DNA of 64,000 nucleotides, taken from contig BOKZ01000001.1 in the NCBI GenBank assembly GCA_016861245.1, forward strand, positions 77,107 through 141,106. Direction: 5' to 3'. This DNA is from Patescibacteria group bacterium. Lineage in GTDB: Bacteria > Patescibacteriota > UBA1384 > 2-12-FULL-50-11. The position numbers and the translations under genes are program-made. The notes below the pieces were generated by a model. It searched no databases. It was not told the DNA's origin and worked only from the letters and a program-made list of their open reading frames with translations. This document shows positions 1-64,000 of the stretch, in pieces. Position 1 is the stretch's first letter. Every line of letters begins with the position of its first letter.

Positions 1-3000
1 TTTACCTCTACCACAAGTGGTAAGACCCTTAACGGTCAGATGACCGGCTCAAACGACGACTTTTATAATCTGGTTTTTGATGGTGTTAGCGGCGCCTGGA
101 CGTTCAACGCTGCCGTTGATGTTGCTAACGACTTTACAGTTACCAACGGCTCCGTCACCGCCAACGGAAATAATCTTACCGTTACCCGAGACTTTACGCT
201 CGCTAACACGTCGGGTGTTTCGTATGTGGCTGGTACTACAACCATTACGGTTTCACGTCATTACACCGATCTTGGCAGTAAGTTTTCGGCTGGAACATCG
301 ACGCTTACTATGAACGGTACGGGTGCGCTCGACCACGCCAATGCCTTTGCATTCTACAACCTTAATCTCGCCTACTCCGGCTTTACAACAACTATGGGCA
401 CCTCAAAATCAACTCGGGTTAGTAACGACGCCACCTTAAACGGCGGAACAATGACCGGAAGCAGTACTTCTTTGGAGTTTCCATCAACGACCACAAACAC
501 ACCGCTCACCTTCAATTCACCCACAACCCTCAACGGTACAGGCTTTAACATTATCGGTTACGGTGCAAACACAGCTAGTATTACAGTAACAATTGGCAGC
601 GGCGACTACGGAAACTGGAACCTGTTTTTCTTTGCCTCAGCTAATAATGTTGCTCATAACTTTGGCGGTAATGTCACGACAACTGCCCACTCCCGCTTTT
701 ATGCTGGTGGTGCCGTGACGGGTTTAACGCTGAACACCCAAGGGCATAACTTTACCTCTGGTAGCTTCAGACTTGGATCAGGTGGCGCAACCCAAACAGT
801 CTCGGCAAATTTTGGTGCCTCAGCTGTTACCTTCACAAGTACAGTAGATGCGATAGACGCAGAAAATACCGGAGGAACGTATAATTTAGATCTTGGATCA
901 TCGACTGTTGATGTAAAGGGTAACGTTTTATTCCTAGATGGTAGTGGCAGTATAAGCGTTACGCCAGGTACTTCTACTCTTAAATGGACCCACACTTCCG
1001 GGACCAAGACGTACACACCCAACGGACAGTCGCTCTACAACATGGAACTTGATGCCTCCGGCGGAGTTGTCCAGTCAACGGCAGCCGTTGATGTAAACAA
1101 CAACTTCACGGTTACCGCCGGAACGTATGACCTCAACTTTAGTGGGTTAACTATCGGTGGTAATTATTCAAATTCTGGAACTTTCACGGCTACTACCGCC
1201 ACAGTTACGTTTGATGCTACCGATACCGGCAATACGCTCAGCGGAACAATGACCGGTTCGTCAGCATTTTGGAACGTTGTATTTAATGGCACTGGCGGCG
1301 AGTGGACAGTAAACGCCTCCCTGAAGATTGATAACGACTTAACAATGACGGCTGGGACATTCCTTGGGGCACAAGATATTACCGTTGCCGGTAACGCAGT
1401 AGGAACAGCGGGAATAATCAACTTAAGCGGTGGCACATTTGACATGCGGCCATATTCTGTATCGCCCAATTTTGGTACTACGTCTGGATCTACGGCTTGG
1501 ACCTTTAACAACCTCTCATTCTCATCAGCTCATCCGTTTGATCCAAAAGTTATCACAACCAACACCGGTGGTACGGGGGGAATTAATGTTAGTGGGACTA
1601 TGACGATCGGGAAGGTCGGAGACAGTGAAAGTACAACGCTCAATGCAGGTAATCGAACCTGGACACTCTCGGGGACTAGCGGCGATCCGTTCCAAATTCT
1701 TGCCTCCCCTGCCGGTGACCTAACACCAGAAACTTCCACATTTACTTACACTGGCAACAACGGCTCCGGCGACACTACTATCCAGAGCGAGACGTACAAC
1801 ATACTTCAAGTTAATAACGGCTCAGAAACCTTTAACCTGGAAGCAGCAACATTCAGCAGCGATGTCACAATTACGGCCGGAACGCTGGCGCTAAACGGAC
1901 AAACCCTAAACGCTACTAATGATTTAGCGGTAAACGGAACATTATCGGGATCAACAAACGTAACTGTTAACGGCTCGGTTACTGGATCGGGAACAATTAA
2001 TCTTTCTGGCGGTACATTTACTCAAAGAATAACGGCTAACGCCAACGAGACTTTTGGTAGTACAAGCGGAACTAATAACTGGACGTTTAATAACTTATTG
2101 TTTAGAAATTCCGACACAAACAATCACTCAATCACCGTAAATCCTACTGGCAGCGGACAAATTATCGTTGGTGCAACCGCTACATTTGGAAGCGGTACGG
2201 ATACCAACACCGTTACCGTTGATTTCGATACGAACGATCGAATACTCGATGTTAACGGAAGTGTAGATATCACAACACTTGGTATATTAGAGCCCTCAAG
2301 TAGCGCCTCCTTTACCGTCGGCGACAACTGGACAAATAACGGAACGGTAACGTTTGATACTACGACAACAGCAACATTTGCCGGTGCGACAACGTTCTAC
2401 AATTTTACCTCCACAACAGCCGCTAAAACGCTCGAATTCACTTCTGGTCAAACATTTACCATCGACACAGGCGGCTTACTTACTCTTACCGGTGCAGCCG
2501 ACCCGAACGAGATTCAGATTAAATCAACAACACCGACTAGCCAGTGGTTTATTAATCACCAGGGAACAGAATCAGTTAGCTACGTCCAAGTTGTAGACTC
2601 TGGCTGTGACGTTGCCAGTACTCAAATTAGCACTTCTAACTCAGTTAATGACGGCAACAACGGCTCGTGTTGGCTCTTTGGCTCAACGTTCGAGCAAGCC
2701 GATTATCGATTTGGGGAAGATCCAGAAGATAGCTCCACTGGTATAGATTACTCTGGGCCAGCTGAAAATACAGCGTACACTTCTCCGGGCACAAGCGACG
2801 GCTTCCGGTTGCGAATGCTTATTCACGTTGGCGGCAGCAACCTCGCCCAAAACGGCGAGACGTTTAAGTTGCAGTTTGGCGAAAAAACAGCAGCCAACTG
2901 TACTACCGGCGTTTCCTGGGCTGACGTGAGCCCGAGTTCGGGAGTGATTCGCTACCTCGATGCTGCGCCAGCAGACGGCGATAATATTTCGAGCGTTGCC

Positions 3001-3693
3001 GGCGACCCAGATCACTCTGGCCACACCAAGCAGTATCAAGATTTCGAAGAGGCAAATAACTTTACTAACTCAGTTTCGGCGATAAACTCTGGTCAGGACG
3101 GCGTCTGGGCTTTCTCGCTTGTTAATCACTCAGCGGTTGGCGGTAAGCGCTATTGTTTTAAGGCAGTTAAATCAACCGGAGCAGACTTAGATACGTATAG
3201 TTTCTACCCTGAAGTCATTATCGACGAAGAGCTAGTTTTCTCTCTAGATGCGACATCGAAGAACTTCGGCGTCGTACAACCAGGTGATAACCCAACAAAC
3301 CAAACTTCGACCGTAACCGTTACTACTAACTCGGCTACCGGCTACGTGGTTTACACTTGGAGCACTCAAGCAATGACCAAGGGCGCGCATACTATCCCGG
3401 ATTGGAGCGGTACCAACGCCTCGCCAACTAGTTTTCCAAACGGTAGCTTCGGTTTCGGCTACTCAACCGACGACAGTACATTAACTGGCGGTACAGCCGA
3501 TCGCTTTACGAACGGCGGCGCCAAATACGCCGGTTTTATTCATAACGGTCCTGGCGATCCGGTTGCCGATCGGACCAGCGGACCGGTAGTGAATGAGCAA
3601 AACACCATTACCTATCGACTAGCTGGTGGCGTGGGGCAGCAAGCCGGTACGTATACAACAGTAGTGGTCTATGTCGTTGCCACTACCTTCTAG
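1..3693 (+). CDS. Giant secreted beta-strand-repeat surface protein, 5'-truncated by the window edge, with a C-terminal WxL-like domain
   Basis: The frame is open from nt 1 with no stop upstream of the ORF-track Met at 40, for over 1230 aa. Composition is Thr/Gly/Asn/Ser-rich. Degenerate ~150-200-aa repeats each contain (A/E)WTFN / WTVN / NNWTFNN plus AAVDV(A/N)N(D/N)FTVT(N/A)G; the nucleotide repeats at 100-160 and 1084-1122 are diverged copies. The last ~180 aa are homologous to the C-terminus of the 4747..5895 protein and end ...YRLAGGVGQQAGTYTTVVVYVVATTF. Confidence 0.8.
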   Translation, partial: FTSTTSGKTLNGQMTGSNDDFYNLVFDGVSGAWTFNAAVDVANDFTVTNGSVTANGNNLTVTRDFTLANTSGVSYVAGTTTITVSRHYTDLGSKFSAGTSTLTMNGTGALDHANAFAFYNLNLAYSGFTTTMGTSKSTRVSNDATLNGGTMTGSSTSLEFPSTTTNTPLTFNSPTTLNGTGFNIIGYGANTASITVTIGSGDYGNWNLFFFASANNVAHNFGGNVTTTAHSRFYAGGAVTGLTLNTQGHNFTSGSFRLGSGGATQTVSANFGASAVTFTSTVDAIDAENTGGTYNLDLGSSTVDVKGNVLFLDGSGSISVTPGTSTLKWTHTSGTKTYTPNGQSLYNMELDASGGVVQSTAAVDVNNNFTVTAGTYDLNFSGLTIGGNYSNSGTFTATTATVTFDATDTGNTLSGTMTGSSAFWNVVFNGTGGEWTVNASLKIDNDLTMTAGTFLGAQDITVAGNAVGTAGIINLSGGTFDMRPYSVSPNFGTTSGSTAWTFNNLSFSSAHPFDPKVITTNTGGTGGINVSGTMTIGKVGDSESTTLNAGNRTWTLSGTSGDPFQILASPAGDLTPETSTFTYTGNNGSGDTTIQSETYNILQVNNGSETFNLEAATFSSDVTITAGTLALNGQTLNATNDLAVNGTLSGSTNVTVNGSVTGSGTINLSGGTFTQRITANANETFGSTSGTNNWTFNNLLFRNSDTNNHSITVNPTGSGQIIVGATATFGSGTDTNTVTVDFDTNDRILDVNGSVDITTLGILEPSSSASFTVGDNWTNNGTVTFDTTTTATFAGATTFYNFTSTTAAKTLEFTSGQTFTIDTGGLLTLTGAADPNEIQIKSTTPTSQWFINHQGTESVSYVQVVDSGCDVASTQISTSNSVNDGNNGSCWLFGSTFEQADYRFGEDPEDSSTGIDYSGPAENTAYTSPGTSDGFRLRMLIHVGGSNLAQNGETFKLQFGEKTAANCTTGVSWADVSPSSGVIRYLDAAPADGDNISSVAGDPDHSGHTKQYQDFEEANNFTNSVSAINSGQDGVWAFSLVNHSAVGGKRYCFKAVKSTGADLDTYSFYPEVIIDEELVFSLDATSKNFGVVQPGDNPTNQTSTVTVTTNSATGYVVYTWSTQAMTKGAHTIPDWSGTNASPTSFPNGSFGFGYSTDDSTLTGGTADRFTNGGAKYAGFIHNGPGDPVADRTSGPVVNEQNTITYRLAGGVGQQAGTYTTVVVYVVATTF

Positions 3694-3695
3694 CT

Positions 3696-4679
3696 ATGAT
3701 GAGACGTATGAGGTTTAGAATACTACTGGCCACTACTGCCTTGATACTCCTTAGTTTAAACGTACCAAGTGATATCTCTGCTCAGGGCGGCGCGATTAGC
3801 CCGACGATCGGCGTATCTCCAACGAAAGTTCTCGAAAGCATCACCCCCGGGAAAGAACAGACATTCACTGTTAGACTGCGTAATTATGGTCGCGATTCGC
3901 TGCCCCTGGCCGGCTCAACGCAAGGAATCTCGACGATCGGAGAAACAGGAGTGCCAATATTTACTAACAACGTTACACCGCATTCGGCTAGTAGCTGGCT
4001 CGAAGTGGCAAACAAAGATGTTATTGTCGAACCAGGCGAACAACAGGAAGTGACAATTACCGCCAAGCCGCCGCAAGACTTAGCGCCAGGAAGCTATCAC
4101 GCTGGCATTATTTTCCAAGCAAAATTGCCGTCGTATTACTTTGACCTCGACAGCGACACCAGGGTTCTACCGGCGATTAGCGTACTCTTCTTCTTAACTG
4201 TTGAGAGCGATACGTTACCGACCGTAGAAGATTTAAAAATAACCGGCATTCAAGTACCGAGAATCGTTGTAAGTACACCGCTATCCGTTACCGCTCAAAT
4301 CCAAAACCCGAGCAACTTTTACGTGCAAGCCGACGCCAAGGCCACTATTCGTGGTGGGTTAAATAATAAAAACGATAGCGAGGAAATCGGTCGGGTGTTG
4401 CTACTGCCAGAAGGTGTGAGAAAGTTCGTAAGCGCATATAGCAATCGCCTCTTGCCTGGCATCTATACCGCCTCAGTCGAGCTAAAACAAGGTGATAAGG
4501 TATTGGTGGCCAGCGCTAAGTTCGTAGCGATGCCCTGGCAATTTACCATCGGGTTAATTATCGGGACGTTTATTATTCTATTCTTTGCTTTCCGCCGTCG
4601 CTTTAAACACGCCTATCGAGTACTAGTCGGCAAGGAACCGCTTCACCCACCGCGCAAGCGCCAACCGACCCTACGATAG
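3696..4679 (+). CDS. Signal-peptide protein with C-terminal TM anchor and basic tail (DUF916/DUF3324-like architecture); paralogue of 5905..6903
   Basis: The N-terminus is MMRRMRFRILLATTALILLSLNVPSDISAQ, a signal peptide. The C-terminus is WQFTIGLIIGTFIILFFAFRRRFKH, a TM helix followed by a basic tail. Length and topology match 5905..6903. It starts 2 nt after the preceding stop. Confidence 0.7.
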   Translation: MMRRMRFRILLATTALILLSLNVPSDISAQGGAISPTIGVSPTKVLESITPGKEQTFTVRLRNYGRDSLPLAGSTQGISTIGETGVPIFTNNVTPHSASSWLEVANKDVIVEPGEQQEVTITAKPPQDLAPGSYHAGIIFQAKLPSYYFDLDSDTRVLPAISVLFFLTVESDTLPTVEDLKITGIQVPRIVVSTPLSVTAQIQNPSNFYVQADAKATIRGGLNNKNDSEEIGRVLLLPEGVRKFVSAYSNRLLPGIYTASVELKQGDKVLVASAKFVAMPWQFTIGLIIGTFIILFFAFRRRFKHAYRVLVGKEPLHPPRKRQPTLR

Positions 4680-4746
4680 TGCTTGACAGACAATTTAGGA
4701 TTATGGATAGTTATTAATAGATATGAAGAACTTTGGAGGGGAATCT

Positions 4747-5895
4747 ATGAGTAAAACGCTAGGGAAACTATTCAGGACATCGCTCGTTGTCGGCTTGATT
4801 GCAATTCAGTTTATTGCGCCAAGAGCTCTCGCGGCACCAGTAGAAGATTTGAGTATTCTACTCTCCGATTCCCGAGCTTCGACAGCTACGAACGTAACAA
4901 TTACGTACGATCAGGCAGCCGGTGGTGACTTTAGCGCTGGTGACACGATCGTTGTTACCTTCCCTACCGCGTTCGATACTTCTGGTTTTGCAAGTACCGA
5001 TGCACTTGACTACGACATCACTATTAATGGCGTGGAGGAAACAATAGTGGACTCAGGAGATGCCTGCACCACAGATGTGATTGAAATTACTACAGTGGCT
5101 TCGGACGTGTTTACATTTACCGCATGCTCGGGATTTGTGGGAGAAGCAGCTGGCACTATCATTGTAATTGAGATAGGTACTCATGCTACTGCCGGTGGTA
5201 CAGGAAATACCCAGGCAGTAAACTCAACTGCCGCCACCTATACCTTTAATGTTGACAGTACCGATGAAGACGCAAAGGACGCCCTTGTTGCCGTGACCAG
5301 CGGAGTAACACTTTCAGCTACAATTGACGAGACACTCACCTTTACAGTAGCTGGTGTTACAACAGGTAACTGTAGCGTATCCGGCGGTACAGAAATTGAC
5401 ACATCTGGTAGCGCTACGACAATTCCATTTGGCACAATCAACTCAGATGCATTTTACGACGCTTGTCAGAACCTAACAGTAGGAACAAACGCTGCTGGTG
5501 GTTACTCGACGACCGTAAAAACGACTGCCCGACCAACCTCAGGATCAAACACAATCTCAGAGGGTACATGTGATGGCGGTTGTAGTGATACAGTTGCAGC
5601 TGCTTGGGCTACTGCGACAAATAACGGTTACGGTTACTGTCTTAAAGATGAAGTCGGTGACGGCGCTGTTACATCTGGCTGGAGCGGTACAAATGAATGT
5701 GGTGACGGTACTCAACATTTCAAGACAATCAATCGAGTAGATGCAACCGAATCTGGCCAATCGATTATGGCAAGTGCTGTCGCAACGTCAACCAACGATC
5801 AAACTGAAATAGGTTACCGAATTGCCGTTGGAGCGGGACAAGCTGCTGGTACTTACACCACAGTAATCATTTACGTAACGACGCCAACGTTCTAG
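4747..5895 (+). CDS. Secreted Thr/Gly-rich surface protein with an N-terminal LLSDSRA-type domain (paralogue of the 6907 protein N-terminus) and a C-terminal WxL-like domain (paralogue of the ORF1 C-terminus)
   Basis: GGAGGGG lies 5 nt before the ATG at 4747. The ORF track starts at 4723, which has no RBS. The signal peptide is MSKTLGKLFRTSLVVGLIAIQFIAPRALA. The C-terminus, ...IGYRIAVGAGQAAGTYTTVIIYVTTPTF, aligns with the ORF1 C-terminus at TVTTNSATGY/TVGTNAAGGY, GFGY/GYGY and the final block. Confidence 0.8.
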   Translation: MSKTLGKLFRTSLVVGLIAIQFIAPRALAAPVEDLSILLSDSRASTATNVTITYDQAAGGDFSAGDTIVVTFPTAFDTSGFASTDALDYDITINGVEETIVDSGDACTTDVIEITTVASDVFTFTACSGFVGEAAGTIIVIEIGTHATAGGTGNTQAVNSTAATYTFNVDSTDEDAKDALVAVTSGVTLSATIDETLTFTVAGVTTGNCSVSGGTEIDTSGSATTIPFGTINSDAFYDACQNLTVGTNAAGGYSTTVKTTARPTSGSNTISEGTCDGGCSDTVAAAWATATNNGYGYCLKDEVGDGAVTSGWSGTNECGDGTQHFKTINRVDATESGQSIMASAVATSTNDQTEIGYRIAVGAGQAAGTYTTVIIYVTTPTF

Positions 5896-5904
5896 AATAC
5901 AAAC

Positions 5905-6903
5905 ATGGAGTTCGAGGTGAAACCTCTCCTCTCCTTCGGGAGGAGAGTATCACTAGTTTTGGTCGCTCTTGGATTGGTGTTTTTGGTAAATAGTTCAAGA
6001 ATTGAAGCACAGGAAGCCGGTGAGAAAGTGGCGCTATCGATCTCTCCTTTAAACTTTGAATTCACTATTAACCCGGGTGAAACTCGTGAGGACGTAGTTA
6101 AGGTTACGAACCCAGACAGTGAGAAGACACAAACGATCACAATGGCAGTAGAACCGTTTCGTGGCGATGAAACAGGCCAGGTAACGGTGCTAGATGAAGA
6201 AGAGGACGATCCTGCCTATTCGTTAAAGCAATGGGTAACGATCTCGCCAAAAACTTTTACGCTTAAGCCTCGCGAGACTCGGGTAGTTACGTTCAAGACA
6301 GTTGTTCCCAAAAATGCCGAGCCAGGCGGTAAATACGGGGCTATAGTTGCCTCAACAGAACGCGGCGAGATTGGGCAAACAGGTGCTGTCACAGTTCAGA
6401 AAGTCGGTTCGCTCGTCTTACTGACAGTCCAAGGCTTTATTCAGTATAACGCCTCAGCCCGAGACTTTTATACAGTTAACAATACTGAAGATATCAGAGA
6501 CAGGGCACCTCAAAGCCTTTACGAGAAATCACCTGTTTATTTCCTGACCAGGCTACATAACAACGGCACAGTCCACATTAAACCGAAGGGCTTTATTACG
6601 ATATCGAACATTTTTGGTAAAAAAGTTGCTGATATCGAGGTTCCGGCGAAAAACGTGCTACCAGGGTCGGATCGCGCTCAGGTTGTTGAGTGGAACGACG
6701 CCAAGATGGGTCGATACACAGCAACGATGGTATTAAATTACGGCGATAAGAACCAGCAGATTACGGCAACGACATCGTTTACGGTATTCCCATGGAAAAC
6801 CGGTGTGCCGATTATTGTTGGGGTATTGGTACTGCTCTGGTTCCTAATAGCGAGACGTGCTCGAGTGGCTCGAGCTCTGAGTATAATATTTGGCAAACAT
6901 TAG
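5905..6903 (+). CDS. Signal-peptide protein with C-terminal TM anchor (DUF916/DUF3324-like architecture); paralogue of 3696..4679
   Basis: The N-terminus is MEFEVKPLLSFGRRVSLVLVALGLVFLVNSSRIEAQ. The C-terminus is PWKTGVPIIVGVLVLLWFLIARRARVARAL, a TM helix with a basic tail. The N-terminal codons contain a perfect 10-bp RNA hairpin at 5924-5947. Confidence 0.7.
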   Translation: MEFEVKPLLSFGRRVSLVLVALGLVFLVNSSRIEAQEAGEKVALSISPLNFEFTINPGETREDVVKVTNPDSEKTQTITMAVEPFRGDETGQVTVLDEEEDDPAYSLKQWVTISPKTFTLKPRETRVVTFKTVVPKNAEPGGKYGAIVASTERGEIGQTGAVTVQKVGSLVLLTVQGFIQYNASARDFYTVNNTEDIRDRAPQSLYEKSPVYFLTRLHNNGTVHIKPKGFITISNIFGKKVADIEVPAKNVLPGSDRAQVVEWNDAKMGRYTATMVLNYGDKNQQITATTSFTVFPWKTGVPIIVGVLVLLWFLIARRARVARALSIIFGKH

Positions 6904-6906
6904 CCC

Positions 6907-8148
6907 ATGACATGGGCGGGTCGGCTCCAAAACTTATTATCGGCGCTAATTATTTGTTTAGGCTTACTATTTCCGTATAGCGCACAGGCTGCCAAGCCGG
7001 ATCGGGTTGAAGATTTACTCAGCGACTCGCGGGCAGGGGTTACCTCAAGGCACACAATAACGATCGACCAAACTGGAGCAACGTCGTTCGACGCGACCGA
7101 TACAATTACCTTAACCTTTCCTAACTCGTTTACCGTCCCCGCCTTCACTCCATCCGACGTTACCTTTAACGACGGCTCTGCCCGAACAGTCGTTAACCCG
7201 TGCTCTGCTGGTGCAAACAACATCAGTATAGGGGTATCTGGCCAGGTTGTTACTTTTACCGCCTGTAGCGGATTTTCCTCTAGCGCCACGGGCAGCGTAA
7301 TCACAATCGTGCTTGGTACCGGCGCAACACAAATAACCAACCCGTCTACCTCTAGCGTGTACGTGGTCGAAACTGCTGGCACGTATGGCGACTCGGCACA
7401 AGGCGCAGCCGTTGCTATCACAACGGGAGTAAACCTGTCATTCACGATCCCAAGCCCGACGGGTAACGTCCGCTTTACCGGAGATGCCTTTCCGAACGCT
7501 ATAATCACAATCCTGGATGGCGGCTCGGTTGCTGGAACAGGAACAGCAAATAGTGTTAGCTTTTTTGACAAAACAATTACCGGTCTCGTGCCAGGAGTTC
7601 ATACTTTCAGTATCTACGGCCAGGCGCTCGACGGTCGAAAGACACTGACGATTAGTTTTAATTTAAACGTGATATCTGGCACAACCGTAACAATTAGCGG
7701 CATTCTCTTGCCGCCGATTTTAACCGTACCTAGTCAAGAAAAGCGGCCGAAAACCTTCGTCCAGTCTGGTTTAGCCAGACACAATAGCACCATCACAACC
7801 TTTACTGCCGGTCCGACCAACACCAATCAGCAAGCTACAACTAATAGTAGTGGCGAGTGGACGATTAACGTCCCCCTGGTTCTTCACTTGGGCGCGCACA
7901 CCGTCTCTGGTCTCGTCAACGACGGGAACGGCAACCAGAGCGTACTGACCGCCGCATCGAACTTTGAAATCCTACTTTCGGCCGATCTAAACGTAGATAA
8001 TTTGGTGAGTTTAACCGACTTTTCAATGCTGATGTTTAATTACGGCCTCTCGAACCCGCCGAACGCTGCTGCCGATATTAACGACAACGGCGGCCAAGTT
8101 GACCTAGTAGATTTCTCCGTGATGATGTTTTATTGGACAGGAGGTTGA
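6907..8148 (+). CDS. Secreted protein with an N-terminal LLSDSRA-type domain, Ig-like middle region and C-terminal dockerin-like double Ca-loop module
   Basis: The signal peptide ends ...FPYSAQA. The N-terminal domain is homologous to the 4747 protein (LLSDSRA, TFPNSF/TFPTAF, FTFTACSGF). The C-terminus is ADLNVDNLVSLTDFSMLMFNYG...ADINDNGGQVDLVDFSVMMFYW, two D-x-N-x-D-x-x-V-x-x-x-DF segments. Confidence 0.75.
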   Translation: MTWAGRLQNLLSALIICLGLLFPYSAQAAKPDRVEDLLSDSRAGVTSRHTITIDQTGATSFDATDTITLTFPNSFTVPAFTPSDVTFNDGSARTVVNPCSAGANNISIGVSGQVVTFTACSGFSSSATGSVITIVLGTGATQITNPSTSSVYVVETAGTYGDSAQGAAVAITTGVNLSFTIPSPTGNVRFTGDAFPNAIITILDGGSVAGTGTANSVSFFDKTITGLVPGVHTFSIYGQALDGRKTLTISFNLNVISGTTVTISGILLPPILTVPSQEKRPKTFVQSGLARHNSTITTFTAGPTNTNQQATTNSSGEWTINVPLVLHLGAHTVSGLVNDGNGNQSVLTAASNFEILLSADLNVDNLVSLTDFSMLMFNYGLSNPPNAAADINDNGGQVDLVDFSVMMFYWTGG

Positions 8149-8150
8149 TG
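8124..8150 (+). repeat. 27-bp exact direct repeat GATGTTTTATTGGACAGGAGGTTGATG, copy 1 (last codons of the dockerin protein plus its stop)
   Basis: The same 27-mer recurs at 8201-8227. It contains GGAGG plus TGATG. Confidence 0.9.
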
Positions 8151-8225
8151 GAATCAACTGAGTGGACAATGAAAGTTCGAGAATTTTCGAAGAAAATTAA
8201 GATGTTTTATTGGACAGGAGGTTGA
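8148..8225 (+). CDS. Possible 25-aa mini-ORF (MESTEWTMKVREFSKKIKMFYWTGG) created by the 27-bp duplication
   Basis: Its ATG overlaps the TGA of the upstream gene (TGATG), with GGAGG 3 nt upstream. It ends MFYWTGG* like the upstream protein. Its TGA overlaps the ATG of the next gene. Confidence 0.3.
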   Translation: MESTEWTMKVREFSKKIKMFYWTGG

Positions 8226-8227
8226 TG
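8201..8227 (+). repeat. 27-bp exact direct repeat, copy 2 (supplies the RBS and ATG of the first cohesin-like gene)
   Basis: Identical to 8124-8150. The repeat starts are 77 nt apart; 50 nt separate the two copies. Confidence 0.9.
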
Positions 8228-8725
8228 AATAGACTTCGTTATACTCTCCTACTCCTAGCCATTATCGGATCTGGTGCTCTGCTCTATTTTTCGCTGACTC
8301 GAGAAAAAATACCAGCAAAGATCGTTTTAGATGTTCCGCAGTCGATCAAACAATCAGAGACCTTCGATGTCCCGCTGAGAATTTCTACCACCACAGCGAT
8401 GAACGCCGCTGAATTCTACTTCTCGTTTCCGGCAGAATTGGTTGAGGTAAGTGAGATTAATCAAACCGGCTCGATTTACTCGCTCTGGATTAAGGACCAG
8501 CCGGCGTTTAACAACGCTCTTGGCGAGCTATCGTTGGCAGGCGGGCTGCCAAAACCTGGCTTTGTCGGTCGTAACGGTTTAATTGCAATAGTAAAATTTA
8601 AAGCCAAAAAACGCGGTGATGGTGTAATAACACTCGATCAAAATAAAAGTAGAATCCTGGCTAACGACGGTCTCGGAACGAAAATTGAAGCTACATTCGA
8701 ACCGGTTACACTGACTGTAAAATAG
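8225..8725 (+). CDS. N-terminally membrane-anchored single cohesin-like domain protein
   Basis: ATG 8225 follows GGAGG. The ORF track uses TTG at 8210. There is an N-terminal TM (LLLLAIIGSGALLYF). The domain reads FDVPLRISTT...AEFYFSFPAELVEVSEI...GGLPKPG...GLIAIVKFKAKKRGDGVITL...ILANDGLGT...TLTV, which mirrors the strand order of a cohesin beta-sandwich. Confidence 0.65.
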   Translation: MNRLRYTLLLLAIIGSGALLYFSLTREKIPAKIVLDVPQSIKQSETFDVPLRISTTTAMNAAEFYFSFPAELVEVSEINQTGSIYSLWIKDQPAFNNALGELSLAGGLPKPGFVGRNGLIAIVKFKAKKRGDGVITLDQNKSRILANDGLGTKIEATFEPVTLTVK

Positions 8726-8764
8726 ACGCCGCTTTTTCAGTGGTTCTGGTGTAATATGAAGTAG

Positions 8765-10423
8765 ATGAAGGCGAGGGGTCTACTAGTTTTTGGGGCGATA
8801 GTCTTCGGTATACTGCCAGTATTATTAACAGTTAAACCGGTAAAAGCGGCTGCCGCTTCGTATTATTTTTCTCCGAGTACGATCAAGCTTAATGTCGGTC
8901 AGTCGACCACTGTGTCGCTTTTCCTTTCCACCGACACCGCTATTAACGCTGGCGATGGAACTATTGTATTGCCGACTTCTTACGTCAGTGGGAGCTCAAT
9001 TAGTAAATCTGGCTCGATCTTTGCTAACTGGCCCGAAGAGCCGGGTATCAGTGGAGCGAGTATTAGATTTGCCGGCGGTTTACCAACCCCTGGATACCAG
9101 GGAACTTCAGGTAGGGTTCTAAGCGTTACGATTAGAGGAGTTGCGGAAGGAACAGGGTTAATTACCATTTCTGGCGGTCGGATCCTCGCCAATAATTCCG
9201 GTTCGACTAACATCTTCAGTGGTGCGTCATCGGCTACCGTGACGGTAACTCGAGTAGTCACCGGTGCAGCGATCACATCTACAACCCACCCCGATCCGAC
9301 AAAGTGGTACAAGGCAAAAGATGCTAGTTTAGCATGGACAAAACCGACCGGCGCAACAAGTTACTCGTATACCCTCAGCCATGACGGCGGCCAGCCGAGT
9401 AAGTCTGGCTCCGGATCTGCAACGTCGGCTAATTTCTCCGAATTATCCGACGGTATTTGGACGTTTTCGCTCGTAACAACGTTCTCAGACGGCAAGACTG
9501 CCAGCTCTTCCTACACGATTAGAGTCGATACCACCCCGCCGGCAAAATTCGAGTTTACAACTGAACGCAAAAACGGCTCCACCGATCCGTTCCCGGTTAT
9601 TAGTTTTACCACTACCGACACGCCATCTGGAATCGAGCGATACGAAATTATCGTTGATAATAACGAACCGATCTCAACAACTGAAAGCACATTTAAACTG
9701 CCGAAGCAGCGGCCAGGCAAACATACTATTATTGTTAGAGCAATCGACAAAGCAGGTAACAGCACCGACTCTGTCGGCAGTTTTAACGTCGATGGTTTCG
9801 CCGGCCCGATTATTACCGATTACCCCTCAATCGTTTCGATCTTTCAGAAGATTAAGCTAACCGGTACAGCTTTATACGGCGCGAAGGTGCAACTGTACAT
9901 CGGCGGTATCGTGGTAGAAGAATTTATCGTTAAAGATCACCTGAGCGATAACCAGAAAGAGTCTCCGGAGATCGCAACTGTCACAGATGATCGCACTGTT
10001 GAGTGGACATATGAGATGAAAAACGGGCAACTGCCAGGTTATCGGTTACTATACGCCACACAAACCAAGCCCGACGGCGCTGAAAGTAACCAATCTAACC
10101 AAATAAAGTTTCTTGTGGCGCCGGATTCGGTGAACGTATTTGGGTTTAGTGTTCCCCTATTACTCGTTGTCTTTCTCCTACTTATTGTACTAGTAGTTGC
10201 CGGCGCATTTATAGTTATCGGTTACCGTCGCGTAAGAGGCGTCGTAATAAAAAGAAGAAAAAATAACGAAGAACTGGAACGAATAGTAAAAGAAAAAATG
10301 GACGGACTGCAGCACGACTTGGAGCGTCGCATAAGCCGTACTACTAAGGACCCTGATAGCATTATTAAAGACGAGATCGACGGCACAGAAGAAGAGATAA
10401 TTAGCGAGATCGAGAAAAATTGA
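8765..10423 (+). CDS. Cohesin-like N-terminal domain plus Ig-like repeats (S.TH.DP.KWY, VDTTPPAKF) plus C-terminal TM anchor and charged coiled tail: scaffoldin-like surface protein
   Basis: It has a signal peptide. A paralogous domain carries GGLPTPG and ILANNSG. A TM segment (LLLVVFLLLIVLVVAGAFIVIGY) is followed by RRVRGVVIKRRKNNEELERIVKEK... Confidence 0.7.
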   Translation: MKARGLLVFGAIVFGILPVLLTVKPVKAAAASYYFSPSTIKLNVGQSTTVSLFLSTDTAINAGDGTIVLPTSYVSGSSISKSGSIFANWPEEPGISGASIRFAGGLPTPGYQGTSGRVLSVTIRGVAEGTGLITISGGRILANNSGSTNIFSGASSATVTVTRVVTGAAITSTTHPDPTKWYKAKDASLAWTKPTGATSYSYTLSHDGGQPSKSGSGSATSANFSELSDGIWTFSLVTTFSDGKTASSSYTIRVDTTPPAKFEFTTERKNGSTDPFPVISFTTTDTPSGIERYEIIVDNNEPISTTESTFKLPKQRPGKHTIIVRAIDKAGNSTDSVGSFNVDGFAGPIITDYPSIVSIFQKIKLTGTALYGAKVQLYIGGIVVEEFIVKDHLSDNQKESPEIATVTDDRTVEWTYEMKNGQLPGYRLLYATQTKPDGAESNQSNQIKFLVAPDSVNVFGFSVPLLLVVFLLLIVLVVAGAFIVIGYRRVRGVVIKRRKNNEELERIVKEKMDGLQHDLERRISRTTKDPDSIIKDEIDGTEEEIISEIEKN

Positions 10424-11394
10424 TGAGACGGCTGTTTGGCCTCTGCTTACTATTTATCGCAACCGTACTACCGTGGTCGGAGGTCGACGCAGCCGGAGTT
10501 ACTTTATCGTTCTCGCCGAATCAAGGCCAGTATCTAACCGATTCGACCTTTGATGTCTCGCTAGTACTAAATACCAACGGACAAGCGATAAACGCTTTGG
10601 AAGTATATGTGAGTTACCCGGCCGATAAGCTCCAAATTGTTAGCCCGACAACTGGCAACTCATTTATCTCGATTTGGATAGCCGGCCCAAGCTACTCGAA
10701 CTCAGACGGTACAGCAACGTTTTCGGGCGGGTTACCGACCCCCGGTATCACCACCAGCGCCGGGATTATTAGCACTGTTAAGTTCAGGGCAAAAGCTTCT
10801 GGTAGGGCGGTCGTTACATACCAAACCAAATCTAAAATTTTAGCCAACGACGTCAGCGGAACAAGCTTACCGATTACCTTTGGGCAAGCGGTTATTAATA
10901 TTTCTAACGCGCCGCCAGCAGGCCCGATTGTAAGCTCGACCTCCCACGAAGATCCGGGCAAATGGTACGCCGATCGGACTTTCCTGGCGAGCTGGGAGGC
11001 AGTTGGCAGTGAGTACAGCTATCTATTCGACCAATTCCCAACTACAACTCCGGATGAGACAGCCGAAACAACGACGACTGCGATAACTGAAGCGATACAA
11101 GAAGACGGACAGTGGTACTTTCATATTCGTGCCAGGAAAAACGAAGTTTGGGGAGCAACGACGCATTTTGTGCTTCGGGTTGATACCACCCCACCCGCCA
11201 AATTTACAATTCAAGCCGATACGTTAGCCATACGATCCGGTGAACGTGGGATATTTTCGTTCGTCACAACCGATAGCGGCAGTGGCGTTGATTACTACGA
11301 GGTCAGGGTTATGAACCAATCCGGCGACTCCAGCGAAGCAACGACGTTTATCGAAGCGACTAGCCCCTATCAACTACCGCAGCCTTATCAGTAA
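10423..11394 (+). CDS. Cohesin-like N-terminal domain plus Ig-like repeats, without a C-terminal anchor; possibly the 5' part of a disrupted scaffoldin-like gene
   Basis: The ATG at 10423 overlaps the preceding TGA. It has a signal peptide, GGLPTPG, ILANDVSG, S.SHEDPGKWY and VDTTPPAKF. It ends ...PYQLPQPYQ with stops in the following 20 nt. Confidence 0.65.
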   Translation: MRRLFGLCLLFIATVLPWSEVDAAGVTLSFSPNQGQYLTDSTFDVSLVLNTNGQAINALEVYVSYPADKLQIVSPTTGNSFISIWIAGPSYSNSDGTATFSGGLPTPGITTSAGIISTVKFRAKASGRAVVTYQTKSKILANDVSGTSLPITFGQAVINISNAPPAGPIVSSTSHEDPGKWYADRTFLASWEAVGSEYSYLFDQFPTTTPDETAETTTTAITEAIQEDGQWYFHIRARKNEVWGATTHFVLRVDTTPPAKFTIQADTLAIRSGERGIFSFVTTDSGSGVDYYEVRVMNQSGDSSEATTFIEATSPYQLPQPYQ

Positions 11395-11416
11395 CCCAGC
11401 ACTGATTAATATTGCG

Positions 11417-11653
11417 GTGATTTCTTCTATCTTTCTTTTGCTACTGTTGCTGCTTATCCTAATTAGAAATTACCGAGAGAAAAACCGATTAAACCGAGTA
11501 ATTAACGAGGTTCGGCATCTTCAGGAAGAAATTAGAGTCCGACGTCAGGAGCTGGAAAAGCTAGAGAACGCTTACGGCCAGACATCTAGTAGCCTCAATT
11601 CGCTAGTCCAAGGCGACCAGTCCAGGCAGACGCTCCCCACTCAACAGCTTTAA
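11417..11653 (+). CDS. Small TM plus coiled-coil protein, possibly the detached C-terminal anchor of the 10423 gene
   Basis: GTG start. The sequence is ISSIFLLLLLLLILIRNYREKNRLNRVINEVRHLQEEIRVRRQELEKLE, which resembles the TM plus charged tail of the 8765 protein. It overlaps the pgk 3' end convergently. Confidence 0.35.
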   Translation: MISSIFLLLLLLLILIRNYREKNRLNRVINEVRHLQEEIRVRRQELEKLENAYGQTSSSLNSLVQGDQSRQTLPTQQL

Positions 11654-12715
11654 CGTAGCGCCGCCGCCGGTCGAAGCAAATGTAAGATCGCCAAGCAGTT
11701 TAAGCCGAGAGAAAATTTCAACCGTATTTCCGCCCCCAATAATCGTAGTAGCTGCTGAGTCAGCGATAAAGTGAGCAACTACTTCTGAACCTACCGCGTA
11801 CTCTTCCTCTTCGGCTTTACCGAGCGAGCCGTTCCAAAAGATAGTTTGGGCAGTTTTTAGATGCTTTAGAAAAAGCATGGTAGTATCGTGACCGATATCG
11901 AGAATTGCGCCGTTTTTAGTTACGTAATCAACTGGTAACACGATTTTACCCTTTGACCGACGGAAAATGGTTCGGGCGTGTTCGAAATAATCTGTGTCAA
12001 CCACTGAGCTACCGACATCCTTACCGAGCGCCGCCAAGAAAGTGTTTGCGACACCACCACCGATTAAGATTTTGTCGGCGTGCTGAGCCAGGTACTTAAG
12101 TACCGGCAGTTTATCGTCGATTTTAACGCCGCCAACAACTACAACAAATGGCCGCGCCGGATGCCGAACTAATTGTCGCATGATCGAGACTTCTTTCTCG
12201 AATTGTAAGCCGGCGTAGCTTGGTAGGAATTCGGTGATGGCCACAAACGAAGCGCCTTCGTGGTGAGCGACGTTAAACGCCTCATTCACAAAAACCTCAC
12301 CGTACTCGGCCAATTTCCGGGCAAAAGTCCTGGAGTTTCGCTCTTCGCCGGGATCAAACCGTAGGTTTTCCAGACCAAGCAGCTCCCCGTCTCCCAGGCT
12401 TTCTACCGATGTTCTAGTTTTTTCGGAGAAAAGCGTCGGCGCGAAGATGATCGGTCGTTTCAGTAACGCTGACAGGCGCAAATAGACGGGGCGAAGAGTG
12501 TAGTCCCGGTCAACTTTCCCCCCTGGTCGGCCAAGATGAGCGCATAAGACAATCCGACATTTACGGTTAATTAGATATTGGAGAGTCGGCAGTAGTACTC
12601 TTAACCTTGAATCGTCTGTTATTTTCGACGGAGCTGTTTTAGACATCGGAACGTCGGCTCCGATCCGCACTAAAACAGTTTTGCCGAAGATATTCGCTTC
12701 TTCGAGTGTTTTCAT
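11603..12715 (-). CDS. pgk: Phosphoglycerate kinase
   Basis: Full-length PGK-like sequence. The C-terminal hinge motifs are IIGGGNTV...ASTGGGATLKLLSGERLPGLVAL. Confidence 0.9.
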   Translation of the reverse strand: MKTLEEANIFGKTVLVRIGADVPMSKTAPSKITDDSRLRVLLPTLQYLINRKCRIVLCAHLGRPGGKVDRDYTLRPVYLRLSALLKRPIIFAPTLFSEKTRTSVESLGDGELLGLENLRFDPGEERNSRTFARKLAEYGEVFVNEAFNVAHHEGASFVAITEFLPSYAGLQFEKEVSIMRQLVRHPARPFVVVVGGVKIDDKLPVLKYLAQHADKILIGGGVANTFLAALGKDVGSSVVDTDYFEHARTIFRRSKGKIVLPVDYVTKNGAILDIGHDTTMLFLKHLKTAQTIFWNGSLGKAEEEEYAVGSEVVAHFIADSAATTIIGGGNTVEIFSRLKLLGDLTFASTGGGATLKLLSGERLPGLVALD

Positions 12716-12755
12716 CTTAATTCAGTGTATCAACCATCAGGCAAAACGCCCACAG

Positions 12756-12764
12756 TGCTACAAT
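12756..12764 (+). promoter_or_regulatory. Extended -10 element TGcTACAAT positioned for a leaderless transcript of the 12771 gene
   Basis: TGCTACAAT ends 6 nt before the ATG at 12771. No Shine-Dalgarno sequence is present, and no good -35. Confidence 0.3.
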
Positions 12765-12770
12765 ACAAGT

Positions 12771-13736
12771 ATGTTAAAAAGTACTCTGAGCTTTTTCTTG
12801 ATAATTCTGTTATTTCTTTCGACGCTCGGCTACACCGCCAAAAGCCTGGAGAATCCTGAATTCTTGGTTGAGCAGTCTCGAAGAGCTAACCTGTACGGTC
12901 GCTTAACTAACCAAGTCCAGCTTATAGTCCCTAAAGAAACTCAGGAAGCAACCACTTTAAGTAAAGAAGAGATGACCGAGATCATTATTACGGTTATCGA
13001 TGCTGAGACGTTTTACACTGTCTTAGAGGAGTATCTTACTGCTGTGATGGGATACTTGAAGGGTTCTTCTGACGGACTTCAATTCTCGTATAGTTTGACG
13101 TCGATTAAGCAAAAGGCGGCCGATGAGATTACTCAGAAAGCCCTTGCAAAGTACGCCGCGCTACCAGTTTGCGGACAGAAAGAGTTAAGCGCCTGGGATC
13201 CGGAAAAAGAGTTTCCAACCTGTAAGTTACCTGAAGGGAACGTCAAGGATAACGATATTGAACGGATTTTTAAGAAAAGCGCTACCGAAGGCGTCGCGAA
13301 CTTGCCAGAAGCAATTTCTGTAACTAACCCTAGCGAAAGCATGCAAAAAACTCGAAATGTCGTCATAAAAACAAACCAAATCGTAACGATCGTCTGGGGG
13401 CTAACCGCGTTGATCGTTGCGTTGATGCTACTACTACTGCGTGCCAAGGCGTTCCGACCGCTGGCTGTAACATTCATTATTGTCGGATTACTTCAAATCG
13501 GGTTTAGTCTGATCGCTTGGGACTGGATCGCCAGAGCCGTCGGAGAATTATTTAGCGGCTCCGACGCCGCGGCAGTAGCGCCGATAATTGCCGATATCGT
13601 GGCGACCGTCCTTGAGATACTAAAAACAACGCTCGGTAACATTAGTATCGTCACTCTCGGTATTGGCGTAATGTTTCTGGTGCTAGCGATCGTGCATTGG
13701 TTCCACCGACCGAAAGAGCAATCTCAAAAAATTTAA
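12771..13736 (+). CDS. Hypothetical membrane protein (N-terminal signal/TM, C-terminal multi-TM)
   Basis: An internal ATG was chosen because the 12681 start would overlap the pgk 5' end on the opposite strand. The start reads MLKSTLSFFLIILLFLSTLGYTA. Its stop overlaps the convergent neighbour's stop (TTAA). Confidence 0.55.
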   Translation: MLKSTLSFFLIILLFLSTLGYTAKSLENPEFLVEQSRRANLYGRLTNQVQLIVPKETQEATTLSKEEMTEIIITVIDAETFYTVLEEYLTAVMGYLKGSSDGLQFSYSLTSIKQKAADEITQKALAKYAALPVCGQKELSAWDPEKEFPTCKLPEGNVKDNDIERIFKKSATEGVANLPEAISVTNPSESMQKTRNVVIKTNQIVTIVWGLTALIVALMLLLLRAKAFRPLAVTFIIVGLLQIGFSLIAWDWIARAVGELFSGSDAAAVAPIIADIVATVLEILKTTLGNISIVTLGIGVMFLVLAIVHWFHRPKEQSQKI

Positions 13737-14695
13737 CGCCGAAGCGACTCTTCTAATCTTGCAATCAGTTTCGCTCGAAAATTTTTGCTTTTCATTTCGC
13801 CAATTAGCGCCAAGTGGCCTCGGTCCGACCGAAGTAAGACGCTGGTTTTAGGAAAGTGAAGTTTTTTAAGTGATCGATTCTCGAAAAAGTGTGTAATAAA
13901 CTCAGCAACGTGCTGGCTAAACGACTTATAGACTCGTAAAACGTTTGAGCGTAACCACTCGGGACTGTCGAAGCAGAGTACGTTGTCGTAGCCTTTAATT
14001 CGCATAAACGGATCGGTGACGACGTGCCCGTCGCCGGCAACCCGTGCGCCCTTGATAAACCTAGAGCTAACCGCAGCCGACGGCGAGCCGATAACCATCC
14101 CGGCGCTTTTTGCACTAGTTTTGGTAATTGCGTGCTCTGACAGATACGATTGAATAACGGCTGGCTGGGCGTTGATATGTAGCGAGATACTTCGTAGTAA
14201 ACTCGGGTAATGCCGCAGTTGGAACGATCGCAAGGCAACTGCCAACTGGGCGTTATGAGCCGAGCTTCCTGAAATACTCACGGCTGCACTAATCGGTCGT
14301 TCGCCCTTCTTTGCTGCCGCTAAGGCGCCAATTAACGTTGCGAATTGCTGATAGATCAAAGATAACTCTTTTTTCGAGTAATACGGAAGCTGATCCAAAA
14401 TTAGAAAGTCGTAGGTTACAGTCGATCGGCTAGTTATAATCTCCTGGCGACGCAAATTCACACTTTTTATCGAAGATACTTTGAGCTGCAGATCGTTGAA
14501 CTGTTGTTTTAGGTTAACTCCGTTAATTTTTCCGACCGGATCGAAAGAAAGAAGGTCTGTAACGAGCTCGTCGTCGTCAGTTAACCACGTTAGCTTGTAC
14601 TGCACTAATGGTCCGAGGTGTCGGTCGAGCGCCTTAGCGATAAAAAGTGAGAGTGGTGATTTGCCGATAAGCACAACATGGAGTTGTTTGGACAT
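13733..14695 (-). CDS. Hypothetical protein; possibly a degenerate FAD/NAD(P)-binding oxidoreductase-like fold
   Basis: The N-terminal HVVLIGKSPLSLFIAKAL lacks GxGxxG. The C-terminal GARVAGDGHVVTDP resembles the AIGDCA-type motif. No confident family assignment. Confidence 0.5.
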   Translation of the reverse strand: MSKQLHVVLIGKSPLSLFIAKALDRHLGPLVQYKLTWLTDDDELVTDLLSFDPVGKINGVNLKQQFNDLQLKVSSIKSVNLRRQEIITSRSTVTYDFLILDQLPYYSKKELSLIYQQFATLIGALAAAKKGERPISAAVSISGSSAHNAQLAVALRSFQLRHYPSLLRSISLHINAQPAVIQSYLSEHAITKTSAKSAGMVIGSPSAAVSSRFIKGARVAGDGHVVTDPFMRIKGYDNVLCFDSPEWLRSNVLRVYKSFSQHVAEFITHFFENRSLKKLHFPKTSVLLRSDRGHLALIGEMKSKNFRAKLIARLEESLRR

Positions 14696-15474
14696 TACTT
14701 TGCCAGATCGGCCGCGATCCGGCAGATCGATGCAAACTCTTTCGCCTTAACCGAGGCAGTGCCCACTAGCAGACCTGATATTTCTTTGTGCCGTAAGTAT
14801 TCGCCAGCGTTGGTAGCGTCGACGCTGCCGCCGTAGAGGAAGTGCACTGTATCGGCCGCGGTACCGAATTGCTTCGTCAGTTCTGAGCGCAATCGCTCGA
14901 TTATCGCAACGGCGTACTCGGCTGTAGCTTCGTTCCCGTTACCGATCGCCCAAACTGGTTCGTACGCAATGATCACGTCTTCCAAATACTCTCTCTTAAC
15001 TCCAGATAGTCCTTGTTCTAATTGCTCTACGATCTTCCCCCACTCCACCTGCGCCAAATTACCGTTTGCATCAACTGCTTTTTTTGTCTCACCAACGCAA
15101 AGGATCGGCTTAATCCGCCAGCGTAAACATGATAATAGTTTATCGTTAATTGTTTCGTTATCTTCACCTAGGTAGCGACGACGCTCTGAGTGCCCAATAA
15201 TCGCGTACGAAACGATATCTTTTAGCAAATACGCCGACATCTCTCCGGTATACGCGCCTTGATCCTCGGACCAAACGTTTTGGGCGGCGAAATGCACGTG
15301 CGGCATCTTGTGTTTCCAGTGTTCGAGAACTGGCAACAGCCATGCGGTAGGTGGTGCTAGAACGGCCGTTACCCCATGGATAGATTCTAGCGACTGTCTC
15401 AAGCTACCAGCTAACACCACCGCATCAGATAGCGACGGGTACATCTTCCAATTGCCAACGATTATTTTCCGCAT
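14695..15474 (-). CDS. tpiA: Triosephosphate isomerase
   Basis: IVGNWKMY, AYEPVWAIGNG, LYGGSV. Confidence 0.92.
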   Translation of the reverse strand: MRKIIVGNWKMYPSLSDAVVLAGSLRQSLESIHGVTAVLAPPTAWLLPVLEHWKHKMPHVHFAAQNVWSEDQGAYTGEMSAYLLKDIVSYAIIGHSERRRYLGEDNETINDKLLSCLRWRIKPILCVGETKKAVDANGNLAQVEWGKIVEQLEQGLSGVKREYLEDVIIAYEPVWAIGNGNEATAEYAVAIIERLRSELTKQFGTAADTVHFLYGGSVDATNAGEYLRHKEISGLLVGTASVKAKEFASICRIAADLAK

Positions 15475-15510
15475 CTCTATCTACGGTACCAGGCACTCTA
15501 CTAACAAAAA

Positions 15511-15532
15511 AGACCCCGATCGGGGTCTTTTT
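15511..15532 (-). terminator. Rho-independent terminator (GACCCCGATCGGGGTC palindrome flanked by A-run and T-run)
   Basis: aaaaaaGACCCCGATCGGGGTCttttt. On the minus strand it follows the small acidic ORF and gives a 3' U-tract. Confidence 0.7.
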
Positions 15533-15548
15533 ATTATCCCAAAGGGAT

Positions 15549-15686
15549 TTACATGGCGGCTTCTTCGGCCTCTTCTGGCTTCTTCTCACCATCCATTGGC
15601 ATCTCTTCGCCCTCAGCAGCCTCTGCCTCTGGCATCATGCCTTCTTCTTTTTTCTCTTCCATACCTTCCATCATTTGGTCACCCAT
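15549..15686 (-). CDS. Unannotated 45-aa highly acidic Met-rich small protein (MGDQMMEGMEEKKEEGMMPEAEAAEGEEMPMDGEKKPEEAEEAAM)
   Basis: GGAGG lies 7 nt upstream of the ATG. It sits between proS and the terminator. It falls below the 60-aa cutoff of the ORF track. Confidence 0.45.
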   Translation of the reverse strand: MGDQMMEGMEEKKEEGMMPEAEAAEGEEMPMDGEKKPEEAEEAAM

Positions 15687-15773
15687 AGCGGACCTCCAAT
15701 TCTTTAGGCAGAAAAACTGCCTGTCCTTGCGGACGCTTATTTACACTAGGGTAACAGCCGTAAATAATGGGTG

Positions 15774-16997
15774 TCAAGAGAAGATCTTCTCGAGTACTTT
15801 ACTAACTTCTTTCAGGAGAACAACCGTACTCGTGTCGCTTGAGCGCTCTTTAAGCTCGACTGCGTTTTCAGCTTTCGTTTTCGGGCTAAGAACTAACCGA
15901 ACTGGTATACCGATCAGATCAGCTTCAACAAATTTTGCGCCGGCTGGCATTTCACGATCGTCAAACAAGACCTCAAAACCGGCTTTAGTTAATGTATTAT
16001 AGAGCCCTACCCCGTCTTTCGAGTTAGTTAAATCGATAAGATAAGCCTGGAACGGCGCCACCTGTTTTGGTAGCACTAGTCCGTTTTGATCGTGAAAGAG
16101 TTCGGAAATTGTTCCAAGCAGTCTCGTGATACCAATGCCATAGCTACCCATAACAATCGATTTCCGAACTCCGTCTTTATTTAAGTACTTTAAATCGAAC
16201 GCGTCAGAGTATTTGCTACCCAAATGAAAGATATTACCGACTTCGATCGCTTTAACGCGTTCGAGCTTATCTTTTTCTGCTACCGAGATATCGGCCTCGA
16301 CTTCCTTATTGAAACCTGTTTTCGTCTTATGATTCACAAGGATCTCATCCTCTCCGGTCGGACAGATAACCTGAAACTCGTCAGAATATTCTTTACTAAA
16401 GACACCGCCGCTGGCCTTAACTCGATACGCGTCCAGACCGAGCCGCTTAAAAACTCTTAAATAAGCTGTAGCCGCAGACTCGTAAAACTCGTGATGCGAT
16501 TCGTTATCGGGATGAAAACTGTAGAGATCTTTCATTCGGAATTCACGACCACGTAGTAACCCGGATTTTGCCCGTAATTCTTTGCGGAATTTAGTTTGAA
16601 ATTGATAAAGAATAACCGGTAGATCGCGATACGACTGAACTTTCTCCTTCACAGCAATACTCATTGGCTCTTCGTGGGTTGCACCAAACGTCATATCAGC
16701 GTCTTGATCGATGTAGACGATCTGACGGAAGTTCTCGTCGTCCCAACGACCGGATTTCTCCCAAGTCGATTTCGGCTGCAAGGCGGAGAAAACTACTTCG
16801 TTACCACCGATCGAGTTCATTTCTTCGCGTACAACTTGCTCGATCTTCTGAAGTGATCGAACCGCTAACGGCAGTAGTGCGTAGACACCGGCAGCAACCT
16901 GGCTGATATAACCGGCTTTCGCGAGTAAGTAGGCGTTGACGCTGTCTTGTTTGGCAGCGTCTCGCTTAGTTGGGGCGTAGAATTCTGAGAACTTCAT
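15774..16997 (-). CDS. proS: Prolyl-tRNA synthetase (short 407-aa class II form)
   Basis: Class II core with ProRS-like N-terminus (YLLAKAGYISQVAAGVYALLPLAV). The C-terminal anticodon-binding domain is present. Confidence 0.85.
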   Translation of the reverse strand: MKFSEFYAPTKRDAAKQDSVNAYLLAKAGYISQVAAGVYALLPLAVRSLQKIEQVVREEMNSIGGNEVVFSALQPKSTWEKSGRWDDENFRQIVYIDQDADMTFGATHEEPMSIAVKEKVQSYRDLPVILYQFQTKFRKELRAKSGLLRGREFRMKDLYSFHPDNESHHEFYESAATAYLRVFKRLGLDAYRVKASGGVFSKEYSDEFQVICPTGEDEILVNHKTKTGFNKEVEADISVAEKDKLERVKAIEVGNIFHLGSKYSDAFDLKYLNKDGVRKSIVMGSYGIGITRLLGTISELFHDQNGLVLPKQVAPFQAYLIDLTNSKDGVGLYNTLTKAGFEVLFDDREMPAGAKFVEADLIGIPVRLVLSPKTKAENAVELKERSSDTSTVVLLKEVSKVLEKIFS

Positions 16998-18097
16998 TAG
17001 AAAATTCTACCTAATATATCGAATCGAACCACATCTTTATAGGTAACAACCACGAAAATAAGAAGTACAAACGCTAACCCAGCCGTTGCGAGCGCGCCAA
17101 GTTGCTTCTCACTAAGTGGCCGACGAGCGACCTTCTCGTAAGCAAGCGCTGCAATATGACCGCCGTCGAGCGGTAAGATAGGCATTAAGTTAATTGTGGC
17201 CAACCCAATCGTCACAAGCGCGACTAGTTGGGCTAGGTAATCGATACCGAGTTTTCTTGTCGCGTCTGTTAATGCGCCGACGCCGATTAACCCTGTTACT
17301 TCCTCCGAAACTTCTTGTTGAACAACAAGGCGTTTCACAAACTGGTAAAAGCCAACGGCCGAGCCGCCAACCATTTTCCCGGCCTCGTAAAACCCAGCTA
17401 GCGGTGAAGCAATTATCGAGGAGCTCACCTCACCCGCCGATTCGATCGTTACACCTAACGCGCCTTGGCCGGCCGGTGGGTTTTCTCGAGGAATAAGCCG
17501 TATCGTCGTATCCGCACCAGTGTAGCCCTGGCGAAGATACGTCAGCTCAACTTCTTTTCCGCGATTGGCGTTAATTATCATTAAAAATTCTTGATCAACA
17601 GCGATAGTTTTACCGTTAATTTGCTTCACGATATCGCCCGCCATCAACCCTGCTTGTTCAGCAGGTGAACCGACGGCGACTGCGCCGATTTTTACTTCCT
17701 GCGTACTCGTTACGAACGGGTTCGATCCAACTCCAGGGTAAAGCGGTGTAAAGCCAGTCGCAAATAGGAGCGTGAAAACGAACCAACCAAAGATAAAGTT
17801 CATCAAAACGCCTGCAATTAGTATCCAAAATCGCTGAGCGATCGTTTTATTTCGGTACGAGCGCGGACCGGACTCGGTCGCGTCTTCGCCAAACATTTTA
17901 ACGTAACCACCGAGCGGAATCAGGTTAATCGCGTACGTCGTCTCGCCGATCTGTTTGGCAAACAGGCGCGGCCGAAAACCAAACGCAAACTCTTCGACGC
18001 GTACTCCAGCTCGTTTAGCTGCCCAAAAGTGCCCAAGCTCGTGAATAAAGATGAGAAACCCGAGGATAGCGATAAAGATAACCGCGGTTAACAACAT
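16997..18097 (-). CDS. rseP: RIP metalloprotease RseP (site-2 protease, M50) with PDZ domain
   Basis: HELGHFWAAK is the HExxH motif. The protein is multi-TM. A central PDZ domain reads GSPAEQAGLMAGDIV. Confidence 0.88.
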   Translation of the reverse strand: MLLTAVIFIAILGFLIFIHELGHFWAAKRAGVRVEEFAFGFRPRLFAKQIGETTYAINLIPLGGYVKMFGEDATESGPRSYRNKTIAQRFWILIAGVLMNFIFGWFVFTLLFATGFTPLYPGVGSNPFVTSTQEVKIGAVAVGSPAEQAGLMAGDIVKQINGKTIAVDQEFLMIINANRGKEVELTYLRQGYTGADTTIRLIPRENPPAGQGALGVTIESAGEVSSSIIASPLAGFYEAGKMVGGSAVGFYQFVKRLVVQQEVSEEVTGLIGVGALTDATRKLGIDYLAQLVALVTIGLATINLMPILPLDGGHIAALAYEKVARRPLSEKQLGALATAGLAFVLLIFVVVTYKDVVRFDILGRIF

Positions 18098-18648
18098 TAA
18101 ACGGTTAAGAGCTCTTTCTCTTTTCGATCAACAAGCTCTTTTACTTTTTGGTTAAATTCGTCGATGAGTTCGTTAAGATCTTTAGTAAAACGATTAAGAT
18201 CGTCTTCTCGGATCTCGCCGTTCGATTTCGCCTTTGTCGCAACCTGATGAGCGTCACCTCGGATTTGTCGTAAGCGGATACGAGCCGCCTCACCTTTCTG
18301 ATGTAAAATCTTCACAAACTCCTGACGTCGCTCCTGTGAGAGCGGCGGCAGACTCAGTCGTAACTGCGTCCCCTCGTTAATAACGGAAAAGCCAAGTTGG
18401 CTGTCCCGTATAGCCGACTCAACTGCCCCCATCACAGCCTTATCCCACGGCTGAACCAATAGCTGCCCCTGTTCGTTACTAGAGATCGCGGCGACCTGGT
18501 TTAACTGCATCGTACTTCCATAGGTAGAAACAGGTAATGTGCCAACTAAATCGGCCGATGCCCGACCAGGACGCAGCGTTAGCAGATCGTCCTCGAGCAG
18601 AGAAAGGGCTTGTTGCATCGCTTGCTTAACCTGTGCAGATGTTTGCAT
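18097..18648 (-). CDS. frr: Ribosome recycling factor
   Basis: Aligns along its full length to RRF (LRPGRASADLV..., LPPLSQERRQEF, IRGDAHQ). Confidence 0.92.
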   Translation of the reverse strand: MQTSAQVKQAMQQALSLLEDDLLTLRPGRASADLVGTLPVSTYGSTMQLNQVAAISSNEQGQLLVQPWDKAVMGAVESAIRDSQLGFSVINEGTQLRLSLPPLSQERRQEFVKILHQKGEAARIRLRQIRGDAHQVATKAKSNGEIREDDLNRFTKDLNELIDEFNQKVKELVDRKEKELLTV

Positions 18649-18709
18649 TTGTTTGAATGTATCAATAATAGGGTAAAAAGCCTAGAGTAAGCGCTTACGG
18701 CGCCGAGAA

Positions 18710-19168
18710 TTACTCGCCGAGCTCGAACCGGGAGATGCGGTTAATTCGCATATTCTCGCCGATCCGTGCGATCGTTTCGTTAAGGTAAGCTTCGATCGTC
18801 TTCGACGGATCCTTAAAGAATTCCTGCTTTAGCAGTTCCTCAACGTTTTCAGGATTCATCGATGCGACTTGGAGCGCGATATCGTGAACAAACGCCTTAA
18901 AATCGTCGTTTCGAGCCACAAAGTCTGTTTCGCAGTTAACCTCAACCATGGCGCCGATCCGGCCGCCGCCGTGAATATAAGTGTCGATTAGGCCCTGCGA
19001 TGTCGCTCTATCGGCTTTTTTAGCAACTGTTGAGAGACCCTTCTCTTTAAGCCAGGCTATCGCCTGCTCTTCGTTACCGTTCGCTTCTTCAAGTGCTTTT
19101 TTGACGTCATGAATTCCTAAGCCAGTCTTGGCTCGCAGATTCTTAATTTGCTCAACAGAAATACTCAT
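18710..19168 (-). CDS. tsf: Elongation factor Ts (short 152-aa form)
   Basis: The N-terminal UBA-like segment is QIKNLRAKTGLGIHDVKKALEEANGNEEQAIAWLKEKG; also VEVNCETDFVARND. Confidence 0.85.
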   Translation of the reverse strand: MSISVEQIKNLRAKTGLGIHDVKKALEEANGNEEQAIAWLKEKGLSTVAKKADRATSQGLIDTYIHGGGRIGAMVEVNCETDFVARNDDFKAFVHDIALQVASMNPENVEELLKQEFFKDPSKTIEAYLNETIARIGENMRINRISRFELGE

Positions 19169-19186
19169 ATCTACTCTCCCCTAGGA

Positions 19187-19984
19187 TTACTTCTTGCTTA
19201 CTTTTGCGGCCTTCTTGGCGGTCGTTTTTTTCGCAACAGTTTCTTTCGCTTTTTTAACAGTCTTTTTTGGCTTCTCTTCTACGACTACTGTTTCTTCAGT
19301 TTTTGTCGTTACTTTTTTAGTTGGCGCCTCGACGATCGATCGCAAAATAAGATCAACTGCTTTCGGTGCGTCGTCGTTAGCAGGGATAGGACAAGTGATA
19401 CGGTCTGGGTTCATATCGGTATCAGTAATAGCGATAATTGGAATATGAAGCTGAGTAGCTTCATCGATTGCGATTTTATCTTCTGTCGCGCTAGCGAGAA
19501 CAATTAAGTCCGGCATGCGTTTTAAGGTTTTTAGCCCTCCGAGAAACCGATGATAACGGTTCAGCTGATTCTGATGTCGGAGTCGCTCTTTCTTGGTTAG
19601 CTTACCGCTTTTATCGTCAGACAAAAACTCTTCCAACTCGTTCATCTTTTTAATGTTAGCCAGAATAGTTTCGAAGTTAGTTAGCGTTCCGCCGAACCAT
19701 CGCTCGGTAATATATGAGGCGCCGATCGACTCTGCTACTTCTTTTAGTGAGTTGCGAACCGACCGTTTCGTCCCCACAAAAAGGATATTTTTATTAGCAG
19801 CTCGGTACTCGGCAAGCATTGATTGAGCGGCGCTAATTGCTTCTTGCGTTTGCTCAAGGTTAATAAGCGCTACGTTGCTTTTAATCATATAGACGAACTC
19901 TTTTGCTTTAGGGAAAGTAAGCGAACGGTGATGACCGAAGTGTGCGCCAGCCTCAGCTAGTTCTATAAGAGTTGGAACCGCCAT
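19187..19984 (-). CDS. rpsB: 30S ribosomal protein S2 with a Lys/Thr/Ala-rich C-terminal extension
   Basis: The N-terminus is LIELAEAGAHFGHHRSLTFPK. The tail is KKVTTKTEETVVVEEKPKKTVKKAKETVAKKTTAKKAAKVSKK. Confidence 0.9.
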   Translation of the reverse strand: MAVPTLIELAEAGAHFGHHRSLTFPKAKEFVYMIKSNVALINLEQTQEAISAAQSMLAEYRAANKNILFVGTKRSVRNSLKEVAESIGASYITERWFGGTLTNFETILANIKKMNELEEFLSDDKSGKLTKKERLRHQNQLNRYHRFLGGLKTLKRMPDLIVLASATEDKIAIDEATQLHIPIIAITDTDMNPDRITCPIPANDDAPKAVDLILRSIVEAPTKKVTTKTEETVVVEEKPKKTVKKAKETVAKKTTAKKAAKVSKK

Positions 19985-20211
19985 TAGCTGTTTGATCCTT
20001 TCTTGGCTTGAGCTTTTTGCAAACGCTCTTTAAAGCGGTCAACACGACCCGCTGTGTCGACTAATTTCGTTTTACCGGTATAGAGCGGGTGGCAATTTGG
20101 GCAGATGTCTAAGCGTAACTCTGGCACAGTCGCGCCAACTTCGAAACTGTTACCACATGAGCAAGTGATCGTAGCGTTCGGATAGTATTGTGGGTGGATA
20201 TCTTTCTTCAT
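19984..20211 (-). CDS. rpmE: 50S ribosomal protein L31
   Basis: [11 protein letters not shown]...CSCGN...[10 protein letters not shown]. Confidence 0.9.
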
Positions 20212-20325
20212 TTGTATTTACCAAGAAATTGTACCAGAACAGGTTTGGCTCGACAAGAGAGCGAGCTGCGACAAAATAGCCTTAAAGTCTCGAAGTTTAC
20301 GGCTATTTCTAGTAAAATTACCCTA

Positions 20326-21207
20326 ATGTCACAAGAGTTAGAGCGCCGCTTGGCCGAAGCCGAGCAGCTGCTTGCAGAGAGTACAGACAAAGAGATTCAA
20401 CAACTCGCTAAGGACGAGATCGTTTCGATAAAGCGCGAACTTGATCGGAGCAACCCGATTAACCAACGGAACGCCGTACTTGAGATTCGTGCCGGCACTG
20501 GCGGCGACGAGGCGGAATTGTTCGCCCGGGAGCTGTTACGGATGTACCAGCGCTACGCAGAAAACAAGGGCTGGAAGGTTGAACTAATCGAGCTTAACCA
20601 GTCGGAACTTGGTGGAGTTAAATCAGCCGTTGCAACAATTAAGGGTGTCGAAGCGTACTCGGAGATTCGCTTTGAGGGCGGTGTTCACAGGGTACAACGC
20701 GTTCCGAAAACCGAGAAATCTGGGCGGATACATACTTCTGCGGTTAGTGTGGCCGTACTACCTGAGGCTAAAGAAGTGGACGTGGAGATTCGACCAGATC
20801 AACTCCGAGTTGATGTTTACCGAGCGGGCGGTCACGGCGGCCAGGGCGTCAATACCACCGACTCGGCTGTTCGCCTAACCCATTTACCAACTGGTATCGT
20901 TGTAACCTGCCAAGACGAACGATCGCAGCTTAAGAATAAAGAGAAGGCGATGAACGTCTTACGGAGCCGACTTTGGGAGTTTGAGCAACAGAAACAATCT
21001 GAGAGTATCGGCTCACAACGCCGAGAGATGATTAAAAGCGGCGACCGATCTGACAAGATCCGTACCTATAACTTTCCTCAAAGCCGGATTACTGATCACC
21101 GCATTAATAAGAGTTGGCATAATCTGGAGTCGATTTTAGGCGGTAACATCGAACCGATTATAACCGCACTGCGTGACGCCAATTTAGGTATAAACAATGA
21201 CGATTGA
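20326..21207 (+). CDS. prfA: Peptide chain release factor 1
   Basis: An internal ATG was chosen ([13 protein letters not shown]). GGQ is present in [25 protein letters not shown]; also [10 protein letters not shown]. Confidence 0.9.
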
Positions 21208-22042
21208 GCAATTGCTGCGTGAAGCCACCGATAAACTTAAAGATAACGGATACGTTCACGGCGAACGAGAAGCCATGCTAATGCTCCAGCCGTTATTCGA
21301 CCAAGATACGGCTTGGTTTATAACTCACGGCGAAAATGAGGTTGCAGACGAGACTATCGAGCAATTCACTGAACACGTCGAGCAACGGATAAGCGGCAAA
21401 CCGCTTGCCTACATTTTAGGCACCCAACAGTTCATGGGTTGGCAGCTTGCCTGTGACGAACGAGCGCTTATCCCCCGCCCTGAGACTGAGCAGCTTGTCG
21501 AACAAGTCGTCAAACAGGTTCGTGACTTTAAACTAGAATCTGGAAAATTTTTAGAAATCGGAACTGGTACTGGTGCGATATCGTTGTCATTAAAAAAGTA
21601 TTTCCCAGAGGCAGACGTCACTGCCACAGACGTTTCGACTGAAGCGTTAGAGCTAGCCGAAGAGAATCGGGCTCGACTAAAGGTCGACGTTGATTTTATC
21701 GAGAGCGACCTATTTAACTCCGTTCCAAAAGAACAGTACGATCTTATCGTTGCTAACTTACCGTACGTTCCGACACAAAAGCTAGAATTTGTCTCCGAGC
21801 AGATCCTCGACTGGGAACCGATGATAGCTATCGAAGCCGGCGAGGACGGCCTCGGATACATCCGTCCGTTTCTAAACGATCTTCCGAAATACCTTTCCAG
21901 TCACGGTATCGCTGCGATCGAGATGTGGCACACTCACGCTGACGCCGTGATAGCATTAGCCAAAAATCTACCGCACCACGAGGTAATTATCGAAAAAGAC
22001 CTAGCCGGGTTCGATCGGTTCGCGCTCTTTTTGCCGATTTAA
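21197..22042 (+). CDS. prmC: Release-factor glutamine N5-methyltransferase PrmC/HemK
   Basis: It sits downstream of prfA. The SAM motif is [12 protein letters not shown]; also IVANLPYVP (an NPPY variant). Confidence 0.85.
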
Positions 22043-23202
22043 TCAGAGCTTAACTCACCAAGAGTCAGCTCAACACTGATTGTCTTACCGTCTCGTAAAA
22101 CTGTTAGAGTTACCTTATCGCCCGGATTATACTTGCGAGTAATCCGACCGAGCGTATTCGTCTCGGTAATCTCCTGGTTATCAACTCGAGTAATCACGTC
22201 GTTCTCTTTTAGCCCGGCTTTTTCTGCTGGCGAGCCAGCCGCGATCGCCGGTGCGGTGCTAGACCCGATAATAAGCGCCCCCTTCTCGACAGTGAGTTTC
22301 AATGAAGACGCGACTGCTTTCGTTAGCGCTTGATACCGAACACCGATGTACGGGCGGACAATTTTCCCGTTCTCTCTGTAACTATCGAGCGCCTTTTTAA
22401 GTTCGTTAACCTGAATCGCAAAACCGATATTTTGCGCGTTTCCAGCGATAGCAGTGTTAATACCGATAACTTGTCCTTTTAGATTAACTAGCGGACCGCC
22501 GGAGTTACCGGGGTTGATGGCGGTATCGGTCTGGAATAACCCGTCTAAATTCTCCACTTTCCCGCTGGCGTCGGTCGGCGTTGCTTTTCGCTCGAGCGCT
22601 GAGATTACTCCAACGGTGACGCTGTTTTGGAGTTCGCCAAGCGCGTTACCGACTGCGATTACCCATTGTCCGACTTGGATTTTGTCGGAGTCGCCAAGAT
22701 CGGCCACCGGTAACCCCCTGGCTTCGATTTTAATCAAAGCCAAATCTGTAACAGGGTCTTTAGAAACAACTACGCCTGGGTAGGATTTGCTGTCGGATGT
22801 TGTGATCGTAAAATCTTTTCCGCCGTCGACGACGTGTTTATTGGTAGCAATTAACCCGTCGCTGGTTACGATAAAACCGGTACCTGAGGTCTGCGGCGTT
22901 CGGAACCCAAAAATATCTCTAATCGGTGCGCCTGTCCCAGCGATACTAACAACTGAGCTGTTAATTTTTTTGTTTGCGTCAATAATCGCTGAGGATTCCT
23001 CAACGATAATCTTTTCAGTTTTACTGGTTTGAATATTGAAGGTCTGCAAGTTATCTAGCCCGAGCTTTGTGCGTAGCGTTTCACCAGCCGGAGTTGCCGA
23101 GAGAAAATACAATACACCGAACGTACCAATAACGCTCACAACCAAAAACGAGAGCAAGACGCCGCCGATAAATAGCACTTTGTTTTTTTGAAGTTGTTGC
23201 AT
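22039..23202 (-). CDS. htrA: HtrA/DegP-family serine protease with N-terminal TM and C-terminal PDZ
   Basis: GTGFIVTSDGLIATNKHVV carries the His, DLALIKI the Asp and GNSGGPLVN the Ser. Confidence 0.9.
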   Translation of the reverse strand: MQQLQKNKVLFIGGVLLSFLVVSVIGTFGVLYFLSATPAGETLRTKLGLDNLQTFNIQTSKTEKIIVEESSAIIDANKKINSSVVSIAGTGAPIRDIFGFRTPQTSGTGFIVTSDGLIATNKHVVDGGKDFTITTSDSKSYPGVVVSKDPVTDLALIKIEARGLPVADLGDSDKIQVGQWVIAVGNALGELQNSVTVGVISALERKATPTDASGKVENLDGLFQTDTAINPGNSGGPLVNLKGQVIGINTAIAGNAQNIGFAIQVNELKKALDSYRENGKIVRPYIGVRYQALTKAVASSLKLTVEKGALIIGSSTAPAIAAGSPAEKAGLKENDVITRVDNQEITETNTLGRITRKYNPGDKVTLTVLRDGKTISVELTLGELSSD

Positions 23203-23205
23203 GAA

Positions 23206-23466
23206 CTACTTTTTCTTAGATTTACTCTGCTGTTCGCGTTCGTGGAGCGCTCGCATTATCCCCTGAACAGCTGTTGCAACTGTCCCAACGTTAACAATCG
23301 CCGGAACGATATCGGCAACAAAACTCTTGAACGTACCAGATAAATTATCGAGCTTAGCTACAAGGCGATTGGCGCGATACAAAAGCGCAATTAAAAATAT
23401 AAGGGCAACGATAAAACCGATCAAGACGATAACTGACAAAACGTTCATGAGCTCAATACTATTCAT
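23206..23466 (-). CDS. Small membrane protein (hypothetical)
   Basis: Single TM (LSVIVLIGFIVALIFLIALLY). It overlaps the upstream MscS-like gene by 4 nt. Confidence 0.5.
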   Translation of the reverse strand: MNSIELMNVLSVIVLIGFIVALIFLIALLYRANRLVAKLDNLSGTFKSFVADIVPAIVNVGTVATAVQGIMRALHEREQQSKSKKK

Positions 23467-24002
23467 TTACCTCCTAGCTTAGACTTTCTGTTAATGACAA
23501 TCCAGGCAGTTTTATCAAACGTAGAATTCGGAAATACGTGCAGCTGCCCTTTACTATCTCGGAGCCGGATTTTCCGGGCGTCCATCCGTTCTATAACCCC
23601 CACAACGTCCTGAATTTTAACTTCATCACCAGGGTTAAAGTCTGGATCCTGTGCCAGAAAAATTCCCGACACCAGATCTTGGATAAACGCTGATGAGCCA
23701 ACTGAGATAGCAATACCGGCGATGGCAACGGTACTCGAGAGAGCGAACGCGACTTGCGTTAGACCAATCTGCTGCAAAATAGCAGCTAGCAGAAAAATCC
23801 AGAGCGCAACATCGATAACGTTAATAAGAATGCCTTTCATCGCTGCGTTTGCCCGTGAAACACGTACTAGGCTGTGAACGATACTTTTAAGGAGTCTGAT
23901 TAAAAGGTACCCAACGATAAGCGTCAGCAGTAGCGCGGGAAGCTTATCCCAAGCTTTAACGCCGATCTCAAAAATATGATCGGTGAACGATAACGTTTGC
24001 AT
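23463..24002 (-). CDS. Small MscS-family mechanosensitive channel
   Basis: Has TM helices. The beta-domain reads PGDEVKIQDVVGVIERMDARKIRLRDSKGQLHVFPNSTF. Confidence 0.7.
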   Translation of the reverse strand: MQTLSFTDHIFEIGVKAWDKLPALLLTLIVGYLLIRLLKSIVHSLVRVSRANAAMKGILINVIDVALWIFLLAAILQQIGLTQVAFALSSTVAIAGIAISVGSSAFIQDLVSGIFLAQDPDFNPGDEVKIQDVVGVIERMDARKIRLRDSKGQLHVFPNSTFDKTAWIVINRKSKLGGK

Positions 24003-24031
24003 AATTCTATGCTAACACACCGCCTACTATT

Positions 24032-25387
24032 TTACTTTGCGAGTTCTTCAAGTAACGCTTGGCGGACTTGCTGGATGTTCGCGCGACCCTTAGTTTTAGC
24101 CATCGCTTGACCAACTAAAAAGTTTAGAACTGCTTCTTTGCCCGATTTGTATTCTTGAACTTGACCGGGAAAACTAACGATTACTTCATGCGAAATTAAG
24201 TTAAGATCTATATCACCTACTTCTTTTTCGATAGCACCAAGCTGCTGCCTTAATTCATTTGAATCCCTACTCTCGGCGATAAGCGTTTTAATAACATCAT
24301 TGGCTAACCCGAGTTCTTTCTTCTTGGTCACCAGTAACTCTTGGTACTCGAGCTCGCGATCCCCAAACTCTGGGAACGCCAGAAGAAGTTTGGCAGCGTC
24401 GATTGCTAGCTCGTGATTCTTCGCAGCAAGATCGGTTACTAATTTGTAACCACCTTTATCGAGTACTGCCTGAATCATATCTTTCGAAAGACCGATCGCC
24501 GTCAGCTCACCTCGTTGCTGTTCTGGTAGTAAATGGTTAGATTGCTCTGCGAGCTCGATCGAGACCCGTGGTAAATCTGGCTCTGGAAAGTAGCGATAAT
24601 CGGCGCTGGTTTCTTTAGTGCGCATCGACACCGTTTCGCCTGTTTGATCGTTCCAGGTTCGCGTTTCTTGAACAAGTGATTCGCCTGCGTCGAGCGCTTT
24701 TGTTTGCCGCTCAAACTCGTAATTGATCGCTCGTTCTACCGATCGGAATGAGTTAATATTTTTAACTTCAACTTTGGTACCGAATTCATCTGTTTTTGAT
24801 ACAGAGATATTGGCTTCGCAACGCATATAACCCTTTTCCATATCGGCTGAAGAAATCTTTAACGAGCGCATAATTCGTTGCAGCTCCTGACAGAACTTCT
24901 TAGCGGCTTCGGCGCTGTGAAACTCGGGCTTAGTGACGATTTCTAAAAGCGGTACACCGGCTCGATTGTAGTCAACTAGCGAATGCGTTTTATCGCTCGA
25001 GTGCGTCAGCTTGCCGGCGTCTTCCTCGAGGTGAGCGTGATCAAGATGATACTGCTCTCCATCGATCGTAATAACTCCACCCTGCACCAGCGGTAGCGCC
25101 GACTGCGATATCTGGTAACCCTTCGGTAAATCTGGGTAAAAGTAATTTTTGCGCGCCCAAAATGTTTCTGTTGGAATCTCGGCGTTAATTACTTGACCAA
25201 ATCTCACTACCATCGCGATCGCTTCCTTATTGGCTAGCGGTAGCGCTCCAGGCAAGCCGTAACAAACCGGGCAGACGTTCGTATTTGGCTCGGAGTGGAA
25301 TGGGTCGTTCTTACACGAACAAAACATCTTTGTTTTAGTCTCAAGCTCGACGTGGATCTCCATCCCGACAGTTAGCTTCCAACTCAT
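24032..25387 (-). CDS. gatB: Asp/Glu-tRNA amidotransferase subunit B
   Basis: MSWKLTVGMEIHVELETKTKMFCSC, with full-length GatB similarity. Confidence 0.9.
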   Translation of the reverse strand: MSWKLTVGMEIHVELETKTKMFCSCKNDPFHSEPNTNVCPVCYGLPGALPLANKEAIAMVVRFGQVINAEIPTETFWARKNYFYPDLPKGYQISQSALPLVQGGVITIDGEQYHLDHAHLEEDAGKLTHSSDKTHSLVDYNRAGVPLLEIVTKPEFHSAEAAKKFCQELQRIMRSLKISSADMEKGYMRCEANISVSKTDEFGTKVEVKNINSFRSVERAINYEFERQTKALDAGESLVQETRTWNDQTGETVSMRTKETSADYRYFPEPDLPRVSIELAEQSNHLLPEQQRGELTAIGLSKDMIQAVLDKGGYKLVTDLAAKNHELAIDAAKLLLAFPEFGDRELEYQELLVTKKKELGLANDVIKTLIAESRDSNELRQQLGAIEKEVGDIDLNLISHEVIVSFPGQVQEYKSGKEAVLNFLVGQAMAKTKGRANIQQVRQALLEELAK

Positions 25388-25779
25388 TTCTTACCTCGCA
25401 ATTCACTAGTGGCTGAGCGGAAGTTGCTGAGATATTGGCTTAGTTCCCAATCAGCTACGAAGCTGCCATTCTCGTGTACTAGCTCGTTCCTTTTCTTATG
25501 AGCCTGCCAGAGTTGATTGTAGACGGTTTTCGACATAACGCTCGCAACCGACTTCAAGCGCTCGCCCATTGTGTTACCGGCGATACCCGCTTGTTTAAGA
25601 ATATCGTCTACCAACATATCAGCTTGGATGATAGCTTGCTTTTTCTGGGCTTGGTCGCTACTACCGGCCATTTGATCGATCGACTGCCACTTAGCTTCTA
25701 CGGCGTGCCAATTAACCGAACGAAACGTTGCTTTATTGTTTGTCTGCTTGCTACCAAAAAGAAAATCGATAATTCCCAT
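25384..25779 (-). CDS. Hypothetical 131-aa soluble protein inserted in the gatCAB operon
   Basis: It overlaps gatB by 4 nt and is translationally coupled. I recognise no motif. Confidence 0.55.
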   Translation of the reverse strand: MGIIDFLFGSKQTNNKATFRSVNWHAVEAKWQSIDQMAGSSDQAQKKQAIIQADMLVDDILKQAGIAGNTMGERLKSVASVMSKTVYNQLWQAHKKRNELVHENGSFVADWELSQYLSNFRSATSELRGKK

Positions 25780-26003
25780 TAATTCATACTCTGGCTAATT
25801 CTCTGAAGAATATCCGGAAGTTTTGCTGTAACAATTACGCCTAAATAGAGGATTAATACTGTGGCGACAACAGCAACAACGAGACGTTTTGTAACCCGAT
25901 ACACCGGCTCGGTCTTCTCTTTACGGCGTTGTTCGATCGCTGCTTTCTCGGCTAGCTCCTGCTCAAGGCGCTGTTCTTTACGGATTCGTTCGTTTCTACC
26001 CAT
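25779..26003 (-). CDS. Hypothetical 74-aa protein (basic N-terminus plus single TM) inserted in the gatCAB operon
   Basis: ATG 26003 was chosen (MGRNERIRK...). It overlaps the gatA stop as ATGGGTAG, with GGAGG upstream. The ORF-track start at 26060 would overlap gatA by 65 nt. Confidence 0.5.
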   Translation of the reverse strand: MGRNERIRKEQRLEQELAEKAAIEQRRKEKTEPVYRVTKRLVVAVVATVLILYLGVIVTAKLPDILQRISQSMN

Positions 26004-27357
26004 TATCCTCCTCTGGTTTACGCAGGTGCCAATCGGTATCGGCTTGATATTGTTTAGCAACCGATAGGATAACGTTTTCGTTAAATCGGTCTGCCATTAA
26101 TTGCGCTCCGATAGGCAGCTTACTTGCACTGAAACCAACTGGCAGCGACAGCGCTGGGATGCCGGCGAGGTTGGCGCCAACAGTAAGTAGATCTGATTGA
26201 TACATCGCAATCGGATCCTGGGCGCGTTCACCGATCTTAAAGGGCAACGTCGGTGTGGTAGCACTCACTAAAAGATCGACATTTGCGAAAACTTCCTTAT
26301 GTTCGTTAATAATCTGGTGGCGGACTTTTTCGGCTTGCTCGTAGTAGGCGTCGTAGTGCCCAACGGAGAGCGCGAACGTGCCAAGGAGAATACGTCGCTT
26401 AACTTCTGGGCCAAAGAGATATCGAGTATCTCGGTAAGTATCAGCAAGGTCTTGACTAGTTCTGACGCTCGCTCTAAATCTTATACCATCAAATCGTGCT
26501 AGATTTGCCGAAGCTTCGGCCGGCAAAATAATGTAATACGCTGGAAGCGCCAGCGGTAACGACGGAAGTGAGACATCAGAAATCGTAGCGCCGCGATGTC
26601 TTAGCCACTCGACAAAATCCTGGTTGGTTTGTTTGACCTCTGGGTCAATTTCAAGATCCCAAAGCTCTTTCGGTAGCCCAATTTTTAACGACGCGATATC
26701 GACATCCTTCGTCTCATACTGATAGTCGAGAGTACTTTGATCGTGTTCATCTTTACCCGCGATAACCGAGAATACCCGCTCAACTTGCTCAGCTGTTCGG
26801 GCAAACGGTCCGATTACGTCTAGCGAGGAAGCAAGCGCTACTAATCCGTACCGGGAAACAACGCCGTACGTCGGTTTGAGGCCAGTTACCCCACAAAACG
26901 CCGTCGGCTGACGGATCGAGCCACCGGTATCCGAACCAAGACTGACATCACAGAGATCGGCAGCAACTGCAGCAGCTGAACCTCCGGACGAGCCACCGGG
27001 AACAGTTTCCTGTCCCCAAGGGTTTCTGGTAACACCATACGCTGAATTCTCGGTACTCGAGCCCATCGCAAACTCATCGAGATTAGTTTTACCGATAAGC
27101 GTTGCGTTAGCTTCTCTTAGCTTTTTGATCACGGTCGCGTCGTAGGGGGCGATATAACCTTCCAATATCTTTGAACCGGCCGTTAGCGGCCAGTCCTTTA
27201 CCGAAATGTTGTCTTTAACAGCGATAACGAGATCTTTAAGCGGACCTGTTGTTGACATCTCCACATCCGCACCCTCTGGAGTAAAGAGAAACGCGTTTAG
27301 GTGCGAGCCCTTGCTCTTGATGGTGTCTAAATAATCGTGAGCTTTACACATCGTCAC
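25996..27357 (-). CDS. gatA: Glutamyl-tRNA(Gln)/Asp-tRNA(Asn) amidotransferase subunit A
   Basis: The amidase signature is GGSSGGSAAAVAADLCDVSLGSDTGGSIRQP. Confidence 0.92.
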   Translation of the reverse strand: MTMCKAHDYLDTIKSKGSHLNAFLFTPEGADVEMSTTGPLKDLVIAVKDNISVKDWPLTAGSKILEGYIAPYDATVIKKLREANATLIGKTNLDEFAMGSSTENSAYGVTRNPWGQETVPGGSSGGSAAAVAADLCDVSLGSDTGGSIRQPTAFCGVTGLKPTYGVVSRYGLVALASSLDVIGPFARTAEQVERVFSVIAGKDEHDQSTLDYQYETKDVDIASLKIGLPKELWDLEIDPEVKQTNQDFVEWLRHRGATISDVSLPSLPLALPAYYIILPAEASANLARFDGIRFRASVRTSQDLADTYRDTRYLFGPEVKRRILLGTFALSVGHYDAYYEQAEKVRHQIINEHKEVFANVDLLVSATTPTLPFKIGERAQDPIAMYQSDLLTVGANLAGIPALSLPVGFSASKLPIGAQLMADRFNENVILSVAKQYQADTDWHLRKPEEDNG

Positions 27358-27646
27358 TGACTCCGAAAACGGGTGGGACGACGTTCTGGTTTTTCTCCCA
27401 CTGCGGTGATAACTGCTGCAGCTGATCGAGTGTTAGCCCATTGTTGCCAGGAACGTCATCACGCAACATCTCGAGGTTTACGGCGTTCTTTTGGCTGCCG
27501 GTAGTTATCTCGCTTTTCTGGAGTGCTTCAACAAACTCAGCAATTTTCGGCAGCTCACGAGAAAACTTCTCTTTTTCAGCGTCATTTAATGCTAGACGGG
27601 CAAGTTTAGCAAGATGATCGATTTCGCTGGCAGATAGTCCTGACAT
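27344..27646 (-). CDS. gatC: Amidotransferase subunit C
   Basis: MSGLSASEIDHLAKLARLALNDAEKEKF. It overlaps gatA by 14 nt. Confidence 0.8.
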   Translation of the reverse strand: MSGLSASEIDHLAKLARLALNDAEKEKFSRELPKIAEFVEALQKSEITTGSQKNAVNLEMLRDDVPGNNGLTLDQLQQLSPQWEKNQNVVPPVFGVSDDV

Positions 27647-27687
27647 CAGGTTCAAGTATACCAATCCTGGAATTAGGGCTCAACTGG

Positions 27688-27715
27688 TTGATTTTTCTTA
27701 TGTTTAAGATATAAT
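27688..27715 (+). promoter_or_regulatory. Sigma70-type promoter: TTGATT, 16-nt spacer, TATAAT
   Basis: TTGATT at 27688-27693 and a perfect TATAAT at 27710-27715. It is followed by AGGAGG and the ATG at 27738. Confidence 0.6.
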
Positions 27716-27737
27716 CCCAAACGACACAGGAGGAAGT

Positions 27738-28310
27738 ATGACCTTTAACTCAACGACCATGGGAAGACCAATCTTTCTTTCGGGAGAGGTTGGCCCCGAT
27801 ATGCTCGGCAAACTCGACAACGCCTTAACCGAACTGCTTGATCCAAAGAAGCTCGAGGAAGGGCCTAAAAAAGCTACTATCGTTCTGAGCTCAAACGGAG
27901 GGCTTGTGAACTTTGGCGAAGCAATAATCGAACGCATTCAGCTTGCGTCGAAGATTATTCCGATTGACATCATCGGCGCAACATTCGTCGGTTCTATGGG
28001 GACAGCAATCTTCTTATCGGTACCACCCGCTCGGCGTTACGTGACATCACGTTGCCAGATCCTGATTCACCCGTACTCACGAGGAATGAAGGAGATCTCA
28101 TCGATTGCGCTTGATGCGTTACAGCGAGAGCTGGAGGAATCACTCGACGCCCTGTCCGTACCCAAAGCAGCCGAGGAACGGATTATCCGACAATTGATCA
28201 AGGAAACCGGTCTGCCGTCAACAACTATCCGAAAAATGTGGCGTAAGTCGCACCGGTTCACCGCCAAGGAGGCGGTCGAGCTTGGTCTCGCCAGTTCGAT
28301 CATCCGCTAG
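27738..28310 (+). CDS. ClpP-family (S14) serine peptidase-like protein, orphan with no adjacent clpX
   Basis: IVLSSNGGLVNFGEAIIERI resembles the ClpP INSPGG...AG.AIYD segment. GATFVGSMGTAIF contains the Ser position, and CQILIHPY contains the His position. Confidence 0.5.
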   Translation: MTFNSTTMGRPIFLSGEVGPDMLGKLDNALTELLDPKKLEEGPKKATIVLSSNGGLVNFGEAIIERIQLASKIIPIDIIGATFVGSMGTAIFLSVPPARRYVTSRCQILIHPYSRGMKEISSIALDALQRELEESLDALSVPKAAEERIIRQLIKETGLPSTTIRKMWRKSHRFTAKEAVELGLASSIIR

Positions 28311-28320
28311 CCCGCAAGGG

Positions 28321-31202
<2,882 letters not shown>

Positions 31203-31242
31203 CTCTGCAGTAATTATACCCGTTTAGTCGCGGGTAAAAGTA

Positions 31243-31818
31243 TTAGAACTGAACTTTAACCGGCTCTTTTTCACCCTCGGCGGCTTCAAAGAACTCACGT
31301 TGTGAGTAGCCGAGCATACCGGCAAACAACGAAGTTGGGAACTGCTCGATCTTAATGTTTAGATCTCGGACGTTGGCGTTGTAGAAACGGCGTGACGCCT
31401 GAATCTTATCTTCAGTATCCGTCAATTCAGTTTGAAGCTGAAGGAAATTTTGCGAAGATCTGATATCTGGATACGCTTCTGAGACAGCGAATAGCGACTT
31501 CAGCGTTTCGGAAAGCATATTCTCGGCCTTTCCTTTGGCGGCCGGCCCTTGTGCGTTCATCGCAGCGGCACGCGCTTCGGTTACTTTAGTGAATACTGTC
31601 TGTTCTTGCTTAGCGATACCTTTAACGGTCTCAACTAAATTTGGAATAAGATCATAACGACGCTTTAACTGAACATCGATATCGCTCCACGCCTCATCCG
31701 TTCTATTTTTTAGCGCTACTAAACTGTTGTAAGTAGCAATAAGCCATAAGAGAAAGAGAACGACCGCACCGATAAGTATCCAAATCCATAATGCCATTTG
31801 ATCTAATAATACGAGCAA
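31243..31818 (-). CDS. lemA: LemA-family protein
   Basis: N-terminal TM, then YNSLVALKNRTDEAWSDIDVQLKRRYDLIPNLVETVKG. Confidence 0.85.
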   Translation of the reverse strand: MLVLLDQMALWIWILIGAVVLFLLWLIATYNSLVALKNRTDEAWSDIDVQLKRRYDLIPNLVETVKGIAKQEQTVFTKVTEARAAAMNAQGPAAKGKAENMLSETLKSLFAVSEAYPDIRSSQNFLQLQTELTDTEDKIQASRRFYNANVRDLNIKIEQFPTSLFAGMLGYSQREFFEAAEGEKEPVKVQF

Positions 31819-31836
31819 CGCTGCGTCTTTGCAAGA

Positions 31837-32070
31837 CTACGGCTCGATCTGTAGGGTTTGATTCTCTTGTTTCTCTAGAAACGGGAATATCGCTGAGAGT
31901 CCTGTCTTGGCGCCTCGGAACGAGAGTAGAAGCATAACGAACAGTACTGCGCAGATAACACTGATCGTACCAACAACAATCATCATTAACGTCCGACGTC
32001 CTCCTGGGAAGCCAGCATGAGTAATAACTTCTTGCGCCTCACCAACAGTAATCAACGCTTCCTCTGCCAT
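31837..32070 (-). CDS. Small membrane protein (hypothetical)
   Basis: TM segment MMIVVGTISVICAVLFVMLLL. Confidence 0.45.
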   Translation of the reverse strand: MAEEALITVGEAQEVITHAGFPGGRRTLMMIVVGTISVICAVLFVMLLLSFRGAKTGLSAIFPFLEKQENQTLQIEP

Positions 32071-32107
32071 AGCTCCACTATATCGCGTTAGTTCGTTGTT
32101 CGACTAG

Positions 32108-33316
32108 CTATTTATTAGCTAACTCAAGCGCTCTTTCTAATACAGCGTCCGAGGTCCCTTCGATCTTATCTTCGATAACGACGTCTGGCTCGATCCCCAT
32201 CTTATTAATCGCTCGATCTTTCGGGGTTAACCACTCGGCGATCGTCAAACGAAGCGCAGCGCTGCCGTAGAGCGGAATAATATCCTGGACCGAGCCTTTG
32301 CCGTATGTTTTCTCGCCGATCAAGGTCGCCCGGTCGTAGTCCTGTAGCGCACCCGCTAAAATTTCTGAGGCCGAGGCAGAGCTGTCGTTAACGAGGATAA
32401 AGAGCGGCATGTCGGGCAGAATCGGTACACTCGTCGAACGCAGCGAATCGGTCTTCCCGCTCTTATATTTTTCTTTCACGATCACCGACGGTGGCAAGAA
32501 GAGTCCGGCGATCGGTGGCACCGAGTTAAGATAGCCACCAGGATTATTACGTAAATCTAAGATGATCGCTTTGGCTTTTTTATCTTTTAGAGATTTAGCT
32601 GCTTCTGTTACACCTTCTACGGTATCGTCTCCAAATTGGGAAACATCGATGTACCCGACTTGACCCTTCATCTCAGATTTAACGCTCTTTACTTGGATTT
32701 TTGCCCGAGTGATCTTGAAAACAATCGGATCGTCAGTGCCAGAGCGCTCAACTAATAACGCTACGGTCGTGTCTTTCGGACCACGGATTTTAGAGACAAC
32801 TTCGTCCAGTACCAAGCCTTCGGTCGGTTGATCGTCGACCGCGAGGATTAAATCATTTGCTTTTAGGCCAGCTTTCTCCGCCGGAGAACCTGGGATCAGC
32901 TCGACGATTTCAGTTCTTCTATCTTTTTCAGAAAGTATCGCACCGATCCCGTCAAATTGACCGCTTAACTCTTCGTCGAGTCGCTTGCGCTCGTCGGCCG
33001 GGAGGTAGCTCGAGTACGGGTCGTCGAGGCTCTCAACTAACCCCTTTGTTGCTCCTTCGACTGCTTTGTCTTTGTCGAGAGTACCGATGTATTCTTTCTG
33101 GAGTAAGCCGTAAACATTCCAAAACTGTGTTAAATCGAGCGCGCTTTTGCGACGCTCCATCGAGGTTCCGGCTAACATCCCCGCCGCGAACACCAATAGC
33201 ACAGCAAAAGTAACTAGTAACCTAGAAAAGAGTTGTCGTTTTTGCTGAGGCGATAGTTCTTGCATCCGTATAGCGTTGTACTTGCTTACGGTATCTTGCC
33301 AGTTAGAAACTCGCAA
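32108..33316 (-). CDS. C-terminal processing peptidase (S41) with PDZ domain
   Basis: FDGIGAIL, GSPAEKAGLKANDLI (PDZ), LDLRNNPGGY, ASASEILAGALQD. Confidence 0.85.
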   Translation of the reverse strand: MRVSNWQDTVSKYNAIRMQELSPQQKRQLFSRLLVTFAVLLVFAAGMLAGTSMERRKSALDLTQFWNVYGLLQKEYIGTLDKDKAVEGATKGLVESLDDPYSSYLPADERKRLDEELSGQFDGIGAILSEKDRRTEIVELIPGSPAEKAGLKANDLILAVDDQPTEGLVLDEVVSKIRGPKDTTVALLVERSGTDDPIVFKITRAKIQVKSVKSEMKGQVGYIDVSQFGDDTVEGVTEAAKSLKDKKAKAIILDLRNNPGGYLNSVPPIAGLFLPPSVIVKEKYKSGKTDSLRSTSVPILPDMPLFILVNDSSASASEILAGALQDYDRATLIGEKTYGKGSVQDIIPLYGSAALRLTIAEWLTPKDRAINKMGIEPDVVIEDKIEGTSDAVLERALELANK

Positions 33317-34400
33317 GTAGCTCAGTAATTGTGGCGACGTCTTTAATTACTCCGCCCCCGAGTAATACGCCGTGTTCGTCGTAAAATACAGCTGATTGTC
33401 CGGGCGTAATCGCTCGAGCCTTCTCAAGTAGCTCCACCTGAAAATCTTGATCGCTCCGGTGAACAGTTGCGGCGATATCTTCTGATCGATATCTAATCTT
33501 AACCAGGGCACGAGCTGGCAGCTGATTCTCATCGACTAACCAGTTACAGCGGCCGATCGTAAACGTCGTACTAAATAGCTGCTCATCGCTACCGACGATT
33601 AACCGATTGTTCTTTTGATCCTTAGCTAGTACGAACAGCGGCGGTACATCTCCTGTCCAACTAACCGAACCTGCGCCCAAACGCTGACCGATTGTGTACA
33701 GCGGCGTGCCCTCGTGGCGAGCAACTACACGGCCGTCGGTCAGCACTACTTCGCCAGGTTTAACTTGGAGACGAGACTCGAGAAAAGCTCGGACTTTAAG
33801 TGGGCCGATGAAACAAACCCCTTGGCTATCTTTTTTAAGCGCCGTCGGTAAGCCAAACTTCTTAGCTAGTTCTCGTACTTTTGGCTTCTCTAAATCACCG
33901 AGCGGAAACAGAATTTTTGGCAGCATTTTTTTATCGATTCGCCATAAGAAGTAGCTCTGATCTTTGTTACTATCGCTACCTTTCAGAATTTCGTAGTTGC
34001 CGTTACGCTTTTCAATTTTGGCGTAATGACCAGTTGCAAAATAATCTGGTTCGAACTGTCGCAACGCCTCCCAGAGCGCTTTAAACTTTATCTCGCTATT
34101 ACATAATACGTCCGGATTGGGGGTCTCGTTGTGCTGATAGGCTGCGAGGAACTCATCGATCACAAGTTTCTCGTATTCCTCAGAGAGATTAATCGTATGG
34201 AAAGGGATGCCGAGCGTATCGGCTGCCGCTCTAGCGTCGCGCTCTTCAGACTGCCAGTTGCACGGAAATTCTCTCGTTCCCGTCCAGCCTAAAGCAAAAA
34301 CTCCGACAACGTCGTACCCTTGTTCTAATAAAAGAGCCGCCGCAACTGAGGAGTCAACGCCGCCGCTTAGCCCAACTACAACACGTTTCTTATTTTGCAT
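33303..34400 (-). CDS. mnmA: tRNA-specific 2-thiouridylase MnmA
   Basis: The PP-loop is VVVGLSGGVDSSVAA; also CNSEIKF. Confidence 0.9.
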   Translation of the reverse strand: MQNKKRVVVGLSGGVDSSVAAALLLEQGYDVVGVFALGWTGTREFPCNWQSEERDARAAADTLGIPFHTINLSEEYEKLVIDEFLAAYQHNETPNPDVLCNSEIKFKALWEALRQFEPDYFATGHYAKIEKRNGNYEILKGSDSNKDQSYFLWRIDKKMLPKILFPLGDLEKPKVRELAKKFGLPTALKKDSQGVCFIGPLKVRAFLESRLQVKPGEVVLTDGRVVARHEGTPLYTIGQRLGAGSVSWTGDVPPLFVLAKDQKNNRLIVGSDEQLFSTTFTIGRCNWLVDENQLPARALVKIRYRSEDIAATVHRSDQDFQVELLEKARAITPGQSAVFYDEHGVLLGGGVIKDVATITELLASF

Positions 34401-34449
34401 TATCTACTCCGTTTGAGTTCGATAATTTTAGCAAATTTCCAGAGAAAAA

Positions 34450-35424
34450 TCAGTCTCGGAAGTTCTGAGTAAACATTTTGCCGTAGATTCCGCCGTCGAT
34501 CACGCCGATTCCTACTCGACCGAAGTCTTTCTCGAGAATATTTGCTCGGTGCCCGGGCGAGCGCATCAGCCCGGCGTGAGCGAGCTCGACAGTGGCAGCG
34601 TAGGCCAGATTTTCCCCAGCGGCGCTGTAGGTTATACCGGCTTTCTCCATCCGGTCAAATGGCGATAAGCCATCGGGATTTTCGTGAGAGAAGTAACCGC
34701 GCTTAAACATATCAACCGAATGCGCCCGAGCAACTTTAGCCGCTGCCTCGTCCCACACAAGCGCTGGCAACCCTTCCTTAAGTCGCTCTTGATTGATTAA
34801 CCGTAACATCGTTTGCTCAGAAGTCGTATCGATCTTAACGTCATCGGTAGTAAATTTTAGATCGACTCGTTCATCAGGAGCGATGATCTCTTCATTTTGT
34901 GCCGGCACTGTAAGAAAAGTTAGGCTTTGCTTAATATCACGACCAAATACTCGGTTGAGAAGCGACTCAACCTCGCCGCTTCGAGCAACAAAACCGCTCC
35001 CCAGCGTCGAGTTATTAACCGAGTTCTTTAGCCGCTCTGGTACCGGTAAGATCGCGATGACTGTTAACAGCACCGCAACGATAATCGTCGCCTTTAACAG
35101 CGCTGGAACAGCTCCGGCGACGCGATTCGTCACTGCCGTTCGGATCTTCTCTGGCACTAGTGGGTAAGCGTAACGCAGCGCGATCGAATAGAGCACTTGT
35201 AAGAATACCCAGTCTAACAAAAAGGCTAACGGCTCCGCTGCTGTTTGTTGCACACCAACGTTATCGACCAGCCAAACACCTAACGGCTGATACGTCCACA
35301 GTGCAACAAAGATGGTAATAAAGAATCCGATCAGTTCCAGGAGCTGTTCGATAAAGCCGCGACGTAGCCCTTCGGCCAGGTAAATAAGAAAAGTCACAAT
35401 TATGACGCCGTCTACCCAGTTCAT
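34450..35424 (-). CDS. CvpA-family membrane domain fused to a C-terminal CAP/SCP (YkwD-like) domain
   Basis: The N-terminus, MNWVDGVIIVTFLIYLAEGLRRGFIEQLLELIGF, is CvpA-like. The C-terminus, LINQERLKEGLPALVWDEAAAKVARAHSVDMFKRGYFSHENPDG...GENLAYA...GHRANIL, is a CAP domain. Confidence 0.6.
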   Translation of the reverse strand: MNWVDGVIIVTFLIYLAEGLRRGFIEQLLELIGFFITIFVALWTYQPLGVWLVDNVGVQQTAAEPLAFLLDWVFLQVLYSIALRYAYPLVPEKIRTAVTNRVAGAVPALLKATIIVAVLLTVIAILPVPERLKNSVNNSTLGSGFVARSGEVESLLNRVFGRDIKQSLTFLTVPAQNEEIIAPDERVDLKFTTDDVKIDTTSEQTMLRLINQERLKEGLPALVWDEAAAKVARAHSVDMFKRGYFSHENPDGLSPFDRMEKAGITYSAAGENLAYAATVELAHAGLMRSPGHRANILEKDFGRVGIGVIDGGIYGKMFTQNFRD

Positions 35425-35436
35425 ATCTCTACACTA

Positions 35437-36225
35437 TCAGCGCTCCTCTAAGGTGAATAGTCGAACTGCATTCTCGGTTGTTTTTGTTAAAATCTCATCA
35501 GAGGAGATATCTCGTAATTTAGCGTGAGCGGCAGCGATATCTTCGATCGAGCGCGGATCGTTACGTTCGCCGCGTTTCGCTTGAGGCGAAAGAAACGGCG
35601 CATCGGTTTCTAGTAGTAGTTTATCCATTGGGACTAAAAGACTATCAGCGCGCAGCTGTTCGTTAGCAGGATACGTCAACATCCCGGTGTATGAGATGTA
35701 ATAGCCAAGCGCTAAAAATTTCTGAAGCTGTTCGCGATTGCCGTTAAAACAGTGGATAACGCCTCTCACTTTCGGGTAATCAGACAGGATCGTTAAAATA
35801 TCGCCGTACGCTTCGCGACAGTGGACGATAATTGGTAGATTCTTCTCTTGCGCAAATTGCAGCAGCGCCCTTAAAACTGCTTTCTGTTCTTGAATGTTTG
35901 CTGCGTCTTTTTCACGGAAATAGTCGAGACCGATCTCCCCGATCGCCACTAATTTAGTGTTGGCCGAAAGTTGCTCAGAGAAACGGTCTAATAGCTTTGG
36001 TAAATCTGTAACTAATTTCGAATTGATATCGGTTGGGTGTATCCCGAGCGTCCCCCACACCAGCGGGTGACGTTTTGTTAGTCTGTCAGTCTCGTTATTC
36101 GATTCCTTCGACGTAGCTATAGTAATGACGCCGATCTCTTGCTTAGACAACTCAGCGATCAATTGTTCACGGTCGTGATCAAACTGCGGGAATTCGAGGT
36201 GTGCGTGTGTATCGATAGCGCGCAT
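35437..36225 (-). CDS. tatD: TatD-family metal-dependent DNase/hydrolase
   Basis: An internal ATG was chosen, giving a TAATG overlap with the upstream gene. Motifs are IDTHAHL, IGEIGLDY and IHCREA. Confidence 0.85.
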   Translation of the reverse strand: MRAIDTHAHLEFPQFDHDREQLIAELSKQEIGVITIATSKESNNETDRLTKRHPLVWGTLGIHPTDINSKLVTDLPKLLDRFSEQLSANTKLVAIGEIGLDYFREKDAANIQEQKAVLRALLQFAQEKNLPIIVHCREAYGDILTILSDYPKVRGVIHCFNGNREQLQKFLALGYYISYTGMLTYPANEQLRADSLLVPMDKLLLETDAPFLSPQAKRGERNDPRSIEDIAAAHAKLRDISSDEILTKTTENAVRLFTLEER

Positions 36226-37076
36226 TAGCGGAACGTCAGCACCGTCGCCCAGGTGACACAGGCTAGAATCACCACCGAAGCGACAACCATCCGCGGACGA
36301 ATCTTCTCGTGAAGAATTTCCCAAGAAGCAAAGAAAACGATGACTGGCGCCAAAATCGAGACCAGCGTCGTAAAGACGATACCGAGATCAGCATAAGCGT
36401 AGAAACGAGCGATCATCAAACCAAGTCCGAGTAGAGCGCTCGCAGCGATTAACCACCAGTGTCGGACGCTCACCCGACCGTATCTTGGCCGGTAATAAGC
36501 GAAGAAAAACAATGCGATAACAAACGTTCGGATTCCGTATAGCGCAACCGGCGTCATCGAATAGAGCAGATCCCGGATAATAATACTCTCCGTCGACATT
36601 AGCACTACTCCAAGAAGCGCGTTATACGACGTCGCGTCTTTGAGAAAATGTTCTTTACTTCCTTTCGACCAAATAAGCGCGACGCTAGCAACCAACGACA
36701 GTAAAAGAATTATCCCCTTCCCTTGAAGCTCCTCTGGGAAGAATGCTGCACCGAGAATAATTGTAATAAACGGACCCATCATCATTACCAGCTCGTGCTG
36801 GTACACCTTCTCGCGCTGGATACTCTGGTAGAACAAGACGTTATGCGCAACCGCAATTACGACCATCAAGAAGACCAAAAATAGCGTGTTTGGCAGCAGG
36901 ACGATCTGCCACTCAATCTTGCCTAAAAACGGTACAAGAATTAGGTTGAAACCAAACAATAGTAGAAATAAGAGCGGCAAAAAGACGTTGAGCTTTACTC
37001 GCTCACGCGACAAGATAACCTTATCAAGAATAGTACCGCTAGCGCCGGATAGCGCTGAAATTAACGCCGCCCACAT
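36225..37076 (-). CDS. EamA/DMT-family transporter (10 TM)
   Basis: Two 5-TM halves, hydrophobic throughout. Confidence 0.7.
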   Translation of the reverse strand: MWAALISALSGASGTILDKVILSRERVKLNVFLPLLFLLLFGFNLILVPFLGKIEWQIVLLPNTLFLVFLMVVIAVAHNVLFYQSIQREKVYQHELVMMMGPFITIILGAAFFPEELQGKGIILLLSLVASVALIWSKGSKEHFLKDATSYNALLGVVLMSTESIIIRDLLYSMTPVALYGIRTFVIALFFFAYYRPRYGRVSVRHWWLIAASALLGLGLMIARFYAYADLGIVFTTLVSILAPVIVFFASWEILHEKIRPRMVVASVVILACVTWATVLTFR

Positions 37077-37112
37077 ATATTCATGTTGGACAATTTTAGG
37101 TGTCTTGGCAAG

Positions 37113-38507
37113 CTATGTCGACAAACGCGGAAAGAGCGGTTGCGGTTTAAGAGATTTCAGTTGCGCTCGAATGTTCTTTGCCGTCTCGGGCATAAACGGC
37201 TCGAGTCGTGACGCGATCTCAATAATCGAAGACTGTTGCAGTAAATTCTCCGCTTGATCGGCGCTAACTTTACCGGACTTTAGCCACTCCCATGGCTTCA
37301 CTTCGCTAATCCACTGATCGGCGGCGCTGATTAGTTCGTTAACTTGCTGCAACTCACCAGAGAAATCTGCCGAAATTAGCGCCGAATCGATTTTCGGTTC
37401 GTATGGTGTGACGCTAACGCCTTTTTCTCGACACTTTGCCAACAGGTTAATCGTTCGGTTCACAAGGTTACCTAAGCCGTTGGCTAGCTCGCCCTCGTAT
37501 AACGCGTCGAACTCTTTCCAGACGAAGTTTGAGTCGCTGTAAAAGTTGAGTTGCCGAAGTAGTAGATATCTAGTTGCTTCAACGCCGTACCGGGCTTCAA
37601 GCTCGCTTGGCGAGATGACGTTCCCGAGCGACTTCGACATCTTCTTGCCGTCTACTGTTATAAACCCATGTACCAGTAGCTTCTTCGGTAACGGTAACTC
37701 GAGCGCAAGAAGGATCGTTGGCCAAATCACCGCATGGAACTTGACGATGTCTTTACCGATAACTTGGATCGCGGGCCAGTACTCCGCGACAGATTTGTCA
37801 GCGGCGACCAAAGCAGACAGATAGTTTAACAACGCATCGACCCAAACATACATCACCTGATCTGGGTCGCCTGGAACTGGAATACCCCAGGACAGCTTGT
37901 CTTTTGGCCTAGAAACGCTAACGCCCTCAAAATCTTCGAGAATATTTAGTACTTCTGCCCTTTTCGTCTCGGGCTCGATCGACTCGATCCAGGATCGGAT
38001 CGCGGTTTTGGTTTGATCGCTAAGCTCAAGATAATAGTTCTCTTCCGCCACTTTCTCCAGCTCAACTTCGTGAATAACGCACTTTCCGTTATCGATTTCT
38101 CTTTCGGTTTTAAATGCCTCGCAACCGGCGCAGTATAGCCCCTCATATTTTCTTTTTGAGATTACACCGGCCTCTGTTAATTTTTTCCAAGACTTCTGAA
38201 CAAACTCGGCATGTTTTGCGTCTGTTGTTCGTACGAAGTAATCGTTGCTAATTGAAAAGTCTTTCGTTACCTTCTGGAACTTTGCAGCAACGGCGTCGGC
38301 GTACTGTTGGGGTTTTTGTTTGAGCGCCTCGGCTGCTCGTTGGACTTTTACGCCGTGCTCGTCAGTACCAGTTAAAAAGAAAACGTCGTCGCCCTGAAGT
38401 CGGTAATACCTGGCCAATACGTCAGCCGCAACCAACTCGAGCAAAAAACCGATATGGGGCTCGGCGTTGATATAAGCGATTGATGTGGTGACTGTTGTTT
38501 TTGCCAT
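37113..38507 (-). CDS. metG: Methionyl-tRNA synthetase (minimal form)
   Basis: The HIGH motif is PHIGF and the KMSKS motif is KMSKSLGNV. ATG 38505-38507 was preferred over the GTG at 38510. Confidence 0.92.
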   Translation of the reverse strand: MAKTTVTTSIAYINAEPHIGFLLELVAADVLARYYRLQGDDVFFLTGTDEHGVKVQRAAEALKQKPQQYADAVAAKFQKVTKDFSISNDYFVRTTDAKHAEFVQKSWKKLTEAGVISKRKYEGLYCAGCEAFKTEREIDNGKCVIHEVELEKVAEENYYLELSDQTKTAIRSWIESIEPETKRAEVLNILEDFEGVSVSRPKDKLSWGIPVPGDPDQVMYVWVDALLNYLSALVAADKSVAEYWPAIQVIGKDIVKFHAVIWPTILLALELPLPKKLLVHGFITVDGKKMSKSLGNVISPSELEARYGVEATRYLLLRQLNFYSDSNFVWKEFDALYEGELANGLGNLVNRTINLLAKCREKGVSVTPYEPKIDSALISADFSGELQQVNELISAADQWISEVKPWEWLKSGKVSADQAENLLQQSSIIEIASRLEPFMPETAKNIRAQLKSLKPQPLFPRLST

Positions 38508-38540
38508 CACTGCTATGGTAACGGAAGCGAGTTAACAGGT

Positions 38541-38580
38541 AAAGAAAAAGGAGCAACTAGCTACGCGTACGCTAGCTGCC
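38541..38580 (-). terminator. Hairpin plus U-tract between rsmI and metG (terminator or attenuator)
   Basis: The minus-strand RNA is GCAGCUAGC-(9-nt loop)-GCUAGUUGC, a 9-bp stem including one G-U pair, followed by UCCUUUUUCUUU. It lies about 45 nt upstream of the metG start. Confidence 0.4.
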
Positions 38581-38665
38581 CCTGGAATCGGTATCCGCCA
38601 GTCGTCGTCGTTGACAGCTGTATAGTGCGATTATCTCCGACCTTAAGCGACACTCTAGCAGAATT

Positions 38666-39328
38666 TTAGTTTGCCGGCGCTAGAACAATTACAAGTTCAC
38701 CTTTAACTTGGGTCGGTAATTCGGCAGAAACCTCTCGCGGCGTACCGCTTACGATTTGTTCAAACTGTTTTGTGAGCTCTCGGCCAAGAATGATTTTACG
38801 TTCAGTCGCTCCCAATGTCTCAAGTTCGCTCAGTAGCTTACGAATACGCGGCGCAGTCTCAAATAGTACCACTGGTTCGTCTGTGGCTAGAATTCTTTTT
38901 ATAAATGTTTGCCTGCCCTTCTTTGTAGGGACGTAACCAGCAAATACGTACGAATTTGCTGGTAATCCAGCGACGGATAGTAAGGTCGTAACCGCCGAGG
39001 CGCCTGGAATTGGTACGACAGTGATGCCTTCAATACGACACGCCTCAACCAATTTACCGCCCGGATCGGCGATACCGGGCGTACCGGCGTCGGTGACGTA
39101 CGCCAATTCCGTACCATTTTTGAGCTCACGGAGAATCGTTTCAAGTTTATGTGGCGCAGAATGGTGATAATAGCTGTCGATTGGCTTAGAGATCGAGTAA
39201 GCGCTAAGAAGTTTTCGGGTTTGTCGGGTATCTTCGCAATAAATTTTGTCGACACTTTGAAGCGTCTCGATCGCTCGGAACGTAATGTCTTTTAAGTTAC
39301 CGATCGGGGTCGCAACGATATATAACAT
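38666..39328 (-). CDS. rsmI: 16S rRNA 2'-O-methyltransferase RsmI
   Basis: MLYIVATPIGNLKDITFRAIETL...YCEDTR. Confidence 0.85.
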   Translation of the reverse strand: MLYIVATPIGNLKDITFRAIETLQSVDKIYCEDTRQTRKLLSAYSISKPIDSYYHHSAPHKLETILRELKNGTELAYVTDAGTPGIADPGGKLVEACRIEGITVVPIPGASAVTTLLSVAGLPANSYVFAGYVPTKKGRQTFIKRILATDEPVVLFETAPRIRKLLSELETLGATERKIILGRELTKQFEQIVSGTPREVSAELPTQVKGELVIVLAPAN

Positions 39329-39342
39329 TTCAGGTTATTCTA

Positions 39343-39376
39343 ATAAAAAATGGCGGCCGGGTACACCCTGGCCGCC
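39343..39376 (-). terminator. Rho-independent terminator (GGCGGCC / GGCCGCC stem, U-tract on the minus strand)
   Basis: Plus-strand aaaaaaTGGCGGCCgggtacaccctGGCCGCC. The minus-strand RNA has a 7-bp GC stem followed by AUUUUUUAUU. It follows the 39386 ORF. Confidence 0.6.
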
Positions 39377-39385
39377 AGACCATCA

Positions 39386-39679
39386 TCAGTAAGCCTCCTC
39401 TCGCTCTTCGTCGGTCCCCGCAAGAGCACACGCTAGTATCACCAGCGGAACCATCGCAACGCCCTCAAAGAAATCCGAGCAGCCGACGATAGCAAGAAGG
39501 ACGAAAAGGCTGGTCAAGCTAAGGAACGATTGCCAGAGCAGCGCCAACGACTCCGGTGTGAACCACCCGAACCAGAAGCTAGCGATGAAAGTGATTAGGA
39601 TCGCCATCACCGCACCTGCCGCAACACAGCCGGACAGGATCGTTCCTCGACAGTCTTTATTCCGTTGACTAAAGAGCAT
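39386..39679 (-). CDS. Small membrane protein (hypothetical, 3 TM)
   Basis: Hydrophobic 97-aa protein. It is followed by the terminator. Confidence 0.5.
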   Translation of the reverse strand: MLFSQRNKDCRGTILSGCVAAGAVMAILITFIASFWFGWFTPESLALLWQSFLSLTSLFVLLAIVGCSDFFEGVAMVPLVILACALAGTDEEREEAY

Positions 39680-39709
39680 ACCTCACCTCCATGGAAAGGT
39701 AGAGAAATT

Positions 39710-40525
39710 TTAGTCCTTTTTTAATTCGTTTTGAATAGATTTAGCGACGTTTTTCCACTGTTCAAGCGTTAGTACCGCTGGTCGAACCAATCGATCAAGA
39801 CCGTGTTCTTCAAATATTCGCTCAACCGTACCCTTAGGTAAATGTAGTGTGTTAGCTATACCGTTAACGGCCGTTTGCCGCGGGTGACGAAACGCCGCTT
39901 CGACCGGAGGCCAAAATAATTCAGCCTCACTAGAATTTTCGTGGGGCGTAACCCGTACTACCGCCGAGTCAACTTTTGGTTGCGGATAAAAGCTTCCAGG
40001 TTTCACCACCCGTACTATCTCAGCTACACCGTTAGTTTCTGTGAGCATCGTCAGATAGCCGCGGTTGCGATCACCTGGTTTGGCTGTAATACGCTCAGCT
40101 ACCTCTTTTTGAATGAGTAAGACAATGCTATTCGGGCGTTTTGGTAAATGAAAAATTTTACGAAGTAGCGGCGAAGTGATTGAGTACGGGATATTAGCGA
40201 CGACTTTATACTCATCTTCGAGTGTAATCGTCCAATCGATATCGAGCGCGTTACCAGTTACGACTGTAGCATTTGGTAACGATAAACTTCGGACGTACTC
40301 GGCTAGGTCTCGATCAAGTTCGATCGCCAGTACGCGACCAGCCCGTTGGCTGAGTTCCCTAGTTAAAACACCAAGTCCAGGACCGATCTCAACAACAGTG
40401 TCGTCTTTAGACAGTGCTGCTGCCTCGCAAATATCGCCAAGTACTCGTTCGTCCTGTAAAAAATTCTGACCTAATTTTTTTTGCGGAAATTTTGCCAATC
40501 CGCGAAGAATTTCGCTCTGTTTCAC
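39710..40525 (-). CDS. rsmA: 16S rRNA (adenine1518/1519-N6)-dimethyltransferase RsmA/KsgA
   Basis: LGQNFLQDERVL, VVEIGPGLGVLT, IVANIPYSITSP. Confidence 0.9.
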   Translation of the reverse strand: MKQSEILRGLAKFPQKKLGQNFLQDERVLGDICEAAALSKDDTVVEIGPGLGVLTRELSQRAGRVLAIELDRDLAEYVRSLSLPNATVVTGNALDIDWTITLEDEYKVVANIPYSITSPLLRKIFHLPKRPNSIVLLIQKEVAERITAKPGDRNRGYLTMLTETNGVAEIVRVVKPGSFYPQPKVDSAVVRVTPHENSSEAELFWPPVEAAFRHPRQTAVNGIANTLHLPKGTVERIFEEHGLDRLVRPAVLTLEQWKNVAKSIQNELKKD

Positions 40526-40546
40526 TGGTTAATTATACCTGAAGCA

Positions 40547-41533
40547 CTACGGATTAGGCCATCGTGAACGGTGCCCGTTCGCCCACGCCCAAGCGGTAGT
40601 GTAAATTTGAGCTTTGGCGTCCCAGACACTGGTGCCGCTAAAACCAGCTTTCGTGCTAAGCGTATTCCAAAGACCGCCTTTTTCGTACTGGAACATACCT
40701 TCGTAAATTTGGCCGGCCGGTCCGTAACCAACAGAGTTAGGGTTACAGCTACTTTCCTTTTGCATTCGATAATAAAGCGCGTTCGGATCGATGCCGTTTT
40801 TCTTACTAGCATCAACGACCCAGTCTTTGTACTGCAAGCAGCGGCTCGATACCGGTTTCAGCGAGCCTTGGCGAACTTTCTTCTTCTGGGCAGCCAGAGT
40901 TACCGTTGTCTGTAGGAGCGTTTTGCTAACCAGCTCTCCGTCTTCTCGGATGAGTAAGTATCTTTTCTCACGCTCACCGTTCTTTCCCTGCTCCAGTACG
41001 ACATCTGTACCAACGAACTGGGTGTAGTCTTTCTCAATAACGGTCTCATACGGAACGATCTCTTTTTCGACTACTTCTGTCCGTGCTACCCGGGTAATTG
41101 TAACTGTCATGTTCGACTGCAGTAGGGTTACCGGAGTTGGTCCGACGCGATCTTCATTACCGAGATCTAGACGTTTCTCAGAGAGTACTTCACCGACTGT
41201 TTTCTTCCATGTCCTTACCTGGATTGTTTTCTTGCCGTCTCGAATCGTAATCGGCGTCGCTCGCTCGACTCGAACTACCGTTCCGAGCCCGAGCGCCGGA
41301 TCAGGGAACGCTTGGACGATATCTTCTGGAAAGTAGGTAACACCGGCTTGCGTAAAAGCCGCAATTAACGATTTGGCGCTCGAATCGGCAGTAAAGACTT
41401 CGACGGGGTGGAGCGGATCGGGCGATCCTTGCGCTTCAACTCTTGTAACTTTTCTAGACGAGAGTACGAGTAAGACAGAGAGTAATAATATTAACCCAAT
41501 TCCTACTACGACGCGTCCGATGGACGGTTTCAT
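40547..41533 (-). CDS. Membrane-anchored G5-domain protein with a C-terminal lytic-transglycosylase-like (SLT/Rpf-like) domain (RpfB-like architecture)
   Basis: N-terminal TM. A DUF348-like segment and a G5-like segment (VVLEQGKNGEREKRYLLIREDGELVSKTLLQTTV). The C-terminus is ESSCNPNSVGYGPAGQIYEGMFQY. Confidence 0.5.
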   Translation of the reverse strand: MKPSIGRVVVGIGLILLLSVLLVLSSRKVTRVEAQGSPDPLHPVEVFTADSSAKSLIAAFTQAGVTYFPEDIVQAFPDPALGLGTVVRVERATPITIRDGKKTIQVRTWKKTVGEVLSEKRLDLGNEDRVGPTPVTLLQSNMTVTITRVARTEVVEKEIVPYETVIEKDYTQFVGTDVVLEQGKNGEREKRYLLIREDGELVSKTLLQTTVTLAAQKKKVRQGSLKPVSSRCLQYKDWVVDASKKNGIDPNALYYRMQKESSCNPNSVGYGPAGQIYEGMFQYEKGGLWNTLSTKAGFSGTSVWDAKAQIYTTAWAWANGHRSRWPNP

Positions 41534-41569
41534 GCGGTGTTCTCAACGTAGTTTTTTTGAGCGTTAAAG

Positions 41570-42022
41570 TCAACGACCAAGTAGTTTGTAGCGGAAGTTT
41601 GCTATCGCAAATAACAGAAGGGCGAAGTCAAAGTAACGAAGATACATTTGATAATTGGTAAGCGGCTCTATAAAAAACGGTAGTAGCAGCGGCAATAACA
41701 GCGGCGTAACCTTTAAAAAGCTCGTCAGTTGGACGCCTTGTTTGTGGCTGCCGTAGTGTTTCTCCCAGCCGTCGTCGGCGCTTTTCAGATAACCGGCCAC
41801 CGCCTCCATCGTCATTTGATTTGATTGGTAATTAAATACAAGGCCGGCGATCACCACCGGGATAAGCAAAAGATACCAATTAAACACCTCCTGTGGGACG
41901 TTCATATACAGCCAACTCCCGAAGGCTACGAAGAAAGCTGAGAGTAGAGTTGAGTCATAAATGAGTTGATGTAACAGCTTAACCCGTTCGGTTATTTCTT
42001 GTCGCATACCGGCTTGATCCAT
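41570..42022 (-). CDS. Hypothetical membrane protein (4 TM)
   Basis: Hydrophobicity only. Confidence 0.5.
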   Translation of the reverse strand: MDQAGMRQEITERVKLLHQLIYDSTLLSAFFVAFGSWLYMNVPQEVFNWYLLLIPVVIAGLVFNYQSNQMTMEAVAGYLKSADDGWEKHYGSHKQGVQLTSFLKVTPLLLPLLLPFFIEPLTNYQMYLRYFDFALLLFAIANFRYKLLGR

Positions 42023-42060
42023 AACTAAATTGTAGCACTAACTTGGTGATGTATCGGTAG

Positions 42061-43926
42061 TTAAATACGATCGACTAACCCAGGTCTTATTTCAGAGAGA
42101 AACCGACTCGGTACCGTTGAAGTCATGCCGCCGTGAATCATTCTGGTTCGCGCCCAAGTTAAATAAAGTCGTTTGCGCGCTCGAGTCATGCCGACGTAAC
42201 AAAGACGGCGCTCTTCGTCCATTTCCGAATCGTCTTCAAGCGCTCGCATATGCGGGAAGAGCCCTTCTTCTAAACCAGTTAGAAATACCGTCGTAAATTC
42301 GAGACCCTTCGAAGAGTGGAGAGTCATTAAAGTAACGGCGTCGGCGTTTGGATCGAAATTATCGACGTCGGAAACGAGTGCTACGTGCTCCAAAAAGTCT
42401 TCAACAGTCTCGAATTCAGCGCTGAGATTTTGCAGCTCTTCCACGTTTTCCATCCGAGCCTCACCTTCCGGCGTTCCGTCGTTTAAGAACTCCTTATAAC
42501 GTGTTATCTGCAACAAACGCTCCAGACTGGCAGTCGGCGTGTTTTGCGACACGAATTCGCGAAGCAGCTGCATCTCGGATAGAAACTGTTGCACTTTCTC
42601 GCCACCCTTCTCGAACGTCTTTGGGCCGATACCGCGCGGCGGAACGTTAACGATCCGAGCCAACGAGTGTGTATCGTTCTCGTTTCGTAAATATCGTAAA
42701 TACGCTAAGATATCTTTTACTTCTTTGCGTTCGTAGAATCTAAGCGCTCCGACCAACCGATACGGCACGCCTTCAGCGAGTAATACTTCTTCGATGACAC
42801 GAGATTGGGCGTTGGTTCGGTACAAAATCGCCACGTCCGACCAGCTTGATCCCATCGCTCTAAGCGAACGCGACTCGGTGACGATAAAGTCGGCTTCGGC
42901 GTACGCGTTGTTCGCTTCGTAAACGGTAATTGGGGCGCCACCGGTGTTTTCTGTCCAAATTTTTTTATCAGAACGTCGCTTAACTTTGGCGATAATATCG
43001 GCCGCGCCGTCGATGATCGTTTGGGTAGAACGATAATTCTGCTCAAGTTTTACAACCGTGGTGTTGGGAAAATCTCGATTAAAATTCAAAATATTATGGA
43101 AGTTAGCGCCGCGCCATCCGTAGATAGACTGAAAATCGTCACCAACGACACAAAGATTGTTGGTCTGTGGATTGGTTAGTAGCCTAGTAAGCTTGTACTG
43201 CGCCTTGTTGGTATCTTGGTACTCGTCAACCATCACGTACTTAAATTGCTGTTGGTACTTTTTGGCGATGTGGGGATGTTTCTCTAAAAGCCTGACCGTT
43301 GTAAAAATTAGATCGTCAAAGTCCAGCGCCGAGAGCTTACCGAGTTCTTTCTGGTACTCAACATATACTTCGTGCGCGATTTCTTGAAAGTGACCTTGTG
43401 CAAACGGCTCGAACTCGTCCGGTGTCATCAACTCGTTTTTGGCGTTGCTAATAATCGAGCGGATCGCTTGAGCAGAGTACTGTTTCGGATCGAGATTTTT
43501 CTTTTTGCAGATTTGCTTAATCAGCGAAATCGTGTCGTCCGAATCAAGGATAGTGAATGTCGGTGAGAGTCCGAGCTCAGTCGCTTCGTTGCGCAGAAGC
43601 CGCACGCAGATCGAGTGGAACGTTCCGACCCAAGGTAAGTAGCGCCTAATCTGAAATTGTGTCGTCTTGCCGTGATGGACGGTTATTCCGAGAATATCGA
43701 GGATTCGTGTCGCCAACTCCCCGGCTGCTTTGTTGGTAAAAGTGATCGCCAAGATCTGATTGAGTTCGGCTTTTTTCTCGGTCACGACATACGCTAATCG
43801 ATGGGTCAGACACTTCGTTTTACCCGAACCGGCGCCGGCCAAAATCAAAACCGGTCCCTCCGTTGCGCGAACCGCCTCTGCTTGGGCAGCGTTAAGACCG
43901 TCAAAAATAATGTCCTTCTCAGCCAT
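42061..43926 (-). CDS. pcrA: UvrD/PcrA-family ATP-dependent DNA helicase (short 621-aa form)
   Basis: Walker A is AGAGSGKT. Other motifs are DEYQDTN, VGDDFQSIYGWRGA, LEQNYRST and GLEF...VGMTRAR. Confidence 0.85.
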   Translation of the reverse strand: MAEKDIIFDGLNAAQAEAVRATEGPVLILAGAGSGKTKCLTHRLAYVVTEKKAELNQILAITFTNKAAGELATRILDILGITVHHGKTTQFQIRRYLPWVGTFHSICVRLLRNEATELGLSPTFTILDSDDTISLIKQICKKKNLDPKQYSAQAIRSIISNAKNELMTPDEFEPFAQGHFQEIAHEVYVEYQKELGKLSALDFDDLIFTTVRLLEKHPHIAKKYQQQFKYVMVDEYQDTNKAQYKLTRLLTNPQTNNLCVVGDDFQSIYGWRGANFHNILNFNRDFPNTTVVKLEQNYRSTQTIIDGAADIIAKVKRRSDKKIWTENTGGAPITVYEANNAYAEADFIVTESRSLRAMGSSWSDVAILYRTNAQSRVIEEVLLAEGVPYRLVGALRFYERKEVKDILAYLRYLRNENDTHSLARIVNVPPRGIGPKTFEKGGEKVQQFLSEMQLLREFVSQNTPTASLERLLQITRYKEFLNDGTPEGEARMENVEELQNLSAEFETVEDFLEHVALVSDVDNFDPNADAVTLMTLHSSKGLEFTTVFLTGLEEGLFPHMRALEDDSEMDEERRLCYVGMTRARKRLYLTWARTRMIHGGMTSTVPSRFLSEIRPGLVDRI

Positions 43927-43931
43927 GCTCT

Positions 43932-45293
43932 TTAGGCCTTGGGGTTAATCTTGGCTTTCCGCTCGACGTCAAAGAATCGCGATTGCTCGGCTCGAAAATG
44001 AAGCTCAGCTTCTCCGATCGGACCGTTTCGATGTTTGCGAATAAGCACATCGGTAATACCTTTACGCTCAGTTTCGCGATCGTAATAGTCTTCACGATAC
44101 AAAAACATCACTACGTCGGCGTCTTGCTCGATCGAGCCGGAATCACGAAGATCTGAGAGTTGCGGCATTTTTTTATCTCTAGATTCAACAGCACGCGACA
44201 GCTGCGAGAGCGCCACAACCGGAACATCGAGCTCACGCGCGATCGCTTTAAGCGATCGAGAGATATCGGACACCTGCTGAACCCGGTTGTCGATGTTGCC
44301 GCCAGCGCCGCCATCGATCAGCTGTAAGTAATCAACGACAACTAAACCTAAATTATGGTCAGCTTTAAGCCGACGGGCGCGAGTTCGGATGTCGATCGTA
44401 GTCATCATCGGCGTATCGTCGATAAAGATCGGCGCTTCCGCCAGCGTCCCCATCGCCATACCGATCGCCGGGAAGTCGTCTTCGTGTAAATTACCCGTTC
44501 TAAGCTTCCAGCCGTCAACCATCGCTTGAGCACAGATTAAGCGATCGACGATCTGCTCCTTACTTTGCTCGAGCGAGAAAAAGCCGACCGTCGTTTTACC
44601 TTTTACGGCGGCGTTTAAGGCGATATTAAGCGCAAATGTTGTCTTACCCATGCTCGGACGAGCAGCTAAGATAATGAGATCGGATGGTTGTAACCCGGAG
44701 AGCTTGTTGTCGAGATCGCGAAAACCAGTGGTGACGCCCCGGAGCAATCCTTTCTCGCGATGCAGACGATCGATACGATCGAAACTGCTCGCCAAGATAT
44801 CGGCGATCGGCATAAAATTGTCTTTAACTAATTGGTGGCTCACATTAAACAACGCCTTCTCGGCTTCGTCCAAGATTTCACTAATTTCCTTTTCTTCGTC
44901 GTAACCAAGCTCGGAGATTCGAGAGCCGGCTTGGAGTATTCTTCGGAGCACGGCTTTCTGGCGGACGATCTCGGCGTAGTGAGCGACGTGAATGGCCGTC
45001 GGAACGGCGTTAACCAACTGCGCTAAGTAGGCAGCCCCGCCAATTTCGTCGAATTGTTGGAGCGACTCGAGCTCGTTCGTCAATGTCACAAGATCGATCG
45101 GTGAGCGCTTCTCGTAAAGACGGTTAATCGCTCGGAAGATCGCCTGGTGGTCGGGTCGGTAGAAGTCGGCATCAGTAACGATATCGGCGATTTTATCCAT
45201 CGCATCTTTATTAACTAAGATCGCCCCGAGCACCGCCGCTTCGGCCTCGATATTCTGCGGCGGTAGCTTACTGCCGATCAGATCTTTCTTCAT
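43932..45293 (-). CDS. dnaB: Replicative DNA helicase DnaB
   Basis: ARPSMGKTTFALNIA, QLSRAVE, KHRNGP. Confidence 0.92.
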   Translation of the reverse strand: MKKDLIGSKLPPQNIEAEAAVLGAILVNKDAMDKIADIVTDADFYRPDHQAIFRAINRLYEKRSPIDLVTLTNELESLQQFDEIGGAAYLAQLVNAVPTAIHVAHYAEIVRQKAVLRRILQAGSRISELGYDEEKEISEILDEAEKALFNVSHQLVKDNFMPIADILASSFDRIDRLHREKGLLRGVTTGFRDLDNKLSGLQPSDLIILAARPSMGKTTFALNIALNAAVKGKTTVGFFSLEQSKEQIVDRLICAQAMVDGWKLRTGNLHEDDFPAIGMAMGTLAEAPIFIDDTPMMTTIDIRTRARRLKADHNLGLVVVDYLQLIDGGAGGNIDNRVQQVSDISRSLKAIARELDVPVVALSQLSRAVESRDKKMPQLSDLRDSGSIEQDADVVMFLYREDYYDRETERKGITDVLIRKHRNGPIGEAELHFRAEQSRFFDVERKAKINPKA

Positions 45294-45294
45294 G

Positions 45295-46779
45295 CTAGGA
45301 TGCTACCTCTTCTAGCTCGAAAACGTCAACGACGGTATTCATCACGTCCTCACCGCTTGCCGGCTTAGCCTCTTCGATATCGCTTTTTACTTGGCACTCG
45401 AGAATAAGCCGCTTGCCGTGAACCTTACTGGCCGCTTCTTCAACGAGTTTACGGTTCTTAGTTTCAAACAAACGCTCGGAGTAGAAACGAAACTTAACCG
45501 CCAGCACCAGCTTACTATCAGTGAGCTCTAACAGCTTGGCCGAGCGAACTAACATGTAAAGTGCGTGGTTGTGTTGCTTGATCTCTAGAAGAAACGCGCC
45601 CCAAAAATCTTTAGACTCAAGCGGCTGTGACTCTTGAGAGCTGACAGAATCAACCGACTGTGTCGAGCTCTGATCGTTTACGAATTCGTTCTCTTTCTTG
45701 GTTAAGTCTGTTACTTTCGGCGTGGGAGTGTTGGTCTGTACTACCGGTACCGGCCCGGGAACAGCGCCAGATTTCACAAGCGCCAACAATCGGGTAACGA
45801 TAATTCCGTTTGGATCAGTGGCGACGCGAATGCGTGCTAAGACAAGCAAACACTGCTCGAGTAACGTTGCGTTCTTCTGGATAACGGCCGGGTCTTTCTC
45901 GTCAAAAATTGTTGCTTTTAATCGATCGCACAACTGCCGAACCATCACCGACAGATCCTGACCATCCCGTAGCTGTTTTTGTAAAAATGTCGCCAACGCC
46001 AACGGATCCTGACCTATGACGAGCTCTAAAAGTTTGGCAATAACTTGCTCACTCGGCAAACCGAGAATCTCCCGAAGCTGTTCGGCGCCGAGGTTACTAC
46101 CGTGAGCCGAGACGCTACCGAGAATTGTCAGCGCATCCCGAAATGAGCCGTCGGCGCGCTCAGCGATCAGCTCGATCGCGTCGTTGGTTAGAGTAATCTT
46201 CTCCTTTTTTGCGATGTCTATTAAAACACTGTGAAGCGACTCGATAGAAGCGCGGTGAAACTGGAATCGCTGACAACGAGAGATAATCGTGTCAGGGACT
46301 TTGTGTAGCTCGGTTGTCGCCAAGATAAAGATCGCGTGAGCTGGCGGCTCCTCTAACGTCTTTAACAGCGCGTTAAAGGCTTCTTTGGTTAACATATGAA
46401 CTTCGTCAATGATGTAAACCTTATACTTCAGACTGGTTGGGCTAAATAGAATTCGCTCGCGCAGCTCACGCATCTCATCGATCCCGCGATTTGAGGCGGC
46501 GTCGATTTCGATAATATCGACAGCGCTACCGTTTTTTATCTCTTGGCAGATCGTACATTTATCGCAGGCTTCAGCTGAGCTTGTTCGCTTGGGACAGTTA
46601 AGCGCTTTAGCAAAGAGACGCGCCATCGTTGTTTTACCGGTTCCGCGCGGACCAGAAAATAGATAGGCATGAGCGATCATCTCCTTTTGAAGGGCGCTTT
46701 GGAGACTTTTAGTAATGTGATCCTGCCCAATTACTTCTGTAAATTGGGTCGGTCGGTAGCGTCGATAGATGGCGGACAT
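45295..46779 (-). CDS. dnaX: DNA polymerase III subunit gamma/tau
   Basis: GPRGTGKTT, the Zn module CPKRTSSAEACDKCTIC, and DEVHML. Confidence 0.92.
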   Translation of the reverse strand: MSAIYRRYRPTQFTEVIGQDHITKSLQSALQKEMIAHAYLFSGPRGTGKTTMARLFAKALNCPKRTSSAEACDKCTICQEIKNGSAVDIIEIDAASNRGIDEMRELRERILFSPTSLKYKVYIIDEVHMLTKEAFNALLKTLEEPPAHAIFILATTELHKVPDTIISRCQRFQFHRASIESLHSVLIDIAKKEKITLTNDAIELIAERADGSFRDALTILGSVSAHGSNLGAEQLREILGLPSEQVIAKLLELVIGQDPLALATFLQKQLRDGQDLSVMVRQLCDRLKATIFDEKDPAVIQKNATLLEQCLLVLARIRVATDPNGIIVTRLLALVKSGAVPGPVPVVQTNTPTPKVTDLTKKENEFVNDQSSTQSVDSVSSQESQPLESKDFWGAFLLEIKQHNHALYMLVRSAKLLELTDSKLVLAVKFRFYSERLFETKNRKLVEEAASKVHGKRLILECQVKSDIEEAKPASGEDVMNTVVDVFELEEVAS

Positions 46780-46851
46780 ACTGAAACGATACTGCCACGA
46801 AACGCCTCAAAAGTCACGCCATAATTTGCTAGGATACATACGGAGGGGAAA

Positions 46852-48747
46852 TTGGCCGTAACTAACGACATTATTAAAAAAATTAGTCAGAAAACGTCGA
46901 TGCCGACCTTTAAGGTCCGAGCGTATTTGCGCGGCGCGACAGATGTAATTGGCGCTGCTCTTCAAGAAGGTGAGAAAGTTGAGCTGCCAGAACTCGGCAC
47001 ATTTAAACTTCTCCGATTGCCGATCCGAAAAGTTGAGACAAATTTCGGCGGTAAAAAACAAGTACTTAAACTAGCCGCAACGACAACACCGGATTTCGAC
47101 ATCAGTGAGACGCTGAAGCCGCTGGTTCGCTCTACTCCGCCGTCGCAAGCACCGCAGCAGCCGGTTGAAGATAACTTTCGTATCAGCCCGCTACACAATC
47201 GTGAAAGTAGCGTTCAGTTTATCGAATTAAACGGTAAGGTTATCCCGAAAACGATTTTGGCGCTAGTTCCGGAGAATCTAGCTAAAAAATACCAGGCTGT
47301 GCCGTTTGCCCTAGAAGAGAAAGTACTCTCGATCGCGATGACCGATCCGGAGAACGAAGAGGCGTTCAACGCCATCAGAAAAACCTCTGGAAAAATTCTC
47401 AAACCGTTTTTAACTACTCAAGAAGATATTAATTATATTCTCGATCAATATTCGGCACTACAATCAGAGCTAAACGAACTAGTCGAAAACTCTGAGACCG
47501 ACGATATCTCGACTATCGAAGAGCAAGAAGAAAAGGTTAGCGACGAGGATATAACCGAAACGTCCCCCGCCGCAAAAATAGTTAGCTCACTGCTTAAGCG
47601 CGGCGTGCGCGAGAAAGCTTCAGATATCCATATCGAGCCAAGCGAAGACGACGTACAGGTGCGGTTTCGTGTCGACGGCGTTTTGCGCAAAGTCCTGGCT
47701 CTACCAAAAGAAGTTCAGCCAGCGCTTATCTCACGGATAAAAATTCTGTCGAATTTAAAGATCGATGAAACTCGCCTACCGCAAGACGGTCGTATTCAGA
47801 TCTTACTCGACGCTAACAAAATAGATTTCCGTATCTCAACGATTCCCACCGTAAACGGCGAGAAGATTGTGGCTCGAATTCTTGACCACTCGAAAGGAAC
47901 GTTAACGTTCGATCAGCTCGGTGTCCGCGGCCGGTCGCTAACCGTATTACAAGAAAATATTAAAAAAGCGCACGGTATGACGTTAGTAACCGGACCGACC
48001 GGTTCCGGTAAATCGACGACGCTTTACGCTATCGTTAGCCAAATTAAAGACGACGGCGTCAATATCGTAACAATGGAAGATCCGGTCGAATATCGAATGC
48101 CAGGCGTCAACCAAAGCCAGGTAAACTCTAAAATTGGTTTCACGTTCACGAGCGGTTTACGCTCAATTTTGCGACAAGACCCAGACGTCGTAATGGTTGG
48201 TGAAATTCGCGACAAGGAAACTGCCGACATCTCGATTAACGCTGCGCTTACAGGTCACATCGTGCTTTCGAGTCTACACACCAACGACTCAGCCGGTGCG
48301 CTGCCACGTCTGTTAGATATGGGAATCGAGCCGTTTTTGATCACCTCTTCGACAAACGCCATCATCGCTCAAAGGTTATGCCGAAAGATCTGCGAAAAAT
48401 GCCGCCAGGAGGATATGGTTAAGCCAGAAGACGTCGAGCTAATTAAAAAAGAGATTGAAAGTCTTCCGGAGCTGGAGCGCGGCGAAGCTTCAAAGAAAAA
48501 AGCCTTTTACAAGGGCGCCGGCTGCGCGGCTTGCGGTAAAACTGGTTACAAGGGCCGTATCGGTATCTTTGAGATATTAACGGTAACCGAAGGCGTTAAA
48601 ACATTAACCTTAAAAAGAGCGTCAAATAGCGACATTTTAGCTCAGGCAAAGCAAGACGGTTTAATCACGATGCGCCAAGACGGTATCCTTAAAGCGCTCG
48701 ACGGGTTAACAACGATCGAGGAGATCTGGCGAGTTACAAAAGAATAA
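46852..48747 (+). CDS. pilB: Type IV pilus assembly ATPase PilB/GspE with an N-terminal HU/IHF-like (DNABII) domain fused in frame
   Basis: The TTG start follows GGAGG. Residues 1-95 (MAVTNDIIKKISQKTSMPTFKVRAYLRGATDVIGAALQEGEKVELPELGTFKLLRLPIRK...) align with HU. A GspE_N-like segment follows. The ATPase core has VTGPTGSGKSTTLYA and a tetracysteine motif. Confidence 0.85.
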   Translation: MAVTNDIIKKISQKTSMPTFKVRAYLRGATDVIGAALQEGEKVELPELGTFKLLRLPIRKVETNFGGKKQVLKLAATTTPDFDISETLKPLVRSTPPSQAPQQPVEDNFRISPLHNRESSVQFIELNGKVIPKTILALVPENLAKKYQAVPFALEEKVLSIAMTDPENEEAFNAIRKTSGKILKPFLTTQEDINYILDQYSALQSELNELVENSETDDISTIEEQEEKVSDEDITETSPAAKIVSSLLKRGVREKASDIHIEPSEDDVQVRFRVDGVLRKVLALPKEVQPALISRIKILSNLKIDETRLPQDGRIQILLDANKIDFRISTIPTVNGEKIVARILDHSKGTLTFDQLGVRGRSLTVLQENIKKAHGMTLVTGPTGSGKSTTLYAIVSQIKDDGVNIVTMEDPVEYRMPGVNQSQVNSKIGFTFTSGLRSILRQDPDVVMVGEIRDKETADISINAALTGHIVLSSLHTNDSAGALPRLLDMGIEPFLITSSTNAIIAQRLCRKICEKCRQEDMVKPEDVELIKKEIESLPELERGEASKKKAFYKGAGCAACGKTGYKGRIGIFEILTVTEGVKTLTLKRASNSDILAQAKQDGLITMRQDGILKALDGLTTIEEIWRVTKE

Positions 48748-49961
48748 TGCCGATCTACAGTTACACGGTCAAAAAGTCTGGCGGTAAGCCTCAAAAAGGT
48801 CAGATCGAGTCTGAGAGCGTGACCGAGGCGACCAAGAAACTACGAGCCGAAGGTTTCTTGGTACTCGAATTAAACGAAGGGGTCGCGCAAGGACATAAGC
48901 TAAATATCGGTTTTCTAACGAAGCGGGTTTCGCTTAAAGAAAAGATAATCTTTACTCGGCAACTGTCGGTCATGATTAAGGCCGGGCTACCAATCGTTAA
49001 ATCGCTCGACGCGCTCAAGCGTCAAACTCAACAGAAGTACTTTAAAGAAGTAATAGAATCGCTTTCGACACAACTCAAAGGCGGCCAAACGCTTTCAAAA
49101 GCGATGATGAAGTATCCAAAAGTCTTCTCCGAAATTTACACCGCTGTTGTTAAAGCCGGAGAAGAAACCGGACAGCTCTCGGACGTACTACTCAATCTTG
49201 CCGATCAACAAGAAAAGGAAGCTGACTTGATCGGGAAAATTAAAGGAGCGATGATCTACCCGATTATCATTCTTCTTTCGTTAGTCGGTGTCGCCGGGCT
49301 AATTGTTTTCTTTGTATTGCCAAGTCTCGAAGGTATTTTCGCTGATTCCGGGCAAGAGCTGCCGATACTAACCAGGATCTTGCTTGGCACTAGTACGGCA
49401 ATTCGAGAGTACTTTCTAATAATTCTGCCGATAATGATCGCCGCCTTTTACGGTATGCGGCTGTGGTTTAAAACGAAAACCGGTCAGGCGTTTTACGATC
49501 GGTTAAAGATCTCTGTGCCGGTATTCGGTTCGCTAACCAAAAAAGTCTATATGGCGCGCTTCTCTCGAACCTTAGCGATGTTAATTAAAGCAAGTTTGCC
49601 GATACTGCTGTCGATCCGCATTATTCGCAAAACAATTAGCAACGTTCACTACGACGCTGCCTTCCAGCGAATCGACAAGCTTGTTGAAAGCGGTAAGTCG
49701 CTCTCAGCAGCGATTGATCGTGAGCCGCTGTTCCCCCCAATGGTTTCACAGCTAACAAGTCTTGGTGAGGAGTCGGGAACGTTGGAAGGAGTTTTGCTTG
49801 AAATTGCCACATTCTACGACAAGGAGGTCGATACGACCTCAAAAAATCTGTCAACGTTACTGGAGCCGTTGCTACTGATTATTATGGGTGTCGGTGTCGC
49901 GTTTGTAGTAGCAGCCGTGCTTGGGCCGATTTACGGCTTAGTTCAAAACTTTGGTGGGTAA
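48747..49961 (+). CDS. pilC: Type IV pilus platform protein PilC (GspF family)
   Basis: Two T2SSF repeats and 3 TM. It overlaps the pilB stop (TAATG). Confidence 0.85.
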   Translation: MPIYSYTVKKSGGKPQKGQIESESVTEATKKLRAEGFLVLELNEGVAQGHKLNIGFLTKRVSLKEKIIFTRQLSVMIKAGLPIVKSLDALKRQTQQKYFKEVIESLSTQLKGGQTLSKAMMKYPKVFSEIYTAVVKAGEETGQLSDVLLNLADQQEKEADLIGKIKGAMIYPIIILLSLVGVAGLIVFFVLPSLEGIFADSGQELPILTRILLGTSTAIREYFLIILPIMIAAFYGMRLWFKTKTGQAFYDRLKISVPVFGSLTKKVYMARFSRTLAMLIKASLPILLSIRIIRKTISNVHYDAAFQRIDKLVESGKSLSAAIDREPLFPPMVSQLTSLGEESGTLEGVLLEIATFYDKEVDTTSKNLSTLLEPLLLIIMGVGVAFVVAAVLGPIYGLVQNFGG

Positions 49962-49998
49962 TAACTGGTGAATTTGGTATGGTAATAACGGAGGGAAC

Positions 49999-51048
49999 GT
50001 GGCAAAAACAATAATCGGGCTCGACATTGCGTACAACTCTTTAAAGGTCTGTGGCCTCAATAAACAGGGCAAGCAGTACCGGCTCGTTGGGATGAACGTC
50101 GCCAACACCCCGGCTGATCCCTGGAAGGCAGAAGAGCTCCAGCAACGCGAAGAGATAGCTAAAATTCTCAAAGACGCTCTCGCTAACGCCAAACCTGGCG
50201 CAATTAACGGTAAAGAACTGATGATCGCACTACCTGAGTTGGTTGTGTTCTCTACTACTGTTGCCATTCCAGCGCTAAGCAAAAAAGATCTCGAACAAGC
50301 ACTGCCGTACGAGATCGCGGAACGATTATCTATTAATCTCGACGAGTATTATATTGATTACGAGATTAGCCCGAGCCTCTGTCGCCCGCTCGTTGATATC
50401 CCAACGCCACAAGAATCAAAAGAGAAGCCCGAAACAAAAGCGCCTGAAAAACCAACCAGCAACGAACCTGAAGACACGACCATTATCGGCGCCGTTGTAT
50501 TTGCCGCGGCGGCGAAAAAGTCGCTGATCGAGTCGTTAATAGAGTTTGCGGAACTTGCTGGGCTGCACTTAGCCGGCGTTGATATTAAAGCCGGGGCCAT
50601 CGCTCGAGCCGTGGTGCCAGATGAAAAGAAAATTCGGTTAATCCTAGATTTGGGCGCCAGCGCAACGGGTGTAAACGTCGTTGAAGGTCTCTCGCCACGA
50701 CTCGTTTCTTCGGTTCCGCTTGGCACAAAAGTTGAGGCGAACAACCCCGAAAACGACCTAGAGAATTTCAAGAAGAAATCTGGGCCGATCTTTGACGAGT
50801 TAGTTCACGTAACCAAATTTTTTGAGAACCGAATCTGTCCGACTGCCAAGATTGAGGAGATACTAATAACTGGCGGCGGCTCAAATATTCAAAACGTAGC
50901 TGGGTACGTCCAGCAGGAAACCGGTTTACCTGTAATTATTGGTAACCCAATGCAGCACATCAGTAGTCCGCACTACCCAGTACCAAAAGATATAGCCGCA
51001 TCGTTTGCTGATAGCTTTGGGTTATCGATGCGAGAACTGACGAAATGA
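49999..51048 (+). CDS. pilM: Type IV pilus assembly protein PilM (actin-like ATPase fold)
   Basis: IIGLDIAYNSLKV...; also ILDLGASATGVNVV and ILITGGGSN. Confidence 0.75.
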   Translation: MAKTIIGLDIAYNSLKVCGLNKQGKQYRLVGMNVANTPADPWKAEELQQREEIAKILKDALANAKPGAINGKELMIALPELVVFSTTVAIPALSKKDLEQALPYEIAERLSINLDEYYIDYEISPSLCRPLVDIPTPQESKEKPETKAPEKPTSNEPEDTTIIGAVVFAAAAKKSLIESLIEFAELAGLHLAGVDIKAGAIARAVVPDEKKIRLILDLGASATGVNVVEGLSPRLVSSVPLGTKVEANNPENDLENFKKKSGPIFDELVHVTKFFENRICPTAKIEEILITGGGSNIQNVAGYVQQETGLPVIIGNPMQHISSPHYPVPKDIAASFADSFGLSMRELTK

Positions 51049-51605
51049 TTAATCTTTTACCGCCAGAGCATAAACAACGCAACCGGATCGCTTCTTTATC
51101 ATACTTAATTGCGTTGGTTTACATCATCGTCGGCGTCGTTGTCTTCGTTGGCGCGGCGGCACTCGCAACGTATAACTTAACTGCTTCGGCTGATATCACC
51201 GGCAAGGAAGATCGGATCGCCGCACTTTCAGAACAAAAGAACAAAGATGACGAAATCGCTACTAAAGCTAACTTTATTAGCGATCGCATTAGTAGTCGGG
51301 GGACGTATCAAGAATCGTTCGCATGGGAAGAAACGCTCGATAGTATCGCAAAAGCCACGCCGAGCGAGGTACGACTAAAGAGCATTAAAAGCACCGTCGA
51401 CTCGAAAACTAAAAAAGTAGCAATTATTCTTCAGGGTATCTCCTCAGATCGACGCTCAGTACTACTGTTTAGAAGTAAACTTGCTGAAGAAAAGACGTTT
51501 AGCGCACCATTTATCCAACAACTCAACGAAGTAGCCACCAACAACAATAAAGAGTTTGATTTCACAATTGAACTAGGAGTACAAACCGATGCTGTTAAAA
51601 AGTAA
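51045..51605 (+). CDS. pilN: PilN-like protein
   Basis: MINLLPPEHKQRNR followed by a TM. It overlaps pilM (ATGA). Confidence 0.6.
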   Translation: MINLLPPEHKQRNRIASLSYLIALVYIIVGVVVFVGAAALATYNLTASADITGKEDRIAALSEQKNKDDEIATKANFISDRISSRGTYQESFAWEETLDSIAKATPSEVRLKSIKSTVDSKTKKVAIILQGISSDRRSVLLFRSKLAEEKTFSAPFIQQLNEVATNNNKEFDFTIELGVQTDAVKK

Positions 51606-52326
51606 ATTCTTTTGGGTTACAACGATTATCTTTCTTGTAGTTGCGCTCGGCGCACTTTGGCGACTCTACCCGCCGATTTTGTCCCAGCTGAAGGAAAATA
51701 ACGAGAAATCTAAGCAGTTAGACGCCGATTTAGAAGCGGCCGAGGCGTACAGCAAGAGTATTGCAGCGCTAAAAGATGAGACAGATCAATTGGATGATGC
51801 GTATCAATTAGCCGAGCGCGCCCTACCTGTTAGTGCCCAGACCGACTTATTATTACTGGAGTTGGAGGGTCTTTTGAACGATCTGGGATTAGGAAGCGTA
51901 AAGATTACCGTGCCGTTCCAAAACACAACACCCGTTTCTAGCACCTCGAGTGCCGACGGCGCAGAGCGACCAGGAGGAGCAGCGACCACTACCAAGCCGG
52001 TCGTAAAAGGCTCGAGCGCGACAACCACATTTACCCTCAACGGAGAGATCACTTACACTCAGCTTAAGACTCTCTTGGCTAGATTGCGAACGTTCTCACG
52101 CTGGAACAAAATTACTTCAATCGATATCGCTAAAGCGGCCGACAAGTACACTACAACTGTCACGGCCGAGTTCTTTACAAAGCCAGCCCCAACTCAGGAG
52201 ACAAGCATTACTTCAGCAAAGATTCTTGAGCAAGCTAAAACGATTTTCGGCGGTCTTCGCGTTTACACAACTAAGCCAGACGCTACCAAAGAGGGTTCGT
52301 ACGGTAAGGGAAATCCGTTCGAGTAG
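51589..52326 (+). CDS. pilO: PilO-like protein (TM plus coiled coil)
   Basis: N-terminal TM and a coiled-coil region. Assigned from its position in the pil operon. Confidence 0.5.
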   Translation: MLLKSKFFWVTTIIFLVVALGALWRLYPPILSQLKENNEKSKQLDADLEAAEAYSKSIAALKDETDQLDDAYQLAERALPVSAQTDLLLLELEGLLNDLGLGSVKITVPFQNTTPVSSTSSADGAERPGGAATTTKPVVKGSSATTTFTLNGEITYTQLKTLLARLRTFSRWNKITSIDIAKAADKYTTTVTAEFFTKPAPTQETSITSAKILEQAKTIFGGLRVYTTKPDATKEGSYGKGNPFE

Positions 52327-53655
52327 CTACAAGCTCGTTTTAATCTCGAGTATCTCGGCTTCGAGACTCTGAAGTTTTGCCACCAGGTGTTCGTAGCCAC
52401 GCTGTAATACTTTGAAATTACTTATCGTCGTATCACCTTCAGCGATTAACGCCGCTACGACGTACGAGAACCCAGCCCGCAAGTCTGGCACCTCAATCTG
52501 GGCGCCATGAAGCTTGGTTGGGCCTTCAATAGTGACGCTTTGACGATAGTTACGCTTGCCGAACCGCGATTTAATTTGATCTGGAGACTCTTCGAAAATT
52601 TTAATTTTTGCTCCCATATCATTCAGCGACTCGGTGTATCCAAACCTGTTTTCGTAAACTGTTTCGTGAACCACCGACTGCCCCTTGGCTTGCGTTAGTG
52701 CCACCACGAACGGCTGTTGCCAGTCGGTCATAAAACCCGGGTGGACATCGGTTTCGAGGGTGATTGGGGTGATGTGCCCATTCTCTCGGTAAAAAGTTAT
52801 CCCATCTCGGTTAACGTCAAAACCGCCGCCGATCTGTCGAAACTTGTTCAAAAATGTCATCATCGGCAGCTGCTGAGCGCCACGGACAAAAATACGGCCG
52901 TTGGTCCCAATCGCCGCACACGCCCAGGAAGCGGTTTCGTTGCGATCCGGCATACCGGTGTGAACCGTTCCCGAGAGCGAATCGACGCCTTCCACGTAAA
53001 TTGTTCGGTCGGTGTCGACTGAAATTATCGCGCCCATTTTCTGAAGCATGGAGATCAAATCCATTATTTCTGGCTCGACAGCGGCGTTATGAAGCTCAGT
53101 TAATCCGTCAGCCAGAACTGTCGAGAGGATCACTTGCTCGGTTGTCCCGACGCTCGGGTATTCCAGGGTAATTGTCGTTCCACGCAGACCTTTCGTTACA
53201 AAGTAACCGCTATCGTCGTTTTCGTTGTAAATTGCGCCCAACTCACGCAACGCTTTAACGTGAAAGTCGACTGGTCTTGGACCGATATTGCAACCGCCTG
53301 AGTGCGGCACCACTGTGCGACCGAAACGATGCAATAGTGGGCCACACATTAAAATTGGGATACGACTCCGGCCAGAGATGCCCTTAAGATCGTTCGGCTT
53401 CATCTCGCGAATATTTTTTGCGGTAATTTGTAAGGTGCCGGGACGAATCTCCTCGATTTCAACACCAAGCCTTCGAAAGATTGTCGACATTATCTCGACG
53501 TCCTCAATCTTGGGCACATCCCGAATGATCACCGGTTCGTCGGTTAATAGCGCTGCTACCATCAACTTTGGTACGACGTTTTTACCGCCACGCAGAACAA
53601 TCTCACCGATTAACGGTTTGCCACCTCGAAGTTTAATATAATCGGACGCGCTCAT
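52327..53655 (-). CDS. murA: UDP-N-acetylglucosamine 1-carboxyvinyltransferase
   Basis: KLRGGKPLIGEIVLRGGKNVVPKLMVAALLTDEPVIIRDVP. The active-site Cys lies in SGGCNIGPRPVDFHV. Confidence 0.9.
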   Translation of the reverse strand: MSASDYIKLRGGKPLIGEIVLRGGKNVVPKLMVAALLTDEPVIIRDVPKIEDVEIMSTIFRRLGVEIEEIRPGTLQITAKNIREMKPNDLKGISGRSRIPILMCGPLLHRFGRTVVPHSGGCNIGPRPVDFHVKALRELGAIYNENDDSGYFVTKGLRGTTITLEYPSVGTTEQVILSTVLADGLTELHNAAVEPEIMDLISMLQKMGAIISVDTDRTIYVEGVDSLSGTVHTGMPDRNETASWACAAIGTNGRIFVRGAQQLPMMTFLNKFRQIGGGFDVNRDGITFYRENGHITPITLETDVHPGFMTDWQQPFVVALTQAKGQSVVHETVYENRFGYTESLNDMGAKIKIFEESPDQIKSRFGKRNYRQSVTIEGPTKLHGAQIEVPDLRAGFSYVVAALIAEGDTTISNFKVLQRGYEHLVAKLQSLEAEILEIKTSL

Positions 53656-53661
53656 CCGACA

Positions 53662-54096
53662 CTACTGTGCCGGCGCCGCAGGAGTCTCACCAGATGGTTT
53701 AGCTTCGCCAGCCGCTTTCTTCTCAAGTACCGCGTGGATTTTTTGGATAACGTCACCTGGCATCGTCTCAGATTTAACGATGTAATCGTCTGCACCGCGA
53801 GTAATGCTTTCCATTTTCTCACGATCCTGAATAAGCGCTGTTAAGACGATAACGGGAATCTCACCTGTCTCCTCTTGCTCTTTCAGGCGCTTTAATACAT
53901 CGAGACCGTTAATTTTCGGCATCATCACGTCAAGCAAAATTAGATTCGGCCGTAAATCGGTTGCTTTTCTAATTGCTTCTTCGCCGTCTTTTGCCATCTC
54001 AACGCTAAAGCCCTCAGCTTTGAGACGCTCGGCGTACATCTCTCGAAGCGTCAGGTCGTCATCAACAAGTAGTATGCTTTTGTATGTATCTGCCAT
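53662..54096 (-). CDS. Single-domain response regulator (CheY-like receiver)
   Basis: ILLVDDD...LILLDVMMPKINGLDVLKRLK. Confidence 0.85.
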   Translation of the reverse strand: MADTYKSILLVDDDLTLREMYAERLKAEGFSVEMAKDGEEAIRKATDLRPNLILLDVMMPKINGLDVLKRLKEQEETGEIPVIVLTALIQDREKMESITRGADDYIVKSETMPGDVIQKIHAVLEKKAAGEAKPSGETPAAPAQ

Positions 54097-54167
54097 TAGT
54101 TCCCTTTCTGTTTCTACCCTAACAAATATGATTAACTTTGCAAATTGGGTGGGGCAATCGGCGTTAT

Positions 54168-56441
54168 TTAAATTTTACCGTCTACGGATTCGGCGATAAT
54201 TGTCGGTACGTCTTTGGTGCCAACTTCAATTTGCGCTTCGGTAATTGGCTTCTCTAAGATTGCCCCTTCAAGCTGTTTCGGCGCTTCTTTCAATAGCGGA
54301 ATCTCAAAGATAAACTTCGAGCCCTTGCCCGCTTCGCTTTCAACCCAAATCTTACCCTTGTGCAACTCCACGAAGTTCTTGCCGATATACAGACCGAGTC
54401 CGGTTCCCTGGTGCTCGTCGATCTCACGCTTAACCTGAGAGAACTTCTGGAAAAGCTTCTTTTGATCTTCCTTGGCGATACCGCGACCGGTGTCGACAAC
54501 TGTCACCCGGATAAAATCGCCTTCGGATTTGCCGATGTTGATTGTCACTCCGCCTTTGTCAGTGAACTTTAACGCGTTACCGGTTAGATTAACGATTACT
54601 TCACGGATGCGGTCGGGATCGCACCAGAGTTTTGGCAAGCCTTTTTCCGCTTCGATCTTCAAGTAAATCTTTTTACTATCTGCTTTAATCTGCAACTCAT
54701 GCACTACGCTCTCGGCTAACTCAACCATGCTTACCTGGGAAAACTTCATCTTCAAACGGCCCTGCTCGATTCGGGAGACGTTCAAAAGGTCGAGAATCAG
54801 CTCAGCCAGACGTTTACTACTGGCGTACGCCCGAGATAGATACTCTTTGCTTTTAGCGTCGACTTTCCCCATCCCCTCGTCGAGAACCATCGAAAGATAG
54901 CCTTCAATCGCTGCTAACGGCGTATTGAGCTCGTGCGAAGCCATCGAGATAAACTCGTCCTTCATCTTGTCTAATTGGCTAAGGTATTCGTTAGCGTCTT
55001 TAAGCTTTTGGAACGCCTGAGCACGTTGAATCGCCAAGCTCATGTCGTCGGCAATGGCCTTAGCGATCTCCACGTCTTTCCCGTGGAGCCGACTTTTCTC
55101 GACCTTATAAACAAACATCATTACCCCAAGCGGCTCGCCGCTGGCATAAAGCGGCAGCGCTACTAAATGTTTGGCTCCGATCAAGCGCTGTAGCGTTTTT
55201 GCCACCGGACGACTAATCGGCGGACAGATAAACGCATCCAGACTGTCGCCCTCGACCATCTTTTTCTCGATGAGCACCTCGTGCAAACCATTAAACTCCT
55301 TCTTTATTGGGTAGCTATATTTTTCTAAATCCTCTCCTACTAGTGAGTAAACTTTGCGGGTAAAGGTGTTGGTCGAGACGGTATAGGCGACAAGGTGACC
55401 GCCGCGGACGATCGAAAGGAAGGCGCCAACGCAGTTTTCTAGTTGAACAGGGATTTCGTCGAGAATTTTCTGCGACATCGCCTTCATATCCATCTCATTC
55501 AGGACGATATCGGATACGCGCTGCAGCGCTGCTAAGCTTTTATTGCGTTGCTCAAGCTCTTTGAGAGTTTCAATTTTTTCCTTCGCTAACTTCTCTATTT
55601 CTTCCCTTTTATCAACTTCAGTTCGAACTGACTTAATAAGAACAATTCCGCCGACCGCAAGTGATAAAGTCAGGAGGCCTCCTGTGACTAATTGACTGCC
55701 TGAAAGTGCGATAGTCTGGACCAAGGCAATAGAAACCACAACACCAACTGCAACTTCTGTTAGCAAGACCTTAATGTTGAATAATCTGGTTTTTAAGATC
55801 GCATATGTAATAGAAATCGGAAAAGCAAGAACGAGTATGTTACCAACTGGTGGTATGTCGATGCCATACCACTGAGGATAGTTTGTTGCCCCACCCAACA
55901 ACCCTACGGTCGCCCCAATAATTAGATACTTTTCCTGCAGTAAATCTACCGCTTTTAACCCCGACTTTCTTGATAATAAGTAAATGGAGAAAACAAGGGC
56001 AGCAAAGAAGAAAACGAGAAAATATATATAAAAATCGCCAGCTATTGGCCAGAAAGTGAACCACCTATTTGGGGCGACTCGAGATATAAAGTTTTCGGAA
56101 ACAAGACTTGCATAGGCAAATGTTGTAGAAAGAATATAACCAGATATAACCGAAAATTTAAACTTTGGATATCTATTTATAAATAGTACAACAAAATGAA
56201 GGTAGAAGACCGGAATGAAGGCAGCCCCCAACATGAATACTTTTGCCCACAAAAGTGCAGCGGTCGGGTCGGTGGCCGAGAAGGAGTTATAGTAACCGAA
56301 TCCCCACACTGCCAGTGATAGACCCAAAAGACCAAACACCCTATTCACAGCAGCGATTGGGTTACTAAATACTACTAGTCCTCCTAGGGCTAGGCTTGCA
56401 ACTGCTATAATTAACCCTGTAAACGCGATGAGTTGTTGCAT
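54168..56441 (-). CDS. Sensor histidine kinase with an N-terminal 7TM sensor domain and a GAF-like region
   Basis: H-box SHELNTPLAAIEGYLSM, N box NLTGNALKFT, G1 DTGRGI, G2 GTGLGL. Confidence 0.9.
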   Translation of the reverse strand: MQQLIAFTGLIIAVASLALGGLVVFSNPIAAVNRVFGLLGLSLAVWGFGYYNSFSATDPTAALLWAKVFMLGAAFIPVFYLHFVVLFINRYPKFKFSVISGYILSTTFAYASLVSENFISRVAPNRWFTFWPIAGDFYIYFLVFFFAALVFSIYLLSRKSGLKAVDLLQEKYLIIGATVGLLGGATNYPQWYGIDIPPVGNILVLAFPISITYAILKTRLFNIKVLLTEVAVGVVVSIALVQTIALSGSQLVTGGLLTLSLAVGGIVLIKSVRTEVDKREEIEKLAKEKIETLKELEQRNKSLAALQRVSDIVLNEMDMKAMSQKILDEIPVQLENCVGAFLSIVRGGHLVAYTVSTNTFTRKVYSLVGEDLEKYSYPIKKEFNGLHEVLIEKKMVEGDSLDAFICPPISRPVAKTLQRLIGAKHLVALPLYASGEPLGVMMFVYKVEKSRLHGKDVEIAKAIADDMSLAIQRAQAFQKLKDANEYLSQLDKMKDEFISMASHELNTPLAAIEGYLSMVLDEGMGKVDAKSKEYLSRAYASSKRLAELILDLLNVSRIEQGRLKMKFSQVSMVELAESVVHELQIKADSKKIYLKIEAEKGLPKLWCDPDRIREVIVNLTGNALKFTDKGGVTINIGKSEGDFIRVTVVDTGRGIAKEDQKKLFQKFSQVKREIDEHQGTGLGLYIGKNFVELHKGKIWVESEAGKGSKFIFEIPLLKEAPKQLEGAILEKPITEAQIEVGTKDVPTIIAESVDGKI

Positions 56442-57451
56442 TAACCTTCTTTACGAAAGCTGCAAATCATATGTATTCCTATTGGCTCAGACACTAATTC
56501 GTAATCATAATAGCCGCTCTCAGCAAGGATCTTCCTGAACTCCTCCTCAGTTCTGTAAATCATCGGCCAATTCATTACGTATCTTAGAAAATACATTTCT
56601 CTATTTGGTTTAACCTGGCTAAAAATAATACTCCCGCCTGGTGCAAGTAATTCTTTTATCTTCTTTAGTAAGTTAACTGCCTTCTCTCTGTTTCTATATT
56701 CAAGGAACCCCACCATCTCGATAATATCTGGTCTATAGTTGCCTAGAAGTTTTTTCATATCAGTTGTACTCCCCACTATCATTTTGCAGCGATTAGCAAC
56801 GCCTAGCTCAGTTGCTAAGCTTTGCGCATAAGCCGACGCAGTAGGATCGAGATCAAGGAGTCTAAATTCGAAATTAACCTGATGTTTATCAACGACCTCA
56901 GCTAGTGTTTCTAATACTGCACGGGCAGATCCACTGGCTATCGATAGTAAGCGTATTGTATCTTGTGATTTTCTTCCTACAATTTCTCTACTCAGGATTT
57001 CCTTTGTTAATCTTAATCTGTTTCTAACAGCCTTAGCATTTTCAAGACCATTCCAGTAAAGAGCAATTCTATCGAGTGACATTTTTTTGGAGAGGTAGTT
57101 AGGCAGGTTGTATATTATTTCTAGTGCCCTCCAGCTATAAGCATTGTCTTTAACGTCACGACATATTTGGCTAATACCGTCAAACCAAAAACTGTTAGTC
57201 TTTAAATTCTTTCCCAAAAAACCTTTCTTAACCGCCGTGATCACTGTAATTATCCAAATAAATAGGATCCGGAATCCAAAGATCGAGGCTGACTTCTCAA
57301 ATTCGTCACCTCCTACACGTGTAGCTGAATTTTTATCCTTTAAAATCTCCGGGTATGACTCTCCCAAGAAATCCTGGTCTATAGGATTAAAAACTGCCTC
57401 ACCAGCGGTATTTTCGCTAATTCTTTCTACCATATGATATAAAAGTAACAT
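56441..57451 (-). CDS. Membrane-associated class I SAM-dependent methyltransferase-like protein, first gene of the two-component-system operon
   Basis: One TM. Motif I-like LLSIASGSARAVLE, FRLLDLDP, LLAPGGSIIFS. Its stop overlaps the histidine-kinase start by 1 nt. The true start may be the internal Met at 57433. Confidence 0.45.
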   Translation of the reverse strand: MLLLYHMVERISENTAGEAVFNPIDQDFLGESYPEILKDKNSATRVGGDEFEKSASIFGFRILFIWIITVITAVKKGFLGKNLKTNSFWFDGISQICRDVKDNAYSWRALEIIYNLPNYLSKKMSLDRIALYWNGLENAKAVRNRLRLTKEILSREIVGRKSQDTIRLLSIASGSARAVLETLAEVVDKHQVNFEFRLLDLDPTASAYAQSLATELGVANRCKMIVGSTTDMKKLLGNYRPDIIEMVGFLEYRNREKAVNLLKKIKELLAPGGSIIFSQVKPNREMYFLRYVMNWPMIYRTEEEFRKILAESGYYDYELVSEPIGIHMICSFRKEG

Positions 57452-57474
57452 AATTACTATAAGTTATATAAGAA

Positions 57475-58854
57475 ATGTCTCTATTCTGGTTTCAGTTTAT
57501 CGTTAGTGCTTTTTTGTTTTGGGTTGGTGTTTACTTGGTTAGTAGGAACATACGGAGCAAAACTGCTTGGGTCATTTTCTTTTTTCTTTTTAGTTTGAGT
57601 TGGTACATACTCGTCGTGGATGCGATTACCCCTCTTTTTACAGATGACCGACTCACCTCAGTATTCTTGTATCATCTTACGAATTGGTCATACATCTTGC
57701 CCATTCCATTGCTGCTCCATTTTGCCTTACTGGTAACACAGAATTACAAAAAATCTATATGGATACAACTATGGTTTATATATTTCATTGCTATTCTGCT
57801 CATAATACTCTCCAGTACTTCAAACCTAGTTATAGACTACAGTTCCCTATTAATTTCAGACGAGAGTTTTGGTGAGTTTTACAAGAGGGGCCCGTTATTT
57901 AATGCAATAGCACTAATCGTGGTATGGGCTATGTCTGCATCACTCTACGCCTACATAACTGCGCGCAGTAAAGTGAATGATAGTCGAAGGAGAGCTAAGT
58001 TTTTATTGCCCATCATTGCCTCTGTGCTCTACATTATTTCAGGGTTGTTTTTAGTCTATGTATATCAAACCGACAACTACTTCCTCGCCGTCTATTCAAC
58101 CTCACCCCTGCTTATTGTGCCTGTGTTCTTTATCGCAGTGTCGATTTTCCACTATGGCCTAATCTCCGACATTGAGGGGTTGTTTGAAATTAAAGAGTTT
58201 ATCTACTTGTCTTGCGCGATTGCCTTAATAACGTTATTACCAGCTATGGTTTTCAGCCAACATATTATTCCTGAAGTGGGTCGAAACGCTCAAGCAATAC
58301 TTGGTGCATTTGTGTTCTTTTATATCTTCTCTCACAGCTTCTACGATTGGTTCACAACTTTCTTAAGGGACTTACTATATAACACCGGAAAAGGATTCTC
58401 GCTAATTACCGATTCGGACGTCAGCAACTTAATAAAAGATTTTCATGTACCAGAAAAGCTAGAAGTAAATCCTCTAACTAAATTTAAAATAACGAAACAA
58501 GCTGCCGATAATGGAAAATTAGTAGACTCAGCCCAGGCTATTGTTCGTGAAGCGATCGAATACTTTAAACAGTCAGATTACCCAAGACGCACGAAGCAGA
58601 ATCTGAAATATCAAATACTTAAGATGTTAGCGCTCGACAGTGCTGAGGAGGGTCAGATTCTTTGGGAGTTGGGGTTCGACGGGTACCCGATGAAGATACT
58701 CGCCGGCGAGAACCAAACACGAAAGCCGTTATTTAGAATCGAGTCGATGAGCGATTATACAGCTACATCCCGAAACGCTTTCATTGCGTTAAAGAAAGAA
58801 GCAATCCACGACTTAGCATGGAGGCTAAGCTATCTGGAAAGACATTCCAATTAG
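57475..58854 (+). CDS. Orphan 7TM sensor-domain membrane protein (paralogue of the histidine-kinase N-terminus) with a C-terminal soluble domain of unknown function
   Basis: FLYHLTNWSYILPIPLLLHFALLVTQNYKK aligns with the kinase segment LLWAKVFMLGAAFIPVFYLHFVVLFINRYPK. About 8 TM. No HisKA/HATPase domain. Low GC. Confidence 0.6.
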   Translation: MSLFWFQFIVSAFLFWVGVYLVSRNIRSKTAWVIFFFLFSLSWYILVVDAITPLFTDDRLTSVFLYHLTNWSYILPIPLLLHFALLVTQNYKKSIWIQLWFIYFIAILLIILSSTSNLVIDYSSLLISDESFGEFYKRGPLFNAIALIVVWAMSASLYAYITARSKVNDSRRRAKFLLPIIASVLYIISGLFLVYVYQTDNYFLAVYSTSPLLIVPVFFIAVSIFHYGLISDIEGLFEIKEFIYLSCAIALITLLPAMVFSQHIIPEVGRNAQAILGAFVFFYIFSHSFYDWFTTFLRDLLYNTGKGFSLITDSDVSNLIKDFHVPEKLEVNPLTKFKITKQAADNGKLVDSAQAIVREAIEYFKQSDYPRRTKQNLKYQILKMLALDSAEEGQILWELGFDGYPMKILAGENQTRKPLFRIESMSDYTATSRNAFIALKKEAIHDLAWRLSYLERHSN

Positions 58855-58859
58855 TTCAA

Positions 58860-60029
58860 TTACTTATAAATAATTTTTGAAAGATTGCTTGGTGCGAATA
58901 TCTCAGAATATATCCTTCTGGTCATCTCTGGCGTGATATTTTTGAAACTAATCATATGTTCCTTGTAATTCAACTCTTTGCCTTCGTATAAAATATCGTC
59001 TAGCGCGTTACTGAAGTACTCACCATTGTTCTGTTGTATTTGTTTAAAATATTCACTATTTCTTCTCTTATGCTTTTCTATTACAGCCTTAGACAACCCC
59101 ATCTCTGATAAATGTTTCAGCGAGCTCATTAGTATATTTGTCGCTTCATCAACCACATGAGGCATACATACAATTGATATAACGGCTTGCCCATAACTAA
59201 GGCCTATCCAGTGATTGTAATCCAACGAGTAGACACCTAACTTTCGTAACATAAGGAACGGACTGTGTTTTGAATGTCCACGCAGCTCACGCAGTGCAAG
59301 GTTTACGGCTATTCTCTTCTCTCTTTCATCGCAGTACCCAAACGTTTTCATCGCCAAGTAAATTAGTACTTGTCCCTTAGCATCACTTGGTAATTCCTCA
59401 ACACTTTCAATGCGAGGTCCAACTGTCACGAAACTAGGAATGACACTTTTAGAATTATCTGGAAAGTTACTGCTAACCAAAGAAGAGATGTGGTGTCGAT
59501 CTTTTTTTGACAAACCGTTATATCCGACTATAACCGTGACTGGGCCTTGATTTATTATCCCCCGATGGTACTGTGCAAGCTCACCAAGCTGAAACCTAGG
59601 CACATTCTCGATCTCCCTATAAACACTACTATAATGTGCGAGCGTTTTCGTGAGCACACCTTGAAATAGCTTGTTGTATAACACCGCTTCACTGGATTTC
59701 ATTTCGTTGATTAACGCCTGCTTCTCGAAATTCAGCAATTCCTCTTGAGTAAAATCTGGCTTAGTGACATATAGCAAAAAATTTTCCAACTGCTTAAAAA
59801 GTTTTTTCTTTGTCGTATTCAGCGAGAACCACAGAAAGTCCCTATCGATGTATGCGTTAGTATCCAGATTGTAATGTTTCTGAAAAATCCCGCCGTTTAT
59901 ATAGTGGTCAAGTAGGTGACCAATCCCTTGATTATCCCTATTCTCGCTATCCCGGCCCGCATTGGTAAAAACGCGAATAAATACTTCATTGCTTTTTCGA
60001 GGTAGCCTTACAAAATGAATTTCAGTCAT
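58860..60029 (-). CDS. M16 (pitrilysin)-family peptidase-like protein with an HLLDH variant of the HxxEH zinc motif
   Basis: GIGHLLDHYINGG, then NLDTNAYIDRDFLWF, then EKQALINEM, which is the M16 N-terminal-domain motif order. Low-GC region. Confidence 0.55.
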   Translation of the reverse strand: MTEIHFVRLPRKSNEVFIRVFTNAGRDSENRDNQGIGHLLDHYINGGIFQKHYNLDTNAYIDRDFLWFSLNTTKKKLFKQLENFLLYVTKPDFTQEELLNFEKQALINEMKSSEAVLYNKLFQGVLTKTLAHYSSVYREIENVPRFQLGELAQYHRGIINQGPVTVIVGYNGLSKKDRHHISSLVSSNFPDNSKSVIPSFVTVGPRIESVEELPSDAKGQVLIYLAMKTFGYCDEREKRIAVNLALRELRGHSKHSPFLMLRKLGVYSLDYNHWIGLSYGQAVISIVCMPHVVDEATNILMSSLKHLSEMGLSKAVIEKHKRRNSEYFKQIQQNNGEYFSNALDDILYEGKELNYKEHMISFKNITPEMTRRIYSEIFAPSNLSKIIYK

Positions 60030-60051
60030 TAATTAGGAAAAATAGAAATCA

Positions 60052-60474
60052 TTACTTTTTCTTGAGAAACCATTTAATCGATTCACCTGGATAGCCGTAT
60101 ATTTCCCCAGTGCGGCAGACGTAACTTTCTCGGGACAATTTCCCGCTGCGATAACTCTGTATAACCCTATCCATTTCCCGCATCTTTTCTGCGGCGTCTT
60201 TCCTGTAGACATGTAGTAAGTATCTGTCTTCGCCATGCTTACTCAATGCAACTTCACAACCATACCCCTTAGCAAGTTGCTTTAGCTCTACAAAGCCTCC
60301 GTTACTAATATCGTTTCTATTAAGTCCAGTGTCTAGACATGCGATGTCTCTTGTTCTGTTTCTAATTAATAACGCATATACAACCAGCTGCCCGGCCAAA
60401 AAAGCCTGCCTATGTTCTCCATATTTATATCTTATAGGTTGCATATAATAATTATACTTGGTCGCCGTATCCAC
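60052..60474 (-). CDS. Hypothetical 140-aa basic protein
   Basis: GTG start. I recognise no motif. Low GC. Confidence 0.4.
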   Translation of the reverse strand: MDTATKYNYYMQPIRYKYGEHRQAFLAGQLVVYALLIRNRTRDIACLDTGLNRNDISNGGFVELKQLAKGYGCEVALSKHGEDRYLLHVYRKDAAEKMREMDRVIQSYRSGKLSRESYVCRTGEIYGYPGESIKWFLKKK

Positions 60475-60489
60475 CAGCGACCAAGCTGG

Positions 60490-60573
60490 TTACTCTTCGT
60501 AGCCACAGTTTGGGCAAACCCAACCGTCGTCATCCTCTATCATCTCTTCATCGCAATTCGGGCAATTCATCAT
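60490..60573 (-). CDS. 27-aa zinc-ribbon micro-protein (MMNCPNCDEEMIEDDDGWVCPNCGYEE)
   Basis: AGGAG lies 6 nt upstream of ATGATG. The pattern is CxxC-x14-CxxC. It falls below the ORF-track cutoff. Confidence 0.45.
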   Translation of the reverse strand: MMNCPNCDEEMIEDDDGWVCPNCGYEE

Positions 60574-60591
60574 AGTCTCCTGTAAGGTACT

Positions 60592-60609
60592 CAGGAAGTT
60601 TCCTTCCTG
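60592..60609. promoter_or_regulatory. Perfect inverted repeat CAGGAAG-tttc-CTTCCTG in the divergent intergenic region
   Basis: Seven-bp arms with a 4-nt spacer. It lies 19 nt upstream of the micro-ORF start and about 100 nt upstream of the nucleotidyltransferase gene. Confidence 0.35.
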
Positions 60610-60708
60610 GCAGCACGATCATCCAGGAGTTCGCCCAACTAAATCTATACCGGAACAGTACCGCAAGAGTATGGATCCAGTTGCATCTTACACTCGAAAA
60701 TGTCCTAG

Positions 60709-62103
60709 ATGAAACAGAAATTTGATTCCAAAAAAAGAATAGACGGCCATATATTACAGTCGGTTTTTCTGAGAGACTCGGATATCATTCCTCAGAGCCA
60801 ATACGTTGGTCTCGAATTAGCAAAATACTACTCATTAAACTTCCGCTTGACTGTTGAACACATTTACTACTCGCTTTACGCCAAATTCCCAGAGTGTAGG
60901 GTCGCTGTAGGTATATATGGCTCTGCGGGTCGTCAGGAAATGGCAGCATATTCGGACGCAGATGTCCTAATTATTACAGGAAGCGAATCGACACAAGAAA
61001 GAGAGTTTAGGAAGCAGTTCTCTATCGAGATGGCCAAGTTCGGCTATTCGAAGGTTGATATACCAGATTGGGGGACAATCAGGCTGCTGTCAAAGATTTG
61101 CTCAACCAACATTGTCGAAGGCAACCAAATACTCGAGTCTAAAATTGTGTGCGGTGATCCAAGCTTGATTAAGAGTTTTAGAGCTATGGTGAAGAAGCAA
61201 AATACACTAGAACGGTCCAAGCGAAACATTCTTTTTCAGCTGTTTTGCTATGACTATTACTACTCAAAGAGAAGAAAAAACGGTTATATTAATGTTAAAT
61301 ACTCGGCTGGCGGAACGAGGGACATATTATTTTTTATTTGGATCGCACGGCACACTGCAACCAGTGTAGGGATACAACCCCCGATTAGTATCACAAACTC
61401 ACTATCCCTACTTTTTGAGCATGGAAGTGTAAACAGATCAGAGTATGAAAAACTGTTACGCTCAATTTCAAACGTAATGTTGCTGCGTTCTGAAGCGCTC
61501 AAAATTAATAAAGGTACTGATTATAATGGGCTATCGCTTATAGAAACTAACTTACAATCACTACAAAAATCGACAACAATTCGGCACCTTTTCCCAGACA
61601 GCTCTTTCTACGAATTTACCGATTCAATGCGTACAATCGCAAAAATAAAGGAAAAGTTGGTGAATGGTTTTATTACTGAAAACTTTGGCTATAGAGGAAA
61701 GCTGATAATACGAGCAAGGCAGCAAGCTGCAAAGAACAAACTTCTTAAACCGCTTACCGACAACCGCCCAGAAATTATTCTGGCCAATTTATGGCTGATC
61801 GGAGAAAAGATTGACTCGCAAAAGTTACTACAGTCTATTAGTAAACAAAAACAGTGGAGCTGGGAATTCATGGCAAGTATGTTGAGCTTGAATGATCTTC
61901 CACAGTCAATTATTCATAGCATTACTGAATTCGTTCTTGGGAAAATGGAGTACGGCTACATACTTAAGCTAGTCGCTCAGCACCCACACACCTCAAAACA
62001 AACCTTGCGCTTGATATTGAATTCAAAAATAGATGAGCGCTACAAACAGTTGGCTAGGATAGCGAAGAGCGCTGGTAACTCTCAAACCAATTTCCAAGTA
62101 TGA
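60709..62103 (+). CDS. Pol-beta-superfamily nucleotidyltransferase-domain protein (GlnD/GlnE-like N-terminus) with a helical C-terminal domain
   Basis: VGIYGSAGRQEMAAYSDADVLII fits the GS...x9-13...DxD nucleotidyltransferase motif, as in GlnD GGYGR.EL...SDIDLL. Low GC. Confidence 0.55.
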   Translation: MKQKFDSKKRIDGHILQSVFLRDSDIIPQSQYVGLELAKYYSLNFRLTVEHIYYSLYAKFPECRVAVGIYGSAGRQEMAAYSDADVLIITGSESTQEREFRKQFSIEMAKFGYSKVDIPDWGTIRLLSKICSTNIVEGNQILESKIVCGDPSLIKSFRAMVKKQNTLERSKRNILFQLFCYDYYYSKRRKNGYINVKYSAGGTRDILFFIWIARHTATSVGIQPPISITNSLSLLFEHGSVNRSEYEKLLRSISNVMLLRSEALKINKGTDYNGLSLIETNLQSLQKSTTIRHLFPDSSFYEFTDSMRTIAKIKEKLVNGFITENFGYRGKLIIRARQQAAKNKLLKPLTDNRPEIILANLWLIGEKIDSQKLLQSISKQKQWSWEFMASMLSLNDLPQSIIHSITEFVLGKMEYGYILKLVAQHPHTSKQTLRLILNSKIDERYKQLARIAKSAGNSQTNFQV

Positions 62104-62690
62104 TGCGGATAATAATTGTTCGTCACGCAGAAACTGTTGAAAACAGAGATCGAGTCTTTCACGGACATAGCTACGGCGGCTTTACTGCTGAAGGCAAAGA
62201 GCAAGTAAGGATGTTGAGAAGACGCCTTGACAAGTATCGGTTTGATAAGGCACTGGTAAGTGATCTGGCAAGAACTAGGGAAACAGCTAAATACCTTCTT
62301 TCTGGAAGAACGCACATAATTCGGTATTTAAAGCTCCTCAGAGAAAAAGACGCTGGAGAATTTAAAGGAAAGAAGTTTGGGGAAGTAGTATGGGACAAAC
62401 TTGCTGGAGACTTTGAGACGAGAAAGCCCCCAGGTGGGGAGAGTATTAGTGATGTTCAGCAAAGAATAAGAGAGTTCTTAGCAATTTTAACCAGTGAGAA
62501 CGCTAGAGATTTACTTGTCGTTGGTCACGGCGCATTTATTAAATTGCTAATTGGGCAGCTGCGTGGGCAAAGCGCACAAGATGCAATTTTCTCTAATCAA
62601 ATCGACCATTGCTCAATTACAGAAATATTATTGAGCGATGGTCGCTTTGACGTAATAACTCAAAACGACACTCTGCACCTTAAGAGGTAA
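62100..62690 (+). CDS. Histidine phosphatase (phosphoglycerate-mutase-like branch)
   Basis: IIIVRHAETVEN is the RHG motif; also LARTRETA and VVGHGAFIKLL. It overlaps the nucleotidyltransferase gene by 4 nt. Confidence 0.75.
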   Translation: MMRIIIVRHAETVENRDRVFHGHSYGGFTAEGKEQVRMLRRRLDKYRFDKALVSDLARTRETAKYLLSGRTHIIRYLKLLREKDAGEFKGKKFGEVVWDKLAGDFETRKPPGGESISDVQQRIREFLAILTSENARDLLVVGHGAFIKLLIGQLRGQSAQDAIFSNQIDHCSITEILLSDGRFDVITQNDTLHLKR

Positions 62691-62693
62691 TAT

Positions 62694-63305
62694 ATGCCGA
62701 GAATAATCGCATTTGAGGGCGTCAGTGGCGCCGGGAAGACCACGTGTTGCAGGATAGTATCATCAATACTAGACAAAAGGGGCTTGAACATCCTACGAAT
62801 TAACGAGAAAGAGCACGAACCTCTTCGCTCGTACATCTCTGCTTGGCACAATCTTCCGCACGAAGAAAAGCTATTCACAGCTAGGAAGGTGAAGGAGATT
62901 GCTGAATGTAGAGCCGAGGTTCACGCTAGCCTAGCAGACAAAATTTCTGCAAGTAACATAGTCATCTTTGATCGATCTGTTTGGACTAGCATGGTTTACC
63001 AGTCGTTTGATGGTCAACAGCCGGAGGCAATACTATCAGCGAACGAGTGCGCGGGCGCTATTGTCCCCTCAGAGATATTCTTATTTATGGCTGACCCAGT
63101 GCTATGTGCTCGTCGAGTAATAGAACGAGCAAAAAGAAGAAGCACATATGGACTGCCAGCAACCATTGAGGACCATGAGAGTATCCTTCGCTCCTATGAG
63201 CAATACCGTAAAGTGTGCAAACACTTCCCAACTCTTCATCACATCAACGGCCAGTTGAGCATTCGTAAGAATGTTCGACAAGTTTTAAGGCTACTCGACC
63301 AGTAA
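62694..63305 (+). CDS. dTMP-kinase-like P-loop kinase
   Basis: IIAFEGVSGAGKTT matches the Tmk N-terminus; also FTARKV...IVIFDRSVWTSMVYQ. It starts 4 nt after the phosphatase stop. Confidence 0.6.
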   Translation: MPRIIAFEGVSGAGKTTCCRIVSSILDKRGLNILRINEKEHEPLRSYISAWHNLPHEEKLFTARKVKEIAECRAEVHASLADKISASNIVIFDRSVWTSMVYQSFDGQQPEAILSANECAGAIVPSEIFLFMADPVLCARRVIERAKRRSTYGLPATIEDHESILRSYEQYRKVCKHFPTLHHINGQLSIRKNVRQVLRLLDQ

Positions 63306-63309
63306 CCCC

Positions 63310-63331
63310 GCCCCTATTTGGGGCTTTTTTT
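63310..63331 (+). terminator. Rho-independent terminator (GCCCC-tattt-GGGGC plus T7)
   Basis: It follows the kinase stop. The stop codon of convergent plsC lies in the loop. Confidence 0.6.
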
Positions 63332-63985
63332 ATTTACGGGTAAATAATCGTGTTCGTAGTATAAATCCGCGATTTTTTGCATTATTTCTTGGGTAGCTCT
63401 GTACGTATTTTCATCGGAGAAATCTGGGTAATCTAAGTTGTTCAGGTAAAACGGTGTGCCAATACGAATAACAATCTTTGGGCGAGTCGCAATAAATCGC
63501 CACGGCGTTAAGCCGTGCGGTGTATGAAGCGAGATTGGCAAAAGCGCTGCCCGGGTAGTTAGCGCCAAAATCGCTGCGCCGCGTCGCCCCTCACCAAGCT
63601 TTGGTCGCTCAGGAATAATTTTTCCTTCTGGGAACAGAATAACGGAGCCGCCTTTTTCTAGGATTTTAGTTGGGGTTAGAAGCGACTTACCTATTCCTTG
63701 TTTGCGATGCGCTTTGAACGCCCCTAACAACCAAATAACTACATTTAATAACGGGATTCGGAACAGCTCGTTTTTCGCCATAAACCTTAGTGGATATAAC
63801 GACGGTCGATAAAGAAGCGCTACTCCTGTTAACTGCGGATCTAGATGACTCTCGTGATTAGACACAACGATAAATGGGCGCGACACCTCCTTAAGATTTT
63901 CTCTACCTATAATTTCAAAACGCGTAAATGTCTTTAAGAGTACCCAAGAAATAAACGCAGCGACGTACTGCGCCGTAGTCATCAT
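63314..63985 (-). CDS. plsC: 1-acyl-sn-glycerol-3-phosphate acyltransferase (PlsC family)
   Basis: VVSNHESHLDP is the HxxxxD motif; also ILFPEGKI. Confidence 0.7.
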   Translation of the reverse strand: MMTTAQYVAAFISWVLLKTFTRFEIIGRENLKEVSRPFIVVSNHESHLDPQLTGVALLYRPSLYPLRFMAKNELFRIPLLNVVIWLLGAFKAHRKQGIGKSLLTPTKILEKGGSVILFPEGKIIPERPKLGEGRRGAAILALTTRAALLPISLHTPHGLTPWRFIATRPKIVIRIGTPFYLNNLDYPDFSDENTYRATQEIMQKIADLYYEHDYLPVNKKSPK

Positions 63986-64000
63986 TCCGTCCTCATTGTA

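Follow-up and report, generated by a model that had tools for sequence, protein, structure and literature searches.

CPR bacteria account for a substantial fraction of all bacterial diversity and live attached to their hosts' cells. To our knowledge, little has been learned so far of the construction of their surface filaments or of what keeps these in place. The first description of the Pam pilus dates from 2026, with an anchoring step that depends on a single predicted protein. The system was reported for Ca. Mycosynbacter amalyticus together with a polarity for its subunits; this polarity, and the role of the protein PamR, are AlphaFold-based proposals (bioRxiv 10.64898/2026.03.03.709456). 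PamR combines in one polypeptide a strand at the N terminus, a pair of FnIII domains and a transmembrane helix, and was proposed as the terminator and anchor of the pilus; neither the preprint nor its supplement mentions a cohesin or a dockerin (bioRxiv 10.64898/2026.03.03.709456). Functional analogy exists with PapH, the terminator of chaperone-usher pili, and with the basal pilins of sortase-assembled pili (EbpB, 9LR7), each a final, non-extendable subunit that halts growth and links the fibre to the envelope. The cohesin-dockerin pairs closest to our case are cellulosomal type I pairs, namely C. acetobutylicum CaCohA2-Doc0917 (6KGC), C. thermocellum OlpC/OlpA (4DH2, 3UL4) and the B. cellulosolvens dockerin 2Y3N_B. 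Cohesin and dockerin modules outside the cellulosome are said to have been treated by Peer et al. in 2009. Non-cellulosomal cohesins of known structure come from Archaeoglobus fulgidus (2XDH) and from C. perfringens toxin complexes (2VO8, 2JH2, 2W1N), where, as here, the modules serve outside cellulose degradation.

The window, a 64-kb stretch of DNA analysed as a whole, carries eight genes (A to H, all on the forward strand) that are best explained as a single pilus operon of the Pam (donor-strand-exchange) type from a Saccharimonadia-like CPR bacterium. Their order is putative tip protein, chaperone, pilin, chaperone, dockerin protein E and then three cohesin genes, F, G and H. Gene A (1..3693) runs off the window start, with no stop upstream of position 40, and encodes the C-terminal part (at least 1230 aa) of a giant surface protein whose homologues measure 2100-3045 aa. 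Its last ~145 aa (3256-3690) form a Pam-pilin C-terminal (strand-acceptor) domain, which gave a full-length match to the NCBIfam model NF058581 CPR_Pam_pilin_C (E = 7e-8, 33 bits; curated cutoff, 55 bits). The part of A within the window showed neither a pilin N-terminal domain nor a linker motif, and A is likely a tip adhesin. Gene C (4723..5895) encodes a Pam-type pilin in which a linker/donor strand (SGVTLSATI, at about 5296-5325) lies between a sandwich domain at the N terminus and an acceptor domain at the C terminus (5413-5892), and it matched positions 3-148 of the 148 in the same model (E = 2e-8, 34 bits; cutoff 55). Both matches fell below the family cutoff, consistent with A and C being divergent members of NF058581. 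The linker strand motif was found in 18 of 22 pilins, and the plan, an N-terminal domain and a linker strand ahead of a truncated Ig domain at the C terminus, would be that of the Pam pilus.

TM-anchored PapD-like chaperones would also be common to the Pam pilus and this operon. Genes B (3696..4679) and D (5905..6903, directly upstream of the dockerin gene) encode PamC/D-like proteins that cluster together in an iterated HMM search, and both have at their end a hydrophobic helix with basic residues behind it; from their sequences they are predicted PapD-like chaperones. D exceeded the gathering score of Pfam WxLIP_PGBD (34.0 against 27.3 bits), and the two beta-sandwich domains of B gave weak matches to WxLIP_PGBD and WxLIP_HBD. 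The matches of B and D to these models, like their C-terminal transmembrane helices, are shared with the WxL-interacting proteins (DUF916/DUF3324) of Firmicutes WxL loci; the pilins of the window, in contrast, had no match to the Pfam WxL domain. We know of no cohesin or dockerin genes in WxL loci.

Gene E (6907..8148) encodes a 413-aa dockerin-tailed, pilin-like protein with the C-terminal sequence ...SADLNVDNLVSLTDFSMLMFNY...ADINDNGGQVDLVDFSVMMFYWTGG. Its signal peptide (cleavage after AQA, residue 28) is followed by a pilin N-terminal domain (6991-7416), a pilin-type linker strand VNLSFTI (7429-7449) and two complete Ig domains (7462-7974). Residues 15-190, up to and including the linker strand, aligned with pilin C (36% identity, E = 9e-21), and the AF2 model (pLDDT 86.9) was confident for the N-terminal domain and for both Ig domains, which were complete. 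EbpB appeared among the Foldseek matches for this model, as generic tandem-Ig similarity. No strand-acceptor domain was found in E with the pilin C-terminal-domain HMM. E would thus be a donor-only subunit, with a pilin-type N-terminal domain and a donor strand but no acceptor domain. Pfam searches and the AF2 model revealed no sortase signal, SLH domain or transmembrane helix in E. Among its homologues, a short form (~270 aa) begins at the donor strand straight after the signal peptide. The strand motif was identified in 26 of 72 dockerin proteins, compared with about 5% expected by chance, and about two thirds of these proteins lack the strict motif.

The dockerin module of E (7975..8145) comprises two repeats, DLNVDNLVSLTDFSMLMFNY and DINDNGGQVDLVDFSVMMFYW, and thus holds at sequence level the two tandem Ca-loop and helix segments of a type I dockerin. 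A profile of the tail searched against the PDB retrieved dockerins (best match 2y3n_B, 2.8e-6), which made up almost all of the top matches, and 19 of 28 family members matched Pfam Dockerin_1 (PF00404) at E < 0.01, the best at 1e-13. The tail is also the best-conserved part of the E family, with a mean identity of 82% compared with 46-64% for the other domains. Across 83 tails (consensus DLNxDGRVNLVDFS...DLNGDGKVDLVDFS), the Ca-loop residues D1, N3, D5 and D12 of repeat 1 were kept in 82-83; in repeat 2, D12, F and S were present in all 83, N3 in 78 and D/N5 in 81. The second Ca-loop of the window carries one extra residue. Since the tail surpasses the rest of E in conservation and its profile retrieves solved dockerins, we regard it, on its sequence, as a dockerin at the family level and not a chance pattern, which bears out the identity that the original prediction had given to this duplicated tail. 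The window's own tail scored below the Dockerin_1 gathering score of 22.9 (18.5 bits alone, 15.1 bits for whole E), some relatives' tails also matched EF-hand models, and AF2, which models no Ca2+, drew residues 360-413 as two strands instead of helices (pLDDT about 53). These observations would suit a tail that is an EF-hand-like Ca2+-binding module with a stabilising or ligand function and that does not bind the cohesin-like domains next to it, the latter being independent Ig-like surface proteins. We consider this very improbable, given the dockerins returned by the profile search and the findings on the neighbouring genes described below.

The proteins F, G and H open with a common domain of about 135-160 aa that is 33-38% identical among them, with GGLPxPG and ILAN invariant, in line with the paralogy that had been read from these genes. 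Our own cohesin HMM (A2) recovered all three as one family (E = 3e-78, 7e-39 and 2e-46, respectively). F (8210..8725, probable ATG start 8225) is a small protein in which an N-terminal hydrophobic signal-anchor helix (about 8240-8296) is the sole anchor, so its cohesin (8312-8722) would sit directly on the membrane. The ATG starts at 8225 and, for H, at 10423 are probably to be preferred over the TTG starts upstream, given the length of 166 aa seen in F homologues. The AF2 model of the F cohesin domain (pLDDT 95.3) fits the nine-stranded jelly-roll beta-sandwich of cohesin topology, and its best 50 Foldseek matches in the PDB were all cohesins (top match 6kgc_A, E = 6.5e-10, TM 0.77), with non-cellulosomal structures at ranks 19-30. 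G (8765..10423) is a large cohesin anchor with a signal peptide (VKA|AA), a cohesin at about 8852-9250, an Ig/FN3-like stalk at about 9258-10114 covered by Big_13 and OmpL47-type matches, and a transmembrane helix (10145-10225, residues 461-487) followed by a 65-aa charged cytoplasmic tail; homologues in its position measure ~490-690 aa.

The Pfam search that had been suggested gave a divided answer for these genes. H reached 30.9 bits against Pfam Cohesin (PF00963), above the gathering score of 24.1, which together with the F model upholds the predicted cohesin-like fold. F fell just below it (22.7 bits), with a precomputed PF00963 match on most of its homologues; G had no match to Pfam Cohesin at E < 1, and the dockerin of the window stayed below its own gathering score. 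The cohesin profile found no solved cohesin in the PDB by sequence alone, which could also be expected if the domains were independent Ig-like proteins; however, the match of the F model is specific to the cohesin fold. Conserved positions of the cohesin family lie on strand 3, the 5/6 loop and strand 8, which we take to be the dockerin-binding face in type I complexes, and this too argues against a tail without a cohesin partner.

The combination of dockerin and cohesin genes was conserved among relatives. We found 169 species-level matches, and the cohesin family comprised 7962 cluster representatives at 50% identity. Dockerin genes were taken from 86 sources (80 GTDB loci, 5 contigs with E homologues and the window). 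All 86 had exactly one dockerin ORF with 1-4 same-strand cohesin ORFs directly downstream, usually 2-4, and 2-4 wherever the contig reached far enough. Most of the downstream proteins are membrane-anchored through a transmembrane helix at their C terminus, and short and long-stalked cohesin formats recur across lineages. The adjacency spans many CPR classes, a pattern that speaks against independent functions for the EF-hand-like tail and its neighbours. Of the 64 loci whose upstream sequence reaches 2.5 kb or more, 46 have a chaperone gene immediately before the dockerin gene. When metagenome loci were selected by their pilin, the slot after the last chaperone held a dockerin protein and cohesin genes in 13 loci. 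About 6 pilin-selected loci had in the same slot a protein without a dockerin, with a signal peptide, the strand motif, at least one Ig domain and a C-terminal transmembrane helix; such PamR-like fused forms fill the dockerin slot in L094, L100, L107, L123, L124 and L133. No PamR-type terminator with its own transmembrane helix was found in the window, where E with its dockerin holds the slot.

All features named in the original prediction were found where it had placed them. The lack of a cellulolytic context was also borne out, and the Pfam search identified no glycoside hydrolase in the operon. The prediction had further proposed a surface scaffold that recruits the dockerin-tagged protein and possibly others, and a general scaffold for many clients is disfavoured by the comparison. 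In such a scaffold, E would be displayed by the membrane cohesins as a free-standing adhesin or envelope component, possibly along with dockerin proteins from other parts of the genome; it would lie outside the pilus, its N-terminal domain being a mere Ig-like binding domain. The cohesin and dockerin identities hold for such a display scaffold as well, and each dockerin is accompanied by several cohesins. In Paceibacteria, many dockerin proteins carry other N-terminal modules in place of the pilin N-terminal domain, and many forms have a Cys-rich module and poly-Gly linker where the donor-strand motif would be, and the representative library contained a 2276-aa protein with nine cohesin-like stretches. 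Against this stand the single dockerin ORF of every locus, with no second one in the 64-kb window, the position of the gene directly behind a pilus chaperone in 46 of 64 loci, the N-terminal domain and linker strand that E has in common with the pilin, and the TM-anchored, strand-bearing proteins that occupy its operon slot in other loci. We therefore judge general display unlikely. As the dockerin protein belongs to a Pam operon as a pilin-like subunit with a donor strand, and each locus has one dockerin ORF, a dedicated coupling of the pilus base to the membrane is the better reading than a general multi-client scaffold, and fastening the pilus base to the cell membrane is the most likely use of the cohesin-dockerin set.

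The gene order from A to H mirrors the proposed order of assembly. The giant protein A would form the tip, with a strand-accepting C-terminal domain as its sole pilin part; B and D would act as membrane-anchored chaperones, and C, both strand donor and acceptor, would be the polymerising pilin. The strand of E would fill the groove of the last pilin, and because E has no acceptor domain further subunit addition would be blocked, which would make E the terminator and base subunit. We infer that E stands at the pilus base, that its dockerin binds the cohesins of F and G, presumably in a Ca2+-dependent manner, and that these two have separate roles, the cohesin of F being flush with the membrane and that of G on a roughly 300-aa stalk with a transmembrane helix and cytoplasmic tail. 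The pilus would thereby be fastened non-covalently to the cytoplasmic membrane. We put the probability that E ends the pilus and plugs by its dockerin into the membrane cohesins at about 0.55.

The cohesins, especially the membrane-flush F, could instead serve as an assembly platform that holds E transiently beside the chaperones for correctly placed termination, as an usher does, with attachment by other means or release of the pili. The recurrence of short and long-stalk cohesin formats would fit this, as would the report of no dedicated trans-envelope assembly machinery for the Pam pilus (bioRxiv 10.64898/2026.03.03.709456). However, E has no recognisable alternative anchor, and the slot protein of dockerin-less loci has its own transmembrane helix, so the function of the slot points to permanent anchoring. 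A merely transient role is thus improbable.

With E as anchored base subunit, the dockerin-cohesin pair would do the job proposed for PamR and be in effect a split PamR. The last protein would in both systems donate a strand and tie the filament to the membrane; here the role would be divided between E (strand, two Ig domains and dockerin) and the cohesin-TM proteins. PapH stays at the outer-membrane usher and basal pilins are covalently linked by sortase to peptidoglycan, whereas the link proposed here is a non-covalent one to membrane proteins. Compared with cellulosomes, the F model has the same cohesin beta-sandwich (TM 0.73-0.77 to type I cohesins), the dockerin likewise has duplicated DxNxDGxxxxxD loop and helix segments, the near-symmetric repeats of E recall the dual binding mode, and the cohesin carrier is cell-anchored in both. 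In contrast, the operon has no enzymes or carbohydrate-active context, there is one cohesin per protein instead of a multi-cohesin scaffoldin, the anchors are transmembrane helices and not SLH domains or sortase signals, the one dedicated dockerin client is a pilin-like protein, and the cohesin sequences have diverged too far for a profile-to-PDB match. For the non-cellulosomal cohesins, partner and purpose are mostly unknown or the modules belong to glycosidase complexes, whereas here they form a strictly syntenic pilus-operon cassette across a bacterial radiation. The Pam pilus, cohesins and dockerins are themselves already known; the dockerin/cohesin pilus cassette is a new variant, and the literature searched held no description of a cohesin-dockerin anchor of a CPR pilus.

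If this is true, the conserved cassette of dockerin terminator and cohesin anchor would be an anchoring mechanism for many CPR lineages, non-cellulosomal cohesin-dockerin pairs would gain a concrete, testable cellular role, and EDTA or a competing dockerin peptide should free the pili. Cohesin-dockerin bonds rank among the strongest non-covalent protein bonds in single-molecule force studies. Such strength fits a joint under tension and could serve protein engineering. A wider generalisation, to which we give slightly less than even odds, is that cohesin-dockerin pairing is the standard coupling of a donor-strand-exchange pilus to the cytoplasmic membrane across much of Patescibacteria. This coupling would be non-covalent, Ca2+-dependent, probably very force-resistant, modular in stalk length and interchangeable with the fused PamR, and pilus anchoring in episymbiotic ultrasmall bacteria would be the best-conserved non-cellulosomal role of cohesins and dockerins.

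H (10420..11394, ATG 10423) would be a third cohesin anchor in decay. The anchors proved to be arranged as predicted, N-terminal in F, C-terminal with a charged tail in G and lost in H. In this protein a signal peptide and a cohesin (about 10492-10905) precede about 1.5 Ig domains; it aligns with G over 320 aa (E = 2e-27) and is truncated before its anchor. Translation of the +1 frame revealed an out-of-frame remnant of the transmembrane helix and coiled cytoplasmic tail at 11396..11653, homologous to the same region of intact third cohesins in relatives (L011, 4e-8; L016, 1e-4). Alignment of the H region with L086 identified a frameshift and a ~110-bp DNA-alignment gap in three blocks (52, 52 and 6 columns). 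H is thus a decaying paralogue in this lineage; its counterpart in L086-L088 is likewise called as a truncated product of 327 aa.

Positions 1-11653 of the window contain eight co-directional, closely spaced genes on the + strand, A-H: a giant surface protein (A, 1-3693, extending past the window start, with no stop upstream of position 40), two chaperones (B, 3696-4679; D, 5905-6903) on either side of a pilin (C, 4723-5895), a dockerin protein (E, 6907-8148) and three cohesin proteins (F, 8210/8225-8725; G, 8765-10423; H, 10420-11394). Convergent housekeeping genes (pgk, tpiA, proS, rseP, frr, tsf, rpsB) lie downstream of the operon, window GC content is ~48%, and promoter and terminator scans gave matches at chance level only. 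Homologues with an organism name were all from Patescibacteria/CPR, mostly Saccharimonadia. The operon matches the Pam pilus, a donor-strand-exchange pilus of Ca. Mycosynbacter amalyticus reported in 2026 (bioRxiv 10.64898/2026.03.03.709456). The Pam pilin is built from an N-terminal sandwich, then a linker strand, then a truncated Ig C-terminal domain, with the linker strand donated to that Ig domain in the adjacent pilin; PamC and PamD are PapD-like, membrane-anchored chaperones, and an acceptor-only protein and a donor-only transmembrane protein (PamR) have been proposed for the tip and base, respectively (bioRxiv 10.64898/2026.03.03.709456). In our operon, C and A matched the NCBIfam family CPR_Pam_pilin_C over its full length with their C-terminal domains (2e-8 and 7e-8, respectively, both below the curated cutoff), and A, a giant protein with homologues of 2100-3045 aa, carries an acceptor domain only, at its end. 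D matched WxLIP_PGBD above the gathering score, and both B and D have a transmembrane helix at the C-terminal end. B matched WxLIP_PGBD and WxLIP_HBD weakly; both are Pfam families of Firmicutes WxL-interacting proteins, and through the B and D matches the Pam operon of CPR bacteria is linked to the WxL loci of Gram-positive bacteria. There is no mention of WxL in the Pam preprint (bioRxiv 10.64898/2026.03.03.709456). Two strains ~95% identical to the window (L086/L087, 4489-6378) have an additional gene (629 aa, with a CBM96 domain) situated after the first chaperone and before the pilin; its absence from the window indicates that pilus accessory content varies at the strain level.

Comparison of E with pilin C revealed 36% identity over E residues 15-190 (E=9e-21), in an alignment that spans the linker and pairs the linker strand AITTGVNLSFTI in E with AVTSGVTLSATI in C. 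Past the linker E diverges from C: residues 186-356 form two Ig domains, both complete and modelled with confidence, and the dockerin follows them; an HMM of the pilin C-terminal domain found no match in E. A Foldseek search with the whole AlphaFold2 model of E retrieved only generic tandem Ig/FN3 adhesins and was uninformative for both the N-terminal domain and the dockerin. Homologues of E existed in two forms, of ~410 aa (E-like) and ~270 aa, the latter starting at a linker-like strand directly after the signal peptide (e.g. ...QAGPPPVSSNTSVSATIPFPTG). More distant CPR lineages shared this mature N-terminus (ITVEITATV, SVNITASV or NVSISAIV); in them it led into a poly-Gly, poly-Pro or Cys-rich linker, after which came two Ig domains and the dockerin. 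Upstream of the first Ig domain, 26/72 dockerin proteins matched a strict regular expression for the strand, compared with ~5% expected by chance; among pilins, 18/22 matched it in the linker zone. As it has the pilin N-terminal domain and linker strand without an acceptor domain, E is, by its predicted architecture, a donor-only subunit. The Paceibacteria-type dockerin genes of seven loci (L019, L023, L033, L035, L036, L044 and L073) encode the strand, a conserved Cys-rich module (e.g. CGDGxIxSGEQCDGxNLGGxSCxSxGFxGGxLSCxSxCTFNTSxC), 10-20 glycines and the Ig domains.

The original prediction took the C-terminus of E to be a dockerin made of two tandem segments, and both segments, DLNVDNLVSLTDFSMLMFNY and DINDNGGQVDLVDFSVMMFYW, are present. 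In a search with Dockerin_1, the E tail alone scored 18.5 bits, below the gathering score of 22.9, whereas 19 of 28 relatives matched (best E 1e-13). When an E-tail profile was compared with the PDB its matches were nearly all dockerins, with the match to 2y3n_B (2.8e-6) spanning both repeats. Ca-loop positions 1, 3, 5 and 12 of repeat 1 were kept in 82-83 of 83 distinct tails, conservation of the repeat 2 positions was nearly equal, and the tail consensus read DLNxDGRVNLVDFS...DLNGDGKVDLVDFS. The dockerin was also the best-conserved region of the E family, at 82% identity versus 46-64% for other regions. In the AlphaFold2 model of E the tail had a low pLDDT (~53) and was drawn as two strands. 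Family-level evidence clearly points to a dockerin at the C-terminus of E. SEML1_0315, an essential dockerin protein of Southlakia epibionticum (Cell 2023), was considered as an E orthologue and rejected; it is a 927-aa stand-alone gene beside a tRNA and a hydrolase.

F, G and H share the paralogous N-terminal domain expected of them, with 33-38% identity and invariant GGLPxPG and ILAN motifs, and G and H aligned over 320 aa (2e-27). In the Pfam Cohesin search (gathering score 24.1), H scored above the threshold (30.9 bits), F just below it (22.7 bits) and G gave no match. Precomputed PF00963 matches were found in most of 31 F homologues, one of which carries the NCBI name cohesin domain-containing protein. 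Structural comparison supported the predicted cohesin fold: the AlphaFold2 model of F, built with 33 aligned sequences, had a pLDDT of 95.3, and 50/50 of its best Foldseek PDB matches were cohesin modules (best match 6kgc_A, E=6.5e-10; TM up to 0.77). The modules belong to the cohesin and dockerin superfamilies. When the cohesin family profile was compared with PDB sequences, no solved cohesin was matched and only a chance match to uL14 was returned (E=0.79); thus the F/G/H family is a divergent cohesin branch. The branch is very large: at E<=1e-3 it has 7962 representatives (clustered at 50% identity), 4425 of them at E<=1e-10. In a representative library, one 2276-aa protein (P0157) has nine stretches matching the CPR-type cohesin profile, in a scaffoldin-like arrangement, and many ~800-aa proteins contain two cohesins each. 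Conservation among 180 distinct domains peaked at N65/A66, G111-G117 and L150-N-D-G-x-G-T, which in the F model lie in strand 3, in the 5/6 loop and in strand 8; going by type I complexes, we take these elements to be the dockerin-binding face. At the clade level, dockerin helix residues (IAAY vs MLMF) track cohesin strand 3 (conserved Gly vs EFY), a covariation inseparable from phylogeny and therefore given no weight as evidence. The alternative that the E tail binds Ca without any binding to cohesins appears highly improbable.

The anchors of the three cohesin proteins differ as the original prediction described. F is N-anchored, with an N-terminal hydrophobic helix only; G is C-anchored, with a transmembrane helix at residues 461-487 followed by a 65-aa charged tail; and H has lost its anchor, with a stop at 11394 and the transmembrane segment and tail running on in the +1 frame to 11653. 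Comparison of H with the ~95% identical strains revealed a ~110-bp gap on the window side of the DNA alignment, in three blocks, and the H copy of those strains is also frameshifted and called at 327 aa. Between window 10420-11653 and L086 12199-13500 there is a frameshift in H relative to L086. In two loci, L011 and L016, the third cohesin is intact (414-484 aa), and its anchor aligned with the out-of-frame remnant of H. A sequencing error or artefact was rejected as the source of the truncation, since three independent related contigs also have a disrupted copy. The alignment gap, the frameshift and a remnant still homologous to intact anchors mark H as a paralogue in decay, or at most a secreted cohesin that lacks an anchor; the decay is stepwise, and F and G are intact.

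Conservation of the cassette, that is the dockerin gene and the cohesin genes directly downstream of it, was examined in a GTDB scan with one genome per species, which identified 169 relatives. The best 80 of these 169 loci were analyzed, and all came from Patescibacteria bins or mislabelled bins, covering Saccharimonadia and many Paceibacteria lineages; Ca. Mycosynbacter amalyticus was not represented in this set of 80. Five MAG records (L043, L049, L067, L077 and L084) are labelled 'uncultured Gammaproteobacteria' despite the CPR-specific cassette, probably through mis-binning or mislabelling. Together with five earlier contigs and the window, the 80 loci gave 86 sources, which were scanned with our own dockerin and cohesin HMMs. 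Exactly one dockerin ORF was found per source (86/86), and cohesin ORFs, 187 in total, were present in 86/86. The cohesin ORFs were always on the same strand and directly downstream of the dockerin gene, at one to four per source, with single-cohesin sources being contigs that end shortly past the dockerin gene. The first cohesin protein is typically short (about 165 or 300 aa) and is followed by one of ~580 aa; the cohesin domain directly follows a signal peptide or signal-anchor, and most of the proteins have a C-terminal transmembrane helix. A chaperone gene was immediately 5' of the dockerin gene in 46/64 loci with enough upstream sequence.

To avoid selecting on the dockerin, we also performed a metagenome scan with an alignment of 7 closer pilins (50 loci). 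In 13 distinct loci with sequence continuing past the last chaperone, the next gene encoded a dockerin protein; cohesin genes followed in 10/13, and the contigs of L092, L102 and L120 end at the dockerin gene. In L111 the contig breaks off within the dockerin itself. In about 6 further pilin-selected loci, the gene after the last chaperone encoded a protein without a dockerin, consisting of a signal peptide, the strand, one or more Ig domains and a C-terminal transmembrane helix, the architecture reported for PamR; two of these proteins matched the E-type Ig HMM (2.6e-14 and 1.9e-10). Given these two outcomes, the slot after the last chaperone contains one of two arrangements, a fused strand-Ig-TM protein or a strand-Ig-dockerin protein plus cohesin-TM proteins. 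A general display scaffold independent of the pilus, considered next to this gene order, is an unlikely if credible explanation of the cassette. A tail common to fused anchors and cohesin anchors was not supported, as only a terminal PTQ-like motif is in common (BLAST E=0.47). Cytoplasmic tails with this similar ending (...Q..PTQ or PTQQL), preceded by a coiled, charged stretch, occur at window 11396-11653, in the third cohesins of L006/L016 and in the fused anchors of L094/L100/L124.

We propose, with a probability of roughly 55%, that E terminates the pilus and that its dockerin binds the membrane cohesins of F and/or G. The Sec pathway would export the subunits, the membrane-anchored chaperones B and D would hold them, A would nucleate the fibre as its tip, and C would polymerise through strand exchange. 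The E strand would fill the last groove, and growth would end because E offers no groove. At the base, the dockerin of E would then bind cohesin at the membrane surface (F), on a ~300-aa stalk (G) or both, tying the fibre to the membrane; F and G may divide this labour. That the same binding would serve a transient assembly platform and not a final anchor seems rather improbable. Termination and anchoring by E would distinguish this Pam-type operon from the described Pam system, in which PamR is the proposed terminator/anchor. Cohesin-dockerin pairs are known outside cellulosomes. In contrast to a cellulosome, which has enzymes and a multi-cohesin scaffoldin, operon A-H contains neither, and the system is thus not a cellulosome. 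Some of these CPR proteins are already labelled cohesin-containing in public annotation. Neither cohesin nor dockerin is mentioned in the Pam preprint or its supplement (bioRxiv 10.64898/2026.03.03.709456), and the literature searched did not bring dockerin, cohesin and CPR bacteria together. Nor did it contain a description of a strict dockerin-cohesin cassette ending CPR pilus operons, of the pilin-like nature of the dockerin protein, or of its positional equivalence with PamR-type anchors.

Elsewhere in the window, GC content falls to 0.39-0.41 at 56001-62000, compared with ~0.48 in the remainder; this segment, with ORFs for a putative methyltransferase, an M16-like peptidase and unannotated proteins, may be acquired DNA. 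No tRNA genes, and no Rfam families at gathering score, were identified across the 64-kb window. Genes for type IV pilus assembly (PilB/T2SSE ATPase, PilC/T2SSF and PilM) form a cluster at 46852-51048, and its PilB (631 aa) has an HU-like DNA-binding domain (Bac_DNA_binding, 1.8e-8) N-terminal to the MshEN and ATPase domains, an unusual fusion. With this cluster and the Pam-type operon, two different pilus systems are encoded within 64 kb.

Follow-up and report, generated by a model that had tools for sequence, protein, structure and literature searches.

The window, that is, the whole stretch of 64,000 nucleotides that was analysed, originates from a Patescibacteria (CPR) MAG. Three plus-strand genes, encoding a nucleotidyltransferase (NT), a histidine phosphatase (HP), and a thymidylate-kinase paralog (TK), face three minus-strand genes across a divergent intergenic region (Table 1). 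What a sequence-only reading had observed here was confirmed, namely the six open reading frames, the 4-nt overlap between NT and HP, the 3-nt gap between HP and TK, and the low-GC setting (0.37–0.43 over 56–63 kb vs. ~0.48 elsewhere in the window). The plus-strand genes (60709–63305) probably form a single operon, and the hairpin directly 3' of TK is likely the end of this three-gene operon. A consensus scan of the intergenic region found no promoter above chance. The domain assignments of the triad made by the same reading agree with Pfam, which identifies GlnD_UR_UTase in NT (6.5e-6; 26.7 bits, over the 21-bit cutoff), His_Phos_1 in HP (6e-37), and Thymidylate_kin in TK (1.7e-17). Among its motifs, G-X11-D-X-D in NT, FEGVSGAGKTT and FDRS in TK, and HLLDH and CPNC...CPNC on the minus strand are present, whereas HP reads RHAE and not the literal RHG.

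Table 1. Coordinates of the genes and other features at the locus, numbered within the window
Feature	Position	Strand	Description
M16-like protein, GHLLDH	58860..60029	-	389 aa; Peptidase_M16; neighbour, outside cassette
Orphan protein	60052..60474	-	140 aa; ORF; neighbour, outside cassette
Zn-ribbon micro-ORF, MMNCPNC...CPNCGYEE	60490..60573	-	27 aa; neighbour, outside cassette
Divergent intergenic region with 7+7 inverted repeat	60574..60708	.	135 nt; putative triad promoter region
NT, GlnE/GlnD/DrrA-class Pol-beta nucleotidyltransferase (predicted)	60709..62103	+	464 aa; ORF + Pfam
HP, histidine phosphatase (branch 1)	62100..62690	+	196 aa; His_Phos_1
TK, thymidylate-kinase paralog (predicted)	62694..63305	+	203 aa; Thymidylate_kin
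Intrinsic-terminator-like hairpin + T-run	63306..63332	+	GCCCCTATTTGGGGC then TTTTTTTATT

NT comprises one NT domain, the HEPN-derived GlnD_UR_UTase helical domain, and a C-terminal α-helical domain of ~170 aa. Its motif YGSAGRQEMAAYSDAD corresponds to G-X11-D-X-D, and further Pfam matches are DUF294 (1e-4) and, weakly, NTP_transf_2. In an alignment of five sequences, G71, S72, D83, D85, D117, VEGNQ at 136–140, and K197/G201/G202/R204/D205 are invariant. The best Foldseek PDB matches of the AF2 model (pLDDT 81, pTM 0.81) are GlnE (1v4a, 2e-5; 3k7d) and DrrA (6yx5_B), with TM-scores of only ~0.45, compared with E ~1 for CutA/Cid1. Since GlnE and DrrA are on top in Foldseek, the motifs are present, and GlnD_UR_UTase exceeds the Pfam cutoff, NT is assigned to the GlnE/GlnD/DrrA class of nucleotidyltransferases; its active site is complete. 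Its relatives form ~5 clusters among 5.8e9 proteins, and 263 matches were found among 1.84e9 representatives.

GlnE, GlnD, and the Legionella AMPylase DrrA/SidM all modify their targets, metabolic or signalling proteins, by nucleotidylylation of a tyrosine in a loop. NT shares with them the Pol-beta fold and the HEPN-derived helical domain after the NT domain, including the K..GG.RD motif; the HEPN-derived GlnD_UR_UTase clan has been described (PMC3710099). In contrast, NT has neither the second AR/AT domain of GlnE, nor the HD/ACT domains of GlnD, nor the GEF/P4M domains of DrrA. The C-terminal helical domain and the VEGNQ motif are unique to NT, its linked genes encode a kinase and a phosphatase instead of GS or PII, and its carriers are DPANN archaea and CPR bacteria. 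The resemblance of NT extends to aminoglycoside nucleotidyltransferases, and there are weak sequence and structure matches to MntA-HepT type VII toxin-antitoxin and minimal NTase modules. MntA is a Pol-beta NTase that AMPylates its partner protein; NT, on the other hand, belongs to the GlnE class and has four times the size.

The catalytic core of HP is intact, and all 20 family members compared have its residues R8, H9, R58, E82, and H143. In the PDB, HP is closest to CobC, PhoE, PspA, and TIGAR, and PFKFB structures were matched too. CobC, the alpha-ribazole-5'-phosphate phosphatase, is the best-scoring characterised relative, but HP has its own motifs (REKxxG, GTFETRK, HCS). A CobC-type housekeeping role, raised by the sequence-only reading as the option that would speak against its own proposal, is not supported, as HP reaches 112.8 bits against the TIGR03162 cutoff of 162.9 bits and no cobamide genes were found among the annotated neighbours.

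TK is homologous to Tmk (TIGR00041/PF02223) over its full length, and its family profile matches only Tmk structures in this way (best 9e-23). The P-loop, D93-R94, the LID arginines R141/R145, the conserved C-terminal Tyr, and an Arg aligned with the dTMP-contacting Arg of Tmk are retained. In contrast to Tmk, TK scores 62 bits with TIGR00041, below the equivalog cutoff of 83.25 bits, the acidic P-loop residue of EGxDGxGK occurs in 0 of 68 TK sequences, and the base-stacking Phe position is aliphatic in most of these. The LID loop has an insertion of ~10 aa with a near-invariant tyrosine, Tyr152 (61/68). TK is duplicated in some cassettes, and each of the six copies without this loop adjoins a second TK that retains it; at locus L034, the LID loop of TK differs and contains no such Tyr. 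On sequence grounds, TK is a divergent Tmk paralog that keeps all phosphoryl-transfer residues and in which the acceptor pocket is remodelled and the LID loop is specific to the family. At the one locus checked in this respect (L030), another Tmk-like gene with canonical EGxDGxGK/DRY lies 8 kb from the triad.

NT, HP, and TK occur together in more than 60 loci of ultra-small symbiotic organisms, DPANN archaea for the most part and CPR bacteria in a few cases, with a patchy distribution across both domains. The triad is adjacent and co-directional in ~45 of ~65 loci, and most of the remaining loci end at contig ends. HP and TK flank NT in each of the four distant contexts and in 15 of 16 further species-representative loci with both flanks present and an intact NT, as well as in ~30 of the metagenome loci with sufficient flanking sequence. 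The proposal that the triad is one unit held when relatives were checked for split or absent triads, as the three genes remain adjacent at 25–39% identity in both domains of life. The triad is a genuine functional unit and not an accidental linkage. The genes come in three orders that are cyclic permutations of a single arrangement, and each order forms a monophyletic group in the NT tree; gene order follows NT phylogeny and thus indicates mostly vertical descent. The cassette is self-contained and set in unrelated contexts, most of the genes annotated around it have housekeeping roles (thermosome, aIF2-gamma, ribosomal P0, and tRNA synthetases), and no fourth gene family recurs across the cassette clades. 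No paper describing the NT-HP-TK cassette was found in the literature, and the three-enzyme cassette is previously undescribed.

Both accessory genes can be replaced. A HAD phosphatase takes the place of HP in L061, L063, and L082, and an APH-fold kinase together with an HP::P-loop-kinase fusion takes the place of TK in L024. Given this non-orthologous displacement in both accessory slots, the selected combination is a kinase, a nucleotidyltransferase, and a phosphomonoesterase. Like PFK-2/FBPase-2 and PNKP-type enzymes, the cassette pairs a P-loop kinase with a histidine phosphatase (fused in L024) or a HAD, which suggests two phosphoryl steps on one substrate, either opposing or successive. 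In contrast, the domain order of the L024 fusion is the reverse of that in PFKFB, the kinase resembles Tmk and not 6PF2K or PNK, attachment of a GlnE-type NTase is obligatory, and a ligase is absent. Nudix, SAM-dependent methyltransferase, and second TK genes join the cassette in at least six loci, and Nudix is also found in L017; these additions share a nucleotide theme.

The explanation tentatively preferred is a self-contained cassette, independent of the minus-strand genes, with a TK/HP cycle gated by NT nucleotidylylation. TK and HP would act against each other, as kinase and phosphatase, on a nucleoside-5'-phosphate-like substrate, in a cycle of the PFK-2/FBPase-2 or dNMP-kinase/nucleotidase type, and NT would move NMP from NTP onto a hydroxyl and so couple this cycle to a signal. 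The favoured version is GlnE-style covalent control, in which NT would nucleotidylylate Tyr152 in the TK LID loop and the modification would tune nucleotide salvage in organisms unable to make nucleotides de novo. Against the Tyr152 model, HP and HAD are monoesterases, so erasure of a Tyr-NMP diester is not obvious. Moreover, L024 has no Tmk-like TK and HP is exchanged for HAD elsewhere, which speaks against a target of NT that is strictly one of the two partners and favours a shared third substrate. The Tyr-less LID loop of L034 also counts against the model. The GlnE-like motifs mainly concern NTP binding and do not fix the acceptor, the Foldseek TM-scores of NT are low, and the median pI of the family is uninformative. 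In general terms, the preferred guess is a kinase/phosphatase pair on a nucleotide-like substrate that GlnE-type NMP transfer by NT would gate or consume. Among the roles suggested by the sequence-only reading, whose interpretation is partly supported overall, nucleotide-pool manipulation, a protein nucleotidylation cycle, and end-healing are live candidates for the triad.

Nucleic-acid end healing and extension, as in tRNA/RNA repair or a cap-like 5' structure, is rather unlikely. Here TK would phosphorylate 5' ends or convert 5'-P to 5'-PP, HP or HAD would remove a 3'- or 2',3'-cyclic phosphate, and NT would add one or more nucleotides to the 3'-OH. A P-loop kinase with a HAD phosphatase is the architecture of T4 and mammalian PNKP, and both the HAD replacement and the HP::P-loop-kinase fusion exist. 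In the sister clade, the partners are a second small NTase and enzymes of the MBL (RNase Z-like) and EEP folds, both of them classic in 3'-end processing. In Tmk an acidic residue touches the 3'-OH of dTMP; TK is without it, and a 3'-substituted nucleotide could therefore fit. The Nudix and methyltransferase of the extended form and the tRNA gene that abuts the cassette in three lineages point the same way. However, the full-length likeness of TK is to Tmk and its similarity to the PNK-type AAA_33 family is marginal (4.7e-4), and NT groups with GlnE/GlnD/DrrA and not with CCA-adding, poly(A), or terminal-uridylyl transferases. Ligase, RtcB, and Hen1 are all absent nearby, the family is not unusually basic (median pI equal to background), and no histidine phosphatase is known to us to work as an RNA 3'-phosphatase. 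Low probability is also given to a three-step small-molecule pathway (kinase, nucleotidyltransferase, phosphatase) for the synthesis or salvage of a metabolite that contains a nucleotide or is activated by one, following the logic of CobU/CobC in the cobamide nucleotide loop, HddA/HddC/GmhB, or MupP/AmgK/MurU, with one substrate shared by NT, TK, and HP. Displacement of HP by HAD and of a Tmk-like by an APH-fold kinase is typical of metabolic pathways with a common small substrate, the closest characterised relatives of HP (CobC, PhoE, and PspA) are small-molecule phosphatases, the likeness of NT to aminoglycoside nucleotidyltransferases agrees with such a role, and genome-reduced symbionts rely on salvage. 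On the contrary, the metabolite-activating NTases known to us are Rossmann-type and not GlnE-type, there is no recurrent gene for a transferase, a transporter, or another pathway step, cobamide, heptose, and murein genes were not found among the annotated neighbours, and the large C-terminal helical domain points to a macromolecule as the partner of NT.

A mobile conflict module is distinctly improbable, whether as anti-virus defence or as a type VII-like toxin-antitoxin, with NT as a toxin/effector under phosphorylation/dephosphorylation control or with nucleotide-pool manipulation during infection. The patchy distribution, the self-contained cassette in unrelated contexts, the low-GC, strain-variable island around the window copy, the abutting tRNA genes, the IS200 and DDE transposases near some cassettes, and weak matches of NT to MntA and PDC-S09 and of TK to PDC-M51B and VakA would fit it. 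However, the neighbours are mostly housekeeping and not defence genes, gene order tracks NT phylogeny, and NT has no HEPN Rx4-6H toxin partner, its partners being a kinase and a phosphatase in place of the HEPN RNase of MntA-HepT. The anti-phage, toxin-immunity, and peptide-maturation roles suggested earlier were not upheld: the window genes have no significant match to PADLOC defence profiles, NT matches no PHROG, and no viral contig with the cassette was found. The earlier view that all six genes form one horizontally acquired module is extremely improbable and effectively refuted by comparative context. The two arms are divergent, lie in the low-GC region, and share the intergenic region with its inverted repeat CAGGAAGtttcCTTCCTG (7+7 nt, 60592–60609), which is unique in the window. 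Against this, M16-like, 140-aa, and Zn-ribbon genes are missing next to the triad at all of the ~65 other loci, and M16-like homologs occur in contexts without the triad (L036–L038). The repeat called operator-like exists, but an operator role is unsupported because it is limited to strains of this organism and lies upstream of no other triad.

The minus-strand genes are local cargo unrelated to the cassette; their arm sits in a strain-variable island, and the adjoining cargo differs among close strains. The M16-like protein matches Peptidase_M16 (1.8e-6), and in its family an invariant HLLDH replaces HxxEH. The 140-aa protein has no family match in family-profile searches, and a search of 5.8 billion proteins returned nothing beyond the cluster of its own species. 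The 27-aa ORF is called as a gene in none of the contig annotations and has generic Zn-ribbon Pfam matches, all below cutoff. It is preceded by AGGAG 3 nt upstream of its ATG, and a 12-bp hairpin (60456–60486) lies between it and the 140-aa ORF.

The three plus-strand genes of the window encode NT (a Pol-beta nucleotidyltransferase of the GlnE/GlnD/DrrA class), HP (a histidine phosphatase), and TK (a thymidylate kinase paralog). The sequence-only reading had regarded them as a functional set, and the triad is indeed a real module: HP and TK stay beside NT in distant relatives of both domains. NT relatives form five clusters among 5.8 billion proteins, and a scan of 1.84 billion representatives with an NT HMM gave 263 matches at E<=1e-3, with 52 at E<=1e-30. 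In each of the four distant contexts (29-39 % identity), NT is flanked by homologs of HP and TK; one of the four is a Nanoarchaeota contig with a permuted gene order. One genome per GTDB species was scanned, which gave 20 loci with NT, the window's own contig included. Seventeen are labelled archaeal (Woese-, Pace-, and Nanoarchaeota, and three labelled Methanosarcinales), and the remaining three come from the MAG of the window itself, a Paceibacterota, and a Saccharibacteria. A metagenome scan contributed 45 further loci. In loci that extend to both sides, the triad is nearly always contiguous and transcribed in one direction. The order NT-HP-TK is found in the clade holding the window, TK-NT-HP in most archaea, and HP-TK-NT in one derived archaeal clade; these three can be converted into one another by rotation of a single cyclic order, and in a rough neighbor-joining tree of NT each forms a monophyletic group. 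Clustering of ~680 neighboring ORFs revealed no fourth family, such as a possible target, recurring across the cassette clades; only Nudix and methyltransferase genes recur, within one subclade. Full-text literature searches found no description of the cassette, which unites a GlnE-class nucleotidyltransferase with new and conserved enzyme partners.

Coordinates of the six window genes and of related features in the window and at homologous loci (L0xx)
Feature	Locus	Coordinates	Strand	Remarks
M16-like	window	58860-60029	-	389 aa; GHLLDH
Unknown ORF	window	60052-60474	-	140 aa
Micro-ORF	window	60490-60573	-	27 aa; CPNC...CPNC
NT	window	60709-62103	+	464 aa; YGS-X10-DAD
HP	window	62100-62690	+	196 aa; overlaps NT by 4 nt
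TK	window	62694-63305	+	203 aa; 3-nt gap after HP
Hairpin	window	60456-60486	-	12-bp stem
Inverted repeat	window	60592-60609		7+7
Methyltransf_20 gene	window	56441-57451
7TM protein	window	57475-58854	+	459 aa
ThiF + FeeM-like	L001/L004/L005	5444-6740		strain counterpart of Methyltransf_20
7TM homolog	L011	3293-3655	-
NT-HP-APH-(HP::P-loop kinase)	L024	4020-7928
Extended form	L020	7630-11908		TKa to HP
Extended form	L029, L053, L071, L074, L085
Sister-clade sets	L039, L042/L043, L044
NT split by Y1 transposase	L082	3454-5315
NT probably split by IS200	L033	9043-10344
Second Tmk-like gene	L030	1067-1645	-
Abutting tRNA gene	L022	4242-4325
Abutting tRNA gene	L064, L077
Abutting tRNA gene	L017	7448-7531
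Abutting tRNA gene	L072	3049-3131
Second nucleotide-centered cluster	L038	3218-7426	-	beside M16-like homolog

All six ORFs and the accompanying features lie where the sequence-only reading had placed them, and profile searches agree with its domain calls for NT, HP, TK, and the M16-like protein. NT has Pfam matches to GlnD_UR_UTase, DUF294, and NTP_transf_2. In a five-sequence alignment, G71-X11-D83-A-D85 and the third carboxylate D117 are invariant and conform to the Pol-beta motif G-X11-[DE]-X-[DE]; N195-x-K197-Y-x-x-G201-G-T-R-D205, which resembles the K..GG.RD of the GlnD/GlnE helical domain, and a family-specific VEGNQ motif are invariant as well. The PF08335 helical domain is matched at residues 193-261 with 26.7 bits against a 21-bit cutoff; the GlnD/GlnE-type helical domain is a member of the HEPN-derived KNTase_C clan (PMC3710099). 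A C-terminal helical domain of ~170 aa, ending in GYILK..AQHPNTSK.TL, is also conserved in the sister clade of NT. The AF2 model of NT is confident (pLDDT 81, pTM 0.81), and the solved structures that match it best are both halves of GlnE (1v4a at 2e-5; 3k7d) and Legionella DrrA (6yx5_B). Lower-ranked matches comprise aminoglycoside nucleotidyltransferases, HalB, and MntA, with RNA tailing enzymes at E about 1. In contrast to GlnD and GlnE orthologs, NT has a single nucleotidyltransferase domain and lacks both the HD and ACT domains of GlnD and the tandem AR/AT nucleotidyltransferase domains of GlnE, and with the GlnD equivalog models it reaches ~32-34 bits, the cutoffs being 519-1299 bits. 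NT therefore has the fold and motifs of the GlnE/GlnD/DrrA class and is an ortholog of none of them. Remote NT-like domains also occur inside giant proteins of 4223, 2924, and 5747 aa (in the set P0113, P0127, P0134, P0118); P0127 combines radical SAM, B12-binding, APH kinase, and NT-like domains, and P0118 has an NT-like domain fused to a NAGPA phosphodiester glycosidase. The 863-aa relative P0100 was considered as a Rosetta-stone TK-NT-HP fusion and dismissed, as only NT domains are detectable in it and its neighbors differ.

HP belongs to PF00300 (His_Phos_1, 6e-37). Because R8, H9, R58, E82, and H143 are invariant in all 20 sequences, accounting for the RH(G/A) nucleophile, the second Arg and His, and the acid-base Glu, HP is predicted to be an active histidine phosphatase of branch 1. 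Its own motifs include REKxxG and GTFETRK. A CobC identity was rejected at 112.8 bits against the 162.9 cutoff of TIGR03162, and no cobamide genes that would indicate cobalamin salvage are found among the annotated neighbors.

The TK family profile matches only thymidylate kinases, over the full length (9e-23), and TK itself matches Thymidylate_kin in Pfam at 1.7e-17 against 4.7e-4 for the PNK-type AAA_33. The window TK scores 62 bits against the 83.25 cutoff of TIGR00041, and five other family members tested one by one score 66-80 bits, also below it. Of the 68 sequences, 64-68 retain the P-loop residues G9, G14, and K15, together with D93, R94, and the LID residues R141 and R145. In Tmk, contact with the dTMP 3'-OH is made by the acidic residue of EGxDGxGK, and a Phe stacks on the base. 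The acidic residue is absent from the family, with V, T, R, S, I, or A at position 11 and D/E in none of the 68 sequences, and at position 69, the stacking-Phe site, 55 sequences have I, L, or V and 11 have F. A LID insertion of ~10 residues carrying Tyr152 is present in 61/68 sequences, and each of the six loop-less copies adjoins a second TK that keeps the loop. As judged from these alignments, TK is a Tmk paralog with a predicted remodelled acceptor site. The comparison with a housekeeping Tmk of the same genome covers one locus, L030, where a second Tmk-like gene, whose EGCDGTGKT and DRY motifs are canonical, is found 8 kb away from the triad and scores 61.8 bits, below the TIGR00041 cutoff. 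Invariant and conserved residues thus show predicted intact catalytic sites in NT, HP, and TK.

Variant cassettes indicate which activities are kept. A HAD phosphatase occupies the HP slot in L061, L063, and L082 (PF00702 4e-16 and 9.5e-17), and L024 has NT, HP, an APH-fold kinase, and a 407-aa fusion of HP with a P-loop kinase, with no Tmk-like gene. In L024, the kinase and the fusion take the place of TK. Either accessory slot can thus accommodate an unrelated fold of the same predicted activity, and such non-orthologous displacements show that selection keeps the activities of a kinase, a GlnE-class nucleotidyltransferase, and a phosphomonoesterase. An extended form, TKa-SAM methyltransferase-Nudix-TKb-NT-HP, is present in at least six loci; its TKb has lost the LID tyrosine loop and its TKa has kept it. 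A Nudix gene follows HP in L017. The NT sister clade (E about 1e-20 to 1e-36) resides in parallel three-gene sets of a small KNTase-like nucleotidyltransferase (~236 aa), NT, and a third enzyme, which is either a metallo-beta-lactamase of RNase Z/Apyc1 type or an EEP phosphoesterase. In L082, NT is split by an IS200-type Y1 transposase (PF01797 6e-33), and the cassette is therefore inactivated in that lineage; the NT of L033 is probably split by an IS200 transposase too.

The preferred model, which includes a claim on the cassette as a whole and is held tentatively at somewhat less than an even chance, is that a nucleoside-5'-phosphate-like substrate would be phosphorylated by TK and dephosphorylated by HP in opposition to each other, and that NT would couple the two enzymes to a signal through NMP transfer. 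The fusion of HP with a kinase is reminiscent of PFK-2/FBPase-2. In its most attractive version, NT would nucleotidylylate the exposed LID Tyr152 of TK, the sole candidate nucleotidylylation site found. GlnE modifies Tyr397 of GS, GlnD modifies Tyr51 of PII, and DrrA modifies Tyr77 of Rab1, and the modification of TK by NT would parallel all three. Such control would suit organisms dependent on nucleotide salvage. Weighing against the model, HP and HAD are monoesterases and not obvious erasers of a Tyr-NMP diester, the Tmk-like TK is missing from L024, and the GlnE-like motifs do not specify the acceptor. A new covalent-nucleotidylylation switch is rated as rather doubtful: NT would modify the LID Tyr in a dedicated NMP-kinase paralog, or else a substrate (RNA or protein) common to the three enzymes, and would control nucleotide salvage in obligate episymbionts. 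It would be the first GlnE/DrrA-type AMPylation/UMPylation system in archaea, and inter-domain transfer would account for its presence in CPR bacteria as well.

Among the other explanations, the healing of RNA or DNA ends with extension or capping is unlikely. It would agree with the PNKP-like logic of a kinase and HAD, the RNase Z and EEP partners of NT in the sister clade, and the loss from TK of the 3'-OH-contacting residue of Tmk, whereas a Tmk-like TK and a GlnE-class NT speak against it. The charge of the family is uninformative on nucleic-acid binding. HAD or HP phosphatases are present, and no ligase was seen among the neighbors examined. A small-molecule pathway running from kinase to nucleotidyltransferase to phosphatase is given the same low probability. 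Least probable of these three is a mobile conflict module. The patchy distribution, the nearby transposases, and the tRNA genes abutting the cassette in three lineages would fit it, but catalogue and viral searches give no support: the best matches in PADLOC-DB v2 (1e-5 to 1e-4) are single proteins of candidate systems, with no complete system, and NT had no match in PHROGs and was not found in IMG/VR viral contigs. Anti-phage defense, a candidate role in the sequence-only reading, was not borne out, as none of these three resources gave anything significant. The tRNA gene, which adjoins the end of the cassette, is tRNA-Leu(CAA) in one lineage and tRNA-Ser in two; its position could mark a site of integration or hint at function.

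DPANN archaea and CPR/Patescibacteria, which account for a large part of microbial diversity, are host-dependent and lack de novo nucleotide synthesis, and the majority of their accessory genes are functionally uncharacterized. The cassette is rare, with relatives in a few hundred of 1.8 billion protein clusters, tightly conserved, nucleotide-centered, and restricted to these two ultra-small symbiont radiations. It is a cloneable handle on how their cells process scavenged nucleotides or nucleic acids, and would carry GlnE/DrrA-type nucleotidyl transfer into archaea with a new partner set. Since the exchanges of HP for HAD and of the Tmk-like kinase for APH/P-loop kinases define the required chemistry, the function is testable with three small soluble proteins.

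The minus-strand arm is not part of this cassette. The view that both arms form one horizontally acquired six-gene module with a shared operator is rejected because the M16-like, 140-aa, and Zn-ribbon genes are near no other triad, M16 homologs with the invariant HLLDH are found in other contexts without a triad, the 140-aa protein is an orphan, and the 7+7 inverted repeat, present as a single copy in the window, is confined to the window's species. The M16-like protein has a fold-level Pfam match to Peptidase_M16 (28.4 bits vs the 22.3 cutoff, 1.8e-6) and lacks the HxxEH zinc-binding/catalytic motif, HLLDH being invariant in 6/6 family members. Peptide maturation was proposed as well, and a RiPP set was discarded: neither precursor nor maturase lies beside the M16-like gene, which relatives carry alone. 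The minus-strand genes are ordinary lineage-specific island cargo. Between the 27-aa Zn-ribbon ORF and the 140-aa ORF is a hairpin with a 12-bp stem, which overlaps the start of the latter and could be a terminator or attenuator dividing the two. In L038, a second nucleotide-centered cluster next to an M16-like homolog comprises a radical SAM gene, a 162-aa ORF, a Tmk/AAA_28-like kinase, CYTH, and a 561-aa ORF.

The surroundings in the window are bacterial genes (PilM/PilN, an EPSP_synthase-family enzyme, a 7TM histidine kinase, IleRS, and HisRS), and an identical NT was assembled from numerous sequencing runs, in at least 24 contigs. The GC content is ~0.40 across 56-63 kb vs ~0.48 in the rest of the window. 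A terminator-like hairpin is located directly 3' of TK, and Rfam and tRNA scans of the window gave no matches. In strains of the same organism, the Methyltransf_20 gene is replaced by ThiF and a FeeM-like N-acyl synthase (acyltransferase), with the flanking histidine kinase, 7TM protein, and triad unchanged; this exchange is a strain-level cargo swap within the island. The more distant syntenic relative L036 lacks the triad and has other cargo between HisRS-IleRS and the 7TM kinase, namely RelB/YafQ, DLH hydrolase, M16-like, methyltransferase, ABC ATPase, PNP, radical-SAM enzyme, and HAD hydrolase genes. The strain swaps and the different cargo of L036 make the interval a variable island. The 7TM protein of the window ends in a conserved domain of ~120 aa that matches no Pfam family. 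In L011, a distant CPR relative, its homolog (phmmer 2e-60) lies directly downstream of the triad in convergent orientation, and the triad and the 7TM gene are therefore neighbors in two CPR lineages, in different arrangements.
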